Shown here: piece by piece, positions 1 to 64,000 of the stretch
Position numbering within the stretch: the first letter of the stretch is position 1
Layout of the letters: the number at the start of each line of letters is the position of its first letter
Origin: a virus
IMG/VR virus record: IMGVR_UViG_3300046692_000091
Coordinates: 143,261-207,260 of that record
DNA: 64,000 nucleotides
Strand: one strand, 5' to 3'
Position numbers and translations under genes: made by a program
Notes under the pieces: generated by a model
Told to the model about the DNA's origin: nothing
The model's input: the letters and a program-made list of their open reading frames with translations, nothing else
Database searches by the model: none

Positions 1-12
1 CTGAACCGTGTC

Positions 13-963
13 ATGAATTTGCATAATGTCGATTTCGCCATCGCAACTGAAAAAGGCAATCCCATCTCACCCACCCCGAAACAAAAATGGGTAGTCTTCA
101 TCGAGAAGTATAGCCATAACCGAGACAAGTCTATCGGCATGCATCGAATTGGTAAAGGACCAGAGATTGGTCGGTGTATTCCTAATACCAATGATGACAT
201 CGACAAACATGATTGGGTATTCCATACTCGTGATCAGGCTGCTGCCAAACGCATCAAAGGTTTAGTGTATTCGCCAGATGTAATGACGGAACAGTTAATG
301 TTCAATGAGTTACAACCATGTGTTGACAAGCTTAAAAGGCATGAAGGTATCCATATCTACACCACCGATGCTGGTGAGAAGTGGTATGCTACAAGTGACT
401 GCGGTGTGAATGATCAAATCCGCATGCGTACGAAAGGAAGTGCCGCCAGTGTGAGTAGGTACGGTTGGTTCTATAAAAACGTGATGGACCAATATGGTGG
501 CGAATGGCTACTGCATCGGTTAAGTCTCAGTAGTAAAGAAGTAATCGACTACTCAGTGGAATCATCTACCCTTACCGGTGAGATTGTTCCGAAGGCACTG
601 AAGAAACATTACCGACTAGAAGAAACCAAAGGAGATAGCTCCATTACGGTTCTGACGCCAGAAGAGTTCACTGGGTTGTATCGTAAGAAGAATTACGAAC
701 TGTTGCTCGACCTACGTGGTGTGGCTGAAGAAGGAACAGTCCTGGATATCAATGATCTGCTAACGACCATTGTGATGAAAGAATTCCCTGGGGCTTATCC
801 TAACGTCAACCTGGATAAGTTGTTGTTCCTGATCCATGGTGGAGAACCACTCGCCGGTAAGTCGATGCTGGTATGGCACGGGCGTAAGTACTACTGTACC
901 ATTCGCAACAAACAGAAATTTAGTGTCAATGCTGGTTCCGCATTTCCTTCCACTCCCTATTAA
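13..963 (+). CDS. hypothetical protein (316 aa); frame open to window start, may be 5' truncated
   Basis: Long ORF; packed against next gene (stop 963, next ATG 972). Confidence 0.5.
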   Translation: MNLHNVDFAIATEKGNPISPTPKQKWVVFIEKYSHNRDKSIGMHRIGKGPEIGRCIPNTNDDIDKHDWVFHTRDQAAAKRIKGLVYSPDVMTEQLMFNELQPCVDKLKRHEGIHIYTTDAGEKWYATSDCGVNDQIRMRTKGSAASVSRYGWFYKNVMDQYGGEWLLHRLSLSSKEVIDYSVESSTLTGEIVPKALKKHYRLEETKGDSSITVLTPEEFTGLYRKKNYELLLDLRGVAEEGTVLDINDLLTTIVMKEFPGAYPNVNLDKLLFLIHGGEPLAGKSMLVWHGRKYYCTIRNKQKFSVNAGSAFPSTPY

Positions 964-971
964 GGATCACC

Positions 972-1889
972 ATGTTCAAATTTTTCGCACGCCTGCTATC
1001 TAACCGTCGTCTCGACAAGATCTATGCTGATGAACGCTTCGCTGAGCAGATGCCTTCCCTTCGGATTGATTGGAGTGAAGACATTCACCTGGATCTAGAT
1101 CGTGATGGTCAACGTATTGCTTACCATACCCCGTCGATGAAACAAATCGACATTAATACTGTTAAGGTAAAGAGTGGTCAGGAAGGTAACTGGGCAGACC
1201 GCAGTAAACCACGTTACCAACATCAGTATGACGTTGTGGAGCAAGTAGCTAACTTCTTGCAGATGCGCAATGTTGATCTATGGTGCGGTGTACCATTCTG
1301 TAAGATCGACGGCCGAGTCCATTACGTTGCTCGTGACAGTGTTCGTCCACTGTATGTTGTTCTCTACACGGAAACTGGTAAAGAATACCGTATTCCTAAG
1401 GCACTCTTCGGTTACTTCAGAGATGAAGATTTGCTGAGACCTGATATCTACACCATGCATCCTGTCGATCTACATACACACAAACCAGTGGAAGATTGGA
1501 AGCCCATTATTCAAATGGTTCCAGGTAAACAAGATATTCATGGTGCTTATACGTACCTGAATGAAGTAGCAGGTTGTCCTGGTATCTTAGACTTCCAATC
1601 CCAGGATATCATCATCAACATTAATATCCTGGATAACAGTGCTACACCAATTGTTGACCTGAAGCCGTTCCTCTGGGCTATCCGTGATGGTGTTAAACAT
1701 GAATCCAAACGGTGGACCCTGAGTATCGATCAGATCCAACTGCAGATCGGCATGAACCCGAAACCTATCAAGGTATTGGATTTGTCTCACGAACTTCCAG
1801 AGCATCGAATCATCCTGTCTGATGTGCCTACTCTCTGGAGTGTTGAAACGTACATTAACACTGGCAACCTCCCAACTACTTACCCTTAA
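972..1889 (+). CDS. hypothetical protein (305 aa)
   Basis: Long ORF; 'aggatcaccATG' SD-like; tandem packing. Confidence 0.6.
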   Translation: MFKFFARLLSNRRLDKIYADERFAEQMPSLRIDWSEDIHLDLDRDGQRIAYHTPSMKQIDINTVKVKSGQEGNWADRSKPRYQHQYDVVEQVANFLQMRNVDLWCGVPFCKIDGRVHYVARDSVRPLYVVLYTETGKEYRIPKALFGYFRDEDLLRPDIYTMHPVDLHTHKPVEDWKPIIQMVPGKQDIHGAYTYLNEVAGCPGILDFQSQDIIININILDNSATPIVDLKPFLWAIRDGVKHESKRWTLSIDQIQLQIGMNPKPIKVLDLSHELPEHRIILSDVPTLWSVETYINTGNLPTTYP

Positions 1890-1898
1890 GGAACCAGA

Positions 1899-3056
1899 AT
1901 GTCTCTCTGTACTTGGTTTGTTGAACTACTTTACGGCAAAAAAGAAGTAGGTACCATCGCTGGTGCCGAAGAAGTAAAGCCAGAAGCGGAAATGTTCTGC
2001 CGTAGTAATCGGCGGGATACGTGGACTAAGCGTATCTATTCGGATATGATTGCCACTGGTGCCGATCTGGTATGTATCTCCACCCCAGGTAATCTTCATC
2101 GTTATCGTGGTGTTCTGTTTAACCATAAGTTGAAAGTGTGGGATGTCGTCACACTGGCTGAAGTTGAACTTGGTACATTGTGGTCGAATGGTGGTGCTCG
2201 CGGATGCTATAAGTCATCTCGTGAGATCGATGATCATCGTTCCCGTTATGAACCTCACAAGAAGATGATGAAAGAGTACGAAATCGTAGGGGGCTTTATT
2301 AACGAAGTAACCTATTGTAAAGGCATGTATGGTAACCATCACACAGGATTCTCCAAGCACTATTACCTGTCTATCGGTATTAATGTGGACCATCTGAGAA
2401 TGGTAGAGGAATTCAATACAGATAAACGGTACCGTGTTGCTACGCTTCCTAATGGCACGCAACTCTTTCGTACTGTCCCACAGATGGTTCAACAAAACAT
2501 AGCTACTTCGGCTACCAGTTTATTCACCTATACTACCCAGACAGGTGAGTCAATCACCATACCGAACTGGGTTATGGGCACGATTAAACAGGTACAGCTC
2601 GTTGATGCCGATGGGAATGATACGGTATTGGCCGACCCTATCAAGATCACCAAGCTAGATGATGGTGAGGATGTAGGGAAAGAAGCATACATCTATTTGG
2701 TTGAAGGTACGGCTAATACATACACTCGTGCCCGCTATCGGATCGAAGTTGAGTCTGAACGTATCTTTGGTGGTAAGATCGTAGACGTGGATGCCCTGTT
2801 GGAATCCATTTTCCACCGTATGTGTTTCCAGCAAATCGATCACAAGGGCAAGTTGTTCATCGACCACATCCAATACCTGTGTTTGGATGGAACGACCCAT
2901 ACCGCTGATGTAGGTGGTTTCTTGTCCATCGGGGCAGAGGCTTATCGAGCAGGTAGAACACAGGCTGGTGTGCATCATGGGTCACATGGCCATACGTATT
3001 TACAGGGCCCATTGATCGTAACCCATGTGGCCTTCCCTGAGGAACCAATTTACTAG
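1899..3056 (+). CDS. hypothetical protein (385 aa)
   Basis: Long ORF; 'aaggaaccagaATG'; followed by promoter motif and hairpin. Confidence 0.6.
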   Translation: MSLCTWFVELLYGKKEVGTIAGAEEVKPEAEMFCRSNRRDTWTKRIYSDMIATGADLVCISTPGNLHRYRGVLFNHKLKVWDVVTLAEVELGTLWSNGGARGCYKSSREIDDHRSRYEPHKKMMKEYEIVGGFINEVTYCKGMYGNHHTGFSKHYYLSIGINVDHLRMVEEFNTDKRYRVATLPNGTQLFRTVPQMVQQNIATSATSLFTYTTQTGESITIPNWVMGTIKQVQLVDADGNDTVLADPIKITKLDDGEDVGKEAYIYLVEGTANTYTRARYRIEVESERIFGGKIVDVDALLESIFHRMCFQQIDHKGKLFIDHIQYLCLDGTTHTADVGGFLSIGAEAYRAGRTQAGVHHGSHGHTYLQGPLIVTHVAFPEEPIY

Positions 3057-3086
3057 ATTTAAAACATTTATAAGGCTATATTACTG
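3056..3086 (+). promoter_or_regulatory. phage promoter-like motif ...taaggCTATATTACtg
   Basis: One of 7 plus-strand copies of CTATATTAC in AT-rich context upstream of gene starts. Confidence 0.5.
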
Positions 3087-3108
3087 TAGTGATGTAGCTC
3101 CACCCATG

Positions 3109-3134
3109 GGCCTCCTTTCGGGGAGGCTTTATGT
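3109..3134 (+). terminator. hairpin (UUCG loop) + CTTTATG
   Basis: gcctcctttcggggaggctttatg. Confidence 0.55.
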
Positions 3135-3156
3135 CCTGTAATAGAGGTATCCCAAT

Positions 3157-3441
3157 ATGATTCATCCAGTACGCTGGGCGATATCATTAATGGCAACTGC
3201 TCATCTCTACTTAAATGGAGGCGATCCAAAAGTCGTTCGTGGTATTGTAAAGCACCTAAACGTTCTGTATAACACAGAACTAGTAATGTCGCATGATCTT
3301 GATAAAGAAGTATGTGTACTAGAAGCTCTAACAAAAAGAGTCAGTGGGGTTTTCGACCACTATGGTGATGATAACCAATTATCCCCGGATGTGCGCATGT
3401 CCTACATCGAAATGCAATTAATATCCGCAAGACGCCTCTAA
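3157..3441 (+). CDS. hypothetical protein (94 aa)
   Basis: ORF just after hairpin-CTTTATG element. Confidence 0.45.
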   Translation: MIHPVRWAISLMATAHLYLNGGDPKVVRGIVKHLNVLYNTELVMSHDLDKEVCVLEALTKRVSGVFDHYGDDNQLSPDVRMSYIEMQLISARRL

Positions 3442-3486
3442 GTTAAGGGGGGTCCTGCGAAAATCTATCTTCCAGGAGGAATCCCC

Positions 3487-3849
3487 ATGAAACCTATGTA
3501 TTTGACCCTTACCGACAACACGTTGACTTTTGAAGACCTGGTTAATGTAGGCCAGGATGCAGAAGCTCTCAAATTCACGTTGGTTGATCGTTTTACCCGT
3601 CAGCCAATAGATCGTCCTATGGTTGTTGCAGCGACTGATACGCGCCATGAAGGCGTTGTTGTATCGTCTGTAGTAATGCATAGCGATGGCGAATCTACCT
3701 TTCAAGCTTTGTTTGACTGGTGGAATAAATGTGAGATCCATGAGATCGCAATCGAATGGTATCACATCGATAGTGCCAAGGTTGATATCCGTGTGAAGGG
3801 TAATCCTAAACACGTTGTAAACTATGCTCTGAAAGTAGAAAAAGCATAG
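3487..3849 (+). CDS. hypothetical protein (120 aa)
   Basis: Strong SD 'ccaggaggaatccccATG'. Confidence 0.6.
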   Translation: MKPMYLTLTDNTLTFEDLVNVGQDAEALKFTLVDRFTRQPIDRPMVVAATDTRHEGVVVSSVVMHSDGESTFQALFDWWNKCEIHEIAIEWYHIDSAKVDIRVKGNPKHVVNYALKVEKA

Positions 3850-3942
3850 TCTATCCTTTGGATTGGACACCTCTGACCTTTACGGGTTGGGGGTGTCCAT
3901 CTATTGCTTTTCTTTTTTATACTCAGCACCCCTCTAGTATAG

Positions 3943-4377
3943 GTGAACGACCATACTAAAAGCAAAGGAGGGAGGCTTTTATTTTGTAACATGGTTACGT
4001 TAGTAACATCCTTATTCCCTACCAACAAGAGATCAGAAATGACCGCAAGTAATGTTGTAAAGATCCCGGTAATCTGCATGGGTGCAGAATCGAAATTCCT
4101 GACTAAGAAGACAGTTCAGCTCGAGAAGATCGTAAGCTGTCAATTGGTAGACGCATATGGCGTACAGATTAAGGATTATGTGGTAGCTAATGAAGCTCCT
4201 ATTCCTAATCTGTACCAACGGACCATCTATAAGAAAGGTCTGGCAACATCCGAAAAGATTGGGTCGCTATTTGTTGATCAAGTAACAGGGTCTTATACTC
4301 TGAAGCTGTTAGATCCATTGGCTCGACCAGCAGGTGTTGATATCCAACTTACCATCCAAACGAAGGAAGCCGCATGA
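3943..4377 (+). CDS. hypothetical protein; start uncertain (GTG 3943, ATG 3990 or ATG 4039); C-terminus ...KEAA
   Basis: ORF; stop overlaps next start (gccgcATGa). Confidence 0.45.
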   Translation: MNDHTKSKGGRLLFCNMVTLVTSLFPTNKRSEMTASNVVKIPVICMGAESKFLTKKTVQLEKIVSCQLVDAYGVQIKDYVVANEAPIPNLYQRTIYKKGLATSEKIGSLFVDQVTGSYTLKLLDPLARPAGVDIQLTIQTKEAA

Positions 4378-4811
4378 CTGAAGTGTCTATTCGCCGTATG
4401 CCTGTTGATGACAGTGCAGATAGCCGTCAAGCCATTATTCAGGTACCGATTCATAATACCGAATGCTACCAACTACCTGATCTGTTGGGCATTAACCCAA
4501 CAGCAATTCATTGGATCACTCCGGTCCAAGTCTCAGCACAATACTCAGGTATCCCAGCCCCAGGATTTACGTTTACCATTCGTCCTTACCGTGAGCAAGA
4601 AGGTGGTGGACAATGGGTAGATGTATTCTACCGGCTGAACAAGGTAGCCCTCATTTCGATCGGTGGACCACATGGCCGTATCGTCACGGGTAATGCACTC
4701 GATGAACAATTGGCTAAGTTGTTCCCTGAGATGGCAGAAGCAGTAGCACAAGTAACGGTGGCCTTCCTCGTGCAGTACGAGGTTCCTCATGAAGACACGT
4801 TTGCTACTTGA
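4374..4811 (+). CDS. hypothetical protein (145 aa)
   Basis: ORF; ATGA overlap with upstream gene. Confidence 0.55.
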   Translation: MTEVSIRRMPVDDSADSRQAIIQVPIHNTECYQLPDLLGINPTAIHWITPVQVSAQYSGIPAPGFTFTIRPYREQEGGGQWVDVFYRLNKVALISIGGPHGRIVTGNALDEQLAKLFPEMAEAVAQVTVAFLVQYEVPHEDTFAT

Positions 4812-5166
4812 TTATTCCAATCGCGGGGTAGTCTCAGGCAGATCTAATAGTTTGGTACATCACGGATCTCCTGATCTTCAGTTTACTGATGTGAATGTAC
4901 TGGCAGTTACGCAAGGGCCACAGACCTACGAATCTGAGTTAGGCTTCTATAAGGAGCCTCAACTTGAGTTCCCCAATCGGATAGTGTTTACTTTCTTCGA
5001 TAAGATTCAGAATCAATTGATTGCTGAGTTGGAAGTAGAACTCCAATTGAAGAGAATGCGTTGGATCAAGTCCGTGACTATGTCTCGGGTTACACCTTTC
5101 CAAGTTGAGATCGAACTGATTCAAGATCCAGCTATTCCCAGCCACTTATGGAGTATAGCGATTTGA
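4789..5166 (+). CDS. hypothetical protein (125 aa)
   Basis: ORF; overlaps neighbours by a few codons. Confidence 0.45.
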   Translation: MKTRLLLDYSNRGVVSGRSNSLVHHGSPDLQFTDVNVLAVTQGPQTYESELGFYKEPQLEFPNRIVFTFFDKIQNQLIAELEVELQLKRMRWIKSVTMSRVTPFQVEIELIQDPAIPSHLWSIAI

Positions 5167-5579
5167 TAGAATTGACGATAGCTTTATACGACAAACGGGA
5201 AGGTGATCTAGGAGATTGTGTTAGAGGCACCGAAGATAAAACTTTAGGGAAGCCATTTTGGATAACCCCAGGTCTAACATTCGAAACTGATGGGCAACCC
5301 ATCCATGCCTTTAAAACAGTTCCCACGCTACACTCTTACGTGGGTGTAAAGACTTTCCAGATCTGGGACAAGCGCAGTCAGTCCAAGCGAAAGCTTGTGG
5401 CAACGATTACGATAGACACCGCTACTAATAGCTACGTTGTGGCATTAGAAGACTACTATCAACGTCGTCGGTTGAATATGACTTTCCATGTACATGGGAA
5501 TTATGTTAGACCTCCTGCGCCTGTGGCATTCCATAACAAGACCCATCACGGTGATTGGGTTTTCGATAATACGATCTAA
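5148..5579 (+). CDS. hypothetical protein (143 aa)
   Basis: ORF in tandem array. Confidence 0.5.
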   Translation: MEYSDLIELTIALYDKREGDLGDCVRGTEDKTLGKPFWITPGLTFETDGQPIHAFKTVPTLHSYVGVKTFQIWDKRSQSKRKLVATITIDTATNSYVVALEDYYQRRRLNMTFHVHGNYVRPPAPVAFHNKTHHGDWVFDNTI

Positions 5580-5581
5580 TC

Positions 5582-5734
5582 ATGAAGACCAAACTCGAGA
5601 TGATCCACACTCTGCAACAACAGATGGAAACTCTCATTGAAGATAACCTGAAACTGGTTAAACAAATGGGTGCTCTAGTAAAGAATCAGACTGATCTAGA
5701 AAAGCGTCTTGCAAAGCTAGAGGAAAGGAAATAA
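5582..5734 (+). CDS. small coiled-coil protein (50 aa), not in ORF track
   Basis: ATG 5582 right after upstream stop; heptad-like MKTKLEMIHTLQQQMETLIEDNLKLVK...LEERK; fills the 150-nt gap exactly. Confidence 0.4.
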   Translation: MKTKLEMIHTLQQQMETLIEDNLKLVKQMGALVKNQTDLEKRLAKLEERK

Positions 5735-5736
5735 CC

Positions 5737-6201
5737 ATGCAACATCCGGTAGTAGCTAAACAAGTATTTTCGGATCTAGGTATCGTGCTCGATGGCCGTT
5801 CCTATTTCCCAGAAGATTCCCTCAATGCAACCTTGATCGAAAAGGTACTGCAGCGAGAAGCCCGTTGGTTGACCTATAACAAAGCTGGTGTGCTAGTTGG
5901 CTATAATGCCGAAGAGGATATCCAACTAGGTACTCGGGTTGCACTGAACCATAACGGTTCGGTAGATGACGCCGATATTTTCTGGTCACCTCTCTCTGGG
6001 GATAAAGATACCCCTTTGGTTCAGCTGTATGCTGAAGGCTTAGAAGAGACAACCAATCGCATGCAAGAAACCCGTGCGTACATGATGCAATGTATGGGTA
6101 GCCGTGGCTGGGTTCCTACCTTTGATGATGCTGGTGATCTGGTGGGGCTATGCCGTAACTTCATTATCGATGTAAGTCAAATCAATCGTCGTGCTGCTTA
6201 A
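5737..6201 (+). CDS. hypothetical protein (154 aa); ends ...RRAA
   Basis: SD 'gaggaaaggaaataaccATG'. Confidence 0.55.
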   Translation: MQHPVVAKQVFSDLGIVLDGRSYFPEDSLNATLIEKVLQREARWLTYNKAGVLVGYNAEEDIQLGTRVALNHNGSVDDADIFWSPLSGDKDTPLVQLYAEGLEETTNRMQETRAYMMQCMGSRGWVPTFDDAGDLVGLCRNFIIDVSQINRRAA

Positions 6202-6209
6202 GGATTTAA

Positions 6210-6656
6210 ATGAAAACGTTTTTGTATCTGTTACCGATCGAACATGATCAAGAAATCAAAGATCTACTGCGCATGGTTTCAAAGCCACCAACTGAGTGCT
6301 ACTCCGGACCTATGGTGATGGAGAGTAAGCTGATTGATCTGGTAGGTAAAGCCGAACGAGTAGAAACTGATCAAGGTCTGGATGCTCGTAACCTGGTCAT
6401 CCCCGAAGATAAGATTTGTGTTGGGATCATGGTCGAACATAGTGAGGGTGAAAATGTTCATCGGACCGAATGCGACATGTTTGCTGATCACCCAGAATTC
6501 GAACATCCGGTAGGTGGTCTTGCTAATCGAATGGACCGCGCTGCCGATGTATTGATCGATAGACTACACCGTCCAAACAAAACCACTTCGTATGCCTGGA
6601 CCTATAACGGCATGAGTGGTTACAAAGCTTTGCGGTTGTGTGGGCGTTACAGTTAA
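6210..6656 (+). CDS. hypothetical protein (148 aa)
   Basis: SD 'taaggatttaaATG'. Confidence 0.55.
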   Translation: MKTFLYLLPIEHDQEIKDLLRMVSKPPTECYSGPMVMESKLIDLVGKAERVETDQGLDARNLVIPEDKICVGIMVEHSEGENVHRTECDMFADHPEFEHPVGGLANRMDRAADVLIDRLHRPNKTTSYAWTYNGMSGYKALRLCGRYS

Positions 6657-6704
6657 TTCACTTCGGTGTATTAATATTCTGACCCATCAACTAGAGGCAA
6701 CGTG

Positions 6705-7073
6705 ATGCAATGTTTAACACACGTACTGAGGTCGTTGGTTCTCGTAACCGCATTAGCGGCTGCAACGAATACAATGGCAACAGAGGTGATTGCGGATGGA
6801 ACTTACTGTGAGAGTCTAGCTGAAATGGCTAAGGCAGGAGCAGAAGCTAAATCCCGTGGTGAGTCTAAGCAACAATGGCGCACTAATCTCCTCTCCCTAA
6901 AGGGATACGTTGTGAAGAATAAAGATAACGTTCTTTACAGCATTCTTCCTAAAGCGGTATCGGAAGTGGACGCAGTCTATAAGAATCGTGAGACTCCTAT
7001 GGACACATACCAAACTTCCTACGTCGGCTGCATGACGAATGATTACGGTTCCGCCGTAACCATCAACTATTGA
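6705..7073 (+). CDS. secreted protein with N-terminal signal peptide
   Basis: N-terminus MQCLTHVLRSLVLVTALAAATNTMA; SD 'agaggcaacgtgATG'. Confidence 0.5.
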   Translation: MQCLTHVLRSLVLVTALAAATNTMATEVIADGTYCESLAEMAKAGAEAKSRGESKQQWRTNLLSLKGYVVKNKDNVLYSILPKAVSEVDAVYKNRETPMDTYQTSYVGCMTNDYGSAVTINY

Positions 7074-7078
7074 TATTT

Positions 7079-7104
7079 GGCCTTCCTTCGGGGAGGCCTT
7101 ATGT
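7079..7104 (+). terminator. hairpin + CTTATG
   Basis: ggccttccttcggggaggccttatg. Confidence 0.55.
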
Positions 7105-7125
7105 CCCAATCAAAGAAAGGTAAAT

Positions 7126-7272
7126 ATGGAAACGTTAGGCTCTTCATTAATATTGTTAGGTATTCTCGCCTTCTTCTTCGGTTTCGGTGATATGTGCGGG
7201 ACTAATAAAAAGGTAGTTGTTGGTAGTGTTGCCGCAATCGTAGCGGGCGTGATTATCAATTTAATCAACTAG
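7126..7272 (+). CDS. small membrane protein (48 aa), not in ORF track
   Basis: METLGSSLILLGILAFFFGFGDMCGTNKKVVVGSVAAIVAGVIINLIN; two hydrophobic helices. Confidence 0.45.
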   Translation: METLGSSLILLGILAFFFGFGDMCGTNKKVVVGSVAAIVAGVIINLIN

Positions 7273-7280
7273 GGGGTTCT

Positions 7281-7457
7281 ATGTGGGCACTCTATCTCGT
7301 AGCATTTGTTATCTTCGCTATCGGCTTGGAGTTCTTCTTAGGGGAACGTCAATCCAAAGTAGACGATGATGACATTGGACGTACCAGTACTGGTGAAGAA
7401 CGTTTCGCAGGACTGGTATTAATGTTGGTAGGTGTAACAATTGCATTATGGGTGTAA
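7281..7457 (+). CDS. small membrane protein (58 aa), not in ORF track
   Basis: MWALYLVAFVIFAIGLEFFLGER...FAGLVLMLVGVTIALWV; SD 'tagggggttctATG'. Confidence 0.45.
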   Translation: MWALYLVAFVIFAIGLEFFLGERQSKVDDDDIGRTSTGEERFAGLVLMLVGVTIALWV

Positions 7458-7458
7458 C

Positions 7459-7656
7459 ATGGAAACATTAGTTGGAATTATAGCTGCAATCGCCATGGCC
7501 AGTGCAATTGCTTTACTGGTATTGGGGATCAACGCTCTATGTTGGTGGGAAGCCTTTCTTCCCAAAACAAAGCGAAAAGTATTTATCAGTGCCTGTGTGT
7601 TGGGCACGATTGTATTTTTCAGTGTGCTTTGGTTTATTTGGCTCATGCACAACTAA
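7459..7656 (+). CDS. small membrane protein (65 aa)
   Basis: METLVGIIAAIAMASAIALLVLG...; starts at taacATGg after previous gene. Confidence 0.5.
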   Translation: METLVGIIAAIAMASAIALLVLGINALCWWEAFLPKTKRKVFISACVLGTIVFFSVLWFIWLMHN

Positions 7657-7684
7657 CACAAAAAATCTGAAATCTATATTACTA
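7655..7684 (+). promoter_or_regulatory. promoter-like motif aaaaaatctgaaatCTATATTACtactgtg
   Basis: Nearly identical 30-mer at 27808; precedes sspB-like gene. Confidence 0.5.
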
Positions 7685-7717
7685 CTGTGAATTCATAAAG
7701 ACCATTAGGGGCTACAA

Positions 7718-8458
7718 ATGCAAATCGAACAACGCGATACCAACATGACCCGCACTATGATGGACGCTTTCTTCAGTTGGTTCGCGGCAAACGACATCAG
7801 CCGTATCCACGTTATTGTGGACGGCACCCTTTTTGACAGTAAGGCTTTCGTAGACGATATGAATGGTCTGTATCAGATCCGTTTGTCTATTGGCGCTGCT
7901 GCAGTTCGTGGTTTCGGTTATCATGAACATGGCTTCTCGTACGGTTGCATGCGTCAAGGTGTTCATATCGACATGGACATTCCTTACGAAGCAGTGTTGG
8001 GCTTTGTTATCCCAACTGGTGAGAACACCGAAGTCATCTTCGAGGTTCCTAACCTGGAACGTCACCAAATGAAACTCGAACAACAGAAAGGTTTGTTGCC
8101 ACAACTGGGTAACTTCGCTTTCGTTGATCATGAAGGTAAAGCACTGCCGGATGAAATGGTTCATGAGCTGATGCGTCAACTCGTTCCATCCAATGCGGCC
8201 AAAGCAATCGAAGCCGCTCCTTATGCCGTACATGGCATCGCCCCAGAGACCCAGGATGAGGAAGGCAATCAACTGCCAACCATCACTGACCTGATGACCC
8301 GTAAACCTCTGGCGCAGCGTCCTGCTAAGCCCCAGCCTAAAGAAGCTCAAGCACCATTGTTGAACTTCGGCAATGTAAGTGGTACACAACTTCCAGCCCC
8401 AAAACCAACCCGTGCCATCCCTGCAGGTTGGTCCGTAATCCAAGGAGGTAAAGCATGA
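7718..8458 (+). CDS. sspB: SspB-like ClpXP adaptor homolog (stringent starvation protein B family)
   Basis: N-terminal ~110 aa aligns to E. coli SspB: MMDAFFSWFAANDISRIHVIVDGT vs LLRAFYEWLLDNQLTPHLVVDVT; IRLSIGAAAV vs IVLNIAPRAV; ...IPYEAVLGFV vs ...VPLAAVLAIY. Long low-complexity C-terminal tail, as in SspB. Confidence 0.6.
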   Translation: MQIEQRDTNMTRTMMDAFFSWFAANDISRIHVIVDGTLFDSKAFVDDMNGLYQIRLSIGAAAVRGFGYHEHGFSYGCMRQGVHIDMDIPYEAVLGFVIPTGENTEVIFEVPNLERHQMKLEQQKGLLPQLGNFAFVDHEGKALPDEMVHELMRQLVPSNAAKAIEAAPYAVHGIAPETQDEEGNQLPTITDLMTRKPLAQRPAKPQPKEAQAPLLNFGNVSGTQLPAPKPTRAIPAGWSVIQGGKA

Positions 8459-9168
8459 ACCCGTGTGACCAACTGGCGCATATCACGTGCCGTCGTAAAT
8501 CCCCGCGCCTGGCTGAGATCTTCAAGAAGCTGGATGGGGATTCGCATTTCCAGCAATTGGATATGTATGAACTGAATGACATGTTGTTCCGTGAACTAGC
8601 ATGGATGCCAAGTATGGTATCGATGGATTCTGAAGAACTCTATCAGGTCAACATCCGCACTATCCCGATCGCTCGTTTCGAAGATGGTGGTCTCCGTGTA
8701 CTGTCAATGGATACCCAAACCTTCTGGCCCAGTATGAATGATGTACAATCGGAACATGCTGTTCTGCAAGACATGGTTCATGCAGCTATGGTTAAGCATG
8801 TAATGTCCTGGGGCCTACGAATCAAAGAACCAGAACTGCGTATGCCGGTGTACTTCTCATTCGATCAACTCCGTCAGAATCTGGACGCTGTTGTTGTAGG
8901 GGCTGGTTTGCACACACTGACTGACGAACTCCGTCGTGTGCCACGTAAAACCAATCACCTCACTATTAATGTGGTGTTGACGATTACACCATCATTGATG
9001 TACCAGATCCGTGACCAGTCTCGTGCACAGATCTACATCTGCGACAACAACTTGCAACCTATCAATAACTTTGAAGGTGTTGTTGATAATGGGAACGAAA
9101 GTTTCTTTGACTTCTTGCGGAAACATAGTTACGACAGTAGCGTAATGTTAATGCCAGGTCTGGAGTAA
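8455..9168 (+). CDS. hypothetical protein (237 aa)
   Basis: ATGA overlap with sspB-like gene. Confidence 0.55.
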   Translation: MNPCDQLAHITCRRKSPRLAEIFKKLDGDSHFQQLDMYELNDMLFRELAWMPSMVSMDSEELYQVNIRTIPIARFEDGGLRVLSMDTQTFWPSMNDVQSEHAVLQDMVHAAMVKHVMSWGLRIKEPELRMPVYFSFDQLRQNLDAVVVGAGLHTLTDELRRVPRKTNHLTINVVLTITPSLMYQIRDQSRAQIYICDNNLQPINNFEGVVDNGNESFFDFLRKHSYDSSVMLMPGLE

Positions 9169-9171
9169 CAA

Positions 9172-10554
9172 ATGCTTATTCAGGAAGTGTTAGGGTTATA
9201 CCACAATGCAATAGAGATGCTCAGTTCGGGTGACTCAACAGTCAAAGGTTTCATGACGTTGGGTGTCATGGGTCTGTTGGGTTATTTGGGGCGTACGATA
9301 CCCCAAACAATCTGGGCGTTCATCAAACGTAACACGATTTCATCGATGACTTTCACTCGCGCAGGTTCATATTCCATGGACATGCAGAACTACGTAGAGT
9401 TCATGCGTTGGTTCTCACAATCCAAGTGGGCTAAATATGATCGCAATCGACGTGTAACATTCGATCGGAATGACCCAGCTTTTGGACCAGGTACTGGCTT
9501 CCACTGGTTTGTTTGGAAAGGTCGTTACTTCTGGTTTAATGTTGTCCGTTTGAATTCCTCCGGTACCGATATCGAGAAAGAAGAATTCACACTGTATACA
9601 TTCGGTCGTACCACTAAACCATTCGAAGAACTGGTGGAAGAGTTCCGTATCAAGCCATGCAAGAAATCGATACGTATCTATGCCCCATCGAATGACGGTT
9701 GGAACTATCAGGGGCGACTACGGTTGGACGCTGATGAAACACTGATCATCGATCCAGAAGTAGAGAAAGAGTTCTTTGGTTCTATCGACTGGTATCTGGC
9801 AAACGAACCATGGTACCGTAAACGTGGATTGGCTTATAAACACACTGTCGTGTTGCATGGTCCACCTGGTACCGGTAAGACTTCGTTGATCAAACGTGCA
9901 GCCCGGAAGTACAAGCGGGATATTCACTTCCTGAACTTGGCTACCCATGGTCGTCAGTTGACTGATCTGATGGGTAAGTTGTCGGCTGGTGACATTCTGT
10001 GCATTGAAGACTTTGATGATGTCAAGTCGTTGCACCGTCGCACTGGTCCGAAGAAGATGGAAATCGGTGAACTGGACATCGGTTCCGATAAGAAACCAGA
10101 AGCGTTGTTGATGGACTGCGAGATTCAACTCAGTACCTTCCTCAACGTTCTGCAAGGCGTTGTAGAGCTCGATGATATCATTATCGTGCTGACTACTAAC
10201 CACCTGGAACTGATCGATCCAGCGGTCTACCGTCCGTCCCGTGTGAACAAACTGATCGAAGTGCTACCTCTGAAAGATCCGGAAGTTAAGCGCTATATCG
10301 ACACGATGTATGATAATCCTACTTACGATCGTAATGTAATGTACCCAGACGTTCCAGCTTCTACCCTGGCTGGTATCTTCATGGAGCACCCGAACGATCA
10401 CCTGGCTTTCATTGATAAGCTAGATTCGTTGGACGACAAATACGTCGCGGAGAACTATGCTCTACAACCAGAGCCCCCGCGCCCACCTTCCAAGAAAAAT
10501 AAGGACCCTTCTCCAATAGGAGGACAGGTTCTTGAAACCGTAGAGGCAGCGTAA
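9172..10554 (+). CDS. membrane-anchored AAA+ ATPase, Bcs1-like
   Basis: N-terminal TM helix GFMTLGVMGLLGYLG; Walker A HGPPGTGKTSLIK; Walker B ILCIEDFD; BCS1-like ...IHFLNL. Confidence 0.7.
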   Translation: MLIQEVLGLYHNAIEMLSSGDSTVKGFMTLGVMGLLGYLGRTIPQTIWAFIKRNTISSMTFTRAGSYSMDMQNYVEFMRWFSQSKWAKYDRNRRVTFDRNDPAFGPGTGFHWFVWKGRYFWFNVVRLNSSGTDIEKEEFTLYTFGRTTKPFEELVEEFRIKPCKKSIRIYAPSNDGWNYQGRLRLDADETLIIDPEVEKEFFGSIDWYLANEPWYRKRGLAYKHTVVLHGPPGTGKTSLIKRAARKYKRDIHFLNLATHGRQLTDLMGKLSAGDILCIEDFDDVKSLHRRTGPKKMEIGELDIGSDKKPEALLMDCEIQLSTFLNVLQGVVELDDIIIVLTTNHLELIDPAVYRPSRVNKLIEVLPLKDPEVKRYIDTMYDNPTYDRNVMYPDVPASTLAGIFMEHPNDHLAFIDKLDSLDDKYVAENYALQPEPPRPPSKKNKDPSPIGGQVLETVEAA

Positions 10555-10555
10555 C

Positions 10556-10897
10556 ATGGATAATTTTGCACGTCACAACTTCAACGTCTACCCGGAAGAG
10601 ATGACCTACCACAAAGATCGCTTCTTGCAAAATGATGCTGGTTGTGCGGTAGTTACATTCGTTGGGGCTTTTCATGGCGATACCATTCTGACGAATGAAG
10701 TCGAAGTGATTGCACGTGGTGTGGAACTGGGTAAGATCGCTCGGTTCCTGGTTCGTTCAGGTGATCAGGAAACCCATCTCGACATGGATCTGACAACCTG
10801 CCGTTATGAAGCAGAAAGCAATATCAAAACCAAACTGGGTGACGTCGTACTGGTGTTCACCGCGCACTACCCAACCGAAGAAAAGGAAGCTGCATGA
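10556..10897 (+). CDS. hypothetical protein (113 aa); ends KEAA
   Basis: ORF; stop overlaps next ATG. Confidence 0.5.
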   Translation: MDNFARHNFNVYPEEMTYHKDRFLQNDAGCAVVTFVGAFHGDTILTNEVEVIARGVELGKIARFLVRSGDQETHLDMDLTTCRYEAESNIKTKLGDVVLVFTAHYPTEEKEAA

Positions 10898-11832
10898 TTC
10901 GCGTTCGTTATGGTTACAGTCATAGTTCTTCGACGATGCCTGTTGAAATGAAACACATGCCGGGTGGTGAACTCCACCCAACGCTTGACACGGATCACTT
11001 GAATGCCAGCGAGTACACCATCTACGCCGACACCAAGAGCTCGGATGATCTGTTTGGTATTGCTCTGGTAGCTAACGCTATCCGCCGTAATGCCGAAGTA
11101 CCAATCAAAGCACTCTCTCTGGTAATTGGTTATGTGCCTTATGCACGCCAAGACCGTATTGTTGGTGGTGAAGGTGAGGCACTATCGATCGAAGTGATGG
11201 CCGACTTCATCAACATGCTGAACTTCGATGCAGTGATCATTGCAGATCCCCACAGCGATACAACTCCGGCTTTGATCCGTAATGCTAAGGTCATGTCCCA
11301 GGAAATGATCTTCAGTGAATTCCTGATCCGCGAAACGGCAGACTTCGATACCCGTGAGATTGCTTACGTGCCATCTGAGTACATCCTGGTTTCCCCAGAT
11401 GCTGGTGCGATCAAGAAGACCGAGAAGCTGGCTACTAAGTTCGGCTTTAAAGGTGTAGCGTACGCTAACAAAACACGCAATACCCGTACCGGTAAGATCA
11501 CTGGTTGTACTGTGGACCGATTGGTTTTGGATGGTGAACCAGCAATGATAAGTCAACTACAAGGCGAGAAGCTTTTAGTAGTTGACGATATCTGTGATGG
11601 TGGTTATACATTTATCCAATTGGCCGAAGTGTTGAATACCTACAGCCCAGCTAGTTTGGAACTGTACGTCACTCACGGTATCTTCTCTAAAGGTCTCGAG
11701 CCGTTGTATAAAGCGGGTTACACTCGTGTTGTTACTACCAATGCTTATGGCATGGAAGGTAGCACTGAGCTGTATGCGCTTGAGAAAGAAGAAAAGAAAG
11801 CACTCAAATTCGTAAAAATCGATATTGCCTAA
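10894..11832 (+). CDS. ribose-phosphate pyrophosphokinase family protein (Prs-like; alternatively ADPR pyrophosphokinase Adps of the NARP1 pathway)
   Basis: Prs signatures GYVPYARQDR and PRPP-binding loop LLVVDDICDGGYT; 312 aa. Confidence 0.7.
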   Translation: MIRVRYGYSHSSSTMPVEMKHMPGGELHPTLDTDHLNASEYTIYADTKSSDDLFGIALVANAIRRNAEVPIKALSLVIGYVPYARQDRIVGGEGEALSIEVMADFINMLNFDAVIIADPHSDTTPALIRNAKVMSQEMIFSEFLIRETADFDTREIAYVPSEYILVSPDAGAIKKTEKLATKFGFKGVAYANKTRNTRTGKITGCTVDRLVLDGEPAMISQLQGEKLLVVDDICDGGYTFIQLAEVLNTYSPASLELYVTHGIFSKGLEPLYKAGYTRVVTTNAYGMEGSTELYALEKEEKKALKFVKIDIA

Positions 11833-11841
11833 GGATTCAAA

Positions 11842-13656
11842 ATGTCAATGTTTCTCAACGCTGGTACCGCTACTGACTTCTACAAACCTGGCCACGGTCC
11901 ACTGTATCCAGAAGGCACTACCCGTAAGTACTCCAACTTCACCCCACGCTCGGCGAAGAACTTCCTGCGTTCCAAAAGCTGCTCGGCTTACTATGATAAC
12001 AAAGTAGTAAACTTCGGCCTGTATGGTACCTGGCAAGAACTGGTTGACCTGTGGGATAAAACCTTCTTCCAAGTTTCGAAGAAGAAAGCAATCGCCTTCA
12101 TCAAACGTCGTTTTGATAATGGCACTGGTCCTGATGTTATCACAACTGCTCAAATCGCTGCACTCCACGATGTCGGCTTCCTGCCGGTAACTGTGTTGTC
12201 CATCGAAGAAGGTAACCGTGTCGATATCGGCATTCCTCTGTGGGTTATCTATAACTCCGAAGAATACCCAGAACACTACTGGCTGGTTAACTACCTGGAA
12301 ACCATCACCAGTTCGTACAACTGGCAGTCGATCACCAACGCAACCATCGCCTACGAATATCGTCGTCTGTGCGAGATCTGGGCTGCTAAGACCTGTGATA
12401 ACAATGACCACGTTAAAATCCAAGGTCATGACTTCTCGTTCCGTGGCATGCCTGGTCCAGAAGCTGCTGGTCGTTCTAACGCGGGCCACTTGGCTTCGTT
12501 CTGGGGTACTGATACTATCCCGGCAATCGATTACATCGAACGCCTGTATAACGCCAACTCTGATAAAGAAGTCCTGGGTGTATCGGTTACTGCTACTGAA
12601 CACGCCGTTGCTACTGCGAATATCCTGTCTCGCCTGAAGCACAAGATCCGTGCTCTGCCTGCCGACACTGTTATCTCCGGTGAAATGATCGATCTGCTCA
12701 AACTCGAATGCGAGCGTGAGTACATCCTGGAAATCATCCTGGTAAAAGTGAAGAAGGGTATCATCTCCCTGGTTTGCGATTCCTTCGACTTCTGGAGTGT
12801 TATCGAACACGTACTGCCTTCGCTCCGTAAGGAAATCGAAAGCCGTATCGTGAACGAACTCGGTCTGGCTAAAGTAGTTGTACGTCCTGACTCGGGTAAT
12901 CCGGTACACGTGATCTGTGGTTTCAAAATCATGGGTGAGTTCGCTGACATTGCTGCATTCTCGAAGCATGTCTACGACAACGGTACTTTCGAACTGGGTA
13001 TGTACGAAGCTGTGAAGATTGGTGATGTTTACCATGAACTGCAGAATACTACTTGGACTAGCTGCTCTATCGAAGACTTCCTGGGTCGTGAGATGAAGCG
13101 GGTAGAAGCAATCGGTGCGATCGAATCCCTGTGGGAATCTTTCGGTGGTCACACTAACACCAAAGGCTATAAAGTACTGAACTCGTACATCGGTCTGATC
13201 TATGGTGACTCGATCACTGTTGAACGTACCGAACAGATCTTCCAACGTCTGGCTGATAAAGGCTTCGCTTCGTCGAACGTTGTTCTGGGTATCGGTTCGT
13301 TTACTTATCAGTACAACACTCGTGATACCTTCGGCATGGCCATGAAGGCAACTGCGTGTGAAGTGCAGGATGAACTGATCGAGCTGTACAAAGATCCGAA
13401 GACCGCTGCATCCAAGAAGTCCGCTAAAGGCTTCCTGCGTGTACTGAAAGACGAGAACGGCAAATATACACTCGAACAAGAAGTGGAAATGGATTGGAAA
13501 GATCTGTTCTACGGTTCGGGTGAACTGAAGCCTCTGTTCCACAACGGTAAGTTCCAGCGTGCTGAACATTTCGGTGATGTACGTAGTCGCATTGACTCTA
13601 CTTTCGTAGTAGCTAATGACGATGACGGTTTCGACCCAGTCGAAGAAGCGGCATAA
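11842..13656 (+). CDS. nicotinamide phosphoribosyltransferase family protein (NAMPT/NadV-like, or Namat-like), 604 aa
   Basis: N-terminal GTATDFYKPGH resembles NAMPT DSYKxxH; type II PRTase-like length; ends VEEAA. Confidence 0.65.
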   Translation: MSMFLNAGTATDFYKPGHGPLYPEGTTRKYSNFTPRSAKNFLRSKSCSAYYDNKVVNFGLYGTWQELVDLWDKTFFQVSKKKAIAFIKRRFDNGTGPDVITTAQIAALHDVGFLPVTVLSIEEGNRVDIGIPLWVIYNSEEYPEHYWLVNYLETITSSYNWQSITNATIAYEYRRLCEIWAAKTCDNNDHVKIQGHDFSFRGMPGPEAAGRSNAGHLASFWGTDTIPAIDYIERLYNANSDKEVLGVSVTATEHAVATANILSRLKHKIRALPADTVISGEMIDLLKLECEREYILEIILVKVKKGIISLVCDSFDFWSVIEHVLPSLRKEIESRIVNELGLAKVVVRPDSGNPVHVICGFKIMGEFADIAAFSKHVYDNGTFELGMYEAVKIGDVYHELQNTTWTSCSIEDFLGREMKRVEAIGAIESLWESFGGHTNTKGYKVLNSYIGLIYGDSITVERTEQIFQRLADKGFASSNVVLGIGSFTYQYNTRDTFGMAMKATACEVQDELIELYKDPKTAASKKSAKGFLRVLKDENGKYTLEQEVEMDWKDLFYGSGELKPLFHNGKFQRAEHFGDVRSRIDSTFVVANDDDGFDPVEEAA

Positions 13657-13662
13657 TCGGAC

Positions 13663-13700
13663 GGGGACCTTCGGGTCCCCATCCTATTTTCTTTTTTGTC
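13663..13700 (+). terminator. hairpin + T-rich tract
   Basis: ggggaccttcgggtcccc + atcctattttcttttttg. Confidence 0.6.
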
Positions 13701-13710
13701 GGAGTAAACA

Positions 13711-14325
13711 ATGATCTGCTGTCAAAATTGTAATGTTGATGCTGTTAGTCCTCAGCGTTCAGAAGTAAATGCATCCATCCGCTTTGATGCAACTGATGCC
13801 CCTAATCCAGCATTGATCGGCAAGAATCTCCGCTTGGTTAATGGTACGTTGTTCACTCGTGATGGCGCAATGCCTAAAGGCGGCTTTCGTGTTGAGATGA
13901 TTACTACTGGTGCAAAGCATCGTATCTCGATCTACCGCATGACCTTACCTTTCGATGAGTTGATGCTGATCCTACAATTCGATGAAACGGTTGGTGAAGT
14001 ACAAGTCAGACAGTTCGCAAATGTCGAACCACTGGTACAACTCCATCTGGAGATGACCAAAGAATTCGTGGAAGAAAAACTCTACCAAGAACTAGCACCA
14101 TTGGTATACCGTGTACCTTCACGTGCAGCTATGCTCCAACTCTTCGAGCATCGTAAATTGTCAGGCCGTGTTCTGGAGGCAGCCGAAGTACAAATCCAAA
14201 CCAATAACCGGACAGGTAACTGGCCGATGATGGCAATATTCCATCAGAATCTCCTCGGTGTTGAGACGCGAAATTCTCCTGTTATTAATATTCCTGATTG
14301 GAGAAATAACGCAGCTTGGCAATAA
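13711..14325 (+). CDS. hypothetical protein (204 aa)
   Basis: SD 'ggagtaaacaATG' after terminator. Confidence 0.55.
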   Translation: MICCQNCNVDAVSPQRSEVNASIRFDATDAPNPALIGKNLRLVNGTLFTRDGAMPKGGFRVEMITTGAKHRISIYRMTLPFDELMLILQFDETVGEVQVRQFANVEPLVQLHLEMTKEFVEEKLYQELAPLVYRVPSRAAMLQLFEHRKLSGRVLEAAEVQIQTNNRTGNWPMMAIFHQNLLGVETRNSPVINIPDWRNNAAWQ

Positions 14326-14349
14326 TGTGTAATTAACCGGAGAGCTTTA

Positions 14350-15774
14350 ATGAAAGAATATTTGTCCATGCAGCAAGAAGTACTGGAACGAGGCGTGCCG
14401 AAAGGTGACCGCACTGGTACTGGTACTATTTCTTGCCCTGGTGTTAGTCGTGTATATGACATCAGCGATAATCGGTTGGCTGCAACGTCTACCAAAAAGA
14501 TTCACATCAAGACAGGTCAGGTTGAAGAAGACTGGATGTTGTCAGGTGATACCCGACTGAAGTTCCTGAAAGACAACAACTGCAACATCTGGGACGAATG
14601 GGTTCTGAAAGGTACCGGTATCTATCGTAATCGTACGGTCAAAGAAATGCGTCGAGTTTATACTCGTAACCATTTCGGTTGGTCTAAACCAGTCGTTCTA
14701 GATATCGGTTGTGACCCAGAGAACACAGAAGTCTGGAATAAGGTTGCAGAAACAGAGGACTTCGAAGTCTGGGCATGGGACGTAACTAAAGGCATCGGCA
14801 TTAAACCACATCATGGCATTCGGGATAAGTCCAAGGATAGTCTGAATTGGATGAACTGGCAAAACCCAGAAGATCCTATTTGGCTTCAGTTCTACTCTGC
14901 TCTGGGTATCTCTGATCTGGAAGTAATGGACGGAGAACTCGGTAAGGTATACGGGGCAATGTTCCGTAGTATCGAAGACACCCGTATCGATAGTGGTGGG
15001 GGTGTTAATGAGAAAGAATGGACAGACCGTGGATTCTCTTGGGAAGGTATGTTAGGTGATGGCCGATCGGTGTATACGCGTAAGATCGATCAGGTTGCTA
15101 AACTACTGTATGATCTGGAGCATAACCCAGATTCTCGTCGTTTGATTCTGTGTCCATGGAACCCAGCATATGTAGATGAACAAGCATTGCCTCCTTGCCA
15201 TTCATTCATCCAGTTCTGGACGCGTGAGATGACTTCCGAGCAACGTTACCATGTCTATTGTAAGCAGTATGACCGTGAGCAAAAAGAGTTGCTTGACGAC
15301 ATTGCTAAACGTAGTCGTGCCGACATTTATACTGCGCATGCTCCATATCCGTTGTCATGCTTTGCTGAAGTCGACGACCGTGGTACTTTCTTCGATCATT
15401 ATAAGCTGCATGCTTATCTAGATGAGCTTGATGTTCCACGTCGTGCTTTGACATGCATTGTTTATATGCGGTCTAACGATGTGTTCTTGGGTGCACCGTA
15501 TAACCTCACGTTCTATTCTTCACTAACGCACAAGCTGGCTCACCAGTTTAACATGTACGGTGAGAAACTGGTTCACTTCGTAGGTGATGCACATATCTAC
15601 CAGAACCATTTGGATCAAGTTGCCGAACAACAAGCTCGTACACCTGACCGTGATATGCCTCGACTGAAGATCAATGTTCCGAAAGGTACTTCGATTCTCG
15701 ACATGACGTTCCAAGATCTGGAAGTGATCGGTTATAACCCACAGCCTGCTATTGAAGCACCTGTAGCTGTTTAA
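14350..15774 (+). CDS. thyA: thymidylate synthase ThyA, 474 aa with large insertions
   Basis: DRTGTGT, DPDSRRLILCPWNP, catalytic LPPCHSFIQFW, C-terminal GDAHIYQNHLDQ; three inserted segments relative to ~264-aa ThyA. Confidence 0.85.
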   Translation: MKEYLSMQQEVLERGVPKGDRTGTGTISCPGVSRVYDISDNRLAATSTKKIHIKTGQVEEDWMLSGDTRLKFLKDNNCNIWDEWVLKGTGIYRNRTVKEMRRVYTRNHFGWSKPVVLDIGCDPENTEVWNKVAETEDFEVWAWDVTKGIGIKPHHGIRDKSKDSLNWMNWQNPEDPIWLQFYSALGISDLEVMDGELGKVYGAMFRSIEDTRIDSGGGVNEKEWTDRGFSWEGMLGDGRSVYTRKIDQVAKLLYDLEHNPDSRRLILCPWNPAYVDEQALPPCHSFIQFWTREMTSEQRYHVYCKQYDREQKELLDDIAKRSRADIYTAHAPYPLSCFAEVDDRGTFFDHYKLHAYLDELDVPRRALTCIVYMRSNDVFLGAPYNLTFYSSLTHKLAHQFNMYGEKLVHFVGDAHIYQNHLDQVAEQQARTPDRDMPRLKINVPKGTSILDMTFQDLEVIGYNPQPAIEAPVAV

Positions 15775-15782
15775 CAACATAA

Positions 15783-15808
15783 GGCCTCCCATTGGGGAGG
15801 CTTTTATA
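15783..15808 (+). terminator. hairpin + TTTTATAT
   Basis: ggcctcccattggggaggcttttatat. Confidence 0.55.
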
Positions 15809-15820
15809 TCGGAGTTTCAA

Positions 15821-16078
15821 ATGCAACAGAATATAATTGTAGCAGTAAGCTATCCGGTTGTAAGTAAAGACAGCGTAAAGTTTGTTCATTCAATCAACAA
15901 TGATGAGGGTACGATTACCTTCGTCTCTGTCGATACTCCTGATAAAGCACAACTTTTTGGTGGCGAAGTAGGGGCGGTTGCAGAGTTCTTAAACTACCAT
16001 GTTAAACCTAATCTGGAAAATACATGGAAGTTCAATTCTGTTGACATAAACAAAATCAAACCAGAGGAGGCAGCATGA
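15821..16078 (+). CDS. hypothetical protein (85 aa); ends PEEAA
   Basis: ORF after terminator; gaggaggcagcATGa junction. Confidence 0.5.
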   Translation: MQQNIIVAVSYPVVSKDSVKFVHSINNDEGTITFVSVDTPDKAQLFGGEVGAVAEFLNYHVKPNLENTWKFNSVDINKIKPEEAA

Positions 16079-16590
16079 CCTTTCGCCGTGAACTGAGTAT
16101 TGAAGAACGCTGTGCATTTGCTAACCTGCTGACCGATCAGCGGTTGACTGATATCCCGTCACGTTATACCCCTACAAGCATTCGTTCACTTGGGGTATTT
16201 ACTAAAGATGGCATGACGGTCGAAGCCATGCATGCGCGGCTGGATGAGACAGATGTTCCTCGTTATACTGACAACCCATACCCAGAATTTGAAGTGGGGG
16301 ATTACATTCAATCCAACAATGCCCGGCTGTATGCAATCCAATTGCAAGACAATGGCAGTCTCAAGTATACCCATCATGGCTATATCGAAACTATGTTGGC
16401 CAAGTCATTGCTTGGACACTTGGTAAAAGAAGGCGATAATTTGGTGTATCGTCGTGTGGATGAAGATGAACAAGTACTCTTGACGATTCGTCCAGGTGAC
16501 TTCTTGGTTCGCCGTATGGCAGATATGAAAACCTATGCCTATTGGTTGCCTGCCCGTGATGGGGAAGGCGTAGACACAGTGGAGGAATAA
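16075..16590 (+). CDS. hypothetical protein (171 aa)
   Basis: ATGA overlap. Confidence 0.55.
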   Translation: MTFRRELSIEERCAFANLLTDQRLTDIPSRYTPTSIRSLGVFTKDGMTVEAMHARLDETDVPRYTDNPYPEFEVGDYIQSNNARLYAIQLQDNGSLKYTHHGYIETMLAKSLLGHLVKEGDNLVYRRVDEDEQVLLTIRPGDFLVRRMADMKTYAYWLPARDGEGVDTVEE

Positions 16591-17010
16591 ATGCGTCAAA
16601 TAAAAATCGAGCTATCCAAGAAATCAGAAGGTTTTAAAGAAGCTCTTGAAGCATACATCAAAAAGAATTCAGTCTCAGGAATGCTGGTAGAGTTCGGCAC
16701 CCCTGATCTGACCCCATACAAGGACGCCAAACGTCGTGGGTGGCGGTTACGACAAGTGAACCCAGCGAATGTATGCGCTGTGCTTAAAAGCCCCGTATAC
16801 AACGAATCTGACAATACGTATATCTTTACGGTGCATCCGGATGGTGGACGGCGCGATGTACTGGATGCTTATAATGAAGAGCTCATGATAGGTACCCGAC
16901 TGATGAAAGATAAAGATGGCATGGTAATTGAAATTATGCAAATCGATTTCATCCTGGCCAATAACCACGTTGACGTCGAACATGAAGAAGTAGGGAAAAG
17001 AAAGAAATGA
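16591..17010 (+). CDS. hypothetical protein (139 aa)
   Basis: TAAATG junction. Confidence 0.55.
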   Translation: MRQIKIELSKKSEGFKEALEAYIKKNSVSGMLVEFGTPDLTPYKDAKRRGWRLRQVNPANVCAVLKSPVYNESDNTYIFTVHPDGGRRDVLDAYNEELMIGTRLMKDKDGMVIEIMQIDFILANNHVDVEHEEVGKRKK

Positions 17011-17282
17011 ATACGTTGCTTAAAATCTGTATCATCTTGTGCTTTCAGTTGTATTGGTTGCTGGCCTGGCCATTCATGAAACGTACTCGTTACCTCACCA
17101 CAGCCGGTAAGTTGAACCGTATTCCGAATATGGGTACCGGTTGCAGCGAGATCGTTAAGCTGTTGAATCGGGACTATGGCGCTGAGATGCAGATTGAAGT
17201 AACGGCTAGTCCGCGCTTCCGTTATGATCGTTTCCGCTGGACATTCCGTTTCTGCGATTGCACCATCCGCGTTACCGAATAA
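17007..17282 (+). CDS. hypothetical protein (91 aa)
   Basis: ATGA overlap; hydrophobic N-terminus. Confidence 0.45.
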   Translation: MNTLLKICIILCFQLYWLLAWPFMKRTRYLTTAGKLNRIPNMGTGCSEIVKLLNRDYGAEMQIEVTASPRFRYDRFRWTFRFCDCTIRVTE

Positions 17283-17352
17283 AAATATACCCGTGTTGAT
17301 TATTGATTGCGATGAAGTCTGTCGCTTTCAATATCTCACGAGGTGTATTTCA

Positions 17353-18735
17353 ATGACTCAAGAAGTTGCTGTATCTGTCGAAGTTGTAACTCCACCAGTA
17401 GTGGAAGCTGTTGTTGTAAAAGAAATCAAAGAAGGTTTCGGTGTTGTAGAGAAAGACCGGAAACTTGCACGTATCGTTGTAATTGATGATGTCGTTAAGC
17501 ATCCTAATGCTGACGCTCTGGAACTGGCTGTTATTGGTGGCTGGCAGCTCTGCGTTAAAATTGGCGAATACAAGAAAGGTGATCGTGCAGTCTACTGTGA
17601 AATCGACTCTCTGCTCCCACTGTCTAACGTAGAACTGTTCGGCTTCCTGGAAGAACGCCGTTCCGATAACCGTCGTGTAAATGGTGTGAACTTTCACCGT
17701 CTGAAAACCATCAAGCTGCGTAAAGAACTTTCGCAAGGTCTGCTGGTGCCAGTTCCTGCTAAGTTCAAAGATGCTCCGGTTGATACTAACCTGACTATCG
17801 AACTTGGTATCCTGAAATACGAAGCCCGTGCACCTATGGAACCTGGTTCGAAAGAAACCCGTGGTTCGGATTGGTACTCGCGTTTGGTTCGACGTATCCT
17901 GGGTAATATTGGCGGTACTCTGCTGCCATGGCCTACTCAGCTGATGAAGTCTGACCAAGATCGCGTACAGAACAAAACTGTTGCTTTCGCTGTGGCTCAA
18001 GAAGAAGGTGAAGAATTCGAAGTTACCTTCAAGCTCGACGGCCAGTCGATGACAGTCTTCTGCATCGATGATAACGGTATCCGTACTGGTGTCTGCTCCC
18101 GTAACTACGAACTGGGTATTGGCGGTGGTCAATGGACATTCGCTGAACAGATCCGTTACTGGGTTGGTACTTTCCTGGCTCGTAACCGTAAGATCATCTC
18201 CTGGAAGAAAACCAAGGATGAAGAAGGTAACTTCAAGCTTAAGGTTCGCTGGAACGGTGTGAACATCCCTGAGTGGAAAGCCAAAACTGAAGGTGGCGAT
18301 AACAACTATACCCGTACTGTTGCTAAGTACGACATCATCGAGAAGCTGAAAGCCTACCAAGCACGTACTGGTGAATTCATCAGCCTGCAAGGCGAACAGA
18401 TCGGTCCTGACATTCAGTCTGGTTTCGAAGGCGTAGAAGAACACGAGTATCATGTCTTCAACGTATACCGCAATGGTAACGAAGAAGTCCTGCCAGAAGA
18501 AGCACGTAAGATTGTTGCTGAACTTGGTCTGACTTACGTCCCAGTGATGCATGAACGTTTCAAGATCCCTGCAGAATTCACTGTTAAGGATATCCTGGCT
18601 ATGGCCGAAGGTCAACGTGCTTTCAACCAGAAGAAAGGTACTTACCGTGAAGGTATCGTGTTCAAGTCGCTGAAACGAGTAATGTCGTGGAAAGCTATCT
18701 CGAATGCTTACCTCTGTAAGAAAGCTGACGAATAA
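17353..18735 (+). CDS. ATP-dependent RNA ligase with N-terminal tRNA-binding (Myf/EMAP-like OB) domain
   Basis: tRNA_bind signature VVKHPNADALELAVIGGWQLCVKIGEYKKGDRAVY; ligase motif I TFKLDGQS; SD 'gaggtgtatttcaATG'. Confidence 0.55.
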   Translation: MTQEVAVSVEVVTPPVVEAVVVKEIKEGFGVVEKDRKLARIVVIDDVVKHPNADALELAVIGGWQLCVKIGEYKKGDRAVYCEIDSLLPLSNVELFGFLEERRSDNRRVNGVNFHRLKTIKLRKELSQGLLVPVPAKFKDAPVDTNLTIELGILKYEARAPMEPGSKETRGSDWYSRLVRRILGNIGGTLLPWPTQLMKSDQDRVQNKTVAFAVAQEEGEEFEVTFKLDGQSMTVFCIDDNGIRTGVCSRNYELGIGGGQWTFAEQIRYWVGTFLARNRKIISWKKTKDEEGNFKLKVRWNGVNIPEWKAKTEGGDNNYTRTVAKYDIIEKLKAYQARTGEFISLQGEQIGPDIQSGFEGVEEHEYHVFNVYRNGNEEVLPEEARKIVAELGLTYVPVMHERFKIPAEFTVKDILAMAEGQRAFNQKKGTYREGIVFKSLKRVMSWKAISNAYLCKKADE

Positions 18736-18743
18736 TCGTAGGC

Positions 18744-18766
18744 GGACCTTCGGGTCCGTTTATGCC
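18744..18766 (+). terminator. hairpin + TTTATG
   Basis: ggaccttcgggtccgtttatgcc after RNA ligase gene. Confidence 0.55.
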
Positions 18767-18777
18767 ATGGTGATAAG

Positions 18778-19137
18778 ATGATCTACGACTTAATTGGTAA
18801 TCAGGTTCACTCTGCACCAAGAACCACGCAAGTTAAATACATAGAAGGAAAGAACGTGACTGAGTTTTATACCAGAGGTAATGGGCGTGAAGTAACCGCA
18901 GTAATGAATGCTTTGGCCCCAGATAAGTTTTCATGTATTCAGGAAGTCATTGCTTGCATGAAAACGGGTGCTACTGATACCTACCGTGTATCGATCACAC
19001 AGAAGCGTTCATTCTGGAGCGGACGTATATACGAGTACGCCATTGTTCGGGACTACTTGGATAACCATGTCTTCGAATCAAAACGTCAGGTCGCCCATAA
19101 ACCCAAACCGTTTAACATAGCCCAAGTTATCGGCTAA
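18778..19137 (+). CDS. hypothetical protein (119 aa)
   Basis: SD 'ggtgataagATG'. Confidence 0.5.
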   Translation: MIYDLIGNQVHSAPRTTQVKYIEGKNVTEFYTRGNGREVTAVMNALAPDKFSCIQEVIACMKTGATDTYRVSITQKRSFWSGRIYEYAIVRDYLDNHVFESKRQVAHKPKPFNIAQVIG

Positions 19138-19268
19138 TAAAAAAGAGATCTAACCGTGAAACGTTTCCTGACCATTGCCTTCTCCGTGCTCATTGGTAGT
19201 ATCCTCGTAACAGGTACTCTCGTTCAACTGCAACTGACCGTTGTCAAAAATCATCAACTGGAATCGAA

Positions 19269-19559
19269 ATGAACAAGCTTTATACTCTCGCTTTTGCTTC
19301 TCTGATTTCATCGTGTGCCGCTACACCGTCTTATGCTACACCTGTCCCTGTACCAGAATTACGTGGTGAGCTGATCGCCACTCGTTGCTTTGTTGCTGAT
19401 GACAAGATTAGCCCAGTAGATTGTCTTGCCGTAGTGGACATCGGCAATCGTCCGAAAGCTTTCGCTACTGACAAGAAAGACTACTCCAACCTAGTTGGTG
19501 AAACCGTAGTTGTGGTTAGTCAGGGTAATGGGTTTAACGATATCGTCTCCAGCAAATAA
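19269..19559 (+). CDS. putative lipoprotein (96 aa)
   Basis: Signal peptide with lipobox MNKLYTLAFASLISSC. Confidence 0.5.
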   Translation: MNKLYTLAFASLISSCAATPSYATPVPVPELRGELIATRCFVADDKISPVDCLAVVDIGNRPKAFATDKKDYSNLVGETVVVVSQGNGFNDIVSSK

Positions 19560-19568
19560 GGTTATCTC

Positions 19569-20045
19569 GTGACAGATCCAAGACAGCAAGAAATAGATTG
19601 CATCGAACTCATGCGTGACCGGTTGATCAAAGAACCACATAACTGGCGTGGTACTGTGTTGGAAGAATCCAGTTGGTACAAGCTGCTAGTGGGTGAACTG
19701 GATCTTACTGAGTTCACAGTAGCATTTCGCTACTTGCTCAGTTATTGGGATAAACGTCGACTTAATGTTGGCGGCATCATGAAAATGGAAACCTATATTC
19801 GCTTGTGGAATTGCCTATCGGATGACGCTAAACAACAATGGCCTGATATCGATATCAAGGTGCATCAGTTTGTCGGTCGTCCAGAATGTGCGATCCATGT
19901 CCTGCAGGATATAATGCGTGGCCCTACTGACATCAGTACTTACCTGGATCAATTTCTGCGCGATGATGTCGGTTCTACCTTCCGCTGGGTACAAGGTATC
20001 CAAAGAGCAAAAGTAACACGCCAACTCAATAAGGAAGCAGCATGA
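19569..20045 (+). CDS. hypothetical protein (158 aa); ends NKEAA
   Basis: ORF; ATGA overlap downstream. Confidence 0.5.
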   Translation: MTDPRQQEIDCIELMRDRLIKEPHNWRGTVLEESSWYKLLVGELDLTEFTVAFRYLLSYWDKRRLNVGGIMKMETYIRLWNCLSDDAKQQWPDIDIKVHQFVGRPECAIHVLQDIMRGPTDISTYLDQFLRDDVGSTFRWVQGIQRAKVTRQLNKEAA

Positions 20046-20443
20046 GTAATCAACCTGTAACGCGTCGTATTTATAACCTGGTTCGCATCAAAGACAAACA
20101 AGGTAAAGCTTACACAGGCTTTGTTGTTGGTCTAGCCGAGAAGTGTGGTGATAGTGAACTCGATGGTCAAGCATTCTATGCCACCGAAGATCTCAGTGGT
20201 TGGACGGATGAACAGTTCGCTTTAGTCAATAAGAAACTGAAGGCCATCTGGGACTGTGCTGTCGATTATCTCGTATGGGATTGCACTCATGGCGATAATG
20301 AGCAATATATTTCCCGCATTTGTCCTGGTGATCTATTGTTGGTCATTGACGACAAAGTTGTTCCGGTTATCGGGGAACTACGTGAACTCATGTTTGAATA
20401 TGAGCACTACACAGTTGATGCCCCTCTGGAGAAAGCAGCATAA
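20042..20443 (+). CDS. hypothetical protein (133 aa); ends LEKAA
   Basis: ORF. Confidence 0.5.
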   Translation: MSNQPVTRRIYNLVRIKDKQGKAYTGFVVGLAEKCGDSELDGQAFYATEDLSGWTDEQFALVNKKLKAIWDCAVDYLVWDCTHGDNEQYISRICPGDLLLVIDDKVVPVIGELRELMFEYEHYTVDAPLEKAA

Positions 20444-20715
20444 TGGCTAAGGCAGTCCGACATAAAAGTGGTGTGTGGATGCAACCAGGTACAGAAGGCT
20501 GGGAAAAGTATCATAACCCACCTGTAATAATGAAAGTACCTAATGCTCCACTCTCACTCGATCAGTACATGGACGAGCTTGATAAGAAGTGGCGTAAAGC
20601 CGAAGGGCGTGTTCCTGTTAAAGAACTGGATGAACGGGGACTGATGCTAGAAGGCCGTATTCCATGGGACCCTGTTCGACTGAAACAACTCACCGAAGAA
20701 CGGTTGGCTGCATGA
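20443..20715 (+). CDS. hypothetical protein (90 aa); ends ERLAA
   Basis: ORF. Confidence 0.5.
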   Translation: MAKAVRHKSGVWMQPGTEGWEKYHNPPVIMKVPNAPLSLDQYMDELDKKWRKAEGRVPVKELDERGLMLEGRIPWDPVRLKQLTEERLAA

Positions 20716-20993
20716 AGTATATCGCTATCCTGATAGGCTTGCTACTATTAAGTGGTTGCGAACCAACAGCTATATACACAACCAAAGGTACTTTGATCGG
20801 AGCTAATTGCGGACCAAAGGTCATGGGTCGTTATGGCACCGCATTTGATTCTGGTTGTGTTGTTGCAGTAAAGACAGATAAGGGAGTTTCGACTTATCCT
20901 GTAAGTGTAGATAATACCACAATTGTAGGTTCATCTGTGGTCGTCATTGAAACTGGCAAGGAAATGTATCGGGTAATAAAGTCAATTGAATAA
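20712..20993 (+). CDS. putative lipoprotein (93 aa)
   Basis: MKYIAILIGLLLLSGC lipobox; ATGA overlap. Confidence 0.5.
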   Translation: MKYIAILIGLLLLSGCEPTAIYTTKGTLIGANCGPKVMGRYGTAFDSGCVVAVKTDKGVSTYPVSVDNTTIVGSSVVVIETGKEMYRVIKSIE

Positions 20994-21072
20994 GGAGATA
21001 ATGTATGTGTAATTTAAGCATACGGTAGCCTGCCTCATTTCGAGGCAGGCACCGCAGTGTGAGTAATTACCA

Positions 21073-21333
21073 ATGTCTGCTGACAAACAAACGCGTGCAT
21101 CAAACCGTTACCACGATTTCCGTATCATCCGTAATCAGTTGTCAATCTGGAAGTTTCACAATCCGACTGGCGGCTGGTTGTCGGCACAGAAGCCATCAGG
21201 CTGGCGTAAACGGAAAGCGATGAACTGTAGTTGTCATACCTGTCGTGGTTGGGCTAAAGATGCGCGTCAATTTCGTTACGATTACCAGTTGGAGAAATCC
21301 GGTATGAAACGTGAAGAATACGAAGGGATCTAA
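21073..21333 (+). CDS. hypothetical Cys/His-rich protein (86 aa)
   Basis: CSCHTCRGW segment. Confidence 0.45.
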   Translation: MSADKQTRASNRYHDFRIIRNQLSIWKFHNPTGGWLSAQKPSGWRKRKAMNCSCHTCRGWAKDARQFRYDYQLEKSGMKREEYEGI

Positions 21334-21488
21334 TGCGTACATTCATGAGTGTTAAAGGCTTTCGGCGTTGGTCTCGTATGGGACTGGCTGGACGAATCAA
21401 ACAGCTCATTAAAGACGACATGGGTAAAATGAGTTGGTTTCGACCAACTCGACAGAAACGCTGGGTTCCTGGTAAGGAGGAAACATGA
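21333..21488 (+). CDS. small basic protein (51 aa), not in ORF track
   Basis: taATG overlap; followed by further tiny ATGA-linked ORFs. Confidence 0.3.
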   Translation: MRTFMSVKGFRRWSRMGLAGRIKQLIKDDMGKMSWFRPTRQKRWVPGKEET

Positions 21489-21680
21489 ACGACGAATGGG
21501 AAGGCTACATCACTAATGAAGAGGAGTGGATCTAATGAGAGAGCTCGATTGGGATCTGTTCGTTAAGGAACTGGTATGAAAGAAGGAGAGATTGATCTCG
21601 GCTTTATGGTTCGACCTGCCCAACACAGTGATGGTTGGGAAGATTACTGTGACGAACGTCCAGATATCTAACAACATATT

Positions 21681-21720
21681 GGCTACCCTTCGGGGTAGCC
21701 TCTATTCCCTTTTCTTTTTT
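21681..21720 (+). terminator. hairpin + T-rich tract
   Basis: ggctacccttcggggtagcc + tctattcccttttcttttttg; same hairpin recurs at 52077. Confidence 0.6.
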
Positions 21721-21747
21721 GAAACTTTTTAAAGGCCTATATTACTT
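21717..21747 (+). promoter_or_regulatory. promoter-like motif actttttaaaggcCTATATTAC
   Basis: Follows terminator and T-run. Confidence 0.5.
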
Positions 21748-21776
21748 TCTTGTAATTACCCACAAGAAGGAAGCTA

Positions 21777-22025
21777 GTGATGTCTCTTACCGCTGTTCTG
21801 TTTTCTACTATGATCGGTTTCAATGAAGGCAACGCTCGCCCTGCGGTACCCAGTCAAGAGAAGATCGAATTCCGTGGTCCGAATGCGATGTCAGCATGTC
21901 GCTCATTCGAACCAACGCTGCATACCAAACCACCCACGCAGTATGGTAACCGCAAAGTGTCAGTTGATACTTACGGGAACGGGATGGTACAGCGTGAAAC
22001 TTTCTGCGTGCAAACGGAGCAATGA
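21777..22025 (+). CDS. hypothetical protein (82 aa)
   Basis: Downstream of CTATATTAC motif; SD 'aaggaagctagtgATG'. Confidence 0.45.
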   Translation: MMSLTAVLFSTMIGFNEGNARPAVPSQEKIEFRGPNAMSACRSFEPTLHTKPPTQYGNRKVSVDTYGNGMVQRETFCVQTEQ

Positions 22026-22396
22026 TGTCAAAACTTAAGGAAGAGATATATAAAGGAGAACTACGTAATTTGGAGTTCTCCTATATCGCAGTAACCCTGC
22101 AAGCACTGTGGGAAAAAGGTTATGAACCATTCTTGATGTCAATGCTGGATGTTGATATCGTATCTGACCATACCTTTCGTATTACCAAAGTAGGTGCGAA
22201 GTGGTATATCAATTGTTCAGGCCTGTTTTCTTGGGATGTTAACTTTACCGTGGAGAATGGTAAAGTAGGTGGGATTTACATTAGTAACACCAACTGCAAA
22301 AGAAAACAACTGTTGTTCCAGTTGCAAGATCTGGTTCTACATATCTTCACTACGTATCACCAGAACGATGTCCAAATCGACTTCACTGTAAATTAA
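22022..22396 (+). CDS. hypothetical protein (124 aa)
   Basis: ATGA overlap. Confidence 0.5.
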   Translation: MMSKLKEEIYKGELRNLEFSYIAVTLQALWEKGYEPFLMSMLDVDIVSDHTFRITKVGAKWYINCSGLFSWDVNFTVENGKVGGIYISNTNCKRKQLLFQLQDLVLHIFTTYHQNDVQIDFTVN

Positions 22397-22399
22397 GTG

Positions 22400-22428
22400 T
22401 TGACACGATAAGAGCCATCACCTATAAT
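22400..22428 (+). promoter_or_regulatory. perfect sigma70 consensus promoter TTGACA-17-TATAAT
   Basis: TTGACAcgataagagccatcaccTATAAT; the -10 hexamer sits in the loop of a 9-bp hairpin (gagccatca/tgatggctc). Confidence 0.55.
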
Positions 22429-22460
22429 GATGGCTCACCCACAGTAAGAAAGGATGCAAC

Positions 22461-22667
22461 ATGAAATACGAAGACCTGCTGCTTAACTCCGACCAGACAC
22501 GGGTTCTGTATCTGGTGGATGTACTCAGAGCAGCAGTGGCTGAAGGGCGTGAAACTCACAAGCCACAAGGGATTGCCATTACGGAAACACTCGCAGTATT
22601 CAGCCTTAATGACGTAGAGCGCAAGGCGTTGCACAGAGAGGCGATTGAACGCCTCCATACCACTTAA
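22461..22667 (+). CDS. hypothetical protein (68 aa)
   Basis: Behind a perfect sigma70 consensus promoter; SD 'aaaggatgcaacATG'; hairpin terminator follows. Confidence 0.5.
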   Translation: MKYEDLLLNSDQTRVLYLVDVLRAAVAEGRETHKPQGIAITETLAVFSLNDVERKALHREAIERLHTT

Positions 22668-22674
22668 CCATAAC

Positions 22675-22700
22675 CGAGCCCCGAAAGGGGCTCATCTGTT
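22675..22700 (+). terminator. hairpin terminator
   Basis: gagccccgaaaggggctc + atctgtttct. Confidence 0.5.
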
Positions 22701-22715
22701 TCTAAGGATTGACAA

Positions 22716-23015
22716 ATGTTTCTAGGTGTTCCAAGTACAGCATGGATCAATGCTATCGCTGTCCTCTTCGGTTTCTGGGGAATCTGGCTTTGTACCTCGG
22801 TATGTGATAGCAAGTCAACCATCAAGCAGATCCCATATGCTACAGCTATTGCTGGTTGCATGAATATTCTTGTAGTGGTACTCAATCTGTCATTGTTTAC
22901 ATACGGCATGTTACTTAAAGCCGAAGTACAACAAGAACGGGCGCATGACATCGCGGAATATCGAGAAGAACTATTCGCTCCAGACATAGTACTACTTGTT
23001 CCAGTAAAGCCTTAA
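22716..23015 (+). CDS. membrane protein (99 aa)
   Basis: Two hydrophobic helices. Confidence 0.45.
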   Translation: MFLGVPSTAWINAIAVLFGFWGIWLCTSVCDSKSTIKQIPYATAIAGCMNILVVVLNLSLFTYGMLLKAEVQQERAHDIAEYREELFAPDIVLLVPVKP

Positions 23016-23045
23016 CCCTTCAAGAAATCCAACAGGAATTGCAAT

Positions 23046-23726
23046 ATGTCCATGTACAGCGGTTTGCAACTTGATCTGAAGTTGCGTTCGGATATCCCAC
23101 CAGCTATCATCGTGTGGCTATCGAAGCATTCTCTAGGTGATGGCAACATTCCTGAAATCAATTCATTCTTCTCTTCTGGTGTTCCATACTTCGAAGATTG
23201 GAAAGGTGGTTCTTTGGTTTTCAAAGAAGATCATTGGCATCTGAAGTCTAATGGCGTTGGTTCCAAATACGACGACATGAAGATTGCATTCTTTCTGCAT
23301 GAACTCCAGCCTTGGATGGTTGAAGAACCTGGCCGTATTCTGGCCCGTACCATTTACGAAGAACATTGTGCTACTGAAGAAGTCTTCTGGATTGACCCAG
23401 AGACAACTCTGGTACGCCGTCGTCGTGGTGTGGTATATGGCTACGACGCACCAATGCAAATGATGCCTATGGGTAAGGAGATAGATGAACCTAAAGGTCA
23501 TTCTGATCATCACCCGAAAGATTGGGATGCCGAAGAATTGGCAGCACCGCTTGGTAACATCGAAGGTTACCCACAACCTAAATGGGCTGATGAATATACC
23601 TTCAACTATCCAGTGAATCCGAAAGTCAATGTGAGAGCAGAGACTAAACGTATCCTGGCAAAACAACACAATGATGGGCACGTAAATAATGTGCTCGCCG
23701 AACTAGCGAAGATGGAAGGGAAGTAA
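23046..23726 (+). CDS. hypothetical protein (226 aa)
   Basis: ORF. Confidence 0.55.
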   Translation: MSMYSGLQLDLKLRSDIPPAIIVWLSKHSLGDGNIPEINSFFSSGVPYFEDWKGGSLVFKEDHWHLKSNGVGSKYDDMKIAFFLHELQPWMVEEPGRILARTIYEEHCATEEVFWIDPETTLVRRRRGVVYGYDAPMQMMPMGKEIDEPKGHSDHHPKDWDAEELAAPLGNIEGYPQPKWADEYTFNYPVNPKVNVRAETKRILAKQHNDGHVNNVLAELAKMEGK

Positions 23727-24139
23727 TGAATATTGTAACATGGCGTGATGCTCGTTTAGTGTTGGTTAAGGATAGCCTGTTGTCATTAGCAGCGCGTCTT
23801 GGTTACATGGGTACGGAGCAATTGAACGAAGTCCCTGTAGGTCAAGGTACCGATGGTTGGAACGTAAGAATCAGCGCCGTCAAAGGCATTGGTCAACGTA
23901 TCAAACACGTCATGGACGTAGAGATCTGGCATGAAGAACCAGGTAGCAAGCGTTGGAAGTTTACAGTTGATGTATTGGGTCAAAACCAGTGCAAGAACTG
24001 TTACTTCCCTGAAGTGCGTGTGAATGAACGAGATGTGGATCGCATCGGGCCGGATGAGTGGGCTGATCTGTGCTTCCTACCAGAAGTCTTTGGTGACTTC
24101 GTTGCAACTGAATTGCTGAACCATTACAACCGGGGATAA
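23726..24139 (+). CDS. hypothetical protein (137 aa)
   Basis: taATG overlap. Confidence 0.5.
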   Translation: MNIVTWRDARLVLVKDSLLSLAARLGYMGTEQLNEVPVGQGTDGWNVRISAVKGIGQRIKHVMDVEIWHEEPGSKRWKFTVDVLGQNQCKNCYFPEVRVNERDVDRIGPDEWADLCFLPEVFGDFVATELLNHYNRG

Positions 24140-24141
24140 TA

Positions 24142-24621
24142 ATGCTTAATCCAACTCGCGGTCTTATTCGCAAAACCGTATTTGGCCAAGATATCCGGCC
24201 AATGCAACCACCCATCAACTGCAAGATCGGTAAAGAGTTGGCGGGTTACATGACCAAGGGACTAGTGGATCGTTTCTTGGAATACGGTTACCTGTCCATG
24301 ATCATAAAGCACAGCAAAGAATACACACCAATCTACACTTTCCAAGCGGCGACACATGTTGAGGAAGTGAAGATTCATGTCATGCCTAAGTGCTTCACCA
24401 TCTATCGTGATAAGGTAGATGGCGATGATCGCGGTATCTACTTCGTCACTGTTAAGTTGGATATGCATTTCAACGTAACTGACGTAGAGATCGAATCAAC
24501 AAAAATGGCTTTCATCGATGTAGCTACCGATCTACATCGTGTCTTGACTGGATACATGAACCAGTTCGACACATTCGGCAAAGCAAAGAACCCAACCCCA
24601 CAAGAAAAAATCGACTGCTAA
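24142..24621 (+). CDS. hypothetical protein (159 aa)
   Basis: ORF. Confidence 0.5.
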   Translation: MLNPTRGLIRKTVFGQDIRPMQPPINCKIGKELAGYMTKGLVDRFLEYGYLSMIIKHSKEYTPIYTFQAATHVEEVKIHVMPKCFTIYRDKVDGDDRGIYFVTVKLDMHFNVTDVEIESTKMAFIDVATDLHRVLTGYMNQFDTFGKAKNPTPQEKIDC

Positions 24622-24630
24622 GGATTAGTA

Positions 24631-25113
24631 ATGAAGATGTCTACTACTGCAAAACGTATTGGCCTGGCGCAACTGGAAGTAGTTGTTAAGGATTTCATTG
24701 GTAGCGGTTACTTGGCTATGTTCACTGCCGCTGCACCTTCGCACACTTTCCGTGTTGCAGAAAACCAGACCTTGGAACTGCGTTATGCAGACTCGGGTAA
24801 AATCAAACGTATTTTTATGGTGTTGACGAATACTCGTTCGACCCGTTCGGAAACTGTGGTATACACAATCCCTCGTGGCGATATCGCCGAGATCAGTGTT
24901 ACCCCAGTTCCAGGTAGTCAACTCCAGAACTACATTAAGCTAGCCATGGAGCTTGCTAATGCAATCGTCGTGGTTCAAGACAGCTGCACTGTAGATGGCG
25001 AACTTCGTGTTAGCTATCCAGGCGGTACTGGTTATTCGGCTATCGATGGTGAAGGCGCAGCTGAAGCATTCGTTCGCATGCGTAACAATGGTAGCCCAGG
25101 AGTTGCAAATTGA
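24631..25113 (+). CDS. hypothetical protein (160 aa)
   Basis: ORF. Confidence 0.55.
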   Translation: MKMSTTAKRIGLAQLEVVVKDFIGSGYLAMFTAAAPSHTFRVAENQTLELRYADSGKIKRIFMVLTNTRSTRSETVVYTIPRGDIAEISVTPVPGSQLQNYIKLAMELANAIVVVQDSCTVDGELRVSYPGGTGYSAIDGEGAAEAFVRMRNNGSPGVAN

Positions 25114-25385
25114 ATATGGTCTTGCTAAACCAGTTCATGTTTTACTTGGTGTCCTTTGCGATTAGCGGTATGTGGTTTACATATCGCGCATTCTCGACTG
25201 GTTGGGAAGCACGAACATATGCTTCTCAATACAAGCCAAGTATTCATGGACTAGATTACAAGGCTCGCTACGATAAGATGTTCAGTTATTTCACGATGAT
25301 GTGTGTAGCTGCAACATTCATGTGGATGTTCTTTTCGGCTCTTCTATTAATAGCTTACTTTGGGGGGACTTATGAAACATCTTGA
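25110..25385 (+). CDS. membrane protein (91 aa)
   Basis: Two TM-like helices. Confidence 0.45.
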   Translation: MNMVLLNQFMFYLVSFAISGMWFTYRAFSTGWEARTYASQYKPSIHGLDYKARYDKMFSYFTMMCVAATFMWMFFSALLLIAYFGGTYETS

Positions 25386-25815
25386 TTTACCCTGCATTTC
25401 AATGCTGAATGGAATCTTGAAGGGGGTGGAACTTAAACGCTTCCAGATGGAAACTCAAGCAATCGGGTACCTCACACAAGCGGAAGGTATGTGGTTGACC
25501 CAGAAGAATTCTCCGATGTTGTATTCGGCGGATGACTGGGTCGGCGAGAAGTTCGATATCCACGCTTATGGTCCAGACAAAGTAGTTCATTCTCAAAAGG
25601 TGTATGTAATCACCCATTACCATGATGAATGGAAACTTATTCTGTCTTCACCAGAAACGGCGATGGAAAACTTACCGCAGCTCATGCGTAACCTGCGTTT
25701 GGATGAAGCACTTATCCCAGATATGATTCTACTGAATCTGGATCTGTATCCACCTCAAGGACGGAGACCAAAAAGGGGTTGGCTGTATGACCCTAAAAAC
25801 CACTTCTGGAGTTAA
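25372..25815 (+). CDS. hypothetical protein (147 aa)
   Basis: Internal ATG chosen to limit overlap. Confidence 0.45.
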   Translation: MKHLDLPCISMLNGILKGVELKRFQMETQAIGYLTQAEGMWLTQKNSPMLYSADDWVGEKFDIHAYGPDKVVHSQKVYVITHYHDEWKLILSSPETAMENLPQLMRNLRLDEALIPDMILLNLDLYPPQGRRPKRGWLYDPKNHFWS

Positions 25816-25818
25816 GAC

Positions 25819-26208
25819 ATGAAGTTACTTAAAATCATGCTGGCTACAGTAATCGCATTCGGGGTGGTGTTAAGCCATCCCGTTATGGCGGTTCCTGAAC
25901 CGACCCAAGAGACAGGAATCTCGGCAGAAACATGCACCACAGCTGGTCGTTATATCGCGGACGTACTTCGGATGATACAGGAAGGTCGTACCAATATTGA
26001 GATCATGTCATGGCTCGATAGCGTTACACCCGATGCCAAGGAAAAACCACAGGCTTATCTAGGTGTGGTAATGGTAAAACTAAATGTCGTATCCGCTCGG
26101 GTGGCTTTAACAAAAGCATACAAGCCCAGCGTGATACGGCAAAAACAAATTTCTGATTGCATGACAAAAGATGGCACGCAATTAATGGTTTACGGAAAAA
26201 CACAATGA
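25819..26208 (+). CDS. secreted protein (129 aa)
   Basis: Signal peptide MKLLKIMLATVIAFGVVLSHPVMA. Confidence 0.5.
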   Translation: MKLLKIMLATVIAFGVVLSHPVMAVPEPTQETGISAETCTTAGRYIADVLRMIQEGRTNIEIMSWLDSVTPDAKEKPQAYLGVVMVKLNVVSARVALTKAYKPSVIRQKQISDCMTKDGTQLMVYGKTQ

Positions 26209-26672
26209 AACTGAATGTAATCAACCTGCTCAGCAAAACCTTTGGTGAGCGTTATGTATCGGCTAGTGACCTGTTCCGCAAATCACTGAACACGGTAGCT
26301 ACTCCAGTAATGGGTAGCAAGAAAGCAGTACTGTGGATCATTGTTGACAATGGTCAACGTGGTGAAGATGTTACTCGTCGTCACTATGAAACGATGTTGG
26401 CAGAAGACTCGTTGATCGCAGGTAAAGAAATGCCAATCGATCCGTACGGTGGTCCTCGTGAACTGGCTGTCCGTTTGCTGCAACAAGGTTACGAAATGAA
26501 GTTGACTTTGATTCCACCTGGATTCGAAGATACTGAGCGTTATCTGTCGTTACACCATTCCGCTATGGTTTCCGAACATAAAGACATTCAGGCTGTGTGC
26601 TATAACCTGGATAACCGTGTTATGCCAGAAGCGGACCCTGAACCACTTAAGATTGAAGGAATCAATACATGA
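26205..26672 (+). CDS. hypothetical protein (155 aa)
   Basis: ATGA overlap with upstream gene. Confidence 0.5.
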   Translation: MKLNVINLLSKTFGERYVSASDLFRKSLNTVATPVMGSKKAVLWIIVDNGQRGEDVTRRHYETMLAEDSLIAGKEMPIDPYGGPRELAVRLLQQGYEMKLTLIPPGFEDTERYLSLHHSAMVSEHKDIQAVCYNLDNRVMPEADPEPLKIEGINT

Positions 26673-27112
26673 GAGCTATCCTTGCTACCTTTGCACTGAT
26701 CCTCCTCGTAGTACTGGGTGGCCCTGCTAAAGCACAAGACCAACCCTTCGGTACCTTTGCAGTAGAAAAGCTTACCATCACTCCAGCTGTGTGCATGGAG
26801 GTAGGTGCACTGACTGAACAAGCTGTAGGGCACATGCAAACAGGTTCCAGCGATATGGACCTGATCGGTGACTTGGCTGCAATGGCTCAGCGTGATCTCA
26901 ACAATGATTCACACTATCTGGCAGCAATGATGACCAGTACTGCTATCCCGCATATTCGCACACGGATCAATGCCCCAGAAGTTCTGGCATTGGTTAAGAA
27001 GGTACCGGGTAACACCCGTGTATCCGCAGTTGGCTTGGATATGAAGATCAAATGCTCTAAACTAGAAGGCACAACTTACGACGTGCCAAAACGAATTAAA
27101 GCTAAGGTTTAA
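26669..27112 (+). CDS. secreted protein (147 aa), paralog of 27115-27549
   Basis: Signal peptide MRAILATFALILLVVLGGPAKA; shared LTITPAVC segment. Confidence 0.5.
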   Translation: MRAILATFALILLVVLGGPAKAQDQPFGTFAVEKLTITPAVCMEVGALTEQAVGHMQTGSSDMDLIGDLAAMAQRDLNNDSHYLAAMMTSTAIPHIRTRINAPEVLALVKKVPGNTRVSAVGLDMKIKCSKLEGTTYDVPKRIKAKV

Positions 27113-27114
27113 AC

Positions 27115-27549
27115 ATGAAAGTAATGTTTGCTATTTTCGGTCTGTTCTTTATGGGTCTGTTTGGTACTCTTGCGGCTGAGGCCAAAGATGCACCAATCAA
27201 CTACAGCGTTAAAGAAGATCTGGTAATCACACCAACTGTTTGCCAGATATATGCCGACACATTATCGTTGGCGTTGATGAGTTATGCAACCGACGCATCG
27301 TTAACAGATATCACTGGCTTGATGGATAAACAAATCCTGGTGTATATCAAAGACAATGAACAATATCTTGGCCGCACCATGGCAAGCATGGCGCTGGGTA
27401 TATCCCTTAGGATCATGCGTGATCAAGCAGCAGCAGACGGACCGACTATGGCGAATAAAACAACCATAGCGGCAAATATCACAGAAGATACATTTATTTC
27501 GTGTCGACAGGATGTCGGCAAAACCCGCGGTGCATATCGCCGCAACTAA
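27115..27549 (+). CDS. secreted protein (144 aa), paralog of 26669-27112
   Basis: Signal peptide MKVMFAIFGLFFMGLFGTLAAEA; LVITPTVC. Confidence 0.5.
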   Translation: MKVMFAIFGLFFMGLFGTLAAEAKDAPINYSVKEDLVITPTVCQIYADTLSLALMSYATDASLTDITGLMDKQILVYIKDNEQYLGRTMASMALGISLRIMRDQAAADGPTMANKTTIAANITEDTFISCRQDVGKTRGAYRRN

Positions 27550-27559
27550 GGAGGAAGTG

Positions 27560-27760
27560 ATGTATAATAAGTACCTTCGAAAACCTCTCTCTTACCTCAT
27601 CGGATTTATGATAGGATGGATATTACTGGGCGCATTCGTTCCAGTACTGTCAAGGACATTTACCACCATCGGCGACGATGTTTTGGTTTGTAGTCAAGAA
27701 TGGAACTTCATTCGCTTTAAAACCAAATGCCGTGTAGATGTCCCTCTTACCGATCACTGA
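27560..27760 (+). CDS. small membrane protein (66 aa)
   Basis: SD 'aaggaggaagtgATG'; TM helix; terminator follows. Confidence 0.45.
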   Translation: MYNKYLRKPLSYLIGFMIGWILLGAFVPVLSRTFTTIGDDVLVCSQEWNFIRFKTKCRVDVPLTDH

Positions 27761-27763
27761 TCT

Positions 27764-27800
27764 GCGCCGCCCTTCGGGGCGGCTTTGCCTGTTCTTTTTT
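27764..27800 (+). terminator. hairpin + T-rich tract
   Basis: gcgccgcccttcggggcggc + tttgcctgttcttttttg. Confidence 0.6.
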
Positions 27801-27807
27801 GTCTGTT

Positions 27808-27837
27808 TACTCGAAAAAATCTGAAATCTATATTACT
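27808..27837 (+). promoter_or_regulatory. promoter-like motif aaaaaatctgaaatCTATATTACtacagtg
   Basis: Near-identical to 7655 copy; follows terminator. Confidence 0.5.
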
Positions 27838-27947
27838 ACAGTGTATTCAAGACAAAAGAATTAATGTCTAACCGCAGCTAGTGGGGTGGGTTATGTAAAC
27901 GTTAGCAGGAAACTAATACCGTTAGGCATCTAATATAGGAGCATGCA

Positions 27948-28421
27948 ATGGCTTATACCAAATTAGCTATTGTTCGTGGGGAATGGCAACTTGACCCTGA
28001 TCAAGTATTCCGTCTCTATGTGCACCCAACACTCGAACTCATCGACCGTGCCGGAGAAACGCACCATGTATCAGCATTCGCAACAACTGTCGGAAGAGCA
28101 AGTAAATCACGATGTGAAACGTCGGGTACTCTCTTTTGCTCCGCCTCCGAAACCAGTAGCTCGTTTGGGGGAAGACCAGGGCAAGCCTTCAGAACGTCAG
28201 ACCAAAAGTGGCTGGAACCGTTAAGTCCAGACCAAAGTTTTCACATGCTTGGAGAATTGTCTAATAACAGTTCTCCGATTATGGCTGCTCTAGTATCTCG
28301 ATCAGCTGTTCAATGGCTAACTGAAGATATGGAGCCAGATCTCGTTTGCATTGATGATGCGATAGAGACCAACCAGTACGATGGACAGATCATCGAAATT
28401 CTTAAACGCATGAAGGTTTGA
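27948..28421 (+). CDS. hypothetical protein (157 aa)
   Basis: SD 'ataggagcatgcaATG' downstream of promoter motif. Confidence 0.5.
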   Translation: MAYTKLAIVRGEWQLDPDQVFRLYVHPTLELIDRAGETHHVSAFATTVGRASKSRCETSGTLFCSASETSSSFGGRPGQAFRTSDQKWLEPLSPDQSFHMLGELSNNSSPIMAALVSRSAVQWLTEDMEPDLVCIDDAIETNQYDGQIIEILKRMKV

Positions 28422-28762
28422 TAATGAGTAACCGGATTGAAATGTTGGTAAGCCAAATCCCAGATCGTGAAGAGATCATCAAAAAGGGTACGGCTCGTGA
28501 AGTAGAAGAAATCCTGCAATTGGTCATGCTGGAATTCCGTTCAAACGAAGGTGATAACGATACCTTCGCTAAAGTTCAGGATAACGTAGATTCCTGGAAG
28601 TGGTATATCGAGCTTCCATTCGCTGTATCAGAATATGTTCAGCACGCTGTGCGCGATGCACTCGCTGAGAAGTTCTTCGATATTGTTCATTTCAATGACT
28701 ACGGTTCATTCGAAGCTGGCAAGACCCGCATGTCCATCACAGTCCTCAAGAGTGAAAAGTAA
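28418..28762 (+). CDS. hypothetical protein (114 aa)
   Basis: ATGA overlap. Confidence 0.5.
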   Translation: MIMSNRIEMLVSQIPDREEIIKKGTAREVEEILQLVMLEFRSNEGDNDTFAKVQDNVDSWKWYIELPFAVSEYVQHAVRDALAEKFFDIVHFNDYGSFEAGKTRMSITVLKSEK

Positions 28763-29091
28763 TGTGCCATATTCACCACGATCCTGATGCTATCATTCAG
28801 GCTTATACCGAAGCAGTCACCAAACGCGTAATCGACCAGATCATGGCACTGCATGGCGAAGACTTAATGCCAGCAGTGATTCGCCTTAATAGGGATGGCT
28901 TGGTGTTCCAGCATCTGATCAATGAAGATATCCATTCTGCATCCAAAGCAGGTATGTCCATCATCCGTGAGATGAATAGCCTGGGATTTGTTGATATTAA
29001 GTTCTATGATCACTGCATCGCTGGCCAGCGTACTTCGATGGAATATACTCTGACGACTATCGAGAACTTCGAGGTTATTCTGAATGTTTGA
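28762..29091 (+). CDS. hypothetical protein (109 aa)
   Basis: taATG overlap. Confidence 0.5.
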   Translation: MCHIHHDPDAIIQAYTEAVTKRVIDQIMALHGEDLMPAVIRLNRDGLVFQHLINEDIHSASKAGMSIIREMNSLGFVDIKFYDHCIAGQRTSMEYTLTTIENFEVILNV

Positions 29092-29359
29092 TCTGACTAA
29101 GTGCGATACGTTCCATGAGGGTGATGTGCTTCTCACTTTCAAAATTGGTGACGATGAAACTAAAGCCAAGATGATCCCAGTAATGGCGAGCTTGGGTCTG
29201 TACCAATGGGCTTACTCCAAACGTGAAGACGATGGCTGTGAGCAATACTTGTTCGTAGCTGATTACGAACAGCGTAAGGTTGATCATCTGCGTAGCTGCA
29301 TGAATTCGTTGTCTTTGCCGGAAAGCTTTAAAGCAAAGCTCTCGGAACTGGCTTCATGA
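29084..29359 (+). CDS. hypothetical protein (91 aa)
   Basis: ORF. Confidence 0.5.
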   Translation: MFDLTKCDTFHEGDVLLTFKIGDDETKAKMIPVMASLGLYQWAYSKREDDGCEQYLFVADYEQRKVDHLRSCMNSLSLPESFKAKLSELAS

Positions 29360-29694
29360 TTCAATACCCATGTGATCTCCTAGCAGAACAACTTAAGAAG
29401 CTGCGTGAGCGGTTCTGGTGGCTTACTGGCGACACATTGCCCCTACCGGGTGAATACATCATCGATCAGTCTCATGGACGTTTCTACGAGTCCACTGAAG
29501 AACTGGTCACTCGTCGGCGTGAATGGCTTATTAACCGATCAGGCAAGACTGCGTTCCGTTTCAACTTCGATGGTGAGGCTGAAACTTTATACGTAGGTTC
29601 GCTAACAGATGAGGATGAAATCATCTTCTCTTGGTTACGTGGTGAGGATACTAAACATGACAAAGGAACTATTCCCGGAGAACCTGTCGTTTGA
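29356..29694 (+). CDS. hypothetical protein (112 aa)
   Basis: ATGA overlap. Confidence 0.5.
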   Translation: MIQYPCDLLAEQLKKLRERFWWLTGDTLPLPGEYIIDQSHGRFYESTEELVTRRREWLINRSGKTAFRFNFDGEAETLYVGSLTDEDEIIFSWLRGEDTKHDKGTIPGEPVV

Positions 29695-29839
29695 AGAAGT
29701 CTTAGCTAGTGTGGCGGGGGGTGCTTTAGTGCAGTCCCGTCATCTACCTGAAACCAAACTTGCGCTGGAACCTACCCAACAGACGGATCGATTGGAACTC
29801 AAACCAAATCCAGAATATCTGGTGGACGTGTACATATGA
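29657..29839 (+). CDS. hypothetical small protein (60 aa)
   Basis: Internal ATG; overlaps previous gene by ~38 nt. Confidence 0.3.
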   Translation: MTKELFPENLSFEEVLASVAGGALVQSRHLPETKLALEPTQQTDRLELKPNPEYLVDVYI

Positions 29840-30114
29840 GCAGCAAACAAATGACCCTGATCCGTGGGGTTATGGTAAACGATCTGTTGGAAATCAATCA
29901 ACAGGTTCAAGATGGTATCGATAGCCAAGAGTTAGGCTTTACCATCGATCAAGCTGTTGCTGTTAAACAAGCAATCCAAGACACTACTGTCGGTGTACTG
30001 CATGTGATCGACAAGCATGCGCAAATCTTTCCTGCTGGTCATGATCTCGGCTCTAATCCTTTCTTTAATGAATCGGAACTAGCCGAAGCTTACATCGAAG
30101 CAATCAACTCTTAA
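29836..30114 (+). CDS. small acidic protein ending ...YIEAINS (INS-tail family)
   Basis: ATGA overlap; C-terminal aromatic-x3-[IV]NS shared with 7 others. Confidence 0.5.
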   Translation: MSSKQMTLIRGVMVNDLLEINQQVQDGIDSQELGFTIDQAVAVKQAIQDTTVGVLHVIDKHAQIFPAGHDLGSNPFFNESELAEAYIEAINS

Positions 30115-30122
30115 GGAACAAC

Positions 30123-30371
30123 ATGGATACCGAAGAACTCGTTGAATCTGTTGCAGAGGCTAATGACCTCAAACAAAAAGAAATTCTGGATGGCATGATC
30201 GGTATTCGTATCGAAGCAGAAGCTATGCCCCAAGTAGAAGGCATTCATCACGCTATCTCTGAAACTGCTCGTCTGTATGAAGGCGCATTCGTTCTGGAAG
30301 TAACTGCCAATGGTTGTGCTACCGAATACATGGGTACCGCAGATCGTTACCTGGAGTACGTTAACTCGTGA
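30123..30371 (+). CDS. small acidic protein ending ...YLEYVNS (INS-tail family)
   Basis: SD 'taaggaacaacATG'. Confidence 0.5.
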   Translation: MDTEELVESVAEANDLKQKEILDGMIGIRIEAEAMPQVEGIHHAISETARLYEGAFVLEVTANGCATEYMGTADRYLEYVNS

Positions 30372-30604
30372 CCCATCTTGTCCCTGATGAGAAAGTCGAT
30401 GCTGCTGCAAAGCTATTCATCGACTGGTCACGCAGTGTAGATGAAGATGAGTTCGAAGCCACCTTCAAAGGTCTTGATGGTATCCTTGATATTCTAGCTA
30501 AGGCGATGATTATCCCATTGGATACTAAAGATCGTCTCACTGCTGCGATTGGCCGTATCAATGAAGAAGAGGAAAAGAAAACCTTCGAAGACTTCTTCAA
30601 ATAA
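30368..30604 (+). CDS. small acidic protein (GTG start), no INS tail
   Basis: GTGA overlap with upstream stop. Confidence 0.4.
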   Translation: MTHLVPDEKVDAAAKLFIDWSRSVDEDEFEATFKGLDGILDILAKAMIIPLDTKDRLTAAIGRINEEEEKKTFEDFFK

Positions 30605-30674
30605 AGAACTACTAATTCCCGTAATACAATGCGTGAATGTTTCGCGCTAATCATTCTCAATAGGAAGCACCGCA

Positions 30675-30908
30675 ATGACTGACAAAATCGTAGAAGCCAA
30701 TGTTGAATCCCGTGATGCCCTGATCAGTATTATCAATGAAGTCCGTAGCACCGCCAATGGCGAAGTCACCATCGCTGCCGCTGTTGATGTTGCAATCACC
30801 GGCACCGTAATTGCTGTTGAACAAGCTGTCCTGTCCGGTGGCATGGGTTCGGTAGTTGACCTGAACGAAGCCCTGGGTAAGAACTGGGCCGAAGCCGTTA
30901 ACTCCTAA
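30675..30908 (+). CDS. small acidic protein ending ...WAEAVNS (INS-tail family)
   Basis: SD 'aggaagcaccgcaATG'. Confidence 0.5.
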   Translation: MTDKIVEANVESRDALISIINEVRSTANGEVTIAAAVDVAITGTVIAVEQAVLSGGMGSVVDLNEALGKNWAEAVNS

Positions 30909-31192
30909 TGGCGCTGTCCCTAATCGACTCAGGGTTGTTCAAGCTGTTGGACCGTGATCGTGACCAACTGGTGTGCGATGAGTTCAAAGATGCACGTGAC
31001 GAGGCCGGTAATCTAACCGTCGCCTCCGTCTCTGCAGCTATGGATAAACTGTACGACAGAACAGTCGGACAAACGTTGTACGCTTTAGATAGCGTAGGCT
31101 TCTTCACGATTGCCGATACTAAAGCTAGAACAATTACAGATATCGTTTCTCAGTCAATGGGCGACGAATGGTTCGCTGCAATCAACTCGTAA
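30908..31192 (+). CDS. small acidic protein ending ...WFAAINS (INS-tail family)
   Basis: taATG overlap. Confidence 0.5.
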   Translation: MALSLIDSGLFKLLDRDRDQLVCDEFKDARDEAGNLTVASVSAAMDKLYDRTVGQTLYALDSVGFFTIADTKARTITDIVSQSMGDEWFAAINS

Positions 31193-31201
31193 GGAAATCC
31201 G

Positions 31202-31549
31202 ATGTTCCCTGTTTACTTCCAAGGTAGTGTAGTTGGTGCCATTCTAGGTATCATCTTGATTCTCTCGTTGGCAACCATTCTGATTCGCAATAAAAGCGAA
31301 GGCATGAAGTGGTTCTCCAACAAATACCGCTGGTTGGTGGCAACCGCTATACTGGTCAGTTGGACTGGTTCGTTCGTCAATATCGGTCTACACCAAGTTG
31401 AAGGTGATCGTGCCCGATTCGATCAAGCTGGTACTCTCACCGAGAAGAACATTCCTAAGGTTACTCGTGACACTCCTTCACCGGAGTCGGCACGTAAAGC
31501 TGCTGACGAATCTCGCAAAGAGATCGACGCCGGTAACCTGAACAAGTAA
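31202..31549 (+). CDS. membrane protein (115 aa)
   Basis: Two TM helices; SD 'taaggaaatccgATG'. Confidence 0.5.
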   Translation: MFPVYFQGSVVGAILGIILILSLATILIRNKSEGMKWFSNKYRWLVATAILVSWTGSFVNIGLHQVEGDRARFDQAGTLTEKNIPKVTRDTPSPESARKAADESRKEIDAGNLNK

Positions 31550-31591
31550 TACCTGGTTACACTCAAACTCGAATTCAAAAGGAAATGCTAC

Positions 31592-32455
31592 ATGAAACTG
31601 CTGTCCGTTATCAAGTCCGCTGCACTCGCCATGATCGCCGTCGTTGCACTGCAAGGCTGCTCGTTCGAAGTCATCCCACCTGCCTTCAAAGGTAAGATTC
31701 TGACTACCTCTGGTTACAACCCAGAGATCCTGGAACCAGGTAAAGAAACTCTGTGGGGTCGTGATGAACTGGTCCTGCTGGAAACCGGTACTCGCACTGT
31801 TGCTGAAACCATCACCGTGAAGATGGATGACAAACTCGATCTGACTTTCGATGTTCGTTTCCGTACTCGCATTGGCGGGGACAAGAAAGTCCTGAACCAA
31901 ATGTTCAATGACATTCAGGTCAAAGAAAAGCGTGTGACACTGCAACAAGTCTACGGTGTGTATGGTCTTGATGTAGTGCAATCGGTATCTCGTTCAGTTG
32001 TTGGCAAATACAAAACCGAAGATGTCGGTGCTAACTTCGATAAGATCACCGCTGATCTGTCTGAACGTCTCGTGAAAGCAATGGTTAATTCCCCCCTGGA
32101 AGTATCGAACGTTACTCTTGGTAATCTGAAGTATCCTAAAGTGATTACTGAAGCGATCGAGAAACAACAAGAGCGTCTGCTGGCTATTGAAACTGAAACC
32201 AACCAGCAAGCCATCGAAACAGTTAAACGTGATAACCAACTGCGGTTGGCACAACTGGATCGCGATATCGAACTGACCAAAGCCAAGACTCTGCGGGATG
32301 CTAACGCCATTACTGCGGATGGTCTGAGCCCGGCACTGCTGCAATACCGTGCTCTGGACGTACAAGAGAAAATGGCTGAGAATGATGCCGCTGTATTCGT
32401 ACCATACGAAGCCTTCGGTACCGCTGGCATGTCTAACCGTATCTTCAACAAGTAA
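31592..32455 (+). CDS. SPFH/band-7 (HflC/K-like) domain lipoprotein
   Basis: Lipobox MKLLSVIKSAALAMIAVVALQGC; long Ala/Glu/Gln-rich coiled-coil typical of SPFH proteins. Confidence 0.55.
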   Translation: MKLLSVIKSAALAMIAVVALQGCSFEVIPPAFKGKILTTSGYNPEILEPGKETLWGRDELVLLETGTRTVAETITVKMDDKLDLTFDVRFRTRIGGDKKVLNQMFNDIQVKEKRVTLQQVYGVYGLDVVQSVSRSVVGKYKTEDVGANFDKITADLSERLVKAMVNSPLEVSNVTLGNLKYPKVITEAIEKQQERLLAIETETNQQAIETVKRDNQLRLAQLDRDIELTKAKTLRDANAITADGLSPALLQYRALDVQEKMAENDAAVFVPYEAFGTAGMSNRIFNK

Positions 32456-32471
32456 CACTGTCTAACGGACT

Positions 32472-32510
32472 GCCTCCCTTCGGGGAGGCTTTCTGTCATT
32501 TCTTTTTTGT
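32472..32510 (+). terminator. hairpin + T-rich tract
   Basis: gcctcccttcggggaggc + tttctgtcatttcttttttg. Confidence 0.6.
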
Positions 32511-32519
32511 GAGGTTACG

Positions 32520-32798
32520 ATGACTCAATTCGACGAATCTTTCCAGGCAATCGAACGAAACATCTCAGGTGGTAGTTACGCCCGGAATAATCCTTGCCCA
32601 GTCTCTCAAGCTTTCGCTAATGGCTTGGAAGAAGGAGCACGTCATGGTGTACGGGTAACGCTGGATATCCTGGAGCTCCATGGGCATCTAGAAAATGAAG
32701 AAGCTGGTAAAGTATCCATCCAGAACCAATGGGATGATTGGTACCACACCATGCTTGACGAACATGTCGATGTAATTAACGGAGTACCCACAGAATGA
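32520..32798 (+). CDS. hypothetical protein (92 aa)
   Basis: SD 'gaggttacgATG' after terminator. Confidence 0.45.
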   Translation: MTQFDESFQAIERNISGGSYARNNPCPVSQAFANGLEEGARHGVRVTLDILELHGHLENEEAGKVSIQNQWDDWYHTMLDEHVDVINGVPTE

Positions 32799-33052
32799 CC
32801 CCTGTACCATCTGATTTCTTTCGTGGTCTAGTAGAACACATTGCCCATAACACCAAGCAGCATGATGCGATTGATCTCGCCTTGGTCCATTCTGGAGCAG
32901 CAATGACACTGGACTACTTTGCACTGCAGACAATTCGTGCAGAGCCAGACGGCTCGCATATAAACGCAATGGCTATGTCTGATTGTTTCCGGGAGCATGC
33001 CGAACTGTTCTATGCTGATCCTGAACAACAGCAAGCAAAAAAAGACGCATAG
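32795..33052 (+). CDS. hypothetical protein (85 aa)
   Basis: ATGA overlap. Confidence 0.45.
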   Translation: MTPVPSDFFRGLVEHIAHNTKQHDAIDLALVHSGAAMTLDYFALQTIRAEPDGSHINAMAMSDCFREHAELFYADPEQQQAKKDA

Positions 33053-33089
33053 GCATTCCCTATGTATTAACTCCATTCGGAACACCAAA

Positions 33090-33197
33090 ATGAAACACCG
33101 CATCATAGCCTTCTTCTATGAATACCGTAACCCATTGGGGTTAGCGCTCGTAGGTGGGCTATACATCGCTTTCGTAAATCTCTCTGGCCTCAGTTGA
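33090..33197 (+). CDS. small membrane peptide (35 aa)
   Basis: MKHRIIAFFYEYRNPLGLALVGGLYIAFVNLSGLS. Confidence 0.3.
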   Translation: MKHRIIAFFYEYRNPLGLALVGGLYIAFVNLSGLS

Positions 33198-33213
33198 CAA
33201 AAGGAAAACTGCA

Positions 33214-33672
33214 ATGTCTCCCGCTCTTGTTCTCTCCCTCGCTGCTATTGTAATCGTTCTACTCGTTGCCTACTATGCGTGGGTTGGTCTTATCAATGCT
33301 ACCGGTGGTGGCTTGAAAGAGTGGGTAGATGCAGACTTTCCTGATATCGTGCATACGCCGAAAGCGACATGGTTGACTGGGTTTAAATATCGCCAACATG
33401 GCTTGTCTGTTAAAGCTAAATTGGATGTGCCGATCTGTCTAGAATATGATCAGCATGTACATCTTGGTCGGTTCTCTGTGGTTGACACCTTTGCACGTTC
33501 CGCCAGTTCATTAGACGGGGTTGATCAGAACCATGAAAAGGATCTGGTTGCCTATGACTTTGGTATGGATCTGGAACTCATGACTGGTGGTCAAATCGCT
33601 ATGCGCGTAGTCTATAACCGCATCAGTATTACCGACATCGAACCAGTCATCAAGGAGTCTGCCTGTGAGTGA
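33214..33672 (+). CDS. membrane-anchored protein (152 aa)
   Basis: N-terminal TM LVLSLAAIVIVLLVAYYAWVGL; SD 'aaaggaaaactgcaATG'. Confidence 0.5.
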   Translation: MSPALVLSLAAIVIVLLVAYYAWVGLINATGGGLKEWVDADFPDIVHTPKATWLTGFKYRQHGLSVKAKLDVPICLEYDQHVHLGRFSVVDTFARSASSLDGVDQNHEKDLVAYDFGMDLELMTGGQIAMRVVYNRISITDIEPVIKESACE

Positions 33673-34018
33673 GTACCCAAAGGCAACCAAGGCCGAGCTT
33701 GAAAAAGCATATGCCTTGGTTAATGAATTAGAGAAAGAACTCGTAGCCGATTCACAAATGGCACGTGGAATTTGGTTTGCTGATATTCAAGCGAACGTCC
33801 TAGATCAGAACCCCCCAAAGTTTGACAAAGGGTCAACGATGACCCAAGCTTTCCGCATGGGGATTGATCGTGGTGTGGAATGTGTATTGAGCGCAGTCGA
33901 TTCTCGGGGCATCCTGATGATCGATGGCAATGATCGAATGCTCAACGTAGACATCACTAGCGATGGTCCGGATATGTTACCCCTGGTAGATCTGTGGACT
34001 ACCTACATTAATAGCTGA
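33665..34018 (+). CDS. protein ending ...WTTYINS (INS-tail family)
   Basis: GTGA overlap; C-terminal INS. Confidence 0.5.
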   Translation: MSEYPKATKAELEKAYALVNELEKELVADSQMARGIWFADIQANVLDQNPPKFDKGSTMTQAFRMGIDRGVECVLSAVDSRGILMIDGNDRMLNVDITSDGPDMLPLVDLWTTYINS

Positions 34019-34025
34019 GGTCTCG

Positions 34026-34361
34026 ATGTATCAAACCACCAATGATGAACGTTGGGCAAAAGCCACGACTCGTGTTATCACTGATGCTGAGATGAATAAT
34101 GCCAGTATCCGTATTGGTCAGAACATGATGTTCCAAGGGCTCAATCAGGACCTTAAGGAATTGAATCAGCTGGTCGATATGGACGAGGATAAAATCAAGT
34201 GTGTCCAGCTAGGTATGTGCATGGTTTTCAATTACATTGAAGACGCTCAGTTAGAACTGATCAGTAAAGAAGATCAGGGTTCACTGAATCCTACTCATGA
34301 ATCACATGACTATCATCTTGGTTTTGCATGGGATAGTTACATCGCTTCTATTAATAGCTAG
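34026..34361 (+). CDS. protein ending ...YIASINS (INS-tail family)
   Basis: SD 'tgaggtctcgATG'. Confidence 0.5.
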   Translation: MYQTTNDERWAKATTRVITDAEMNNASIRIGQNMMFQGLNQDLKELNQLVDMDEDKIKCVQLGMCMVFNYIEDAQLELISKEDQGSLNPTHESHDYHLGFAWDSYIASINS

Positions 34362-34423
34362 GCTCTGTATGATCTTATGTATCTATGTTTGTAGATATCA
34401 TCCTGATCACTAAGGAGTCTTAA

Positions 34424-34963
34424 ATGGCTATTCTGAAGAAAATTGAAGCTGTTGCTGCACGTGTAGCACAGGACATCACCCCACTGGAACTGTTCATCAA
34501 TGAACACCTGACTACTCAGCGTGTAATTGATTACATCAGCAATACCCAGATCGATAACCCGTCCATCCGTGTTAACATTGATGGCGCTACCCTGACCACT
34601 CCAGCCGTCGCTGCTCTGAAGGCTTCCATTGAAGCTGCAGAATGGAAAGACGTTGAAGTCATCCAGGAAGCTAAACGTGTAGTCGTTGCTTTCTCGGTTA
34701 AACCAAAGGTTGACGTTTACGTCGCCACCGTTAGCCCTGCTTCTCCATCGGTAGCTGTTGCTGGCACCGTACAACTTGTCGTTACTGTAACTAAGAACGG
34801 CGAAGCGTATAGCGCTACTCCTACCTATACCTCTGGTACTCCAGCTAAAGCCACCGTTGCATCTAACGGTCTGGTTACTGGTGTTGCCGTTGGTACTTCG
34901 GTTATCACCATTGCTGAAGCTGGCAAGTACAGCGTCACCAAGACTGTTACCGTTACTGCTTAA
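34424..34963 (+). CDS. bacterial Ig-like (Big_2) domain protein
   Basis: C-terminal VAVAGTVQLVVTVTKNGEAY...LVTGVAVGTSVITIAEAGKYSVTKTVTVTA; SD 'taaggagtcttaaATG'. Confidence 0.55.
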   Translation: MAILKKIEAVAARVAQDITPLELFINEHLTTQRVIDYISNTQIDNPSIRVNIDGATLTTPAVAALKASIEAAEWKDVEVIQEAKRVVVAFSVKPKVDVYVATVSPASPSVAVAGTVQLVVTVTKNGEAYSATPTYTSGTPAKATVASNGLVTGVAVGTSVITIAEAGKYSVTKTVTVTA

Positions 34964-34969
34964 TATATC

Positions 34970-35002
34970 GCCTATCCTTCGGGATAGGCTTTATGTTGTT
35001 TT
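34970..35002 (+). terminator. hairpin + CTTTATG; exact 33-nt repeat of 48805-48837
   Basis: gcctatccttcgggataggctttatgttgttt. Confidence 0.55.
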
Positions 35003-35007
35003 CTTTT

Positions 35008-35037
35008 ATTCAAACTTTTTAAACGCCTATATTACAT
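35008..35037 (+). promoter_or_regulatory. promoter-like motif actttttaaacgcCTATATTAC
   Basis: Same layout as 21717 copy. Confidence 0.5.
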
Positions 35038-35069
35038 TCTTGGATTCACTAACTATAGGAAAAGGCCCG

Positions 35070-35453
35070 ATGACTAGTGTAAAGACCGATCGCGAACGCG
35101 TAGAAAAACTGTCAATGTTCAGCATAGATCTCACCCAGAAGATCCGTTCACTAATCGATGTCTTAGGACCATACGCACCTCTGGCACAAGCGTTGTCCGA
35201 ATACCCTGATGCCTTAATCGTAAAAGCACAAGTAAAATTGCGTGGCTCAAGTAATAGTCTCTATCAGGTCTCTATCCTAGATAGTGGTCAACTGCAAGAA
35301 GTGTTCGTCACCGACAATGACGTATCTCGCTATATTGCACTCCGCTTTAACAAAGCGGTATTTGGTACGAGCGACATATTCGATCGTGCCTCAATCTCCG
35401 TTGATGGTGTGACTATTGATCCTGAATCTCAGGGTCTAGCCGACATCGACTGA
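35070..35453 (+). CDS. hypothetical protein (127 aa)
   Basis: SD 'aggaaaaggcccgATG' downstream of promoter motif. Confidence 0.45.
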   Translation: MTSVKTDRERVEKLSMFSIDLTQKIRSLIDVLGPYAPLAQALSEYPDALIVKAQVKLRGSSNSLYQVSILDSGQLQEVFVTDNDVSRYIALRFNKAVFGTSDIFDRASISVDGVTIDPESQGLADID

Positions 35454-35457
35454 GAAC

Positions 35458-35490
35458 AGTAACCCTTCGGGGTTACATATTTTTCTTTGT
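35458..35490 (+). terminator. hairpin + T-rich tract
   Basis: gtaacccttcggggttac + atatttttctttg. Confidence 0.55.
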
Positions 35491-35511
35491 GTGTTTTAAG
35501 GAATTTGCAGT

Positions 35512-35946
35512 ATGACAGTTGCACCAGAAATGGTTCCATTCGTTTATTGCGGTGGTACGTTAGCTGTATTCATCATAGGTACATTACTGTTCTTACTTAT
35601 CCGCGGCATGATGGATCAGCGTGAGAATGAAAAGCCCGGCGAAAACAAACGTACTCGTTACATGATGCGTTTCGTTTATGATGCAGTTAACGTTAGGAGA
35701 ATCGGCTATTACTCTACGAATACGATGAAGCCTTATATACAGGCGTATCCAAAGTATGCGGCGGTAATAACTGGTTATCCGGCGGCGAAGTCTGTGTTTG
35801 ATGACCATGCTAAACTAAGCCTTGGTCAAGTCAAAGAACAATTTGCTTATCTGTACCCTACGTGCCGAATCTATCTAATGGAAGAACGCACTTACTTCGG
35901 TATTAAATCCTGGTATGACCTAACGAGCGTGGATCTGGTCCCATGA
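35512..35946 (+). CDS. membrane protein (144 aa)
   Basis: N-terminal TM VYCGGTLAVFIIGTLLFLLI. Confidence 0.5.
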   Translation: MTVAPEMVPFVYCGGTLAVFIIGTLLFLLIRGMMDQRENEKPGENKRTRYMMRFVYDAVNVRRIGYYSTNTMKPYIQAYPKYAAVITGYPAAKSVFDDHAKLSLGQVKEQFAYLYPTCRIYLMEERTYFGIKSWYDLTSVDLVP

Positions 35947-36239
35947 GTGAATATGTAATCGAAATCATCCGTGGTCGTGATCACATTTATCTGTCTCGTA
36001 AAGAGAGCGGTAAAGCCAATGTCACACCGCAAGAACGCAACGCTATTACTTTTGAATCATCAACTGCAGCTAAGCTAGTGATTGATGCATTGATGGAAAA
36101 GCCCACCTCAGACATGCGTAAGCTGTTGAAGGTTCAAGAAGACTGGAATCGTCCAGTCCAACTGTTGGCCCGTAAGCGGTTGGGTAATAGTCACATGACT
36201 ACCAACGCCCGTATGTATCTATTTAAGGAAGCCGCATAA
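35943..36239 (+). CDS. hypothetical protein (98 aa); ends FKEAA
   Basis: ATGA overlap. Confidence 0.5.
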   Translation: MSEYVIEIIRGRDHIYLSRKESGKANVTPQERNAITFESSTAAKLVIDALMEKPTSDMRKLLKVQEDWNRPVQLLARKRLGNSHMTTNARMYLFKEAA

Positions 36240-36376
36240 TGTGGAAATTTACTTCGTTTGATGGACTCGTTTGGCGCACCCCTAAACAAATGAATCTGGT
36301 CGCCGCTGTCGCTCAGTGGACAATTTCCACTGGTCTTGGCGAAGCAGATATCAAAGAAATCATTAACATCCACTAA
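36239..36376 (+). CDS. small protein (45 aa), not in ORF track
   Basis: taATG overlap; fills gap before 36389. Confidence 0.3.
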   Translation: MWKFTSFDGLVWRTPKQMNLVAAVAQWTISTGLGEADIKEIINIH

Positions 36377-36388
36377 AAGGAATTAGTC

Positions 36389-37072
36389 ATGATCGAGATT
36401 AAAGTTAAGCCACAACATGGTAAAGGTCCTGGTATCAACATTCACGGTAAACACGTGACTGAATCGGTACACCAGATCTTCTCTCGTGTAATGCGTGCTA
36501 ATCACATGGACAGTCCTTACTACAAGGCCCGTCAAAAGTGTTCTGCATTCTTCCAAGGTGGGCATGATGCACCGAAAGGTGAATGGCTATTCATCGAGTT
36601 CTGGGGTAGTGATTACCTGGACTTCGTACAGATCATCCGTAAGCTAGTTAACTATCTCGATAATGAGGGTAATCCGCTACCGATTACCTACAGCTTCCCT
36701 GAAGAACAACGGGAGCGTGCGGATAACATCCATCACGATACATTGCGTGGTAAGTATCAGAACAATGCTGACGGCACGAAGACACTGTTCCCTGTAGATG
36801 GGGATGATGTAATCGATCTGATCTGGCACATCGAACACGAAGGCTTCGTAATCCATCGTACAGAGATCCATGTTGATCCTTACGAGTGGGAAGAGAAAGG
36901 TGCGCTGGGTGTATTCCAGATGATCACTGAGGACACTACTGTTCCTTACATCTGGTTGCTCGGTGAGAACCTACGCTTCCTACCGACCGACGAAGAACAG
37001 AAACGGGCTGTCATGGATCTGTTGGGAGAATTCAAAATCGCCTACACGTTGAAGAAATATCCGAATGTCTAA
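36389..37072 (+). CDS. hypothetical protein (227 aa)
   Basis: SD 'aaaggaattagtcATG'. Confidence 0.55.
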   Translation: MIEIKVKPQHGKGPGINIHGKHVTESVHQIFSRVMRANHMDSPYYKARQKCSAFFQGGHDAPKGEWLFIEFWGSDYLDFVQIIRKLVNYLDNEGNPLPITYSFPEEQRERADNIHHDTLRGKYQNNADGTKTLFPVDGDDVIDLIWHIEHEGFVIHRTEIHVDPYEWEEKGALGVFQMITEDTTVPYIWLLGENLRFLPTDEEQKRAVMDLLGEFKIAYTLKKYPNV

Positions 37073-37367
37073 ATCTTTGACATGGGAACTCGAATGGATT
37101 GATAACAATCCAGATCGATACGAAGGCCCTTGGCATCAGGCAGCGGTGAAACGGTTCATCACTGCCCGCTATCTACGGAATGCGCTGATCAAAAAGGATG
37201 TGTCCTATACAGGTGATCCTGAGAAGCGTTACAAGTACTTGGGAACTTCCAAAGGGGCGGGCACTAGTAAAGGAGAGATCCTAGAAGTTTACTGGTGCTT
37301 CGTTGACAACCAACTGTATCACCGTACTCCCGGTGATTTCCGTGATCGAATTCAGGATAGCCGATGA
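37065..37367 (+). CDS. hypothetical protein (100 aa)
   Basis: ORF. Confidence 0.5.
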   Translation: MSKSLTWELEWIDNNPDRYEGPWHQAAVKRFITARYLRNALIKKDVSYTGDPEKRYKYLGTSKGAGTSKGEILEVYWCFVDNQLYHRTPGDFRDRIQDSR

Positions 37368-37588
37368 GAGAACTTGCTGATGGCGTGTATGACACGTGTC
37401 CACTACATGGACCGAAAGTCTACATGCCTGACCGTTTAGTGCGCGTCACTGACAACTGTGTATCGTTTGTGATTGATGACATTGTTATACCCGATCCCAA
37501 ACCGAGTGGCTTTCCATTCCGTTTCTCCGTTGCTGACTTTTTCAGCGTAAACGTACTCTTTAACAAAGAAAAGAATAAGGTTGCATAA
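37364..37588 (+). CDS. hypothetical protein (74 aa)
   Basis: ATGA overlap. Confidence 0.45.
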   Translation: MRELADGVYDTCPLHGPKVYMPDRLVRVTDNCVSFVIDDIVIPDPKPSGFPFRFSVADFFSVNVLFNKEKNKVA

Positions 37589-37590
37589 GA

Positions 37591-38298
37591 ATGACTAATT
37601 GCGTTATCTACACCGACACCCCTTCTCGCGACGTGGTTCCTTATCGTGTCTACCTGCAAGAAGCTGGTTCGATGGGTATGGCAGATTGGTATCAAGGTAC
37701 CATGGGAAAGCTGAATACGTTGGACTCCCGTTGCTTGGTATTCCCTAATGCAAAAGAAGCTGAGGATTTTGCTCGGATCTTTGCTAATATACATAGTCGG
37801 TTTGGTGGTTGCCAGACCGTTGGTTATCATGGTGTTACTGAAAACGGTAACGCCTGTCCCCCATTCAAGATCGTTAAACATGGTGATCAAGAAATGGGCT
37901 GGACTCCTGAAAAACATGAGGCCTGGCTTAAGCGTAATGCGGCTTGGAATGAAATGCTTATACCGGCACTGATTAGTCGTGACAGCGTAACTGTTGCACG
38001 TGAGGGTGATGTCACCCCAGAAGAACTGCTTAACCGTATTACCTACCTGACTAATAACCTGGTAGAAGAAGAACTCGATGAAGTTCTTGGTAACATCCAG
38101 AACATGGAACGCTTGGAATTCAAGTGCACCGATATCGATACATATCCTGAATCCGTAACGATTCATTATACTCGTAAACTTCCAGCCTTCGAACCCTACC
38201 ATTGCTCGATGACCGTTTGCTCGTTGAATCTCTATGATGACAAAGGCATCAAGCAGTTGAAAGATCTGGCTGCACGTCGAGAACTTGCGGATGCGTGA
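37591..38298 (+). CDS. hypothetical protein (235 aa)
   Basis: ORF. Confidence 0.55.
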   Translation: MTNCVIYTDTPSRDVVPYRVYLQEAGSMGMADWYQGTMGKLNTLDSRCLVFPNAKEAEDFARIFANIHSRFGGCQTVGYHGVTENGNACPPFKIVKHGDQEMGWTPEKHEAWLKRNAAWNEMLIPALISRDSVTVAREGDVTPEELLNRITYLTNNLVEEELDEVLGNIQNMERLEFKCTDIDTYPESVTIHYTRKLPAFEPYHCSMTVCSLNLYDDKGIKQLKDLAARRELADA

Positions 38299-38731
38299 AC
38301 AAACCGATATGCGTCGGTACAGTGTGTCGCAGCAATACAAGTTCTATGAGCTCGACAAAGATACCACGATGGCTAATATCGCCTTAGGCTTGACCTGTTC
38401 ATACAGCGACATGCTTCTGGTCTTCCCGGATGATCTATCCTGGGATACTTGCCAGTACGATGGTTTCGGTGGCTACGGTATATTCGAAGTTTCAGTATGC
38501 GTGAAGAATGACTCATACTGGAACAAGCAAGGCCCATTCATATACCGTGGTGCACATGTCGTTTTCTTTGGCGGTTCTATCGAAAAGATCCAGGCACAAG
38601 CAGAGAAATGGTTTCTCACTAACCGGGATCTGAAGAACGAACTATATACTCATCGCTATGGTCGTAAAGTTACGCCGGTGCTTTTATCACTACGTTGCTA
38701 CGAACCATATGTACCCAAGATAAAAGAGTAG
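38285..38731 (+). CDS. hypothetical protein (148 aa)
   Basis: ORF. Confidence 0.5.
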   Translation: MRMREQTDMRRYSVSQQYKFYELDKDTTMANIALGLTCSYSDMLLVFPDDLSWDTCQYDGFGGYGIFEVSVCVKNDSYWNKQGPFIYRGAHVVFFGGSIEKIQAQAEKWFLTNRDLKNELYTHRYGRKVTPVLLSLRCYEPYVPKIKE

Positions 38732-38736
38732 AAAAG

Positions 38737-39018
38737 ATGAGCGTTAAGTTGATCAAGCGTGACAATGTGTGGGTTACTGAATTCTTAGGGAAAGAGCGGC
38801 ACTTCATCATTGATACTGATTTGGTGACTTGGCGCTCACTCGGTGTACACCCATCTGGTGCAGTCGAGTTCCAGATTGATCTGGATGGTAGTTTGGAAAA
38901 CGTACGCAGTATTTTTACTGGAGAAGACATTACGGAATTGGACATTCCTCGTGGCCATTCAGTTGCTGGAATGATTAAAGCAACAAAACCGTACGTACAT
39001 AGGGGGAATCATGTTTGA
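38737..39018 (+). CDS. hypothetical protein (93 aa)
   Basis: Internal ATG after upstream stop. Confidence 0.45.
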   Translation: MSVKLIKRDNVWVTEFLGKERHFIIDTDLVTWRSLGVHPSGAVEFQIDLDGSLENVRSIFTGEDITELDIPRGHSVAGMIKATKPYVHRGNHV

Positions 39019-39421
39019 TGTAACTGCAATAAATCTGGTCTTACTTTTCCTGGTGATCGCTGGTCTGATTTGGTGGTTGATCCGCTGGGTAGCGAAACCG
39101 GTAGCTATGCTTCAGTTCACCGGTGTAGAACTGATCACGCAATACGGCACACAACGCGTTATAGAGCATTCTAAGCTGCGTTCGGATGATGGTGATAAAC
39201 CACTAGTCTCTGGACTGAATGACTTCTATATCACCGTTCAGGATGGTGTATTACGGTACCATAACCCTGGCGAAGCTCATCTACTTAACCCAATCCTACG
39301 AAGCTCTGAGGAGATCCTATTCTTCAGACTGCAAATTCGTGTGGTCGGTGAACGAATTGTAAAGTTCGAGCAGACCAATCTTTCCAAACCGAACGCTACA
39401 TTGCTGTGGAGCAAAGCGTAA
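39011..39421 (+). CDS. membrane-anchored protein (136 aa)
   Basis: N-terminal TM AINLVLLFLVIAGLIWWLI. Confidence 0.5.
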   Translation: MFDVTAINLVLLFLVIAGLIWWLIRWVAKPVAMLQFTGVELITQYGTQRVIEHSKLRSDDGDKPLVSGLNDFYITVQDGVLRYHNPGEAHLLNPILRSSEEILFFRLQIRVVGERIVKFEQTNLSKPNATLLWSKA

Positions 39422-39517
39422 GGAGGTAAACCATGCTATATAGCGAAGTTGGTTTCCTTACAAGTATCCTAGTGGTACTCGGTATTATGGTATCTTCAAC
39501 TCTCCTAAGGAATACAA

Positions 39518-39979
39518 ATGTCAGAGTCACTCAATGCTGGTCAGTTCCCCGTACTACATCGCAGTAGTAATGGTGCGCTCTTCGTGCAGCATCAACAATC
39601 TTTGCCTCAGCGAGTAACCTTGCCTAGCGGTGATGTTGTTGAAACTGGTTTCGTAAAAGTCACTGGCGTCGATGCCATTGATCTGTATGCCCTGTGCCAA
39701 AACAATGGCCGTAGTAAATCCCTGTCGATTAAAGCGATCGTTTATATTGACGAAGGCGATAACTTGAAGGTGCATGATGTTAAACGTATGGCTCCGGCTT
39801 TACTGAGCGATCCAGCTTATGTCACTAAAGGCAAAGCTAAAATCGAGATCGGCCATGTAACTAAACTGTGTGGATTGCGCTGGGGTTTCAATCTCCAGCT
39901 TGACCCTGCAACCGGTAAGTGTACCATCGAAGTGGACCGGGAATCCCCGATCGTTGGTTTGAAGTTGCAGTTCGATTAA
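39518..39979 (+). CDS. hypothetical protein (153 aa)
   Basis: SD 'ctaaggaatacaaATG'; terminator follows. Confidence 0.5.
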   Translation: MSESLNAGQFPVLHRSSNGALFVQHQQSLPQRVTLPSGDVVETGFVKVTGVDAIDLYALCQNNGRSKSLSIKAIVYIDEGDNLKVHDVKRMAPALLSDPAYVTKGKAKIEIGHVTKLCGLRWGFNLQLDPATGKCTIEVDRESPIVGLKLQFD

Positions 39980-39982
39980 ACG

Positions 39983-40009
39983 GGGTCCCTTCGGGGACTC
40001 CTTTATGTT
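39983..40009 (+). terminator. hairpin + CTTTATG
   Basis: ggggtcccttcggggactcctttatg. Confidence 0.55.
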
Positions 40010-40036
40010 GCAAAAAATTATAACCCTATATTACCA
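40008..40036 (+). promoter_or_regulatory. promoter-like motif aaaattataacCCTATATTAC
   Basis: Follows terminator at 39983. Confidence 0.5.
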
Positions 40037-40098
40037 TTTGGTGTAGGGAAATCGTATCCATGACCAATCCTGGTGTTTGACTAGTAAGGCAACAAAGA

Positions 40099-40383
40099 AT
40101 GCTAAGCTCGCTCTTCAATCTGACCATCCGTAGTCTCGCAGCATCCAAAGTAGAACCAGGTATGGTATTAACCGCAGCACGAGATATATTCGTGACCATT
40201 CTCGATAGACGTGGGGCACACCACGATATCTTGTTTGCGAACGAAGGGGATCAGGTCCGAGTTGAAGGATCTGATAGTCACCGTCCTGGTGATTTGTTCG
40301 TATGCTCCAACGTCGACAACTTTGATGAAGTCGGCTCAGTAAATCCACATGACCTCGAAGACGCCTTTAATGAGTACAAATAA
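40099..40383 (+). CDS. hypothetical protein (94 aa)
   Basis: Downstream of promoter motif; SD 'taaggcaacaaagaATG'. Confidence 0.45.
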   Translation: MLSSLFNLTIRSLAASKVEPGMVLTAARDIFVTILDRRGAHHDILFANEGDQVRVEGSDSHRPGDLFVCSNVDNFDEVGSVNPHDLEDAFNEYK

Positions 40384-40724
40384 TGCAATTTGATAATCTC
40401 TACGAATACATCGACCAAACTTACGATGTTCAGCTCGATAAAGCGTTCCTTAAAAAAGAAGCTCCGTCGCTGACATACCTGAAACTGGTCCGAGTTCTTT
40501 CGGTGTTAAAGATTGATCCGACTGGTCAATCGGCAGAAGCTTTGTTCGCCGATGCTGTCCGTCAGGAACGCAGCGCGTTCACACCACATCAATACAGCCT
40601 CGTGCAGAACCTACTCACGCTGGCCGATCTCCATGAGATCATTGAAACCCTTATTCGCAAATCAGGAAAGAAAACAAATGCTCCTTTCGACAACGGTCAG
40701 TTCGCCGACGATATTAATAGCTAA
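40383..40724 (+). CDS. protein ending ...FADDINS (INS-tail family)
   Basis: taATG overlap; C-terminal INS. Confidence 0.5.
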   Translation: MQFDNLYEYIDQTYDVQLDKAFLKKEAPSLTYLKLVRVLSVLKIDPTGQSAEALFADAVRQERSAFTPHQYSLVQNLLTLADLHEIIETLIRKSGKKTNAPFDNGQFADDINS

Positions 40725-40910
40725 AGAAGACTTGACCGTGACCATCGGTGATCACACAGCTACTCTTGCCCAGAAAGGCGAGCGTGTAACTCTGTTGTAT
40801 CAACATGATGGTTTCCTAGAAGTCATGGCGACGGATGGTACCAGCTTTTATACAAACAACGATAAAGTAGTACCTGTCACCTAAATCTAATGTGATTATA
40901 GGAGATAGCG

Positions 40911-41270
40911 ATGTTTCAAGTAGACGATAAATTTTACACTTGGTCTTCCACCATGCATGGCCGAGGCTTTCGAAAAGAACTGGTAACCACTGGTGCGTTT
41001 GTGATAGACCACATCAGTACCGGATGGGTGATCATCGGTCATTCTCGTACAGTCAGTGCCGAGGTGGATAAACAGATTGCATTGCTAAAAGCTGGACGTC
41101 ATCCTAATAGACGATTCCAATCGCAGTTTTCCAGTACGAACCATGAAAGTTCGTCGGACATCAAGCTAATGGAATTTCCAGCTAAAACTGTCAAAGATGG
41201 AAAGCTGATTGAATCCAAGATCCGTTCTAGCTATACTGAGCAAGGCGGAACATTCTGCGTCACTAACTGA
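40911..41270 (+). CDS. hypothetical protein (119 aa)
   Basis: SD 'ataggagatagcgATG'. Confidence 0.5.
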   Translation: MFQVDDKFYTWSSTMHGRGFRKELVTTGAFVIDHISTGWVIIGHSRTVSAEVDKQIALLKAGRHPNRRFQSQFSSTNHESSSDIKLMEFPAKTVKDGKLIESKIRSSYTEQGGTFCVTN

Positions 41271-41279
41271 GGAAGTGTA

Positions 41280-41894
41280 ATGTTAGGGTATACCCAAATG
41301 CATCACCGGACTGGTATTGAAGAACTCCGTCTAGCGGCTGTTGAAAATATCCGGGAAACACTAGGGGATGCTCGTTGGGAGTTCATGGTTACTGAACGTG
41401 ATCCTGACGTACCTGCAGTACTCACCACCATCGGCAATAACCGCTATGGGGCACCTGATCTGATTCTGGGTTGTGGCATGACTGATAAAGGTCTGGGTCA
41501 TCTTCGTATGTCCTATGGCGATCTGTTTGCTTACTTGGAATGGCACAAAGACTTTACCTCGGGCGAAGTTGATCTGGTTGACTACTATACGTTCCTGCTG
41601 AAAGAACGTGGTCATGCCAAGATTGTTCCAATCAAACCCTCCGGTCGTATCCATCTGCTTCACGTAGATGCTGAACGCTGGTTAGCTGGTCAAGGTTGGC
41701 AACATGCTCAGTACTACAATGCAGATGAGCGTAAAAATGCACGCTTCCTGCAACTCGTACTGAGCGATGACGATGGTCGGTTACCATGGGACGAAGGTTA
41801 CAACTACGTCCGACAGCATATCCTGGAATCCAAACCATTCGGTGTTAAGCCAGTTGATGCTCCTGTATCTGCCCGTGCCCATTATTTGAACTGA
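41280..41894 (+). CDS. hypothetical protein (204 aa)
   Basis: SD 'gaggaagtgtaATG'. Confidence 0.55.
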   Translation: MLGYTQMHHRTGIEELRLAAVENIRETLGDARWEFMVTERDPDVPAVLTTIGNNRYGAPDLILGCGMTDKGLGHLRMSYGDLFAYLEWHKDFTSGEVDLVDYYTFLLKERGHAKIVPIKPSGRIHLLHVDAERWLAGQGWQHAQYYNADERKNARFLQLVLSDDDGRLPWDEGYNYVRQHILESKPFGVKPVDAPVSARAHYLN

Positions 41895-41901
41895 GGTTGT
41901 A

Positions 41902-42156
41902 ATGTCTGATCGTAAATTTGCTGTATGTGAATACGTTCAATTGAATTGTGATGTCATGATCAACAAGCCTGGTAGTGGCCAAGTGCTTTATGCACCTAAG
42001 GACACTGTAGTGCGGGTCATGTCGTTTGATCCAAGTCTGGACTCCCCTTATGGTGTCCGTGTTGATGGCGAACCTTATCGCAATGCTCCGGTTACCGAAG
42101 CCATGATGGATAAGATGCCAATGGGGTATGTACATGCCGAGCCCGTGGGACTATAG
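41902..42156 (+). CDS. hypothetical protein (84 aa)
   Basis: SD 'tgaggttgtaATG'. Confidence 0.45.
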   Translation: MSDRKFAVCEYVQLNCDVMINKPGSGQVLYAPKDTVVRVMSFDPSLDSPYGVRVDGEPYRNAPVTEAMMDKMPMGYVHAEPVGL

Positions 42157-42505
42157 GTCCGATCAACGGCAAGGGGTAAACTGGGAACGTAAGTATTACA
42201 TCGTACTGGCTGATGAAACAGGTCAGCCATTGTACGAATACGTTCGCATGGTCGGTAAAATTTACTCCAAGATTAAATCCTCACGCAAAGCACATTTCGC
42301 ACCGCTGGATAAGAAGAATGAACGCATCTACTTTATCCAGTATTCAGATGCCCGTAATGCGATAGTAACTATTGCTAAAGCATCTGCAGCGAATGTGCCC
42401 GTGGGACGTTACCTATTGATGGTGACGCAAACCTTTGAAAATGAACCTGTGGCATCATTGCCATACTACGTAGAAAGAGAGATTAAAGATGACACAAGTG
42501 ATTGA
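42128..42505 (+). CDS. hypothetical protein (125 aa)
   Basis: ORF; start may be slightly downstream. Confidence 0.45.
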   Translation: MYMPSPWDYRSDQRQGVNWERKYYIVLADETGQPLYEYVRMVGKIYSKIKSSRKAHFAPLDKKNERIYFIQYSDARNAIVTIAKASAANVPVGRYLLMVTQTFENEPVASLPYYVEREIKDDTSD

Positions 42506-42899
42506 CGAGTCAGTCAAAGTTTTGGATATCAAGCTGTTCAACCAGAGTACCCACTATTACAATCTGAAAGTGTGTGAGGGTAGCTATACTCTGCACGATA
42601 ACGAAGAAAGTCGGGCATTCAACGAACACTTCCTAACTCCGGATGATGCAAAGTTCGAAGACCAGATTGTACAAGCTGTGTTCTGTCTGGGTAACCAACA
42701 TGCGCCGGCAACTGTACGGGATCTGATCCGCATTGTCCGTACGAAGAAAGTCGATCAACAAACGCTGGCGGAGTATTCGATGTTCACCATCGGTGACTTC
42801 GTTATCCTGACTAAAGATGAAGTGATCATCGCCATCAATGGTGATGTTACTCGTCGCAATCGTGTTGATGGTTTCGACACAACTCGGGGGCAGGCATAA
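42489..42899 (+). CDS. hypothetical protein (136 aa)
   Basis: ORF. Confidence 0.5.
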   Translation: MTQVIDESVKVLDIKLFNQSTHYYNLKVCEGSYTLHDNEESRAFNEHFLTPDDAKFEDQIVQAVFCLGNQHAPATVRDLIRIVRTKKVDQQTLAEYSMFTIGDFVILTKDEVIIAINGDVTRRNRVDGFDTTRGQA

Positions 42900-43195
42900 T
42901 GCACGTTGTTCGCTTAGCAACAGATCGGTTGGGGGCTAACCCTATTGGCCAAGTCTGTGAAGCGTCTAAAGTGAAGAAATTGATGTGGTGTCCTAAGGGC
43001 ACCTCCAACACCATCGCTGACACTGCCGACTACCATGTAGGAATGATGATCGCTTCTGGTTTCATTAACGAACCCACAGCGCTCAACAAGTTCCTGCAGA
43101 AGCTGAAACAACCTGCCGGTGAGTATTACGTTCTGTTGTGGAACGTCACGCGCGGTAACTCCGATGCTGTCTTCGAGTTTGACTTTGCTGGGTAA
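42899..43195 (+). CDS. hypothetical protein (98 aa)
   Basis: taATG overlap; terminator follows. Confidence 0.5.
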   Translation: MHVVRLATDRLGANPIGQVCEASKVKKLMWCPKGTSNTIADTADYHVGMMIASGFINEPTALNKFLQKLKQPAGEYYVLLWNVTRGNSDAVFEFDFAG

Positions 43196-43216
43196 GCCTT
43201 CGGGCTTACCTTTATG
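43191..43216 (+). terminator. hairpin + TTTATG
   Basis: ggtaagccttcgggcttacctttatg. Confidence 0.55.
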
Positions 43217-43231
43217 CCATATTAAGGAAAT

Positions 43232-43771
43232 ATGATGCCTTTTGTACTGTACATCTGCTGGATGCTTTTGTCTGCTTGGGGTTGCACCCGTATTGCGACC
43301 GCGTCATTTGGACCAGGTGATGGGGTAGAACGATTACTACTCTGGATGTTCCTCTGGCTGGTTTGCCTGGTACTGGTTGGGTACCTGCTGCTTAAAGCTT
43401 ATCCTGATAAACCCCGTGGTAAGTTCAGCCTGGATCATGTATCGCTCCGTTATTGGGATGGTATTGGCCAGTACACCGAAGTATTGGATATAGCTCTAAC
43501 ACACAAGGTTTTCGAAGTAGGGGCTTGCGTCAATACCTTCTATGCAATCCTGGAAGATACCGATTATCCAACTCCTACCCGCCGTGGCAGTGTAATGGCT
43601 TGCCGACCAGTATGGATTCGTTCTCTGAAAGAAGTAGAGATCAATAGCCAAACTGATCTGTTGAAGATAACGATCGATAAGGATGGCATGACCAAGGTTA
43701 AATACATCGGTCCTGCCACCTGTGTTACAGCTGATTGCAAATGGCAATTTACCCCAGGGGAAAAGAAATGA
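43232..43771 (+). CDS. membrane protein (179 aa)
   Basis: Two N-terminal TM helices. Confidence 0.5.
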   Translation: MMPFVLYICWMLLSAWGCTRIATASFGPGDGVERLLLWMFLWLVCLVLVGYLLLKAYPDKPRGKFSLDHVSLRYWDGIGQYTEVLDIALTHKVFEVGACVNTFYAILEDTDYPTPTRRGSVMACRPVWIRSLKEVEINSQTDLLKITIDKDGMTKVKYIGPATCVTADCKWQFTPGEKK

Positions 43772-44187
43772 ATAACGAAACGTTCTATGTTGTCGAAGTA
43801 ATTCGCAAAGCCGACAACATGGCGTTTATGTTGTTCGGTAATCATTCGAGTGATGCGGATGATAGCTGGTATTTCGATCAGCGACGTATCAGTGATCTGC
43901 GTGATTGGGCGCGGTTGGGTTCCATTATCCGTATCGGCGACCATATCGACCACAATCAGTGGCTCGTTGATTTTGTTATCCCGCAGATGCGTATGTTGCA
44001 AGAGCGTTATCCTCTTAGTGACGACCATCACGGAGAGGGTGTAAAACATGTTACGCATAAACTTTGTATATACAAGGTCGATATGCGAGCTAGTTTAAAT
44101 TTACGTTTTAAACCAATGGTGTGTCAGACCTTCCATCTGGTAGGTGAAGCATTTATTGGCGCAATCAAGCAAGGATATACTACATGA
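43768..44187 (+). CDS. hypothetical protein (139 aa)
   Basis: ATGA overlap. Confidence 0.5.
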   Translation: MNNETFYVVEVIRKADNMAFMLFGNHSSDADDSWYFDQRRISDLRDWARLGSIIRIGDHIDHNQWLVDFVIPQMRMLQERYPLSDDHHGEGVKHVTHKLCIYKVDMRASLNLRFKPMVCQTFHLVGEAFIGAIKQGYTT

Positions 44188-44540
44188 GTAACCAAACAAT
44201 CCAATCGGTAGCAGTTGAAACCAAAACAGACAAACTCGCCCGTTTGCGGAAAGAGTACATCATCGATCAGTGGCCTACGTTCCTGAAACTTTTCCCTGGG
44301 ATGTCCGAGTATCGCGGTGAAGGCCCTTTGGAACAAAAGGCTTTGGAGATGCTGGAGCTGAGCTATACCGCACAAGTATCTATCATCGGTGTGAAAGTAC
44401 CCGATGAAGATCTACCTGCGCTACAAGCTCGGCCCACCAAAGACTTCATCAAGCATTTGAAGTCAAGTTACAACCGTTCTAATTTGGCCGATCAATGGCG
44501 TCTGGTACGCGATCAGTTCCTGATGGATCTCGAAGAATAA
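44184..44540 (+). CDS. hypothetical protein (118 aa)
   Basis: ATGA overlap; terminator follows. Confidence 0.5.
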   Translation: MSNQTIQSVAVETKTDKLARLRKEYIIDQWPTFLKLFPGMSEYRGEGPLEQKALEMLELSYTAQVSIIGVKVPDEDLPALQARPTKDFIKHLKSSYNRSNLADQWRLVRDQFLMDLEE

Positions 44541-44542
44541 GA

Positions 44543-44567
44543 AGAGTCCCTTCGGGGACTCCTTTAT
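44543..44567 (+). terminator. hairpin + CTTTATT
   Basis: gagtcccttcggggactcctttatt. Confidence 0.5.
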
Positions 44568-44587
44568 TACGTTAAGTGGAGTTACAC

Positions 44588-45040
44588 ATGGCAATGTCGA
44601 AAGCTGAAATTGCAATGAACGCTAAGTTTCCAACTAGTGGACCTAAGTACGTCCCTTGGTATAAAGCACCAAGTAATACTCATGTTCGTACTGACGATAT
44701 GTTCGATGTTGATCGTCAGGGCAATGGGTTCATTGTAACGGTATACGAATACCTGAACAAGAAGAAAGAAACCTGTCGTGAAGTGATCCGTGTCAAGCAC
44801 ATGGGTAAGGTTACCATACGTGATCTCGCTACTTGTTATGGTTGCCACCAAGTGCATAAGCGCGCTATGGAATCACATGACTTTCTTACCGTGTACAATC
44901 GCCTGTGTCTGGAAGCACCACTCAGTCGTGTGTATCGCTTCGATCACAATGGTCTTGCTATTAAGTGTTCTGGTAAAGCCAGTGACTTTGCCGATATGAC
45001 CGATCTGAGACAAGTCTGGCCGCCGGTGGAATCTGAATGA
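44588..45040 (+). CDS. hypothetical protein (150 aa)
   Basis: SD 'gtggagttacacATG'. Confidence 0.5.
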   Translation: MAMSKAEIAMNAKFPTSGPKYVPWYKAPSNTHVRTDDMFDVDRQGNGFIVTVYEYLNKKKETCREVIRVKHMGKVTIRDLATCYGCHQVHKRAMESHDFLTVYNRLCLEAPLSRVYRFDHNGLAIKCSGKASDFADMTDLRQVWPPVESE

Positions 45041-45450
45041 CATACGAAAGATTTATGACTCAAGTCTATCCCAAGCTTCAGTCGTATTTGCCTGGTGGTG
45101 TCAATTACGATTGGCACATGCCTATTCGTACACGGGTGGTGCTTCTTGAGCAAGCAGCTAAAGAACTTTTGCTTGCCGCTACGGAACTTGGTTGTGACCA
45201 TGTCGGTCGTCTCAATACCCCACATAAGTACGATAGCTTAATCTTTATTGCCCGGTTTGTTAATAAAGGTTGTAATCGTAACGATAAGCATGCTTGGCGT
45301 AAGCTCTGTGCAGACTCAGGGTTTGAGGTGCGCAACGAAGATTGGTGGGCACCTGTGTTCTGGGGACCAATGAAAGGTTGGGCGGAATTCCGTAAAGCGA
45401 TACAGGAATACGTTAAGCTTCAACAAAAAATGACTGGTTGTTATCATTAG
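45037..45450 (+). CDS. hypothetical protein (137 aa)
   Basis: ATGA overlap. Confidence 0.5.
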   Translation: MTYERFMTQVYPKLQSYLPGGVNYDWHMPIRTRVVLLEQAAKELLLAATELGCDHVGRLNTPHKYDSLIFIARFVNKGCNRNDKHAWRKLCADSGFEVRNEDWWAPVFWGPMKGWAEFRKAIQEYVKLQQKMTGCYH

Positions 45451-45481
45451 ATGATCATCAATCCGTCAATAGGTATTACCA

Positions 45482-45688
45482 ATGCTTCAAAGAAAACAAG
45501 TCGTTAACCTAGTTAAAGCTGTCGCCGTAAAAGCCCTTAAAGGTCGGACGCACATTTTGCTGGGTAATGCAGGTGATGAGTTCCGCGTAGTTGCGGAGCA
45601 TGAGACGATGCCAGGTTATTACTACATGCGTGGTAAGAATCCGGAATGTCCGCCAATGTCTCTGCTGCACTTTACTGAAGTTGCATAA
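45482..45688 (+). CDS. hypothetical protein (68 aa)
   Basis: ORF before terminator hairpin. Confidence 0.45.
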   Translation: MLQRKQVVNLVKAVAVKALKGRTHILLGNAGDEFRVVAEHETMPGYYYMRGKNPECPPMSLLHFTEVA

Positions 45689-45690
45689 GC

Positions 45691-45718
45691 GCAGCCCTCT
45701 GGGGCTGCATTTATTTCG
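45691..45718 (+). terminator. hairpin + TTTATTT
   Basis: gcagccctctggggctgcatttatttcg. Confidence 0.5.
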
Positions 45719-45730
45719 TTAGGAGTTAAC

Positions 45731-46150
45731 ATGCGTTACAATAGCCCGTCAAAGCAGAAGTTTACTTTACTCGGTTGGACCATGGGTTGGATCGAATGGC
45801 TCATCTTGTTCGGTGTGTTGGCGTACGGAGTTTATGATCACTTCGATAAAAAGCCCCCACCACTCACAACTGTTCAAGAAGTCGAATCCGTCTTCTTAGG
45901 TAGTGATGATGATAATACAAAGTCTGTTGACGTCTGGTTGATGAAATACCAACTGGATTTCGATCGAGCTGATAAGGAATACCAGGATGGCCGGGATCTG
46001 CGATTCTTTAAGCATTCCTTTCTGAAGAAGTGTCTTACGGAAGTGGCGGAGAAGAATGGACCACGTCTATCAGATGCCTGGGTAAGAGAGTGTCTGGAAA
46101 AAGCAGACCGTGAAGCATTCGCTGCTCAAGAATACTGGAAGAAGAAATGA
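45731..46150 (+). CDS. membrane-anchored protein (139 aa)
   Basis: TM MGWIEWLILFGVLAYGVY; SD 'aggagttaacATG'. Confidence 0.5.
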   Translation: MRYNSPSKQKFTLLGWTMGWIEWLILFGVLAYGVYDHFDKKPPPLTTVQEVESVFLGSDDDNTKSVDVWLMKYQLDFDRADKEYQDGRDLRFFKHSFLKKCLTEVAEKNGPRLSDAWVRECLEKADREAFAAQEYWKKK

Positions 46151-46467
46151 AGAAGCTAAGATGGATACAGCTTGGTATGATCGTAGGCGTGGTATTAATC
46201 GCCGCCGGTGTATTTGGCCTTGTGCAGCAAAAGAAAGACAAGGCCGAGGAGCTCCAAGAATGGATAGCTGAAAATGTCTATCCTGTACTGAAGATTCGTA
46301 ATCTGCTTACTACCCAATGTACCCTGCAATGGGAACTAGGTCACTTACGTGAAGTGGGTGGACGTTGGGAACCTGGTGTAGCTCCTGATGATGTCAAAGC
46401 CCGTTGTGCAAGCGATGCTGCCAAGGCCGCCCCTCTTCCTGTTTATACGGACAGCAATAATGAATGA
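46147..46467 (+). CDS. membrane-anchored protein (106 aa)
   Basis: TM IQLGMIVGVVLIAAGVFGLV. Confidence 0.5.
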   Translation: MKKLRWIQLGMIVGVVLIAAGVFGLVQQKKDKAEELQEWIAENVYPVLKIRNLLTTQCTLQWELGHLREVGGRWEPGVAPDDVKARCASDAAKAAPLPVYTDSNNE

Positions 46468-46741
46468 TAAGGCTACTACTTCTTTCTTCGGCGCTTGCTT
46501 TGTCATTGGCTTAGCAGCGTTGAGTGTGGTACTCTGGAACAAATACAATCCACCTCAGTTAGACCCAGGTTATCTGGCGTTCCAAGCTGATACGGATAAT
46601 CGTCTGGCCATTCGTAAGAAGCGTTTGGCCTATGAAGCTGCATGTATCCACGACGAGCGTCTGTTGGATATTCAATTTGGGAAAGTAGTCTATGACTGTG
46701 GTAAGATCTCAAAGCAGGTCTACCCAATGCCAGATGTTTAA
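46460..46741 (+). CDS. membrane-anchored protein (93 aa)
   Basis: TM FFGACFVIGLAALSVVLW. Confidence 0.45.
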   Translation: MNDKATTSFFGACFVIGLAALSVVLWNKYNPPQLDPGYLAFQADTDNRLAIRKKRLAYEAACIHDERLLDIQFGKVVYDCGKISKQVYPMPDV

Positions 46742-46792
46742 AACCATCTGAAGACTACATTACAATAGTGATAAGAACCTAAGGAGTTGTAA

Positions 46793-47470
46793 ATGGACCA
46801 AGTTAAGAGTAACTTTGAAATCGCACGTGGTATCGTTCGTCGCTACATGGCAAACTTCACTGATTCAACTACTCCACCAAAACTGGTGAAAGGTGGTTTC
46901 TTTGCTATGATCGCCTCGGATACTGGGGAGGTCTGGCTTGGGGAAGCTCAGTCCTTCGCAGCAACTATCACGCGTTTCAGAGCTACTACTGGAAAGCAGA
47001 TTGCTGATTGCATGGCGCAAGCTAAGCTGCGTGGGGCTAAGTTAGAACTGTGGCTGTTGACACAACCAACTCGCTTCTCTGCACAGGAGTTGGAAAATGA
47101 GCTGTATGAGTGTGACCTGTTGGCTGGACGGAAACGTCCTAACCGTGAAGGCGCAGGTGAGTTGCTGGTGGTTCGCCATCGTCGCTCGCTGAACTACTTC
47201 GTGGTATCCAATCGTCAGGAATCGACGCACGAGTCTGTGCTATCGCGTTTCCTGTACCGGTTGAATCAAACTGGTGGTGATGTGCACAACAAACGGTTGT
47301 CTGATTTCATTACCGAGAACGTTGAGGATGTATTGAATCAACGCGGTTTTGATATTACGTTTGTTGCACACTTTGTGGACAATGAAGATCTTTGGTTGAA
47401 GCGGCAGGTTTATATCGACGAGTGTCAATCAGGCGAATGCTTGAACCACCGTAATGTTGACCTGGTTTAA
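46793..47470 (+). CDS. hypothetical protein (225 aa)
   Basis: SD 'aaggagttgtaaATG'. Confidence 0.55.
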   Translation: MDQVKSNFEIARGIVRRYMANFTDSTTPPKLVKGGFFAMIASDTGEVWLGEAQSFAATITRFRATTGKQIADCMAQAKLRGAKLELWLLTQPTRFSAQELENELYECDLLAGRKRPNREGAGELLVVRHRRSLNYFVVSNRQESTHESVLSRFLYRLNQTGGDVHNKRLSDFITENVEDVLNQRGFDITFVAHFVDNEDLWLKRQVYIDECQSGECLNHRNVDLV

Positions 47471-47546
47471 TTATACTCTCCTTTATTATCTGGTGAGCAA
47501 ATGCTTCCACAAAAGAAATCCCAAATGTCCAAAAGGTTCAATCATC

Positions 47547-48197
47547 ATGAGTGCACACATTGTAGAGATCCATGACCATATCAAAATCCTATTAAAGCGT
47601 ATTGAAAATTATACGTCAAACCGGCAGTATGGTGAGGGGAACATTCCTCACCTGTGCATTAAAGTAAAACACAACAATGGCTTTGCCTGGTTTGGTGTTC
47701 ACATCCTGGAAGCACCAACCATCAACTGGCCTGTAGAAATACGGGACCAGATTGAGAAAGAAATTCGTGATGGTCTTGATAAGATCTGCGATGTCCAGGA
47801 ACTGGTTACTGATATGCCTCGTCTGATGGATTCCATCTCTGACGTGGTAAGTTCACGCAAGCGCCCAACTATCTTTGGTGGGCAAGGCAACGATCTACTG
47901 CAACTCCACATGGACGGTAATGTTCAACTCGATATGTATCGGGATCATCGGAATGGCGATACGCTTTCCTATGGTGGGTTTGAAGGAGAGATTCTGTTGA
48001 ATGGTCGTTGGTATCCATTCTTCATGTATCACCGTGGGGTCATCCTGTATAACTACATCGATGCTACTGTAGCTACGGCTATGATCACTCGTGCACTGAC
48101 TCGTCAGTTCCCTGAGATCTTCGATGAAGACGAACCAGACTTCGTACAAGTTGATCACAGTATCGATCGTACTCGGAATAAACGTAAGGAGCTCTGA
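47547..48197 (+). CDS. hypothetical protein (216 aa)
   Basis: Internal ATG after upstream stop. Confidence 0.5.
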   Translation: MSAHIVEIHDHIKILLKRIENYTSNRQYGEGNIPHLCIKVKHNNGFAWFGVHILEAPTINWPVEIRDQIEKEIRDGLDKICDVQELVTDMPRLMDSISDVVSSRKRPTIFGGQGNDLLQLHMDGNVQLDMYRDHRNGDTLSYGGFEGEILLNGRWYPFFMYHRGVILYNYIDATVATAMITRALTRQFPEIFDEDEPDFVQVDHSIDRTRNKRKEL

Positions 48198-48631
48198 TGT
48201 CTCATCTGGTGCTGGTTGAAATCGCACCTGTAGAAACGTCTCTAGGCTTCTCCCGTTTATCAGGGGAGCCATTGACGTGCCTAGAGTCCTACGCAGACAA
48301 GATCACTGATCTATTTACAATTCGTCAATACGGGTATCACCCTGAATACGGTGCAACACTCTTTGAGATCATCATCGACTGGGGCGACTCTTATATCAAT
48401 CCTGGTCCCCTACCTGGGTACCTCGGTGAGATACTAGAACCATTGCCGCTCAGGGCAGCTCTTGCTAAACTGCAAAGACAGTATGAGGTAATCTTAGAAG
48501 CGAACTGTCAGGTCGTGCGCCACGAGGGCCGGATAACTAGGTGTTCGTTCAAACCGAAAGGTGAATATCTAGATGCCCCGACCAATTTAGACTGGACGCT
48601 CGAAGATCCTCCCAAGCGAGAACTCATTTGA
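48197..48631 (+). CDS. hypothetical protein (144 aa)
   Basis: ATGA-type overlap. Confidence 0.5.
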   Translation: MSHLVLVEIAPVETSLGFSRLSGEPLTCLESYADKITDLFTIRQYGYHPEYGATLFEIIIDWGDSYINPGPLPGYLGEILEPLPLRAALAKLQRQYEVILEANCQVVRHEGRITRCSFKPKGEYLDAPTNLDWTLEDPPKRELI

Positions 48632-48804
48632 CCGAGAATAGTGTACAACTATATATGTGGTGATACTGCATGTGTTGTTTCCTTTCTCTTGATCGCTCTT
48701 TAACAACTTGTGTGTAACGACTAGCGGGGTTAGATTCCCTTGCACCTCCTCAGGCGTCTTTCATCGACTGATGCCGTGTCTTGGATTGCCAAGCGCAATA
48801 AATT

Positions 48805-48837
48805 GCCTATCCTTCGGGATAGGCTTTATGTTGTTTA
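48805..48837 (+). terminator. hairpin + CTTTATG; repeat of 34970
   Basis: Identical 33-mer. Confidence 0.55.
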
Positions 48838-48866
48838 AGACTAACTGACTTAATTGGGGCCACATT

Positions 48867-49322
48867 ATGTATTACAACTTCAGTCACAAAGAACTACCGT
48901 TCCAACTGAATACACTGCTGCGCTTTCTCTGCAAGGCTACAGTAATGCGTCGTCAGTTTGATGAAGACGAACACGTTTCGTTCACACCTCAAACTTCCGT
49001 AACAATGGTTGTGCCGTCACCTGGTAGCTGTGACATCGAACCGTATATCATCGCTACTTGTCCAGTAACTGGTTGCAGTCTGCGTTTGACTGTTAAGCTG
49101 GTACCTGAGCGCTCACTGGGGACACGTAATGATGCTGTGGCATACTTACGTCGCACTCTGTGCCGTGAAGCTATCATGGTGTCTGAGCGCGATATCCACA
49201 ATGTCGAGAAGTATGGTGAGCGTAAGCATTACACCAAGAACTTCTTCAAAGAGCTGATCGCGAAATATCAGTATCGCATTGATACCTTCGCATCCTACAA
49301 CTTCCATGCACGTTACGATTAA
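48867..49322 (+). CDS. hypothetical protein (151 aa)
   Basis: First gene after a 235-nt noncoding stretch and terminator. Confidence 0.5.
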   Translation: MYYNFSHKELPFQLNTLLRFLCKATVMRRQFDEDEHVSFTPQTSVTMVVPSPGSCDIEPYIIATCPVTGCSLRLTVKLVPERSLGTRNDAVAYLRRTLCREAIMVSERDIHNVEKYGERKHYTKNFFKELIAKYQYRIDTFASYNFHARYD

Positions 49323-49330
49323 GGCTTTAT

Positions 49331-49582
49331 ATGTACGGACAATCATTTCAAGGTAACACCATGAGCTTTAAAGCACGACTGAAGTACGAAGCAATAACCA
49401 TCAGTGTAAGTGTAATCAGTGCACTCTGTTATATGGCCACGGTTTTCTGCGTGGTTATGGTGTTTGGTGCAGCTGCTACAAACACGTTGTGGATGGCACC
49501 TGTTGCGTTAGCACTGGCTGTTGTCTGTGCGCGTATCGGTGTTGTTACTCATGGTTATGCTAAACCACGATGGAAACGTTAA
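49331..49582 (+). CDS. membrane protein (83 aa)
   Basis: Two TM helices. Confidence 0.45.
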   Translation: MYGQSFQGNTMSFKARLKYEAITISVSVISALCYMATVFCVVMVFGAAATNTLWMAPVALALAVVCARIGVVTHGYAKPRWKR

Positions 49583-49881
49583 TGGAAATCCCAACAAGGC
49601 AAGATCGCATTCAAAGCCTGTATGGTGAGGCTATCGAGACGTACTCGGTAGTCTTAAACAAAGCTATCCTGGAGGACAGTGAGGAAACGGATGGTAAGGG
49701 TTGTTCTTATATCACTACCCGCTTGAATGCTGACGGAGATTATGTGGACTCACGTGTTATCAAATATCTCGATGAGCATTATCGTAAAGCTGGTTGGATC
49801 ATTGAGCAGCATTCCGATGCAGATAGTGATAAGCAACACATCCGTATCTATTTTCTGCAGCAATCCGTTAAGGGTGATTAG
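49570..49881 (+). CDS. hypothetical protein (103 aa)
   Basis: ORF. Confidence 0.45.
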   Translation: METLMEIPTRQDRIQSLYGEAIETYSVVLNKAILEDSEETDGKGCSYITTRLNADGDYVDSRVIKYLDEHYRKAGWIIEQHSDADSDKQHIRIYFLQQSVKGD

Positions 49882-49992
49882 TACTCTGTATGCAATAGTA
49901 TATAGACGAACTGGAATTCCGTAGAACATCTCCCAACTTATCACCTACCCGTCGGTGTGTTGGTGCTACGTGAATTCCACCTATTTAATACT

Positions 49993-50016
49993 GTCCACCT
50001 GCGGGTGGGCTTTATG
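49993..50016 (+). terminator. hairpin + CTTTATG
   Basis: ccacctgcgggtgggctttatgcc. Confidence 0.5.
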
Positions 50017-50032
50017 CCGCTTTAGGGAACAT

Positions 50033-50209
50033 ATGACTTTCTTGAAATATTTGGCTCTATTTGGAGTCGTCCTGCTTTTTCAGGGTGGTATGGAATTACG
50101 CTATGGTTTACACCATGCTGCGTTTGATACCTGGCAATACTGGGTTGGTTCTAGTCTTCTCTGGTTAGTTGTTACGATTGTATTCGATTGGGTGGAGTCA
50201 AAGAAATGA
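50033..50209 (+). CDS. small membrane protein (58 aa)
   Basis: MTFLKYLALFGVVLLFQGG...; after hairpin. Confidence 0.35.
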   Translation: MTFLKYLALFGVVLLFQGGMELRYGLHHAAFDTWQYWVGSSLLWLVVTIVFDWVESKK

Positions 50210-50901
50210 CTTACATTGTTTACGATGGTAAAGCGCTCATCTCTGATCGATTAATGCAACAAACCGTAGGGCAGGATGCAATAGGTCGTCAGCCTGTCCA
50301 TAAATCCGGCTACGTCAATTTGTCCCGCCTAGGTAAAGGGGTGGACATTTTCTTTGATGATTGTTCCAAGATGATCTTCCCGGAGAAGGGCACGTATAAG
50401 GGTCAACGTATCCTGGTATTTGCCGCCTCTGGTTCAGTCAACAATCTAGGTGAACTGGCGAATGCTTTAGCTGCAGGTGTAGACTTCGATGCTTATTTAG
50501 GGGTTGAAGTAAACATATCTAAGGAGAGTCGTCGTATTTTCAATGGACGTACATCAGTACTGTTGATTACCGAAGATGGTACGGGACATGCTTTTACTGC
50601 GGGTGATAATGGCGTCATTGATGTCACTACAGAATTACCTCTACATCTTGGTGCGGGCATTGACCCAGTCGGCGGTGTCTATCAGATGGTCGTAGGGCCT
50701 ATGACAGCGCTGGAATGTTACGTGGTGGCTTCAAACCATAGTGATCTGGTGAGTCGTAACTTCGACTACTATATCCCTGCCACGCAGACGTACGTGAAAG
50801 ATCAACGGTTAACACCTCGTCAAGCTACACAGATTCTGGAGAAGGTTCAGAAACGAATTAACCTGCTTGCCACGGTGAAGTCTAAACCTTACGTCAATTA
50901 A
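50206..50901 (+). CDS. hypothetical protein (231 aa)
   Basis: ATGA overlap. Confidence 0.55.
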   Translation: MTYIVYDGKALISDRLMQQTVGQDAIGRQPVHKSGYVNLSRLGKGVDIFFDDCSKMIFPEKGTYKGQRILVFAASGSVNNLGELANALAAGVDFDAYLGVEVNISKESRRIFNGRTSVLLITEDGTGHAFTAGDNGVIDVTTELPLHLGAGIDPVGGVYQMVVGPMTALECYVVASNHSDLVSRNFDYYIPATQTYVKDQRLTPRQATQILEKVQKRINLLATVKSKPYVN

Positions 50902-51041
50902 CAAGGAAGTAACATGCTTAACCCAGTACAAGATAGGATAAAGCGTCGTCAGAATGCAATGCGGCTTGACACCGTCCAACGCTACACAATGAAAGCATTC
51001 ATTACTATCGTGGTGATAATAGGACTAGTGGAACTGATGAC

Positions 51042-51314
51042 ATGAATACGGCAATACCTGGTTGGACAACAATAGGTTTATTCCTAGCTTGGTTCATAAG
51101 TCACAGCTTGGTGATCTGGATAGCCTACAGACGAAACATGGCGATCGACATCAAGAATTGGCAAGGTCCCGATCTAGCGGAATTCGAGAAGAAGATGTTC
51201 TTTGCTCAGACTGATCACATCTTGGAGATCTGGTGGTTCAAAGCACTGCGCGCTGTATTCATTTACGGTAGCATCGCATTCTTCTTTATCTGGCTACACT
51301 TCGCTTCACTATAA
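51042..51314 (+). CDS. membrane protein (90 aa)
   Basis: Two TM helices. Confidence 0.45.
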   Translation: MNTAIPGWTTIGLFLAWFISHSLVIWIAYRRNMAIDIKNWQGPDLAEFEKKMFFAQTDHILEIWWFKALRAVFIYGSIAFFFIWLHFASL

Positions 51315-51337
51315 ACAATCTCAGATCTATATTACTC
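51312..51337 (+). promoter_or_regulatory. promoter-like motif caatctcagatCTATATTAC
   Basis: Upstream of 51376 gene. Confidence 0.45.
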
Positions 51338-51375
51338 TTGGGCACATACCCCCAATCGAGAACAAGGTAAAAGTA

Positions 51376-51546
51376 ATGTTGAATAACGCTGATATGTACA
51401 CCCTCGAAATTAAAGACCTGAGCGGCACTGAAGTAACTACGGTTACTAAAGCCGGTTGGGAACTGAATGGCGAATACGACTTCTTGATCGTAGGCCAAAC
51501 CGTGCGCGATTGGCGCATGTACATTGTAACTCCATTCGGAGCGTAA
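51376..51546 (+). CDS. small protein (56 aa)
   Basis: SD 'aaggtaaaagtaATG' downstream of promoter motif. Confidence 0.35.
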   Translation: MLNNADMYTLEIKDLSGTEVTTVTKAGWELNGEYDFLIVGQTVRDWRMYIVTPFGA

Positions 51547-51547
51547 T

Positions 51548-52063
51548 ATGTCGAAGCTAAAGCAGTTGGCAGTGCTGTATGCGAATGAAGACAAATCCAT
51601 CCCTGTTGAATACTACTCGCACACTGGCACTCTGTTACGAGGCTCAATCCAGCGCCTCGATGATGATGTTGCTATTGTTGTAACCCGTGATGCGTCAGCG
51701 CCTATCCGTGTGAAGATTAATGTCACCGGTATGGCCGGGGTAGCAAACCCTCAAGAGTGGTGTCTTACTCGTGAGGGGCGAGATCGTTACTGTACCATTG
51801 ATACTAATGGTGGTGATGAACTACGGCAGCAACGACTGGTAATGATAACGAATGCGTTTGAGAAAATCAAACGTCATGCTGATGATGTACATTACCATTA
51901 CGTAGACCAATGGACTGGGTTGTTTGCATCTGACATTGCTGGCTTCGTATCGTTCAACCTGAATACTCCAGATGTCCCAATCACGGGCTTCTTGGTATTC
52001 CTGGATGGACGTATACGCTTCGTTCATGCTGTACCAGTCGATGTAAAACTTCGACCGATGTAA
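51548..52063 (+). CDS. hypothetical protein (171 aa); last plus-strand gene before the convergent terminator
   Basis: taATATG junction. Confidence 0.5.
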   Translation: MSKLKQLAVLYANEDKSIPVEYYSHTGTLLRGSIQRLDDDVAIVVTRDASAPIRVKINVTGMAGVANPQEWCLTREGRDRYCTIDTNGGDELRQQRLVMITNAFEKIKRHADDVHYHYVDQWTGLFASDIAGFVSFNLNTPDVPITGFLVFLDGRIRFVHAVPVDVKLRPM

Positions 52064-52067
52064 CAAC

Positions 52068-52110
52068 ACGGCATAAAGGCTACCCTTCGGGGTAGCCGAT
52101 ATACCTTATT
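52068..52110. terminator. bidirectional terminator between convergent plus and minus blocks
   Basis: Palindromic ggctacccttcggggtagcc; T9 run on plus side; CTTTATGCC on minus side. Confidence 0.65.
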
Positions 52111-52115
52111 TTTTT

Positions 52116-53942
52116 TTACTTCCCGTAGGAACGCAACCAACGACCGATGCAAGGATCGAAGTTAGATTTGTATTTCAGGAATTTCAGGAACAGTTCTTCC
52201 AAGCGTGGATGTTCACGCAACACCATCGCACTACGAGTTACCTTAATGAAGTCTTCAGCTGGGATCACAATAGTTGGATCTTCCAGAACTCTGGCCAGTT
52301 CAGGTAGTCGATCGATGTTCTGGAAAGCTTTCCATGCATCTTCTACATCACCGTAAATCATCTTAGGGATACTATCCTGGGAGATGTTGAACAGTGTGAA
52401 TGGACCTTCATGTTCACGTAGTGTTACTTCGGTACCATCACCGAAACGATTCAACCAACGCTCGTTATTGCAGAACAGATCAACGTAGTGCTCTGTAGCT
52501 GTAACATTTCCCACTGCCTCCAGCAAACTACGCATGGCTGCAATGTTAGGCATGTTTACAATACGAACGCCATTCCCTACGAACAACTCAGGATGGAACT
52601 CATCAGCATCTACTTCAACATGTAGAACCATGATTGCTTTATCATCACCAGAATCCTTCTCGAATACATAAGCATTCTTACGATACTTAGGATTAGACAG
52701 AGTTGGTAGCTCATCAACATTATCCAGGACAGCTTTCTGGATAGCACTGATTACCTCTTCTGGGTTTTCAATTTCTTTACCCAGCGTAATATGGATGGTT
52801 TTCTTTTCTTCTGCGATTCTAGCCGTCTTGGCAATTTCATCAGTAAGGTAATGATCTGGTTTGATATCTACATTCAGATCTGCTTCTGGGTATGCCGAAC
52901 GGAAGTATCCGATCGTGCACAGTGGCGATGTATCAGTGTCATCAACTTTCAGATTGATAGTCATCTTACCTTTAGCTTCACGGACCGTATCGAACGGACC
53001 AGCATCGGCACCACAGTCTGGATCTTCACCCTCACCGAAGACACCACAGTCATCCAGATCTACACCTTCATCAGCTAAGGCAACTTCGTCATCTTCCAGA
53101 TCCACGAGACTACTCACACGGTCAGTATGATAACGCGATTCAACGCCAGTGACAATGATCAATGTATTCGTTTTCTTAGGGAGACCCAATGAACGATCAC
53201 CTTCTGACAAAGTGGTATCAGCGATGTTAAGTTTGGTGTTATATTGCCCTACGCTAGCCAGTAAATCATGGATATAACGGGAGAGCGCTTCTGCACCAGA
53301 ATTACTATCAAATCCAGTGACAGTAACATGGACGGTATTCACATCTGGATCGGCAGCATCCATGTCTTCGATAGGAGCTGGTTCTTTCGATGTCCGAGCA
53401 ATGATGTCTTTGTACTCAGGCATTTCAGTTACGTCTACTTGGAACAGGTGCGCTAGAACGCGTGCAGCTGCTATGTTAGCTTTACCATGTTCTATGCCGG
53501 AGTCCATGATAGGGCAAGCTGTATTGCAAACCCAGGACCACAGATACGATGGGTCAGAAGCCATAGCTACTTTCAATGTATCGAAAGCTTTTGTGATCTC
53601 GTTCTGTTCTGGTACCACGGGGAGAGTTTCATCAATAACTGGGCCGACTACCGAATCTTCCTCGGTCATAGCACGGGCACATTCATGTGGTCCATCCGTG
53701 GTATAACTGAAGGTGCTGGTAATAGTCATATCGACGAACCAATCCATGCCTTTGAATTCATCTACGAATAGACGGAACACACCATCACCCATAGTGCTTA
53801 CACTGGTGACGTAATTGAACGGGTCGGCTTGCAGATAACGGGCGACCAGTAGACCGAAATTAACTGATGGTTTGGCTAGAGGACGACTGACTTCTTCAAT
53901 TGCCCGATGTACTATTTCTAACAGCGTTGTTTGCGATGACAT
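52116..53942 (-). CDS. large hypothetical protein (608 aa), last gene of RtcB operon
   Basis: Start trimmed to an internal ATG so it does not overlap the upstream stop; acidic D/E-rich middle region. Confidence 0.5.
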   Translation of the reverse strand: MSSQTTLLEIVHRAIEEVSRPLAKPSVNFGLLVARYLQADPFNYVTSVSTMGDGVFRLFVDEFKGMDWFVDMTITSTFSYTTDGPHECARAMTEEDSVVGPVIDETLPVVPEQNEITKAFDTLKVAMASDPSYLWSWVCNTACPIMDSGIEHGKANIAAARVLAHLFQVDVTEMPEYKDIIARTSKEPAPIEDMDAADPDVNTVHVTVTGFDSNSGAEALSRYIHDLLASVGQYNTKLNIADTTLSEGDRSLGLPKKTNTLIIVTGVESRYHTDRVSSLVDLEDDEVALADEGVDLDDCGVFGEGEDPDCGADAGPFDTVREAKGKMTINLKVDDTDTSPLCTIGYFRSAYPEADLNVDIKPDHYLTDEIAKTARIAEEKKTIHITLGKEIENPEEVISAIQKAVLDNVDELPTLSNPKYRKNAYVFEKDSGDDKAIMVLHVEVDADEFHPELFVGNGVRIVNMPNIAAMRSLLEAVGNVTATEHYVDLFCNNERWLNRFGDGTEVTLREHEGPFTLFNISQDSIPKMIYGDVEDAWKAFQNIDRLPELARVLEDPTIVIPAEDFIKVTRSAMVLREHPRLEELFLKFLKYKSNFDPCIGRWLRSYGK

Positions 53943-53944
53943 GT

Positions 53945-54862
53945 TTATACCTGTTGTGTTGATTGAGTGGCACGATGTCCACGTAGACGGATTTTGGTAA
54001 CACCTGGAGCTTCTACCCAAACTGTAGCGACCATGTCCTCTGTACACTCGGTACGAACGGAATAATCATCAGCAGGGAATTCTTCACCGAGTTGTTTCAG
54101 TACGGCAAGCTTAATATTATCTGCGAATTCTACAGCAGTACGATCTTGCTCATGTGCTAGGAATGCATCGGTAAATGCACGATTAGCAGCCATGGTTAGA
54201 ACCAGAGTCTTTTCACTGCGACCACGTTGTGCTTTGGAGATCGGCGCAGGATCGATAGATTCTTTCACAGTTGGTTGCATTGGGTGTTCCTGTTCTTCGT
54301 AACGTTTGTATTCGATAGAGGCTTCTACTACCATGCCAACTCGGACATCTTCTACATTGACACGGAAAGACAAGTCCTTACCGACTCCACCAGTAACATT
54401 CACTTCGAAGTCTTCTTCCAGACCATCGTAATGTGCAACTAGTTCACGGCGGATCTCTTCTTCCGATTTCAGTACCAGTTGATGCAGTGTAAGAGATGCG
54501 TCACCAGTCAACTTAGCGAAGACCTTAGACACAATTCCTTCCAGTACTTCTGCCAGAGTCTGTGATTTACTCTCAGGAGCTGGGCTGAGTTCAGCATAAA
54601 CAGTTGTGACGTACTTGGCACCATCATGTTCGATAACAGCATTCACCTCGAACGTGGACTGTACCCCCTTCCAGTGAATGCAGGTACTGATACCCACACT
54701 CTTGCCTGGATATTCTTTGCGCATCATGGCTTGTATGCCATCGGCTACTTTCTCACGGAGGATATGATTATCCGATGTAACATCATCACGTACACTTGCA
54801 ACTACTTCGTTCGTGAAGTCTTGTAGGTTCGTATCGAACAAAGCTTTTTCTAATCCACCCAT
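53945..54862 (-). CDS. hypothetical protein (305 aa), RtcB operon
   Basis: SD 'aaaaggttaagtcATG' immediately after rtcB stop. Confidence 0.55.
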   Translation of the reverse strand: MGGLEKALFDTNLQDFTNEVVASVRDDVTSDNHILREKVADGIQAMMRKEYPGKSVGISTCIHWKGVQSTFEVNAVIEHDGAKYVTTVYAELSPAPESKSQTLAEVLEGIVSKVFAKLTGDASLTLHQLVLKSEEEIRRELVAHYDGLEEDFEVNVTGGVGKDLSFRVNVEDVRVGMVVEASIEYKRYEEQEHPMQPTVKESIDPAPISKAQRGRSEKTLVLTMAANRAFTDAFLAHEQDRTAVEFADNIKLAVLKQLGEEFPADDYSVRTECTEDMVATVWVEAPGVTKIRLRGHRATQSTQQV

Positions 54863-54865
54863 GAC

Positions 54866-56125
54866 TTAACCTTTTACGCAGAGAATTTGTTTGAGAGTAT
54901 GGACGATGTCCACGAGTTGTTCTTGTGCAGACATTACGTCTTCGATGTTCTTGTAAGCTTTTGGTGTTTCATCGATGACAGAGATATCCTTACGACATTC
55001 TACACCAGCTGTATCACGGACATGATCTTCCAGGGTGAATGTCTTAGCAGCCTGAGTACGGGACATGACTCGGCCAGCTCCGTGTGAACACGAGCAGAAA
55101 GAATCACGGTTACCTTTACCACGGACGATGAAAGACTTAGCGCCCATCGAACCAGGGATAATCCCGAGTGTACCTTTATCTGCGTTCACTGCACCCTTAC
55201 GAGTTACCAGAACGTTGTTACCGAAGTGGCGTTCTTCTGATACGTAGTTGTGGTGGCAGTTGATGGCCGACATATCGGAATCGATTGGCAGACCTAGAGT
55301 ACGGTGGATAGCACCAAGAGTAGCATGCATCATGATCGAACGGTTAAGTGCAGCGAAGCGTTGTGCCCAGGACACGGCTTCGATGTAGTCGTTGTAATAT
55401 TGCGAACCTTCGGGGAGGTAAGCGAGATCACCATCTGGCAGATGAATGAAGAAACGTTTCATTTCTTCTTTTGCTTTCGAGATAAAGTAAGTACCGATTG
55501 CGTTACCGATACCACGAGAACCAGAGTGCAGCATCACCCACACTTGATCGGATTCATCCAGACAGATCTCGATGAAGTGGTTACCTGTACCGAGAGTACC
55601 TACATGGTTCCATGCACGAGCTGCAGCTTTCGCCAACTTAGGATGACGTTCTACAATACGTTCCAGATGCTTACGCAGTTTCTCTGCTTCATCACGGATA
55701 GCTTGAGATTGGTGAGTGAACACGGATACCGTACCAAATGCACCACGATCGTTCTTCCCACCGTTGTCAGTACGGCCATGAGGCACTGAGGCTTCGATAG
55801 CGGCACGCAAATGGCCAAGAGAGGTCGGTAGTGCTGTGGACTTAAAAGTAAGGCGCTGCGCAGCCATACCACAACCGATATCAACACCTACTGCGGCTGG
55901 AATGATTGCGCCTTTAGTAGCAACCACAGAACCCACTGTTGCACCTTTACCCAAGTGTACGTCGGGCATCACAGCAATGTGCGAATAGATGAATGGGAGG
56001 GCAGCAATGTTCTTGAGTTGAGAAATTGCTTCTTTCTCTACTGGTACGCCAACGGTCCAGCCTTTGATTGGTTTAGAACCTGGTTCTACTGTATCACCAA
56101 TCAGTTCAAATGTTTTCTGTTTCAT
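54866..56125 (-). CDS. rtcB: RNA-splicing ligase RtcB (3'-phosphate/5'-hydroxyl RNA ligase)
   Basis: Full-length RtcB signatures MPDVHLGKG, GCGMA, HSGSRG, CHHNY, IIPGSMG, SCSHGAGR; SD 'gtgaggctttatATG'. Confidence 0.85.
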   Translation of the reverse strand: MKQKTFELIGDTVEPGSKPIKGWTVGVPVEKEAISQLKNIAALPFIYSHIAVMPDVHLGKGATVGSVVATKGAIIPAAVGVDIGCGMAAQRLTFKSTALPTSLGHLRAAIEASVPHGRTDNGGKNDRGAFGTVSVFTHQSQAIRDEAEKLRKHLERIVERHPKLAKAAARAWNHVGTLGTGNHFIEICLDESDQVWVMLHSGSRGIGNAIGTYFISKAKEEMKRFFIHLPDGDLAYLPEGSQYYNDYIEAVSWAQRFAALNRSIMMHATLGAIHRTLGLPIDSDMSAINCHHNYVSEERHFGNNVLVTRKGAVNADKGTLGIIPGSMGAKSFIVRGKGNRDSFCSCSHGAGRVMSRTQAAKTFTLEDHVRDTAGVECRKDISVIDETPKAYKNIEDVMSAQEQLVDIVHTLKQILCVKG

Positions 56126-56160
56126 ATAAAGCCTCACGCGGATGGAAAGAGGAATTGTTA

Positions 56161-56186
56161 CATACACTGACTTTGCCAGTATTATT
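56161..56186 (-). promoter_or_regulatory. minus-strand promoter-like bipartite motif (AATACTGG-N11-TATGT) upstream of rtcB
   Basis: RC = taataATACTGGcaaagtcagtgTATGTaac; one of 5 copies. Confidence 0.45.
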
Positions 56187-56190
56187 AAAC

Positions 56191-56217
56191 GGCATAAGGG
56201 TTCCCCGGAGGGAACCC
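56191..56217 (-). terminator. hairpin + CTTATGCC (minus strand)
   Basis: RC gggttccctccggggaacccttatgcc. Confidence 0.5.
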
Positions 56218-56231
56218 GAATACTTACAGGA

Positions 56232-56549
56232 CTACTTGTTACTCAGATGGCATTGAAGATCTGCCATGACGTCGTCCGCAACCTTACGTCGCCCTAACAT
56301 TCCTGTTAGTTCTTCAAGGGTGCATTCTTCAGGGTCCCATTGACCTTCTAGTCCCATACAGGAGCAGTGTGATCCATGGACTTCATAGTACTTACCATTC
56401 TGTTCGTAGAGCACGTAGGCGGACCCACTGTAATCTTCGTAAGTATAGTCAGCGTGTATGATAGTTACCCCTTCAAGCTCAGACATCCGTACATCAAAAC
56501 TCAATGCTACGTCTTCAATATCACCTTCGGACCAATCGTTGTAAAACAT
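56232..56549 (-). CDS. hypothetical acidic protein (105 aa)
   Basis: SD 'aaaggtatagaacATG'. Confidence 0.5.
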   Translation of the reverse strand: MFYNDWSEGDIEDVALSFDVRMSELEGVTIIHADYTYEDYSGSAYVLYEQNGKYYEVHGSHCSCMGLEGQWDPEECTLEELTGMLGRRKVADDVMADLQCHLSNK

Positions 56550-56611
56550 GTTCTATACCTTTAAGCGTGATTACGATGCTCGTAATCTTCATTTGCTTAT
56601 TGCGTATAGTC

Positions 56612-56640
56612 CTGTATAATGTATCTCTACCAGTATTTCT
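56612..56640 (-). promoter_or_regulatory. minus-strand promoter-like motif ~75 nt upstream of 56549 gene
   Basis: RC = gaAATACTGGtagagatacatTATACagg. Confidence 0.4.
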
Positions 56641-56961
56641 TTATCTGGATGAGACAGCATAATGAGAACCCTAAGGCCCCCTATGCTTAAGTAATCTACA
56701 ATACCAATGGCCGGCCTGCTCTATCGCCCACCTATAGGGAGCGATCATTGGTAAATGTAGCGCCACGAGTTGGCAGTATCTTTCCAGTCACGGACACCAC
56801 TCATCGGGTGCCTCTATGGACCATCAAGATAGTTGAACTTATGACTCGGCATCAGAGAGACTGTCACATCTCTAAGCACCATTCGGGTTGAAGCTTGACA
56901 GGCTTCGTTTTGTAGGTCTTCCTCCTTGTGTGTAGTAACCGCGCAACGCTACACTCTGGTC

Positions 56962-56988
56962 GTATACTATTACGTTCTCAGTATTTTA
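56962..56988 (-). promoter_or_regulatory. minus-strand promoter-like motif overlapping radical-SAM stop
   Basis: RC = aaAATACTGAgaacgtaatagTATACgac; faces a 435-nt noncoding region. Confidence 0.45.
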
Positions 56989-57870
56989 TTTCAGGAAAGT
57001 ACCACAACTTGCTTGTACATCAGTACCAACGCGAGGAATTAGTTTTACACGTGCATTGGGTAATCGGCGTTTGATGTAACGATGTAAGTAATCGATATGG
57101 CCTTCTACTGGTTCACGAGAGTAATGCCCTTCTGGTGGATTGTACCGAACGATGTTCCAATTAACCTCTAACTGATATCCATCGATCACATCCAGGATAG
57201 CTTTAACATCAGCAAGGTTATCATTTTCATGTTCAATGAAAGCGTAGTGGATCTTCGGAACTTTGCCTGTGTGCAGCTGCCAGTCTTTGAGGATTGCGAA
57301 TGCATCTCGTGGGTAACCCGCTTTAGGTAACCAACGTTTACGAAACCGATCATTCAATGAGTAGACCGAATAATAAATCTCGGGGTATACCTCTGGATCA
57401 GTGAACACCGATTCAAGTGACCGGCGACTAAACTCTTCTGGCATGATAGTAGATATCAGGAACTTTGATTCAAGTCCATATCTGGCTGCACGTTTCTTTA
57501 AGCCACGCAAGATCTCATCGGCATTACTTAGAAAGATCTTATTAGCTAAAGGTTCGCCTCGTGCCATGAAGTTGAAATGGACCATCTTAGCTGGATGCTT
57601 GTCGGCATAGTATCGTAGGACTTCATCTGCTTGCTGCCAGAATTCTTCAATCGTGGTATCACGTAGTTTATTCTGACCTGTTGCAGTTAACCAGCACATC
57701 CGGCAAGCTTGCTTACAACCTGTCTGAGACGACAAGTAAACAATGAAGTAGTCATCAACCCGACGTACATATCGTGCCTCTAGCATCCCTGGGTGATCTT
57801 CAAAGCGGTGTTCGAAGTTTACTGATTGATCGAGTTGGGATACATGTTGTTTAAAGATTAGATTATCCAT
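56986..57870 (-). CDS. radical SAM enzyme (294 aa)
   Basis: 4Fe-4S motif TGCKQACRMCW (CxxxCxxC); SD 'agggactattagctaATG'. Confidence 0.6.
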   Translation of the reverse strand: MDNLIFKQHVSQLDQSVNFEHRFEDHPGMLEARYVRRVDDYFIVYLSSQTGCKQACRMCWLTATGQNKLRDTTIEEFWQQADEVLRYYADKHPAKMVHFNFMARGEPLANKIFLSNADEILRGLKKRAARYGLESKFLISTIMPEEFSRRSLESVFTDPEVYPEIYYSVYSLNDRFRKRWLPKAGYPRDAFAILKDWQLHTGKVPKIHYAFIEHENDNLADVKAILDVIDGYQLEVNWNIVRYNPPEGHYSREPVEGHIDYLHRYIKRRLPNARVKLIPRVGTDVQASCGTFLK

Positions 57871-58256
57871 TAGCTAATAGTCCCTATTTGCCATCCATCC
57901 AGACGTAGTGAGATATAACCTTTTCGACCTTCTTCTACATACACTGCAGTTGGTTCATATGCCCGGTAAGCTTTTTGTCGATCGGTAAACCCATTACGAA
58001 TATCATGCATTGCCATTTCTAATTTGGAACACATTTGTAGCGTGCTATATGCGCTGTCTCCACGCATGTCATTGAAATATGGCTGTAGTGCTGATCCATA
58101 AGCAACTACGGCTTCATTGATTGGTTGTGGACCTTTGTACCGGGTTAGCTCAGCTTCATAGGCATCGAACGCTGCTGTCTGTTTACGTCTAGCTATGCCT
58201 TGGTTAAGTCGTTCAACCACTGCTCGTTCGCGTGGCCGAAATCTGTTTGGGCGCAT
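57870..58256 (-). CDS. hypothetical protein (128 aa)
   Basis: SD 'aaaaggaatatacaATG'; TAATG overlap with radical SAM gene. Confidence 0.5.
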   Translation of the reverse strand: MRPNRFRPRERAVVERLNQGIARRKQTAAFDAYEAELTRYKGPQPINEAVVAYGSALQPYFNDMRGDSAYSTLQMCSKLEMAMHDIRNGFTDRQKAYRAYEPTAVYVEEGRKGYISLRLDGWQIGTIS

Positions 58257-58282
58257 TGTATATTCCTTTTGTATGATTGCGG

Positions 58283-58310
58283 GCATAAAGGCTATCCCGA
58301 AGGATAACCC
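58283..58310 (-). terminator. hairpin + CTTTATGCC (minus strand) after tRNA-Thr
   Basis: RC ggttatccttcgggatagcctttatgcc. Confidence 0.5.
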
Positions 58311-58335
58311 AATGCGAGGGGCTCTAAGGCCAATA

Positions 58336-58411
<76 letters not shown>

Positions 58412-58416
58412 TAATT

Positions 58417-58505
58417 TGGCGGAAGCATAGAGATTCGAACTCTAGGGGCTGTTACACCCGACGGTTTTCAAGACCGTTGCCTTAAGCCATCTCGGCCATG
58501 CTTCC
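58417..58505 (-). tRNA. tRNA-Ser (anticodon TGA), type II long variable arm
   Basis: RC = GGAAGCATGGCCGAGATGGCTTAAGGCAACGGTCTTGAAAACCGT...TAGAGTTCGAATCTCTATGCTTCCGCCA. Confidence 0.85.
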
Positions 58506-58520
58506 TGTGTTGCTTTTGTA

Positions 58521-58606
58521 TGGTGCGGACAGAGAGACTCGAACTCTCACGCCCTAAGGGCGCTGGAACCTAAATCCAGTGCGTCTACCAATTCCGCCAT
58601 GTCCGC
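58521..58606 (-). tRNA. tRNA-Leu (anticodon TAG), type II
   Basis: RC = GCGGACATGGCGGAATTGGTAGACGCACTGGATTTAGGTTCCAG...GAGAGTTCGAGTCTCTCTGTCCGCACCA. Confidence 0.85.
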
Positions 58607-58636
58607 TGTATATTATTACACACCAAGTATTTTTTT
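58607..58636 (-). promoter_or_regulatory. minus-strand promoter-like motif immediately upstream of tRNA-Leu(TAG)
   Basis: RC = aaAATACTTGgtgtgtaataaTATACa followed directly by the tRNA 5' end GCGGACA. Confidence 0.5.
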
Positions 58637-58637
58637 A

Positions 58638-59369
58638 TTAGACTACGCTGGGGGTGTAATTATTGGTGTAACGCACGTAGTTACTAATTCTTACATTACC
58701 TAGGTAACGAGGAACGTTATTAGCGTTGCTGTTTAGAGCACCTAGGTATAACGTAGACAAGTTAGCGAAGTTACTAGCTGGTCCACTCTGGAAGAAACCA
58801 GATAATGTTCCACCTGAAACTCCAGGCTGCATGTCTTGTAGTACGCCGTTAATATAGAATCTTAGGCGGCGATTAGTATCGCAGGTCATTGCGTATTTAG
58901 TGACTATATTCGTAAAGGTGTTGAAGGTAACTGCCGGGTAACGACACTCTGACTTCGCTCCACTGTTGCTGTTATCAGAGAACATCAATAGATTACCATA
59001 ACCGGCATCACCAAAGCGCATGGTGAAACCTTTGAGTAATGACGAATCTGTCATATAGAATTCGTTTGTCCAAGCCGTAGCATTACCTGGGCGAAGTTCT
59101 GACCACTCGATTGTCCAATTGGTACTAGACAAATCCAAGAGTGGGTTGAAAGCCATGAATAAACGCGAACCACTACCACCAGCTGTAGGCATAGATAGGG
59201 TTGGTTTATTATCAATTAGTGTTGTGTTACTCACCACTGCGCCAGCGGATATTGTGATGGGTCTATTACTAACAGTCTCGGTCACTGTGGCCATGTCAAT
59301 ATACAGGATCACATCACCTGTTTCTGGCGGGACCGAGCTCGAACTTGGTGATAGTAGTAATTCATACAT
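58638..59369 (-). CDS. concanavalin A-like/LamG-like domain protein (243 aa), paralog of 61416-62135
   Basis: Shared blocks with paralog: MYExLL, TGDVxxLYxD, NWTxEWS, RxGDxGxxxLxxxDN, RxSNxxRYTxNYTP. Confidence 0.5.
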   Translation of the reverse strand: MYELLLSPSSSSVPPETGDVILYIDMATVTETVSNRPITISAGAVVSNTTLIDNKPTLSMPTAGGSGSRLFMAFNPLLDLSSTNWTIEWSELRPGNATAWTNEFYMTDSSLLKGFTMRFGDAGYGNLLMFSDNSNSGAKSECRYPAVTFNTFTNIVTKYAMTCDTNRRLRFYINGVLQDMQPGVSGGTLSGFFQSGPASNFANLSTLYLGALNSNANNVPRYLGNVRISNYVRYTNNYTPSVV

Positions 59370-59433
59370 GTTGATTATCCTGGTTATATAAACATATAAT
59401 TAGGTGATAGTCAAAATCCCCTTTGCATAATAC

Positions 59434-59459
59434 AGCATAAAGCTTCCCCAAAGGGAAGC
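59434..59459 (-). terminator. hairpin + CTTTATGCTG (minus strand) after tRNA-Leu(TAA)
   Basis: RC gcttccctttggggaagctttatgctg. Confidence 0.5.
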
Positions 59460-59467
59460 ACTATGTT

Positions 59468-59554
59468 TGGTGCGGGGAGCGGGATTCGAACCCAGCGAGC
59501 CTGTACAGGCGGCGGCTTTTAAGGCCGCTATGTATTCCGCTCCATCATCCCCGC
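59468..59554 (-). tRNA. tRNA-Leu (anticodon TAA), type II; slightly irregular T-stem
   Basis: RC = GCGGGGATG...GCGGCCTTAAAAGCCGC...GGGTTCGAATCCCGCTCCCCGCACCA. Confidence 0.7.
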
Positions 59555-60408
59555 GTGTAACTAAATTCGGTCCCAGCATCCAGGATTCAAGCCCTGGTTA
59601 TCAACGAACACGGGGTCGTTGGTAGATCGCCGCTGGGCGAGCTTTTCATCCCAATGTACAGCTTGAGCTGGTCGCGGCATTCCGCTAGAGGTCAAACCGT
59701 TCCGAAGGGTCTATCTACTTACTCGCCTTACAACGCTTCAGAGTGATGGAGGGCAAGTAAAAGAATCGGGGTAACCCACTATTCCCTTGGCAGCGGTCAT
59801 GGTTTAAGATGACTTGCGGAATAGCTCGTTACATGGGTGCACTATAGCGTACACGTCGCTGCCTTTCGGCCTTCTCATCGATTACCAGCCGCAGCTAGTT
59901 CTCTGTGTATGGCCCAGTAGCCTCTTTACGGGAGTCATCTACTGGGAAGGTTACCACTACAGGACTATCACCTTCTATGGCCTGGTATTCCAACCAGTTC
60001 ATGTAACCAAGACGGACATCTGATCCGTTGCAGCCGAGTCGTAACGCTTCTTCGGTATGGCGCCTTAGTAGTCAGGACTATCTGACCTTTGGGGTATCAT
60101 GAGTACGGGCTTCGAGTTTCCCTGATATTCCACTATTCTAGTCTTTTGTGGAACGTCATTGGGTATCATTCGTAGATCTATACAAGTGTAACTCTGTGCC
60201 CTAGTCTGAGGATTAATCAGACACCTGTATTGATCCGAGCCTATCCCTTCCAGGCTAGGTCTTCACACTCCCACTTCTGGGGGAATGCGTATGTAAAAGT
60301 TTGATGGAACGATCCTCTACCTTCATCTATTCGGACTTAGGCGACCTTTTCAGCACAGTGGGGTGGAGTGCACTTACCCAACATCCTACCATGTCTTTCA
60401 CATGCTCT

Positions 60409-61083
60409 TTATTCGTGCGTAGTAGACAGCTCAGAGATAATGCAGATCGAACCATCTTCAACCGGAGTGGTATCGGAGTAATCAACCTGATTGTAAACAC
60501 CACCATGGAACTGGAAGGTTTCATATTTCCACGAACTATCTAGCTTCAGCACTGGGCAGACTGACTTACGACCTTGGCAAAGCACTGACGCCGATACGGA
60601 ACCAGCAGCTGTGACATGTAAGCTAATCTTGAATGGTACACCCAATGGAACGTCTTCTATTAGTGTAAAGTTGTTTATTAGTGCGTCATCGAAGTTAGCT
60701 CGGAAACCAGCTGTGATCTTCCCTTTATTCCAGAAGACTTTCAGTGGCGGAGTTGTAGCATCTTTGACATGGACTTGTGCAATTACCACTTTCTTAGCCG
60801 AGTTGACTTTAGTAACAGTCATCTCTTGGCGAGACCAGTGATGTGCTGCGCTAGTAAGAGACCAATAAGCTGGTTCTTTCCATTCACAGCGTGTGCGATG
60901 TGTACTTTTGCTGGACGCCCCTAATGTGGGCGCAGAGAGTTGAATAGAACCGTCTTCCAATTGACTGACCACTTCTGGACATCTTACCAAGGCTTCCGAA
61001 CCGAGGAGCTCCAATGCAACCGGATTCTCATCAGAGACCGGTAATGGAGTAGCAATCAAATAGTTACTGATATCAACGAACAT
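60409..61083 (-). CDS. beta-jelly-roll protein, tentatively polysaccharide lyase family 7 (alginate lyase)-like
   Basis: VIAQVHVKD resembles PL7 Q(I/V)H; FQFHGGVYNQ resembles PL7 YFKAGVYNQ. By-eye call only. Confidence 0.35.
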   Translation of the reverse strand: MFVDISNYLIATPLPVSDENPVALELLGSEALVRCPEVVSQLEDGSIQLSAPTLGASSKSTHRTRCEWKEPAYWSLTSAAHHWSRQEMTVTKVNSAKKVVIAQVHVKDATTPPLKVFWNKGKITAGFRANFDDALINNFTLIEDVPLGVPFKISLHVTAAGSVSASVLCQGRKSVCPVLKLDSSWKYETFQFHGGVYNQVDYSDTTPVEDGSICIISELSTTHE

Positions 61084-61101
61084 TTTAACTCTCTTTTGAA
61101 A

Positions 61102-61177
61102 TGGCGGGCATCCAGGGAGTCGAACCCCGAACCGACGGATTTGGAATCCGTTACTCTGCCAATTGAGCTAGACACCC
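61102..61177 (-). tRNA. tRNA-Trp (anticodon CCA)
   Basis: RC = GGGTGTCTAGCTCAATTGGCAGAGTAACGGATTCCAAATCCGTCGGTTCGGGGTTCGACTCCCTGGATGCCCGCCA. Confidence 0.85.
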
Positions 61178-61185
61178 GAATGAAG

Positions 61186-61267
61186 AAAGGGAACAGGAAT
61201 CGAACCTGCGTTTCCGGCTTGGTACTTATGGTGGCCACCGGTGTCCTAGGCCGCTAGACGACCCCTC
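61186..61267 (-). ncRNA. atypical tRNA-like element (possible pseudo-tRNA or noncanonical tRNA)
   Basis: RC has acceptor GAGGGGT/TCCCTTT and T-arm GCAGGTTCGATTCCTGT but ~33 nt of palindromic CCGGTGGCCACC...CCGG where the anticodon arm should be. Confidence 0.3.
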
Positions 61268-61384
61268 TCACAAACTTGGTCGGGTTTTTGTTAAACCAGG
61301 CTAACCGATATCCCTGGTCCCTATCGAGTAAGCTCTAGGGGAGTCTTACTCTTACGCTCGTTTGGAGACTTAACGACAGTCTCT

Positions 61385-61412
61385 CGTATACTATTACACT
61401 GCCAGTATTTTG
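61385..61412 (-). promoter_or_regulatory. minus-strand promoter-like motif upstream of tRNA-like element and tRNA-Trp
   Basis: RC = aaAATACTGGcagtgtaatagTATACgag. Confidence 0.5.
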
Positions 61413-61415
61413 TTA

Positions 61416-62135
61416 TTACAACTCTAGTGGGCCAGGAGTATAGTTACGTGTATATCTAGCGAAGTTACTAAGTCGAACTCTACCGTGATGCCCAGGAACA
61501 GCACGTACCGAACTACCGTTCGAATCACCAAATATAAGCGAGGTGATATTGATCAGTGCTGTTGGTGTAATCGTTTGCATAATGTAGGTTCCATTAGCTG
61601 CACCCTTAGCCAATGGGAGTCTCTGTCCATTACGGTAAATAAAGATCTGACCATTCTTACATACAAATGCCCATCTACTCAAATTACTAACTAAGGCAGC
61701 TTTAGTGAATTGGGTATTATAACAATCGGCTGGTGCAGAGGCTGTGTTATCCCCCAAATGGAGTCTGTCTAAGAAACCAGAGTCACCATACCTGAAGAAT
61801 AGTCCACGGCCAGCTGTTGAACTAGTCATTGAAAATTCAAGGGCATAGGCAGTAGGGGCGGTGTCGTTTATAGATGACCATTCTAATGTCCAGTTTATTG
61901 CACTTAAGTTGAGAGGGGCTGCAAATGTCATCACCTGTTTAGCTGCAACCGTTGGGTATTGCATACTGCCTTGCCCATCGATTAAATACCCAGCGTCAGC
62001 TATTGCTCCACCGGTATTGTTGGTGACGGTACCTAACCCAGATAGATCGGTGGCGGTAACTGGATCATACAAGAATAACACATCCCCTGTGTCCTCCACT
62101 GGTAAACTACCCCCAGCTAATAATGCCTCATACAT
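61416..62135 (-). CDS. concanavalin A-like/LamG-like domain protein (239 aa), paralog of 58638-59369
   Basis: Same conserved blocks as 58638-59369. Confidence 0.5.
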   Translation of the reverse strand: MYEALLAGGSLPVEDTGDVLFLYDPVTATDLSGLGTVTNNTGGAIADAGYLIDGQGSMQYPTVAAKQVMTFAAPLNLSAINWTLEWSSINDTAPTAYALEFSMTSSTAGRGLFFRYGDSGFLDRLHLGDNTASAPADCYNTQFTKAALVSNLSRWAFVCKNGQIFIYRNGQRLPLAKGAANGTYIMQTITPTALINITSLIFGDSNGSSVRAVPGHHGRVRLSNFARYTRNYTPGPLEL

Positions 62136-62198
62136 GACGGTGTGTCCTTTGGTTTATCAATTCAAACTATTGGGCGACATAAGAGTAGCCGAAGCTAC

Positions 62199-62393
62199 TC
62201 ATCCATAAAGAGTTCCCCAGTTAACAACTTTATTCAGTTGTTCTTGAGTAGGGATTTTATCTCTGACTCGTTGCTCGCATTCTTTATCGAATTGTTCCAT
62301 TCTGATACGTGCTTCTTTGAGCCTTTCTTTTTGTTCATCTGTCAGTGGTTCTAATGCGTTACGTGAGAGTGCTATTAAAGTAGCCAGGCTCAT
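62199..62393 (-). CDS. small helical protein (64 aa), member 5 of tandem paralog array
   Basis: MSLATLIALSRNALEPLTDEQKERLKEAR...; ATGA overlap with member 4. Confidence 0.5.
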   Translation of the reverse strand: MSLATLIALSRNALEPLTDEQKERLKEARIRMEQFDKECEQRVRDKIPTQEQLNKVVNWGTLYG

Positions 62394-62572
62394 ATCGTGA
62401 TCAGCCTATTCAAGAGTTCTTGTGAAGGAGCCGTACGCGCGTGGCGCTCGTCAATCTCTTTGTTATATCCCCGCATTCTTTCATAGAACGCTATATTCCT
62501 TTTCTCACGCTCTTCGGCAGATATTGGTTCAGCTCTTTTATTAGCCAGATCTATTAAAGCTTTCAGGCTCAT
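62390..62572 (-). CDS. small helical protein (60 aa), member 4
   Basis: MSLKALIDLANKRAEPISAEEREKRN...SQELLNRLITI. Confidence 0.5.
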   Translation of the reverse strand: MSLKALIDLANKRAEPISAEEREKRNIAFYERMRGYNKEIDERHARTAPSQELLNRLITI

Positions 62573-62736
62573 AATGAGATTACTCTGTTTAAGAGTTCTT
62601 CTGTAACTACTGAGGCTTTCCATTCCTTGGATAACCGGATGTTAGTCTGTCTCATTCTTTCTTGGGCAACGGAAAGGCTTTCTTCATGTGTACCATTGCG
62701 CGTACGAGCATCTTCGATGAGTTGTTCAAGTGTCAT
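62569..62736 (-). CDS. small helical protein (55 aa), member 3, not in ORF track
   Basis: MTLEQLIEDARTRNGTHEES...TEELLNRVISL; ATGA overlaps on both sides. Confidence 0.45.
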   Translation of the reverse strand: MTLEQLIEDARTRNGTHEESLSVAQERMRQTNIRLSKEWKASVVTEELLNRVISL

Positions 62737-62900
62737 AACGTACATCTCTTAGCTAAAAGTTCAGGGGTAACTTTCTGCTTCTCGAAGTCTTCAGCACACC
62801 GCTTATTAAAAGCAGCCGAACGTTTAGCATGGGCTGCCATGCGTTCTTCTTTAGTGCCCATGCTATCTCTTACAGCTTTACACAGTGCCTCTAGACTCAT
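62733..62900 (-). CDS. small helical protein (55 aa), member 2, not in ORF track
   Basis: MSLEALCKAVRDSMGTKEERMAAHAK...TPELLAKRCTL. Confidence 0.45.
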   Translation of the reverse strand: MSLEALCKAVRDSMGTKEERMAAHAKRSAAFNKRCAEDFEKQKVTPELLAKRCTL

Positions 62901-63082
62901 AACGTACACCTTTTGTTCAAGATCTCAGGAGTCATTTGTTGATTTTTCAACTGTTGCTCCAGCCTCTGGTCCAGTTCAGACATATATTTCTTTTGATACT
63001 CTTGAAACTCTACCTGTGTCATACCCATAGCCGATGCAATCCGATCTGCCATTCGTTCAATTAATCCCGGTGTCATTGCCAT
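62897..63082 (-). CDS. small helical protein (61 aa), member 1
   Basis: MAMTPGLIERMADRIAS...TPEILNKRCTL; same KRCTL end as member 2. Confidence 0.5.
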   Translation of the reverse strand: MAMTPGLIERMADRIASAMGMTQVEFQEYQKKYMSELDQRLEQQLKNQQMTPEILNKRCTL

Positions 63083-63345
63083 TAATCCACCTGTATCTGT
63101 ACATAGACTCTTGTCACACCATGCACGAAGTCATAGTTGCTTACGTACTGTGCTTCATTCAAAGGCTTAGCACTGATCCATACTTGGATGATATCCTGTC
63201 CACACTTACGTAGGATCTTAGATACACGGTTCTGGATACGTCTACGACCTACTGCAGATATCTTAGGGAACTCACGCTTTAACATGAGTACCATGCGTTC
63301 ATGGCATTCTTTGCCACGCTGTACTTCTGATGGGGTTCTATGCAT
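63082..63345 (-). CDS. small basic protein (87 aa), possible HTH
   Basis: FPKISAVGRRRIQNRVSKILRKCG resembles a sigma region-4-type HTH; TAATG overlap upstream. Confidence 0.4.
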   Translation of the reverse strand: MHRTPSEVQRGKECHERMVLMLKREFPKISAVGRRRIQNRVSKILRKCGQDIIQVWISAKPLNEAQYVSNYDFVHGVTRVYVQIQVD

Positions 63346-63629
63346 TAGTGCATCACCATTGAACCTTCGAGATGGCAAGCGCAACGACACAGTTGTGTTT
63401 CTGTATCGCCATCAACCACAATCAACAGACTAGGATAGAATTGACGTTTAGCAAAAACTAGCTTACCCCATTCTGATTCTGTATCATCTCGTTCAATAGC
63501 TACAGCCGTTTCACTAAAGTTCTTTTTTAGGAAAGCTTCACTCAGTGTGTGATCTTTATTGAGGTATTGACGTTCACTTCTTGCGCAACAAGGTACCATT
63601 GGATATTCCTCTTTTGGATTAGACAGCAT
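63345..63629 (-). CDS. Cys-rich hypothetical protein (94 aa)
   Basis: MVPCCARSE ... QLCRCACH; start is the ATG inside a hairpin-CTTTATG element. Confidence 0.4.
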   Translation of the reverse strand: MLSNPKEEYPMVPCCARSERQYLNKDHTLSEAFLKKNFSETAVAIERDDTESEWGKLVFAKRQFYPSLLIVVDGDTETQLCRCACHLEGSMVMH

Positions 63630-63650
63630 AAAGGAGATCCGAAGATCTCC
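63625..63650 (-). terminator. hairpin + CTTTATGCTG (minus strand)
   Basis: RC ggagatcttcggatctcctttatgctg; the ATG doubles as start of 63345-63629. Confidence 0.45.
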
Positions 63651-63660
63651 TTTATTGAAT

Positions 63661-63735
63661 TGGCTCCGAGACTAGGATTCGAACCTAGGACCAACGCATT
63701 AACAGTGCGCGGCTCTACCAACTGAGCTATCTCGA
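63661..63735 (-). tRNA. tRNA-Asn (anticodon GTT)
   Basis: RC = TTCGAGATAGCTCAGTTGGTAGAGCCGCGCACTGTTAATGCGTTGGTCCTAGGTTCGAATCCTAGTCTCGGAGCCA. Confidence 0.85.
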
Positions 63736-63736
63736 A

Positions 63737-63814
63737 ATGGCTCCATGACCTGGACTCGAACCAGGGACACCTTGATTAACAGTCAAGTGCTACTACCAAC
63801 TGAGCTATCATGGA
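63737..63814 (-). tRNA. tRNA-Asn (anticodon GTT), second copy
   Basis: RC = TCCATGATAGCTCAGTTGGTAGTAGCACTTGACTGTTAATCAAGGTGTCCCTGGTTCGAGTCCAGGTCATGGAGCCA. Confidence 0.8.
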
Positions 63815-64000
63815 ATGTACTGGGATGCCGGGCTTTACCGGATGATCGTTTTATCTAGACTCCCTCTCATGTCTAGCGATGCTTGTATCCCCAAGGATAG
63901 CCTAGGCTTGCAGCGAGCTAACGGTTACCCGTTTGGTGCAAGAGCTGATCTAGTCTACCGATGGAAATTCTTTATCTATCAGCGGGTCTTGAAGCCGCAC

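What the first reader, a model, noticed from the sequence alone, without database searches (positions are those of the whole stretch)
10894..13656. Adjacent Prs-like and NAMPT-like genes: NAD salvage or NAD+ reconstitution (NARP1-like) counter-defense pair
A ribose-phosphate pyrophosphokinase-family enzyme (YARQDR, VDDICDGG) sits directly upstream of a 604-aa nicotinamide phosphoribosyltransferase-family enzyme. Two explanations fit. One is classical phage NAD salvage, PRPP synthesis plus NadV as in KVP40-like phages. The other is the phage NAD+ reconstitution pathway NARP1, in which a Prs-like ADP-ribose pyrophosphokinase (Adps) and a NAMPT-like transferase (Namat) rebuild NAD+ from ADPR and nicotinamide to defeat NAD-depleting defences such as Thoeris, DSR, SIR2 and SEFIR. 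No NMNAT is seen nearby, which favours the NARP1-type reading. The NAMPT-like protein is ~110 aa longer than typical.
Basis: partly seen in the sequence, partly recalled or inferred. Interest (0 to 1): 0.6.

Follow-up and report, generated by a model that had tools for sequence, protein, structure and literature searches.

The report
Phage NAD+ rebuilding gene pair (NARP1)
Two adjacent genes in a Pseudomonas jumbo-phage-like genome almost certainly encode the already described NARP1 pathway, which rebuilds NAD+ from ADP-ribose and nicotinamide after bacterial defences destroy it; this is a correct call but an ordinary new member of a known system.

Summary
They share a strand, sit 9 nt apart, and a terminator-like hairpin follows the second stop codon.

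The NAMPT-like protein carries the published Namat signature GSFTYQYNTRD. That is identical to the crystallised SPbetaL1 Namat and unlike true Nampt/NadV enzymes (KVP40, H. ducreyi, Xanthomonas). Its AlphaFold model best matches the Namat crystal structure.

The Prs-like protein falls below every NCBIfam Prs cut-off. It has the remodelled Adps PP loop (DDICDGGYTF; Prs has DDMIDTGGTL) and the catalytic lysine. In a tree it groups with validated Adps enzymes (ICP1, SPbetaL1, FADO, a Bas63-genus proxy) and apart from cellular Prs (bootstrap 86).

No NMNAT, Nudix, PnuC or NadR was detected in the 64-kb window.

The orthologous pair in the nearest isolate, Pseudomonas phage Psa21, is already listed as Adps/Namat-associated in Osterman et al.'s supplementary tables.

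The extra ~110 aa are mainly two confidently folded insertions. They are typical of a widespread long-form Namat group; the Bas63 prototype carries the second insertion.

Verdict: NARP1, a new member of a known kind. Enzyme activity and anti-defence phenotype are inferred, not shown.

The parts
10894..11832 (+). adps: Prs-fold ADP-ribose pyrophosphokinase (ADPR-PP synthetase) homologue, 312 aa
   Evidence: phrog_619 at 1.2e-73. TIGR01251 scores 99.4 bits, below its 113-bit cut-off, and every Prs equivalog model is far below cut-off. An HMM built from four NARP1 reference Adps scores it 164 bits, against 82 bits for E. coli Prs. An NJ tree places it in the Adps clade with bootstrap 86. Identity is 34% to Bas63 Adps (136 bits) and 26% to E. 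coli Prs (62 bits).
11470..11472 (+). Codon of Lys193, equivalent to the catalytic lysine K185 of ICP1 Adps and K162 of SPbetaL1 Adps
   Evidence: Alignment mapping. The same column holds SPbetaL1 K162, the residue mutated in Osterman et al., and ICP1 K185 (PMC13586617). The lysine is also conserved in Prs, so it shows an intact active site but says nothing about specificity.
11584..11613 (+). Adps PP-loop region D231-F240 (DDICDGGYTF)
   Evidence: It matches ICP1 Adps D212-F221 (DDICDGAASF), Bas63 Adps (DDICDGGRTF) and 26 of 28 sampled clade members. Nine cellular Prs from three phyla have DD(M/I)(I/V)DT(G/A)GT(L/M/I) instead. PMC13586617 identifies this loop as the remodelled ATP-donor site.
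11831..11835 (+). AAGGA ribosome-binding site for namat, overlapping the adps stop codon inside the 9-nt spacer
   Evidence: Read directly from the sequence.
11842..13656 (+). namat: nicotinamide ADP-ribose transferase homologue, 604 aa, long form
   Evidence: phrog_448 at 3.2e-169 and Pfam NAPRTase at 2.5e-34. The best PDB sequence match is SPbetaL1 Namat 9w5x/9w5w at 354 bits. The AlphaFold2 model has pLDDT 93 and pTM 0.90. Foldseek's top hits are the Namat crystal structures, TM-score 0.94 on the target. The catalytic-core residues D12, Y14, F198, R201, D224, A251, H254, R348 and D350 are conserved.
11950..12000 (+). Expanded beta1-beta2 loop, the selectivity-clamp loop (SCL), residues 37-53, with K39 at the position of SPbetaL1 R40
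   Evidence: Alignment. The loop is about 9 aa longer than in SPbetaL1 and is modelled at pLDDT above 90. The stacking residue cannot be assigned without a ligand-bound model.
12622..12729 (+). Insertion 1 (residues 261-296): extends a helical hairpin (helices 254-270 and 280-302)
   Evidence: Absent from SPbetaL1, FADO, ICP1 and KVP40. Present in 119 of the 120 closest homologues, the last not scorable. pLDDT is above 93. No Pfam match.
12925..13110 (+). Insertion 2 (residues 362-423): small alpha/beta subdomain after the RPDSG strand
   Evidence: Absent from the short Namats. The site varies widely in length among homologues: the RPDSG-to-YGD distance is 80-180 aa, against 52 in SPbetaL1. 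Bas63 and skuden Namat carry an even larger insertion at the same site. Mostly pLDDT 88-96. No Pfam match.
13294..13326 (+). Namat selectivity-clamp helix (SCH) signature G485-D495 = GSFTYQYNTRD
   Evidence: It fits the published GS-X-phi-X-phi-X-phi-TRD motif, with aromatic residues at positions 3 (F487) and 7 (Y491), and is identical to SPbetaL1 Namat G390-D400 (PMC12774641). KVP40 NadV has GGGLLQQLDRD, H. ducreyi NadV has GAQTYQRNTRD and Xanthomonas Nampt has GGALLQKVDRD.
13663..13697 (+). Terminator-like hairpin (GGGGACC-TTCG-GGTCCCC) followed by a T-rich tract, starting 7 nt after the namat stop codon
   Evidence: Consensus scan and direct reading. This is a pattern match only. The number of such sites in the region is no greater than in shuffled sequence, so the argument rests on its position.
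10556..10897 (+). 113-aa all-beta ORF of unknown function whose stop overlaps the adps start (ATGA). It may share the transcription unit; membership in the pathway is not shown.

Best explanation
The two genes are an adps-namat operon, that is, NAD+ reconstitution pathway 1 (NARP1), in a Psa21-like (phiKZ-like, Tepukevirus-related) Pseudomonas jumbo phage.

Proposed mechanism, inferred from homology. When a host defence with a SIR2, TIR or SEFIR NADase (Thoeris type I, DSR1/2, SIR2-HerA, SEFIR and similar) cleaves NAD+ into ADP-ribose and nicotinamide, the 312-aa Adps uses ATP to pyrophosphorylate the terminal ribose of ADPR, giving ADPR-PP. [quoted passage not shown] The 604-aa Namat then replaces the pyrophosphate with nicotinamide, using the conserved Nampt catalytic core. 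Its selectivity clamp (F487 and Y491 in the GSFTYQYNTRD helix, plus the expanded beta1-beta2 loop) holds the adenine, so ADPR-PP is preferred over PRPP. The product is NAD+ directly, with no NMN adenylyltransferase step.

Shown here: sequence and predicted-structure membership in the two subfamilies, gene arrangement, synteny, and no NMNAT detected in the window.

Inferred: the enzyme activities and the counter-defence role.
For: Namat side:
- The SCH signature GSFTYQYNTRD is identical to the crystallised, biochemically characterised SPbetaL1 Namat. It differs at the adenine-stacking positions from KVP40 NadV, H. ducreyi NadV and Xanthomonas Nampt.
- All catalytic-core residues are conserved.
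- The best PDB sequence and structure matches are Namat 9w5x/9w5w.
- An HMM of four NARP1 Namats scores the window protein 490 bits, against 270 bits for KVP40 NadV.

Adps side:
- It is below every NCBIfam Prs cut-off.
- Its PP loop is of the ICP1/Bas63 Adps type and not the Prs DTGGT type.
- K193 aligns with K185 (ICP1) and K162 (SPbetaL1), and R85, H120, D169, D231 and D232 are conserved.
- An NJ tree puts it inside a clade (bootstrap 86) that also holds Adps from ICP1 and SPbetaL1 (active in vitro), FADO (in vivo) and skuden, a Felixounavirus standing in for Bas63. Prs from Proteobacteria, Acidobacteria and Actinobacteria fall outside.

Context:
- adps lies immediately upstream of namat, with a 9-nt spacer, an RBS and a terminator-like hairpin after namat.
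- The same arrangement occurs in Psa21, RVTF4 and a 317-kb JGI contig.
- Osterman et al. list Psa21 gene 303 as 'Namat within 10 genes: Yes' and gene 304 as 'Adps-associated'.
- No NMNAT, Nudix, NadR or PnuC in the window.
- Bas63 Namat, validated in vivo, carries an insertion at the second insertion site, so the long form is compatible with NARP1 function.
Against: - No biochemistry or genetics exists for this protein pair or for any member of the Psa21-like clade.
- Identity to validated enzymes is only 30-38%.
- In the SCL, the residue after K39 is Asn, not the aromatic residue seen in Bas63-type Namats, so the third adenine-stacking contact is unassigned.
- ICP1 Adps adenine contacts F18 and F92 are not clearly conserved (Y8 in an uncertain alignment, and G91). 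However, SPbetaL1 Adps, which is active, also lacks them.
- H. ducreyi NadV scores 303 bits against the window protein, so overall similarity does not separate Namat from the nearest bacterial NadV. The call rests on a few motif positions.
- Only 64 kb of a genome of roughly 300 kb is visible, so an NMNAT elsewhere cannot be excluded directly.
- The tree is neighbour-joining with a small Prs outgroup.
Confidence: 0.87

Rival explanations
1. Classical pyridine salvage. The 312-aa protein is a true PRPP synthetase and the 604-aa protein a true Nampt/NadV. Together they make NMN from ribose-5-phosphate, ATP and nicotinamide. NMN is then adenylylated by a host enzyme (NadR or NadD, or via PncC) or by a phage NMNAT encoded outside the window. 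This would be a NARP2-like or KVP40-like logic.
For: - Both proteins belong to the Prs and NAPRTase/Nampt superfamilies, and database annotations call them that.
- SPbetaL1 Namat can still make NMN from PRPP in vitro.
- H. ducreyi NadV is a fairly close relative at 303 bits.
- Only 64 kb of the genome is visible.
Against: - The Nampt-type motif (GG.LLQ..DRD) is absent and the Namat aromatic clamp is present.
- The Prs-like protein fails all Prs cut-offs, has the Adps PP loop and sits in the Adps clade.
- SPbetaL1 Adps, a member of that clade, gave no PRPP-synthetase activity in Osterman et al..
- No NMNAT in the window.
- Psa21 is labelled Adps-associated, not Nmnat-associated, and no phage was found with both NARP1 and NARP2.
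Confidence: 0.06
2. The chemistry is NARP1 but the main role is not counter-defence. The pair would act as general metabolic support, recycling ADPR and nicotinamide from any source (host NAD+ turnover, phage or host ADP-ribosyltransferases, NAD+-dependent ligase side reactions) to sustain the large biosynthetic demand of a jumbo-phage infection.
For: - The pair sits among nucleotide-metabolism and RNA-repair genes (thymidylate synthase homologue, RNA ligase) and not in an obvious anti-defence island.
- Bacterial NARP1 homologues of unknown physiological role exist.
- The neighbourhood with ThyA is conserved as far as Phabio.
Against: - In Bas63, ADPR-PP appeared only when the NAD+-depleting defence was present.
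- NARP1 deletion phenotypes in Bas63 and FADO are defence-specific.
- Nothing in the sequence separates the two roles, and they are not mutually exclusive.
Confidence: 0.05

Closest known systems
NARP1 (Adps + Namat) of phages Bas63 (JohannRWettstein), SPbetaL1, FADO and ICP1 (Osterman et al. 2024, bioRxiv 10.1101/2024.02.11.579819; Namat structure PMC12774641; Adps structure PMC13586617)
   Same: - Two-gene adps-then-namat arrangement.
- Namat SCH motif identical to SPbetaL1, with the catalytic core conserved.
- Adps PP loop of the ICP1/Bas63 type, with the catalytic lysine conserved.
- Membership of the same clades.
- The insertion after the RPDSG strand is shared with Bas63-type Namat.
   Different: - Only 30-38% identity to the validated enzymes.
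- Namat is 604 aa, with two insertions (helical hairpin 261-296 and alpha/beta subdomain 362-423), a longer SCL with K-N-F in place of R (SPbetaL1) or K-W (Bas63), and a disordered tail of about 14-19 aa.
- Adps is 312 aa, against 272-293 aa.
- The host phage is a phiKZ-like jumbo phage.
- adps is translationally coupled to a clade-specific 113-aa ORF.
Pseudomonas phage Psa21 genes PSA21_303/304 (also RVTF4 and D6), annotated 'ribose-phosphate pyrophosphokinase' and 'nicotinamide phosphoribosyltransferase'
   Same: They are orthologues. Synteny is identical from the BCS1-like AAA ATPase through the long ThyA to the RNA ligase. The long-form Namat (609 aa) and the PP loop are the same. The pair is already catalogued as Namat-/Adps-associated by Osterman et al..
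   Different: Namat is 76% identical but Adps only 48% identical. The window belongs to a distinct, apparently unsequenced relative. The closest database proteins are 95-97% identical and come from metagenome contigs.
NARP2 / KVP40 NadV + NatV (Nampt + NMNAT)
   Same: Same Nampt fold and catalytic core. Same overall purpose, restoring NAD+.
   Different: KVP40 NadV has GGGLLQQLDRD in place of the aromatic clamp and is only 26% identical. It needs an NMNAT partner, which was not detected in the window. It has no Prs-like partner.
Class I ribose-phosphate pyrophosphokinase (Prs/PRPS; E. coli Prs, human PRPS1)
   Same: Same two-domain PRT fold. Conserved YARQDR, DPH, catalytic lysine and DD acceptor residues.
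   Different: 26% identity. Below the TIGR01251 cut-off and all equivalog cut-offs. PP loop ICDGGYTF in place of MIDTGGTL. Different RF-loop sequence and a shorter, unrelated C-terminus.

Membership tests
NARP1 - Namat | Nampt-like catalytic core: NAM-stacking Phe/Tyr, Asp215, Arg306, Asp308 and the catalytic His (SPbetaL1 numbering) | tested here: met
   The window has D12, Y14, F198, R201, D224, A251, H254, R348 and D350. All are invariant in an 85-sequence alignment.
NARP1 - Namat | [quoted passage not shown] | tested here: met
   GSFTYQYNTRD (G485-D495) is identical to SPbetaL1 G390-D400. KVP40 NadV, H. ducreyi NadV and Xanthomonas Nampt lack the aromatics.
NARP1 - Namat | SCL (beta1-beta2 loop) supplies a stacking residue: Arg at the third position, or Lys/Tyr followed by a stacking fourth residue | tested here: inconclusive
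   The window has S-A-K39-N40-F41. Lys is at the third position but Asn, not an aromatic, is at the fourth, with Phe at the fifth. The loop is about 9 aa longer than in SPbetaL1. A ligand-bound model is needed.
NARP1 - Namat | Preference for ADPR-PP over PRPP, producing NAD+ directly | not testable with these tools
   Requires an enzyme assay.
NARP1 - Adps | Placement in the Adps clade, separate from cellular Prs | tested here: met
   NJ tree on 286 columns with 100 bootstraps. All 28 non-Prs sequences in the tree (the window protein, the ICP1, SPbetaL1, FADO and skuden references, Psa21, RVTF4 and the sampled homologues) form one clade with support 86, apart from 9 Prs from 3 phyla. The outgroup is small and the method simple.
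NARP1 - Adps | Remodelled PP loop / ATP-donor site (ICP1 C215-S220 plus F221), conserved among Adps homologues | tested here: met
   The window has C234-D-G-G-Y-T239 plus F240, against ICP1 C-D-G-A-A-S plus F. Prs has I-D-T-G-G-T plus L. SPbetaL1 and FADO use a different variant (SSFGGTF), so the rule is not universal.
NARP1 - Adps | Catalytic lysine (ICP1 K185 / SPbetaL1 K162) and acceptor residues R87, H121, D161, D212, D213 | tested here: met
   K193, R85, H120, D169, D231 and D232. These are also conserved in Prs, so they show an intact active site only.
NARP1 - Adps | Loss of the C-terminal alpha11-alpha12 filament/regulatory module of PRPS | tested here: inconclusive
   The window has 27 residues after the TTN motif, against about 45 in E. 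coli Prs, and the sequence is unrelated. No Adps structure was predicted here.
NARP1 - Adps | ADPR + ATP gives ADPR-PP + AMP, with no PRPP synthesis | not testable with these tools
   Requires an enzyme assay.
NARP1 - operon | adps and namat adjacent (97% of Adps-clade genes have a Namat within 10 genes) | tested here: met
   9-nt spacer on the same strand. Conserved in Psa21, RVTF4 and the JGI contig. In Phabio three small ORFs separate the two genes.
NARP1 - operon | Protects the phage from NAD+-depleting defence systems | not testable with these tools
   Requires phage genetics.
NARP2 (Nampt + Nmnat) | Nampt-type protein that prefers PRPP, in the clade with KVP40 NadV | tested here: not met
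   26% identity to KVP40 NadV and a Namat motif in place of GGGLLQQLDRD.
NARP2 (Nampt + Nmnat) | Nmnat encoded in the same genome | tested here: not met
   Nothing in the 64-kb window: Pfam on 102 ORFs and tblastn with the KVP40 NMNAT at E > 0.6. The rest of the genome is not visible. The Psa21 orthologue is labelled Adps-associated, not Nmnat-associated.
NARP3 (PnuC-like transporter + NadR-like enzyme) | PnuC and NadR homologues | tested here: not met
   No such Pfam family among the window ORFs. NARP3 is defined in PMC13464706.
Housekeeping class I Prs | Reaches the TIGR01251 or equivalog cut-offs and has the R5P-phosphate loop DTGGT | tested here: not met
   99.4 bits against a 113-bit cut-off, with equivalog models at 40-92 bits against 296-536. 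The loop is CDGGYT.

The most novel reading that the evidence does not exclude
The long-form Namat found here and in many jumbo phages could be more than a decorated enzyme. The confidently folded, length-hypervariable alpha/beta subdomain at residues 362-423 is the main candidate, with the helical hairpin at 261-296 and the enlarged clamp loop. These could be a functional add-on: docking Adps to channel the hydrolysis-prone ADPR-PP, evading a host inhibitor, or regulating activity. Separately, the tightly packed co-directional block 7718-13656 could form an extended NAD+-related counter-defence module. That block holds two unknown ORFs, a BCS1-like AAA ATPase, a clade-specific 113-aa beta protein translationally coupled to adps, then adps and namat, and it is bracketed by terminator-like hairpins. 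Nothing I found supports a specific function for these parts. The evidence merely does not exclude one.
Probability: 0.1. Interest if true: 0.5.

Novelty: new member of a known kind. Interest (0 to 1): 0.27.

Why it matters
This shows that a previously unsequenced Psa21-like Pseudomonas jumbo phage carries the NARP1 counter-defence. Its host range should therefore be less limited by Thoeris type I, DSR, SIR2-HerA, SEFIR and similar NAD+-depleting systems. That has practical relevance because Psa21-type phages are considered for biocontrol of Pseudomonas syringae.

It also gives a worked example of re-annotating 'ribose-phosphate pyrophosphokinase / nicotinamide phosphoribosyltransferase' pairs as Adps/Namat from two short sequence signatures. 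It documents that most close relatives are long-form Namats whose insertions have not been studied. It adds no new biology beyond the published NARP1 work.

Tried and rejected
- **RyDEP accessory.** I looked for a RyR-domain cADPR glycosidase, which sits inside some NARP1 loci (PMC13232231). No RyR (PF02026) or other Pfam/PHROG hit was found for the 113-aa upstream ORF, the 204-aa downstream ORF or any other window ORF.
- **Pfam on the two Namat insertions alone.** Nothing at E up to 1.
- **Genome-contig scan with E. coli Prs for a diverse outgroup.** It returned only gammaproteobacterial Prs at 80-99% identity. I supplemented these with three Prs sequences from Osterman's Table S1.
- **Viral-contig scan with KVP40 NadV.** It returned only KVP40 itself and one near-identical relative, so no broad Nampt clade could be built. 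I relied on motif comparison with KVP40, H. ducreyi and Xanthomonas enzymes.
- **Bit score as a discriminator.** Rejected, because H. ducreyi NadV (9ke8) scores 303 bits against 354 for Namat.
- **Sigma-70 promoter scan.** It found fewer sites than in shuffled sequence. It is in any case not applicable, because phiKZ-like phages use their own RNA polymerases.
- **The BCS1-like AAA ATPase as a general NARP1 partner.** Not supported, because it is absent next to the Phabio NARP1 genes.

Full report
**Observation.**
The window holds two co-directional ORFs exactly as described. One is 10894-11832 (312 aa) and the other is 11842-13656 (604 aa).

- The first ORF is a Prs-superfamily protein. It hits phrog_619 at 1.2e-73, Pfam Pribosyltran and Pribosyltran_N, and TIGR01251 at 1.8e-28.
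- Its TIGR01251 score is only 99.4 bits against a 113-bit cut-off. Every Prs equivalog model is far below cut-off.
- The second ORF is a Nampt-superfamily protein. It hits Pfam NAPRTase at 2.5e-34, phrog_448 at 3.2e-169 and PRK09198 at 442 bits.
- The genes are 9 nt apart, with an AAGGA ribosome-binding site overlapping the first stop codon.
- A GC-rich hairpin followed by a T tract begins 7 nt after the second stop codon.

**Genomic setting.**
The nearest isolates are the phiKZ-like Pseudomonas jumbo phages Psa21 (Tepukevirus), RVTF4 and D6. Nucleotide similarity of 75-78% is detectable only over the Namat gene.

- Gene order is identical in Psa21, RVTF4 and a 317-kb JGI metagenome contig. 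It runs: two unknown ORFs, a BCS1-like AAA ATPase, a 113-aa ORF, the Prs-like gene, the Nampt-like gene, a ~200-aa ORF, a long thymidylate-synthase homologue, then further on an RNA ligase.
- The closest database proteins are 95% (Namat) and 97% (Adps) identical and come from metagenomes, so the phage itself appears to be unsequenced.
- Psa21 encodes nucleus-shell and PhuZ homologues and its own RNA polymerases. The sigma-70 promoter scan is therefore not informative.

**Is the 604-aa protein Namat or Nampt?**
The 2026 structural study of SPbetaL1 Namat defines what separates the two. The catalytic core is shared. Namat adds an adenine-binding 'selectivity clamp', made of a variable beta1-beta2 loop (SCL) and a conserved helix (SCH). 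[quoted passage not shown]

SCH-region sequences compared:

| Protein | Sequence |
|---|---|
| Window (G485-D495) | GSFTYQYNTRD |
| SPbetaL1 Namat | GSFTYQYNTRD (identical) |
| KVP40 NadV | GGGLLQQLDRD |
| H. ducreyi NadV (PDB 9ke8) | GAQTYQRNTRD |
| Xanthomonas Nampt | GGALLQKVDRD |

- All catalytic-core residues are present: D12, Y14, F198, R201, D224, A251, H254, R348 and D350.
- By sequence, the best PDB hits are the Namat entries 9w5x/9w5w at 354 bits.
- An AlphaFold2 model (pLDDT 93, pTM 0.90) matches those same entries best, with TM-score 0.94 on the target.
- One caveat: H. ducreyi NadV is second at 303 bits, so overall similarity is not decisive. The motif positions carry the argument.
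- An HMM built only from the SPbetaL1, FADO, ICP1 and skuden Namats scores the window protein 490 bits, against 270 bits for KVP40 NadV.
- The SCL test is inconclusive. The residue aligned with SPbetaL1 R40 is K39, which is allowed. The next residue is Asn, not the aromatic seen in Bas63-type Namats, and Phe follows it.

**Is the 312-aa protein Adps or Prs?**
The ICP1 Adps structures (PMC13586617) show that ADPR lies in the conserved acceptor groove. A remodelled PP loop (C215-S220, capped by F221) and a beta-hairpin carrying K185 form a new ATP-donor site.

- The window protein has DDICDGGYTF. ICP1 has DDICDGAASF and Bas63 has DDICDGGRTF.
- Nine cellular Prs from Proteobacteria, Acidobacteria and Actinobacteria all have DD(M/I)(I/V)DT(G/A)GT(L/M/I).
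- K193 falls in the same alignment column as ICP1 K185 and SPbetaL1 K162. K162 is the residue Osterman et al. mutated, which also validates the alignment.
- The acceptor residues R85, H120, D169, D231 and D232 are conserved.
- Pairwise scores:

| Reference | Bits |
|---|---|
| Bas63 Adps | 136 |
| ICP1 Adps | 126 |
| SPbetaL1 Adps | 83 |
| E. coli Prs | 62 |

- No PDB Prs exceeds 45 bits.
- An HMM of four reference Adps gives 164 bits for the window protein, against 82 bits for E. coli Prs.
- A neighbour-joining tree (286 columns, 100 bootstraps) puts all 28 non-Prs sequences, including the window protein and the four NARP1 references, in one clade with 86% support. The window protein is nested between the ICP1/Felixounavirus and SPbetaL1/FADO lineages. 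The outgroup is small and the method simple, so this corroborates but does not prove the placement.

**Other partners and prior cataloguing.**
- Pfam scans of the 8 neighbouring ORFs and of the 94 other window ORFs of at least 90 aa found no NMNAT, cytidylyltransferase, Nudix, NadR or PnuC. The only families in the 94-ORF scan were RtcB, RNA ligase with PHA02142 OB fold, alginate lyase, Band_7, DUF4262, Laminin_G_3 and a weak radical-SAM hit.
- tblastn with the KVP40 NMNAT found nothing. This argues against NARP2 and NARP3, at least within the 64 kb visible.
- Osterman et al.'s Table S1 lists Psa21 MK552327_00303 with 'Namat within 10 genes: Yes'. Table S2 lists MK552327_00304 as 'Adps-associated', not 'Nmnat-associated'.
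- They also report that no phage carries both NARP1 and NARP2.
- The orthologous pair in the nearest isolate has therefore already been counted among the 859 NARP1 phages.

**The extra length.**
Alignment with short Namats locates the extra residues as follows:

| Element | Residues | Approx. gain |
|---|---|---|
| Longer SCL | 37-53 | +9 aa |
| Insertion 1 | 261-296 | +27 aa |
| Insertion 2 | 362-423 | +53 aa |
| C-terminal tail | 586-604 (last ~14 modelled as disordered, pLDDT below 50 from 591) | ~19 aa |

- In the model, insertion 1 lengthens a helical hairpin and insertion 2 forms a small alpha/beta subdomain. Both are modelled with high confidence, and neither has a Pfam match.
- They are not peculiar to this phage. 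119 of the 120 closest homologues carry insertion 1 (the last could not be scored). The insertion-2 site varies so that the RPDSG-to-YGD distance ranges from 80 to 180 aa, against 52 in SPbetaL1.
- Bas63 Namat, validated in vivo, and its 98%-identical relative in phage skuden carry a larger insertion at the same second site.

**Mechanism.**
Shown here: both proteins have intact active sites and the subfamily-specific specificity elements, and they are arranged as a compact two-gene unit.

Inferred from the characterised homologues:
- Adps transfers the beta-gamma pyrophosphate of ATP to the terminal ribose of ADPR.
- Namat couples ADPR-PP to nicotinamide to give NAD+ directly.
- This restores the NAD+ pool after cleavage by SIR2, TIR or SEFIR NADase defences.

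I put this at about 0.87. The classical Prs + NadV reading (about 0.06) is contradicted by the motifs, the failed Prs cut-offs, the clade placement and the absence of a detectable NMNAT. A non-defence 'metabolic recycling' role for the same chemistry (about 0.05) cannot be separated by sequence.

**Dead ends.**
- The 113-aa ORF whose stop overlaps the adps start is restricted to this clade, with 13 homologues. It is predicted to be all-beta and has no informative structural neighbour.
- No RyDEP-like accessory is present.
- The BCS1-like ATPase is not linked to NARP1 in Phabio.

**Verdict.**
The system is a new member of a known kind. Interest is modest: it is a clean example for re-annotation, and the long-form Namat insertions remain uncharacterised. 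Nothing here departs from published NARP1 biology.

Noticed in passing
window 14350-15774 (+): A thymidylate-synthase homologue of 474 aa, about 200 aa longer than the 266-position Pfam model. Protein residues 2-309 cover only profile positions 1-168, which implies a large internal insertion. Long versions (465-474 aa) occur at the same position in Psa21, RVTF4, the JGI contig and Phabio, always a few genes downstream of the NARP1 genes.
   Followed up: partly
window 17224-18735 (+) and 54866-56167 (-): Two RNA-repair-type ligases in one window: an RNA ligase with a PHA02142 OB-fold domain (8.6e-24 and 2.1e-17) and an RtcB (5.6e-128). Together they suggest repair of tRNA or RNA cut by host anticodon nucleases, which would be another counter-defence function near NARP1.
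   Followed up: partly
window 9172-10554 (+): A BCS1-like AAA ATPase (BCS1_N + AAA; phrog_7485 at 2.4e-110), annotated 'FtsH' in Psa21. It lies two genes upstream of adps in the same tightly packed co-directional block, 7718-13656. That block is bracketed by terminator-like hairpins at 7589-7607 and 13663-13680. The ATPase is not adjacent to the NARP1 genes in Phabio.
   Followed up: partly
window 4377, 10554, 10897, 13656, 16078, 20045, 20443, 20715, 36239 (ORF ends): About ten proteins end in ...(E/K)EAA or ...AA. The DNA shows why. The gene ends read AAGGAAGCnGCATGA, which is the ribosome-binding site plus the ATG of the next gene embedded in the last codons (ATGA overlaps). Namat ends the same way (GAAGAAGCGGCATAA) even though no gene overlaps it.
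   Followed up: yes
window 29836-30114, 30675-30908, 30908-31192, 33665-34018, 34026-34361 (+): Five small ORFs (77-117 aa) share a C-terminal ...(A/Y)(I/V)NS ending (AYIEAINS, NWAEAVNS, EWFAAINS, LWTTYINS, SYIASINS). This suggests a locally expanded paralogous family of unknown function.
   Followed up: no
P0001-P0120 (closest Namat homologues), motif aligned to window 13294-13326: In 45 of the 111 close homologues where the motif could be read, position 7 of the Namat clamp motif is His (44 SYTYQHNTRD plus one SYTYQHVTRD). Cys, Met or Leu occupy it in 13 more. That is broader than the published Tyr/Phe consensus. The window itself has Tyr.
   Followed up: partly
PDB 9ke8/9keo (H. ducreyi NadV) versus window 11842-13656: H. 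ducreyi NadV is much closer to Namat than human, Xanthomonas or KVP40 Nampts are: 303 bits against about 155 bits for human. Its motif, GAQTYQRNTRD, is intermediate, keeping the Namat frame but lacking the two adenine-stacking aromatics. Annotation by overall similarity would confuse the two.
   Followed up: partly
window 31592-32455 (+) and 56986-57870 (-): An SPFH/Band_7 protein (3.1e-13) and a weak radical-SAM hit (1.5e-4, below the Pfam cut-off). An alginate lyase (6.4e-39), a DUF4262 and a Laminin_G_3 hit are also somewhere in the window; their coordinates were not determined.
   Followed up: no

Follow-up and report, generated by a model that had tools for sequence, protein, structure and literature searches.

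Small acidic proteins with a conserved C-terminal Asn-Ser tail in Psa21-like jumbo phages of Pseudomonas

Described systems and the locus under study

The phages phiKZ and 201phi2-1 have paralogous families of inner-body and head proteins. In phage T4, internal proteins of the virion carry an N-terminal capsid targeting sequence that is cut by the prohead protease. In type VII secretion the WXG100/ESX proteins bear a C-terminal aromatic YxxxD/E motif, an export signal for the ATPase. We know of no type VII system in Pseudomonas.

Here we analysed a 64,000 nt stretch of viral DNA (referred to as the window), which comes from a relative of the Pseudomonas phages Psa21, D6 and RVTF4, nucleus-forming jumbo phages (chimalliviruses). 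Seven of its proteins (T1-T7) end in a common tail, [FWY]x3[IV]NS, referred to as the INS tail. Like the phiKZ and 201phi2-1 paralogs, they are clustered or tandem duplicates confined to a single clade, are nearly unrecognisable in pairwise comparison and have no homologs outside. They differ in being small and acidic, in lying in early-type operons and in including no annotated virion component. Their hallmark is an invariant extreme C-terminus, whereas the hallmark of the phiKZ and 201phi2-1 paralogs is a protease cleavage motif.

The likeness to WXG100/ESX proteins (helical, about 100 aa, acidic, tandem genes, an aromatic-based C-terminal motif) is an analogy only: the motif is a different one, and the structural model of T2 is a three-helix bundle and not a hairpin dimer. 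Membership in WXG100 found no support, as no Pfam match was obtained at E <= 1 and the turn of T2 (residues 34-36) has no WxG. With PTS1 (-SKL), ssrA (-LAA) and the Hsp70/90 terminus (-EEVD) the tail has in common that few invariant residues stand at a free C-terminus. Those tags occur on proteins of unrelated fold, and their last residues are the ones that the receptors require, while the INS carriers appear to be mostly homologous, with a predicted amphipathic helix of 11 residues and a Ser/Thr end. The T4 capsid targeting sequence is likewise a short terminal peptide common to small phage proteins, and gives them one destination; in contrast, the INS tail is C-terminal and is found on no virion-annotated protein of Psa21. 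PicA/Imp1-dependent import is known from the same type of virus, and genes for both PhuZ and the nuclear shell protein are present in Psa21. In that system residues on the cargo surface are read (PMC12908238), and the enzymes expected in the nucleus are without the INS tail. The original prediction knew the motif from no described system, and indeed it matches none.

The tail-bearing proteins and their conservation

The tail-bearing genes and their relatives in the window are as follows:

29836-30114, + strand: T1, 92 aa, pI 4.3, ends ..LAEAYIEAINS
30123-30371, + strand: T2, 82 aa, pI 4.2, ends ..ADRYLEYVNS; the member with the highest conservation
30368-30604, + strand: T8, 78 aa, acidic, tentatively a relative without the tail, ends ..AAIGRINEEEEKKTFEDFFK
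30675-30908, + strand: T3, 77 aa, ends ..NWAEAVNS; stop codon and start codon of T4 overlap (TAATG)
30908-31192, + strand: T4, 94 aa, ends ..DEWFAAINS
32520-32798, + strand: relative with a degenerate tail, 92 aa, extended end ..HVDVINGVPTE
33665-34018, + strand: T5, 117 aa, ends ..DLWTTYINS
34026-34361, + strand: T6, 111 aa, ends ..DSYIASINS
40383-40724, + strand: T7, 113 aa, pI 5.0, ends ..NGQFADDINS

The original prediction had listed the seven tailed proteins as small and mostly acidic and had placed four of them in one tandem run at 29836-31192. The coordinates and endings of all seven were verified, and all are acidic (pI 4.09-5.03). The run does hold four tailed genes, but it is interrupted by a fifth, tail-less gene at 30368-30604. 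The median pI of the family is 4.32, compared to 6.95 in a set of 24 small conserved proteins encoded nearby (p = 3e-4).

Among the 461 ORFs of at least 40 aa in the six frames of the window, an NS end is found only in these seven, each of which lies on the + strand and matches [FWY]x3[IV]NS at the C-terminus. When tails were drawn from each protein's own composition, 0.005 matches were expected per window, giving P of about 2e-20 for seven tails, and the motif had no internal occurrence in 19,776 residues. With seven tails observed against this expectation, a chance origin was excluded and rejected as a candidate. The Ser codons of the seven are TCT, TCG, TCC, TCG and AGC (three times), Asn is encoded by AAC (four) or AAT (three), and the preceding Ile or Val by ATC, ATT or GTT. 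Within ortholog groups the Ser codon class flips between TCN and AGY, and Thr (ACN) variants occur too. The predicted variation of the Ser and Asn codons was thus confirmed, and places the conservation at the level of the protein and not of a DNA site.

Six genomes yielded 46 distinct canonical tails, in which Asn is invariant (46/46) and the last residue is always Ser (42) or Thr (4). In every ortholog group the last three residues are more highly conserved (0.67-1.00) than the body (0.27-0.71). The tail is the best conserved segment of these proteins and is selected at the protein level. The full motif, [L/M/A]-A-[D/E]-x-[W/Y/F]-[A/I/V/L]-x-x-[I/V]-N-[S/T]-COOH, can be read as an amphipathic helix of three turns, in which positions -11/-10, -7/-6 and -3 form a hydrophobic stripe and the invariant Asn and a small hydroxyl residue make the cap.

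The Psa21, D6 and RVTF4 relatives all retain the same proteins with the same tail, and an exhaustive search of 1.84 billion proteins showed that the family is restricted to this clade. T1 has orthologs in D6, Psa21 (INT end), L009, L010 and RVTF4 (INT end); with T2 orthologs as the query, three IMG/VR contigs of the same clade were returned. T3 orthologs in D6, L009 and L010 have 203-225 aa due to an additional N-terminal domain, and the Psa21 ortholog has 93 aa. L009 has an additional T4 paralog at 6639-6896. T6 is represented in Psa21 by two copies, gp351 (INT end) and gp352 (INS end), while D6 is without a T6 gene. The 9 kb obtained from a Logan contig to look upstream of the window contained no member of the Psa21 gp276 type.

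Pfam and PHROGs scans of all members returned nothing, and neither PDB sequences, PDB folds nor BFVD gave a significant match except for the Psa21 ortholog in BFVD. A phiKZ counterpart of the family region was considered and rejected, since the corresponding place in phiKZ, about 45 kb long in this clade, is occupied by no more than a handful of genes.

Relationship beyond the tail, structure and gene context

The original prediction had called the seven proteins otherwise dissimilar. Plain pairwise comparison agrees with this, whereas profile comparison of T1-T6 does not. After the last 8 residues were cut, profile tests still connected T1-T6 with each other, with gp276 and gp346 of Psa21 and with the proteins encoded at 30368-30604 and 32520-32798. 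The ORFs recruited from 2187 by a tail-trimmed iterative HMM starting from T5 were all tail-bearing (gp346 type, T6, gp351 and gp352). A tail-trimmed hhalign score >20 was reached by 5/28 family pairs versus 8/468 other pairs. In leave-one-group-out tests, T1-T6, gp276 and gp346 each fell within the top 5% of about 2150 ORFs; tail-trimmed members of the T1 group ranked 1-9 of about 2150, and T4 ranked 6-101 of about 2155. Single profile E-values are weak (0.002-0.08), and the case for homology is the rank enrichment against controls. Our profile data show a relationship past the tail and indicate that at least T1-T6 arose as copies within a single clade-specific gene family and then diverged. 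Since their bodies are still mutually recognisable, and size, acidity and gene neighbourhood are common to them, the tail was most likely inherited within one family.

This relationship extends to proteins with altered ends, for T8 tentatively. The 32520-32798 protein has a T5-type central helix (SQAFANGLEEGARHGVRVTLDILE), and when about 2150 ORFs were compared with the tail-trimmed family profile, this protein and its L009 ortholog took the first two places among the ORFs outside the training set; an ortholog, P0016, ends in ..HVDVING. T8 gave an E of 0.002 with T5 (hhalign, tails trimmed). In the same profile comparison T8-type orthologs were at ranks 3, 5, 43 and 45, and T8 is tentatively assigned to the family. 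T7 differs from all of these. In tail-trimmed profile tests its body had no detectable relation to T1-T6 (held-out ranks 93-787 of 2154) and only the tail is common to both; in six genomes this tail sits after a variable linker rich in G, S, K, N and D. This counts against a common descent of all seven.

A usable structural model was obtained for T2 only, the T5 model (AF2, 6 sequences) being unusable with a pLDDT of 52. T2 is predicted to form a three-helix bundle (pLDDT 81) with the motif on the last helix (pLDDT 84-87 for the tail helix), and the model aligns with three-helix bundles over about 75/82 residues. Other members may have the same three-helix fold.

Several elements flank the transcription units that contain these genes:

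27776-27795: terminator-like hairpin, directly 5′ of the following core
27829-27836, + strand: candidate phiKZ-type early-promoter core TATATTAC, upstream of the unit with T1-T4
32472-32489, + strand: terminator-like hairpin, end of the T1-T4 / SPFH unit
34970-34989, + strand: terminator-like hairpin, end of the unit with the 32520-32798 gene, T5, T6 and a Big_2 protein
39982-40001: terminator-like hairpin, preceding the following core
40027-40034, + strand: candidate phiKZ-type early-promoter core TATATTAC, upstream of the unit with T7

The core motif occurs 7 times, only on the + strand, in a common extended context and located after hairpins. By analogy with the early promoters of phiKZ (PMC7058600) it may work as an early promoter. 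No exact copy was found upstream of the unit at 32520-34963, which contains T5 and T6. Since operons of the family are headed by such motifs, the INS-tail proteins are probably made early.

Possible roles of the tail

We think it reasonably probable that an expanded family of early proteins has inherited the tail as its signature, and that the tail serves these proteins as a conserved docking helix. There would be one lineage-specific family, tandemly expanded, of small (77-120 aa), strongly acidic and all-helical proteins, and the promoter motifs suggest that these are expressed early, during takeover of the host by the phage. The tail helix could plug into a helical groove. This groove might belong to the protein's own N-terminal hairpin, the arrangement seen in the T2 model, or else to a sister paralog or a common partner, and the variable bodies would contribute differing specificities. 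The proteins may serve host takeover or anti-defence. A terminus with a purely structural role would not usually keep its last two residues invariant, and this counts against the explanation we favour.

It is rather doubtful that the role of the tail is purely intramolecular, with the aromatic residue and Ile/Val forming the core of the third helix, Asn-Ser serving as its C-cap, and no function in recognition. Chain termini are usually the least constrained part of a protein, while here they are the most constrained. Furthermore, T7 retains the tail without the common body, behind a variable and apparently flexible linker.

A portable linear motif comprising the last 7-11 residues and read in trans by one receptor appears unlikely. 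Such a tail would direct its carriers to the phage nucleus, the early infection vesicle or the virion, or would mark them for timed degradation by a protease or adaptor. This is close to the original prediction, which saw a tag on diverse cargo; such a tag found no support, since six of the seven carriers appear homologous and are similar in size and acidity. The terminal Asn and Ser/Thr do stay invariant although the codon class switches, as expected for a tag, and T7 has only the tail in common with the others, behind a variable low-complexity linker as is typical of a linear motif. The T3 module, fused to an additional N-terminal domain in D6, L009 and L010, can carry other sequence. Against this stand the homology of the T1-T6 bodies and the relatives in which [IV]-N is kept but followed by further residues or by a terminal G (..VINGVPTE, ..VING), so that a free Ser carboxyl end may not always be needed. 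The T2 model, moreover, confidently predicts that the tail helix packs into the fold.

The distribution of the tail in Psa21 also speaks against a tag. In a scan of the whole genome it was found on hypothetical proteins of 91-140 aa only, and on none of the annotated polymerases, helicases or the ligase, which argues against a general nuclear-import signal. Packaging into the virion, another destination proposed at first, finds no support either, since [IV]N[ST] ends are absent from all Psa21 gene products that are annotated (by homology) as structural proteins of the virion or as internal head proteins. Nuclear import in chimalliviruses, as far as it is known, recognises surface patches of the folded cargo and not a terminal signal (PMC12908238). 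Among candidate receptors, the BCS1-like AAA ATPase (9172-10554) was rejected as a clade-specific receptor, because it occurs in phiKZ and in >170 phage records without the family. Mimicry was also rejected, the tail being unlike the C-terminus of PhuZ or chimallin. With low probability, a motif read in trans by a single receptor of phage or host would deliver early acidic effectors to the nuclear shell, the early infection vesicle, the membrane or a protease, and T7 would be an unrelated protein that acquired it.

A DNA or RNA signal in the last codons (ribosome-binding site, coupled start or terminator), or mere chance, has a negligible likelihood: the ..[K/E]EAA tail of 7 proteins in the window does correspond to a Shine-Dalgarno sequence with the overlapping ATG of the next gene, but the INS codons differ, the distance to the next start varies from overlap up to >60 nt, only 0.005 tails are expected by chance, and codon degeneracy together with conservation in six genomes refutes an origin at the DNA level.

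To our knowledge, the majority of genes in nucleus-forming jumbo phages are without known function. Here about ten genes of one genome fall into a single family with a defined handle, the C-terminal helix of 11 residues with its invariant Asn and terminal Ser/Thr, which can be mutated, transplanted and used as bait. The phage group of the Psa21/D6 type is used in biocontrol of Pseudomonas syringae. If the tail is structural only, this is an ordinary clade-specific gene family. A role in sorting or degradation would run counter to the present view, in which these phages use no terminal signals, and a motif truly read in trans would give nucleus-forming phages their first described system of terminal-peptide recognition. 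If the tail docks on one partner, a single pull-down would point to the target of the whole set of early proteins.

The C-terminal tail in the window and its relatives

All seven ORFs of the original prediction were present, with the coordinates and C-terminal ends that it quoted.

Genes with the INS tail ([FWY]x3[IV]NS at the C-terminus) and two relatives
29836-30114, plus strand, T1
30123-30371, plus strand, T2
30368-30604, T8, putative tail-less relative
30675-30908, plus strand, T3
30908-31192, plus strand, T4
32520-32798, relative with degenerate, extended tail
33665-34018, plus strand, T5
34026-34361, plus strand, T6
40383-40724, plus strand, T7

Exactly 7 of 461 ORFs of at least 40 aa in all six frames ended in NS, and all seven were on the plus strand and matched the full motif, which had no internal copy in 19,776 residues. 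With tails drawn from each protein's own composition, 0.005 matches per window were expected (P about 2e-20 for seven), and a chance origin is excluded. The proteins were acidic (pI 4.09–5.03 for all seven). The described tandem run of four holds for the tail genes in 29836-31192, but the run comprises five genes, since 30368-30604, between T2 and T3, lacks the tail.

Megablast showed 76–82% identity in patches to the Pseudomonas phages D6 and Psa21 and a shorter match to RVTF4 (all three genomes 302–307 kb). Psa21 encodes PhuZ tubulin and a nuclear shell protein, and the window's phage thus belongs to the nucleus-forming chimalliviruses, in the genus Tepukevirus or close to it. Proteins of the window recur unchanged on two contigs, one from JGI (314,814 bp) and one from Logan (80,651 bp). 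We compared the syntenic regions of D6 (L001), Psa21, RVTF4 (L011) and two JGI contigs of 311–317 kb (L009, L010). Orthologs of T1-T5 and T7 retained the tail in all five; T6 was absent from D6 and present in two copies in Psa21.

The 46 distinct tails gave the consensus [L/M/A]-A-[D/E]-x-[W/Y/F]-[A/I/V/L]-x-x-[I/V]-N-[S/T], with an invariant Asn and a final Ser in 42 and Thr in 4. Conservation was higher in the tail than in the body in every ortholog group (0.67–1.00 for the last three residues versus 0.27–0.71). The varied Asn and Ser codons had been described correctly: the seven tails use ATC, GTT, GTT, ATC and three times ATT for Ile/Val, AAC (four) or AAT (three) for Asn, and TCT, TCG, TCC, TCG and three times AGC for Ser. 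The Ser codon class switches even inside single ortholog groups (T5: AGC in five genomes, TCG in RVTF4; last codon of T6: AGC, AGT, ACC for Thr, or TCC), which calls for selection on the amino acid and excludes an origin at the DNA level.

In contrast, a second recurrent end is a DNA-level artefact. Ten plus-strand window proteins end in ..AA, seven of them in ..[K/E/V]EAA.

Ends of ..AA genes
4377, 10554, 10897, 13656, 16078, 20045, 36239, plus strand
also 6201, 20443, 20715, plus strand

The EAA tail is encoded by (A/G)AG GA(A/G) GCN GCA TGA/TAA. At several of these ends the ATG of the following gene overlaps the stop, and the tail thus looks like a Shine-Dalgarno sequence and coupled start spelled out in the final codons. 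It was not conserved in Psa21. The ORF ending at 26672 (plus strand) terminates in ..KIEGINT, which is tail-like but has no aromatic residue at −7, and its D6 ortholog ends in ..DGINE; we take this likeness to be fortuitous.

Kinship of the tail proteins

The seven proteins had been described as otherwise dissimilar. Plain BLASTP among them indeed gave only weak matches (best E 0.003, database of eight sequences), but the bodies of T1-T6 match by profile after trimming of the tails. For these tests the last 8 residues were cut from every sequence, and the background comprised all ORFs of five genomes with 50 aa or more (2187). Starting from T5, an iterative HMM search gathered 11 sequences from an initial 5, and all additions were tail-bearing (gp346 type, T6, gp351, gp352). 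In trimmed hhalign comparisons among 8 groups from the family and 24 control groups (orthologs of small proteins encoded nearby), scores above 20 were obtained for 5 of 28 family pairs versus 8 of 468 other pairs, linking {T5, T6, gp346} and {T1, T2, T3}. When each group was held out and about 2150 ORFs were ranked with a trimmed profile from all other groups, the held-out members fell in the top 5% (median ranks: T1 5, T2 44, T3 23, T4 26, T5 3, T6 4, gp276 6, gp346 52), with the exception of T7 (ranks 93–787). Among non-training ORFs the trimmed family profile placed the 32520-32798 type at ranks 1 and 2, and the T8 type (30368-30604 and orthologs) at 3, 5, 43 and 45. Both types keep [IV]-N, followed by a G end or an extension (..HVDVING, ..HVDVINGVPTE, ..IGRINEEEEKKTFEDFFK). 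The median pI of the family was 4.32 versus 6.95 in the 24 controls (Mann-Whitney p = 3e-4).

The trimmed profile matches and the common acidic composition lead us to the conclusion that T1-T6, with several neighbours, are diverged paralogs. T7 either has diverged so far that kinship no longer shows, or is an unrelated protein that carries this tail; in its orthologs the tail follows a G/S/K/N/D-rich linker of variable length and sequence.

T3 varies in length: 77 aa in the window, 93 aa in Psa21, and 203–225 aa in D6, L009 and L010, where the tail-bearing module is fused to an additional N-terminal domain (about 125 aa). A stretch of this extra domain, AVISDVVQEAIIDTA.., resembles the central helix of the family.

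T3 regions compared
30604-30908, window
18711-19337, D6 (L001)
6028-6639, L009
6483-7160, L010

Genomic context

The promoter core of phiKZ is TATATTAC (PMC7058600, Table 2). The window holds 7 copies, all on the plus strand, versus 2.05 expected on both strands. They share an extended context (A/T-rich upstream, ..GTG/..TTG downstream), and three lie directly downstream of terminator-like hairpins.

Copies of the phiKZ-type early-promoter core TATATTAC
3077, 7675, 21738, plus strand
27829, plus strand, heads the T1-T4 unit, which ends at hairpin 32472-32489
35028, plus strand
40027, plus strand, heads the unit containing T7
51328, plus strand

The unit of T5 and T6, between hairpins 32472-32489 and 34970-34989, contains no exact copy of TATATTAC. 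By analogy with phiKZ, the family genes would be expressed early. The unit starting at 27829 also holds an ORF with two TM segments and an SPFH/Band_7 protein; all relatives keep this pair, which is set amid the family genes.

Other genes of the window
9172-10554, plus strand, 460 aa, BCS1_N and AAA ATPase, annotated as 'cell division protein FtsH' in Psa21/D6
10894-13656, plus strand, adjacent ribose-phosphate pyrophosphokinase and nicotinamide phosphoribosyltransferase genes
31202-31549, plus strand, 115 aa, two hydrophobic segments, precedes the SPFH/Band_7 gene
31592-32455, plus strand, SPFH/Band_7 protein with signal peptide and lipobox-like LQGC
58336-63814, minus strand, seven tRNA genes (Thr, Ser, two Leu, Trp, two Asn), with HNH endonuclease-type genes in between, an arrangement shared with Psa21

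Diverged paralog pairs nearby (24142-24621 and 24631-25113, hhalign E 4e-5; 25819-26208 and 26669-27112, E 7e-5) indicate that local duplication is common in this region. A CCA-adding-enzyme-like gene (PolyA_pol and HD) at 12937-14169 of L009 (the 317 kb JGI contig), between genes adjacent in the window, exemplifies accessory gene flux. Homologs of the 9172-10554 ATPase include phiKZ gp286 and occur in more than 170 phage records, mostly of jumbo phages. Bcs1 is a mitochondrial translocase of a folded protein, and the role of the BCS1-type ATPase in nucleus-forming phages may merit attention. The genes at 10894-13656 are presumably an NAD-salvage pair of the kind used by phages against NAD-depleting defences.

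Distribution and meaning of the tail

In three word-indexed searches against 5.8 billion proteins, homologs came up only on contigs of about 310–318 kb or in RVTF4. Exhaustive HMMER with the family profile (1.84 billion representatives) gave 11 matches, all from this clade; ten have the canonical tail, and the remaining one is the 32520-32798 protein of the window, itself part of the query. Among 50,697 phage records, tblastn with T2 matched only RVTF4, D6 and Psa21, and three IMG/VR contigs carry the family. Sequence profiles from Pfam, PHROGs and PDB gave no match. phiKZ has only a few genes at the position of this clade's roughly 45 kb of small genes.

Every ORF of the complete Psa21 genome, pieced together from seven stretches, was scanned for the tail. 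Among annotated genes, the [IV]N[ST] end was present in gp339, gp340, gp342, gp343, gp346, gp350, gp351, gp352 and gp367 (INT in gp339, gp343 and gp351), with looser matches in gp251 and gp276. All carriers are hypothetical proteins of 91–140 aa on the plus strand within 208–271 kb; no polymerase, helicase, ligase or recombinase and no virion or internal head protein had the tail.

We consider it rather probable that these small acidic proteins are early products of a family that expanded within this clade, and that they dock through their amphipathic C-terminal helix. The docking site could lie on the same chain (in cis, at its own hairpin, in line with the T2 model) or on another one (in trans, at a partner common to the family or at a sister paralog). 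A purely structural role would agree with the T2 model too; it seems unlikely, and it accounts neither for conservation that peaks at the extreme C-terminus nor for the tail of T7 standing behind a flexible linker. More doubtful still is a portable sorting or degron signal. The invariance of the tail and its presence on T7 fit such a signal, but T1-T6 are homologous, the tail is absent from nuclear enzymes and virion proteins, some relatives extend it, and published work states that chimallivirus import makes no use of terminal signals (PMC12908238). The tail is not the tag on diverse cargo that the original prediction envisaged; within a family united by descent it is the segment under the strongest constraint.

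The motif had not been recognised from described systems, and no described family or system matches it. The paralog families of phiKZ-like phages are among the nearest analogies. WXG100/ESX substrates, which are small, acidic and helical and whose aromatic C-terminal motif is recognised by an ATPase, also come near, as do C-terminal tripeptide tags, but tests for defining features of each came out negative. In our view this gene family is a hitherto undescribed one, restricted to a single clade and marked by an unusually sharp signature at the C-terminus.

Follow-up and report, generated by a model that had tools for sequence, protein, structure and literature searches.

A conserved motif with the layout of phiKZ middle promoters heads transcription units of a jumbo-phage tRNA island

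Transcription units and motif copies of the tRNA island

The window analysed here, a 64-kb stretch of viral DNA, contains an island of tRNA genes, structured RNAs and an RtcB RNA ligase operon in which a bipartite motif recurs. Five minus-strand copies of this motif had been listed in the original prediction, and re-inspection of the sequence found all of them in place; a sixth copy, on the plus strand, is added here. The predicted start given for each copy is the fourth base of TATA/TATG, at which transcription would begin.

61386..61409, minus strand: predicted promoter, copy 1, AATACTGGCAGTGTAATAGTATAC; predicted start A at 61387
61269..61387, minus strand: 5' leader RNA of unit 1, starting ACGAGAG, then a small hairpin GAGACT..AGTCTC
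59433..59459, minus strand: phiKZ-type terminator, GCTTCCCTTTGGGGAAGC then TTTATGCTGT; ends unit 1 after tRNA-Leu(TAA)
58608..58631, minus strand: predicted promoter, copy 2, AATACTTGGTGTGTAATAATATAC; predicted start A at 58609
58336..58606, minus strand: tRNA-Leu(TAG), tRNA-Ser(TGA) and tRNA-Thr(TGT), the unit headed by copy 2
56962..56985, minus strand: predicted promoter, copy 3, AATACTGAGAACGTAATAGTATAC; predicted start 56963
56650..56963, minus strand: ORF-less structured RNA of ~310 nt, headed by copy 3
56614..56637, minus strand: predicted promoter, copy 4, weaker, AATACTGGTAGAGATACATTATAC; predicted start 56615; 13 bits with the Psa21-trained matrix
56232-56549, minus strand: 105-aa ORF, headed by copy 4
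56190..56222, minus strand: phiKZ-type terminator, GGGTTCCCTCCGGGGAACCC then TTATGCCG, directly upstream of copy 5
56160..56183, minus strand: predicted promoter, copy 5, AATACTGGCAAAGTCAGTGTATGT; predicted start G at 56161
54866..56125, minus strand: RtcB RNA ligase gene (PF01139, E 5e-128), first gene of the copy-5 unit
49880..49903, plus strand: predicted promoter, copy 6, AGTACTCTGTATGCAATAGTATAT; predicted start 49902
30604..30631, plus strand: possible variant, unproven, AAAGAACTACTAATTCCCGTAATACAATG

As had been proposed, each of the five minus-strand copies faces a minus-strand unit, and each stands after a stop codon or after a terminator consisting of a hairpin and TTATGCYG; hairpin+TTATGYYG sites flank the units, and the phiKZ-type terminator motif has been described previously (PMC10914365). 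The unit headed by copy 1 comprises the leader RNA, a tRNA-like element, tRNA-Trp, an alginate-lyase-like ORF, an ORF-less RNA of ~850 nt and tRNA-Leu(TAA), and the stem of its leader covaries among relatives (GAGGT..ACCTC, GTGAA..TTCAC). Copy 2 does abut tRNA-Leu(TAG), its predicted start at 58609 lying 3 nt from the tRNA 5' end at 58606, and this arrangement is kept with a gap of 3-5 nt in Psa21, L015, L074, D6 and RVTF4. Copy 3 overlaps the stop codon of a radical-SAM ORF and heads an RNA running to a hairpin+TTATGCTG terminator near 56655-56690; 28 of the 40 predicted pairs in this RNA keep pairing through changes on both sides, and a search of Rfam gave no match to it. The predicted start of copy 5 is located 36 nt before the RtcB ATG (56125), in a unit made up of RtcB, a 305-aa ORF and a 608-aa ORF, and copy 6 heads an ORF-less RNA of ~120 nt that ends at a terminator.

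The island holds several covarying RNAs without an Rfam match, one of them the RNA of ~850 nt.

The consensus originally proposed, AATACTGG-N11-TATAC, is exact in only two of the five copies, and the conserved core proved longer than reported, consisting of an A-rich tract, TACT, N6 and GTAATAGTATAC. Three copies have the A-rich tract, TACT, N6 and GTAATA(G/A)TATAC, and the two that precede protein genes are weaker (GATACATTATAC and GTCAGTGTATGT), such that RNA genes have the fullest matches ahead of them and protein genes the weaker ones. The spacing from TACT to TAT(G/A) is exactly 13 nt in all window copies, with TATA in four of the five minus-strand copies and TATG in the fifth, and in 6/6 copies an A-rich tract with TAC(T/C) lies ~17-24 nt upstream of the predicted start.

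A motif scan of the window recovered the five copies far beyond chance. With up to two mismatches allowed, AATACTGG-N11-TATAC has 7 matches against 1.54 expected, a number reached in 0/100 shuffles, and the two additional plus-strand matches look fortuitous; a stricter regular expression matched the five copies only. With a matrix trained on Psa21 sites alone the five copies are among the six best window matches (13-39 bits), copy 6 scores 14.2 bits and has an ortholog at Psa21 279481, and ten shuffles gave no match above 8 bits. All six copies lie outside ORFs, a placement with a chance of ~3e-6 because the window is ~88% coding. The plus-strand variant suggested at 30612-30640 does carry the A-rich tract, TACT and GTAATA, but with a spacer lengthened by one base and with CAATG in place of TATA/TATG; the matrix did not detect it and no ortholog of it was found in Psa21.

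Conservation in Psa21 and other jumbo phages

The closest relative of the window is the Pseudomonas jumbo phage Psa21, with ~74% nucleotide identity over the aligned third of a 7-kb query. Psa21 belongs to the phiKZ-like, nucleus-forming phages that possess RNA polymerases of their own; it encodes chimallin, PhuZ and at least eight RNA polymerase beta-like genes; as the 64-kb window itself holds no RNA polymerase gene, the polymerase system discussed below is taken from its relatives. In the reverse test, a matrix trained on the window finds eight strong sites in 300 kb of Psa21, all of them within 279-300 kb, which is the tRNA island. The motif recurs at corresponding positions in Psa21, D6, RVTF4, Phabio, Noxifer and several uncultured jumbo-phage contigs, and in the orthologous alignments the boxes are conserved, the flanks have diverged and the spacer is free. 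Orthologs were found for copy 1 (Psa21, L014, L015, L021, L023, L010, D6 and RVTF4, with invariant boxes in diverged flanks), copy 4 (L014, L017, L015 and L029) and copy 5 (L024, L029 and Psa21), and an exact-pattern scan of IMG/VR returned 14 loci, nearly all on contigs of 278-317 kb.

We assembled a non-redundant set of 42 sites from ~12 genomes. Every one of the 42 has TAC, T at -3, A at -2 and T at -1 are near-invariant, the spacer varies freely, and the orientation is that of the downstream unit at every site; distances to tRNA 5' ends cluster at 3-5 nt or at a short hairpin leader. As a natural negative control, 80 RtcB loci (915 kb) from diverse viral contigs were scanned at a cut-off of 14 bits, and matches at or above this value occurred in seven Psa21-like loci only, all on the RtcB strand except for the divergent plus-strand sRNA site.

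Relation to phiKZ middle promoters and to other promoter classes

In phiKZ the same layout of an A-rich tract, TAC[T/C], N13-14 and TATG is found upstream of tRNAs, upstream of gp54 at its secondary start site, and at the published middle promoter P78M. Sites with the spacing seen in the window precede tRNA-Asp (AAAATATTACTGGTTATGTAATACTATG), tRNA-Leu, tRNA-Thr, tRNA-Asn, gp293, gp54 and P78M; the gap between TAC(T/C) and TAT(G/A) is 13 nt at the tRNA, gp54 and gp293 sites and 14 nt at P78M, where the TATG was published as "appropriately positioned" relative to the start. The layout agrees with the motif descriptions and tRNA-associated start sites in the literature (PMC4666361, PMC8244752, PMC10914365, PMC11512511), among them the phiKZ middle motif AAanTTACc near -24 (PMC4666361) and a TACT element located ~22 nt ahead of the start and preceded by an A-rich repeat (PMC8244752). 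The window and phiKZ also have in common the GTAATA box (at phiKZ tRNA-Asp, tRNA-Asn and gp54), a minus-strand tRNA island near one genome end, and the co-occurrence of the motif with TATATTAC early promoters and hairpin+TTAT terminators. By published description, the likeness extends to 201phi2-1, whose middle promoters reportedly follow the phiKZ middle motif and, in ONT-cappable-seq, drive tRNA-Leu, and in which one small RNA lies directly upstream of a tRNA (PMC11512511). There are differences, however: the fourth base is usually A here (TATAC) and G in phiKZ, the GTAATAGTATAC box and the ACGAGAG with which transcripts would begin show far stronger conservation than the phiKZ motif, published as "weak", and in Psa21 the strong form clusters in a single 20-kb island. 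Being nearly confined to that island, the strong form may be a special subclass rather than a general middle promoter.

The co-oriented placement in non-coding DNA, the orthologous conservation and the match to phiKZ sites support the interpretation of the motif as a promoter, and we consider it probable, at roughly 80%, that the copies are phiKZ 'middle'-type promoters read by a phage multisubunit RNA polymerase and not by the host sigma-70 polymerase. Promoter activity, the exact start sites, the middle timing and the polymerase used are what we infer here. The A-rich tract and TACT would lie at about -24 to -17, followed by a free 6-nt spacer, an A/T-rich box GTAATAG at about -10 to -4, and TATA or TATG spanning -3 to +1. 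Counting against this reading, every base of TATG is reportedly needed in vitro in the phiKZ late promoter P119L, and four of the five window copies have TATA. With the upstream element at the distances given in the literature (-22 to -24), the start would also be 2-3 nt further downstream than predicted. By analogy with the structure of the phiKZ non-virion polymerase, TAT(A/G) would occupy a pocket of the beta-like subunit, and TACT and the A-tract would fall at the DNA contacts of the sigma-like subunit (-18/-19, -22/-23), perhaps together with a further factor; the motif positions coincide with the polymerase-DNA contacts in the phiKZ promoter complex (PMC12809450). Each promoter would restart transcription past a stop codon or terminator, and together they may turn the tRNA island into a string of short units carrying tRNAs, structured non-coding RNAs and the RtcB operon.

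Among the other promoter classes considered, T4 middle promoters combine a MotA box at -30 with a sigma-70 -10 element and are read by the host polymerase with MotA and AsiA. They too are bipartite, phage-specific and of a middle temporal class, with an upstream box in place of the -35 element, but the phiKZ family relies on polymerases of its own, and the motif resembles T4 promoters neither in sequence nor in spacing. Promoters of T7-type single-subunit polymerases (TAATACGACTCACTATAG) likewise have AATAC in the upstream part, TATA at the start and conservation of the first bases transcribed, but their box gap is 7 nt compared with 14 nt here; in the Psa21 annotation no gene is labelled single-subunit RNA polymerase, one being labelled only "polymerase". 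In phiKZ late promoters TAT(G/A) likewise overlaps the predicted start, probably in the same polymerase pocket, yet these have TATG with G as +1 and unconserved upstream sequence, whereas here TATG occurs in 1/5 copies and the strongly conserved upstream boxes are the most conserved part. Seven TATATTAC sites are present in the window, all on the plus strand and with the AT-rich upstream half expected of a phiKZ-type early promoter; all are located elsewhere than the motif copies, none of which has an AT-rich stretch ending in TATATTAC, and the motif is distinct from this plus-strand class, as had been noticed. The accompanying idea of two promoter classes, temporal or served by different polymerases, is consistent with the early and middle types of the phiKZ family, since the TATATTAC class of the window matches phiKZ early promoters and the motif matches the phiKZ middle layout.

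It is nevertheless conceivable, though unlikely, that the copies are phage promoters served by the injected virion polymerase, whether modified or not, and not a 'middle' class of the non-virion polymerase, in which case synthesis of the tRNAs and other RNAs would begin very early in infection. Read in reverse complement, the early core TATATTAC resembles the GTAATA(G)TATA box. In phiKZ, dRNA-seq of the early infection phase had already detected TACT-type and tRNA-associated starts (PMC8244752), and the purified non-virion polymerase proved inactive on middle promoters in vitro, a modified virion polymerase being among the options raised by the authors (PMC4666361). Against this, the copies lack the AT-rich upstream half that defines early promoters, are clearly separate from the seven early-type sites, and have at the start a TAT(G/A) in agreement with the element to which the non-virion polymerase binds (PMC12809450).

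A binding site for a phage DNA-binding regulator, or an RNA processing signal between units, appears very improbable as an explanation of the motif. The weak inverted repeat ATACT-N11-AGTAT of the fullest copies could suit a dimeric protein, and recruitment by a DNA-binding protein has been proposed for middle promoters (PMC4666361), but neither copies 4 and 5 nor the phiKZ sites have this repeat. Moreover, the orientation strictly follows that of the downstream unit, the distances to tRNA 5' ends are those expected of a start site, and little read-through RNA would carry a processing signal because most copies follow terminators. We give hardly any credence to promoters for the host polymerase, whether with sigma-70 or an alternative sigma factor. 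The TAGTAT/TATAC of the box loosely resembles a -10 hexamer, but the motif had been described as unlike sigma-70 promoters and indeed no sigma-70-type site coincides with any copy: TTGACA-like and TATAAT-like hexamers at 16-18 nt were found at none of them, nor was a -35-like element at that spacing, and the region has 8 such sites compared with 13 expected from shuffles. The motif is also absent from unrelated RtcB-carrying phage contigs, and phiKZ development is rifampicin-resistant and independent of the host polymerase (PMC4666361, PMC7598289).

Implications for jumbo-phage transcription and tRNA maturation

Read as phiKZ-type middle promoters, the motif copies are mostly an ordinary finding, namely the expected promoter class of this phage family. 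A more far-reaching and speculative proposal, to which we give a low probability, is that the full motif AAATACT-N6-GTAATAGTATAC constitutes a dedicated high-strength subclass of promoters for RNA genes in Psa21-like nucleus-forming phages. Transcripts would then start at or within a few bases of mature tRNA 5' ends, leaving little or nothing for RNase P to process in these tRNAs; the motif might also mark an island of undescribed structured RNAs, one of ~850 nt, that work with the tRNAs and RtcB in RNA repair or in the takeover of translation.

According to a 2020 review, the middle and late promoters of polymerase-encoding jumbo phages reportedly could not be predicted bioinformatically. The middle-type promoter described here is information-rich and conserved in at least five further Pseudomonas jumbo-phage lineages, and it may accordingly provide a clean set of templates for finding the factor that recognizes middle promoters. 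The motif permits the annotation of transcription units in unstudied jumbo phages and delimits several RNAs that appear to be new, and its distance of 3-5 nt to tRNA 5' ends raises the question of how phage tRNAs mature.

Copies of the element and the units they head

The original prediction held that a promoter-like motif recurs five times on the minus strand, facing tRNA and RtcB units, and all five copies were indeed present within 56000-61600. The element consists of an A-rich tract, TACT, a 6-nt spacer, a GTAATAG-type box and a terminal TATA or TATG. Searched as AATACTGG-N11-TATAC with at most two mismatches, it gave 7 matches against 1.54 expected, a count reached by none of 100 shuffles, and a stricter regular expression returned the same five copies and no others. 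A longer core, AATACTnn-N4-GTAATA(G/A)TATAC, is common to three copies, and a weaker form is seen in both copies that precede protein genes. Coding sequence makes up 88% of the window, and no copy overlaps any of its ORFs. The repetition of the motif is confirmed and extended. With a matrix trained only on sites of Pseudomonas phage Psa21, all five copies were among the six best hits in the window, the remaining one being a plus-strand site at 49882 (the sixth copy), and 10 shuffles gave nothing above 8 bits.

The right end of the window carries seven tRNAs on the minus strand, where the copies are arranged as follows.

61386-61409, minus strand: copy 1, downstream of the stop of ORF 61416-62135; its unit contains, in order, a leader of about 118 nt, a tRNA-like element, tRNA-Trp, an alginate-lyase-like ORF, an ORF-less stretch of about 850 nt, tRNA-Leu(TAA) and a terminator
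58608-58631, minus strand: copy 2, downstream of ORF 58638-59369 and followed by tRNA-Leu(TAG), tRNA-Ser and tRNA-Thr
56962-56985, minus strand: copy 3, overlapping the stop codon of a radical-SAM ORF and heading an ORF-less unit of about 310 nt with its own terminator
56614-56637, minus strand: copy 4, after the terminator of the 310-nt unit and heading a 105-aa ORF, itself terminator-ended
56160-56183, minus strand: copy 5, after the terminator of the 105-aa ORF and 36 nt upstream of RtcB (PF01139, E 5e-128)

The predicted orientation holds, as the copies precede tRNAs, ORF-less units, the 105-aa ORF and RtcB. Terminators in this island take the form of a G+C hairpin followed by TTATGCYG, as described for phiKZ (PMC10914365).

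Conservation and relation to phiKZ promoters

The nearest record to the window in the phage collection is Psa21, a 305-kb phage in which the syntenic region spans about 231 to 295 kb; where the two align, over a third of a 7-kb query, identity is about 74%. Psa21 has genes for chimallin and PhuZ and many for RNA polymerase beta-like subunits. A protein identical to the window's RtcB was found only on a 9.6-kb Logan contig. A window-trained matrix run on 300 kb of Psa21 found eight strong sites, every one in the tRNA island at 279-300 kb. Scanned for exact matches to AATACT-N6-GTAATAGTATAC, IMG/VR yielded 14 loci, nearly all on contigs of 278-317 kb, and each matrix hit in these loci has a tRNA cluster or an ORF-less unit downstream of it on its own strand. 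The motif also precedes tRNAs in phages D6, RVTF4, Phabio and Noxifer. Among 80 RtcB loci (915 kb of diverse viral contigs), hits of at least 14 bits occurred in seven Psa21-like loci only, the others serving as a natural negative control. In alignments of orthologous sites the boxes are invariant, the 6-nt spacer is free and the flanks have diverged; 42 non-redundant sites yield the consensus wAAAwAAATACT-N6-GTAATAGTATACGAGAG.

Several other readings were considered and rejected. A sigma-70 consensus scan found no site at any copy, and a T7-like promoter, which has similar boxes, is off in spacing by 7 nt. The fullest copies could be read as a hairpin or palindrome (ATACT-N11-AGTAT), but this symmetry is confined to them and is not found in copies 4 and 5 or in phiKZ. 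Duplication of a cassette or mobile element is excluded because the copies have nothing in common beyond the boxes, their flanks being unrelated. Nor does a known RNA family account for the motif or the ORF-less units, where Rfam reported tRNAs only, apart from a 40-bit local 23S rRNA match and a 15-bit group II fragment.

Comparison with phiKZ and its relatives supports a promoter interpretation. In phiKZ, the published middle motif is AAanTTACc around position -24, and P62M and P78M have TATG at their starts (PMC4666361). A second study places TACT about 22 nt before the start, behind an A-rich repeat, and reports start sites at phage tRNAs (PMC8244752); tRNA-Leu of 201phi2-1 is driven by middle promoters (PMC11512511). 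We read P78M from the phiKZ sequence as AAAATTACC-N14-TATG; the gp54 region contains AATAATACTCAGATTGTAATAATATG, phiKZ tRNA-Asp is preceded by AAAATATTACTGGTTATGTAATACTATG, and TAC(T/C)-N13-TATG occurs at tRNA-Leu, tRNA-Thr and gp293. A Psa21-family matrix also detects these phiKZ sites, and in the tRNA region of phiKZ its top seven hits all fall on the gene strand. On these sequence comparisons, the window element probably belongs to the already known phiKZ middle promoter class. The window also holds sites of the separate early type:

3077, 7675, 21738, 27829, 35028, 40027 and 51328, plus strand: seven TATATTAC sites, all preceding runs of small plus-strand ORFs

The AT-rich upstream half of these seven sites is conserved (e.g. 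AAAAAATCTGAAATCTATATTAC), and the phiKZ early promoter beside gp54, a close match to them, has it as well.

ORF-less RNAs and tRNA-like elements of the island

Four elements of the island and its surroundings call for description in their own right.

59555-60408, minus strand: ORF-less stretch of about 850 nt between the alginate-lyase-like ORF and tRNA-Leu(TAA)
61185-61268, minus strand: tRNA-like element (36 bits, Rfam tRNA model) with a 20-nt insertion in the anticodon arm
56650-56963, minus strand: ORF-less unit of about 310 nt with its own predicted promoter and terminator, two units upstream of RtcB
49902-50030, plus strand: ORF-less unit of about 120 nt, bounded by the sixth promoter copy and by a hairpin+TTATGCCG terminator

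Psa21, D6, RVTF4 and IMG/VR contigs carry a conserved counterpart of the 850-nt stretch, and Phabio carries its 3' part only, in each case without annotation. From six sequences, RNAalifold predicted 138 pairs, long-range helices included, of which 49 show changes on both sides with pairing kept. An Rfam search gave no meaningful match, and the RNA is neither GOLLD nor ROOL; a group I intron was rejected, the R- and S-like strings (CAGACUA, GAUAGUCC) both lying in hairpins by covariation and not in a P7 pairing. We regard it as a candidate new large structured RNA adjoining tRNAs. Within a variable insert, 55 nt (59951-60005, minus strand) match positions 330-384 of the bacterial 23S rRNA model (40 bits, E 2.5e-9), a match not recovered in two narrower searches of the region; the insert is missing from Psa21 and the related locus L015.

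The 310-nt unit is kept in Psa21 and four related loci (L014, L017, L015, L029), with compensatory changes in 28 of 40 predicted pairs and no match in an Rfam search. The 120-nt unit, whose start is conserved in Psa21 (279501), is a candidate small RNA.

With introns allowed, ARAGORN reads the tRNA-like element as tRNA-Gly(ACC) with an 11-nt intron. It is found in the related locus L010 and, judged by spacing, is apparently absent from L014 and Psa21; it shares its island with the RtcB ligase. Separately, an apparent 5' half of another tRNA-Leu (GCCCGGATGGTGAAATCGGTAGACACACC...) lies directly upstream of tRNA-Leu(TAA) in the Psa21 segment L001 (~9237-9285) and, in alignment A1, where the D6 segment ends on its 3' side; the window is without it.

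Predicted starts and tRNA 5' ends

If +1 is set at the fourth base of TATA/TATG, TAT would occupy -3 to -1, GTAATAG -10 to -4 and TACT -20 to -17. When the phiKZ non-virion polymerase is bound to a promoter, a gp123 pocket holds bases -3 to +1, deformation of the DNA begins at -11 and its opening at -8, and gp68 contacts the backbone at -18/-19 and -22/-23 (PMC12809450). With +1 set in this way, the conserved boxes would coincide with known contact points of the polymerase. Purified phiKZ polymerase did not use middle promoters in vitro (PMC4666361); a further factor, or a different form of the polymerase, may be required to read the motif.

Strong-promoter units other than those starting next to a tRNA have predicted transcripts that open with ACGAGAG and then a hairpin of 5-6 bp (61369-61387 and orthologous sites), whose stem covaries between phages (GAGACT/AGTCTC, GAGGT/ACCTC, GTGAA/TTCAC) around a conserved GYCGTTA loop. 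At tRNA-Leu(TAG), copy 2 abuts the gene as originally predicted, its TATAC ending one base from the tRNA. The predicted start lies 3-5 nt upstream of this tRNA in the window, Psa21, L015, D6 and RVTF4, the related locus L074 has the same arrangement as the window, and in D6 a predicted start lies 3 nt ahead of tRNA-Ser(TGA). Published motif positions would imply a start 2-3 nt further downstream; if that is the true start, the transcript would share its 5' end with the mature tRNA.
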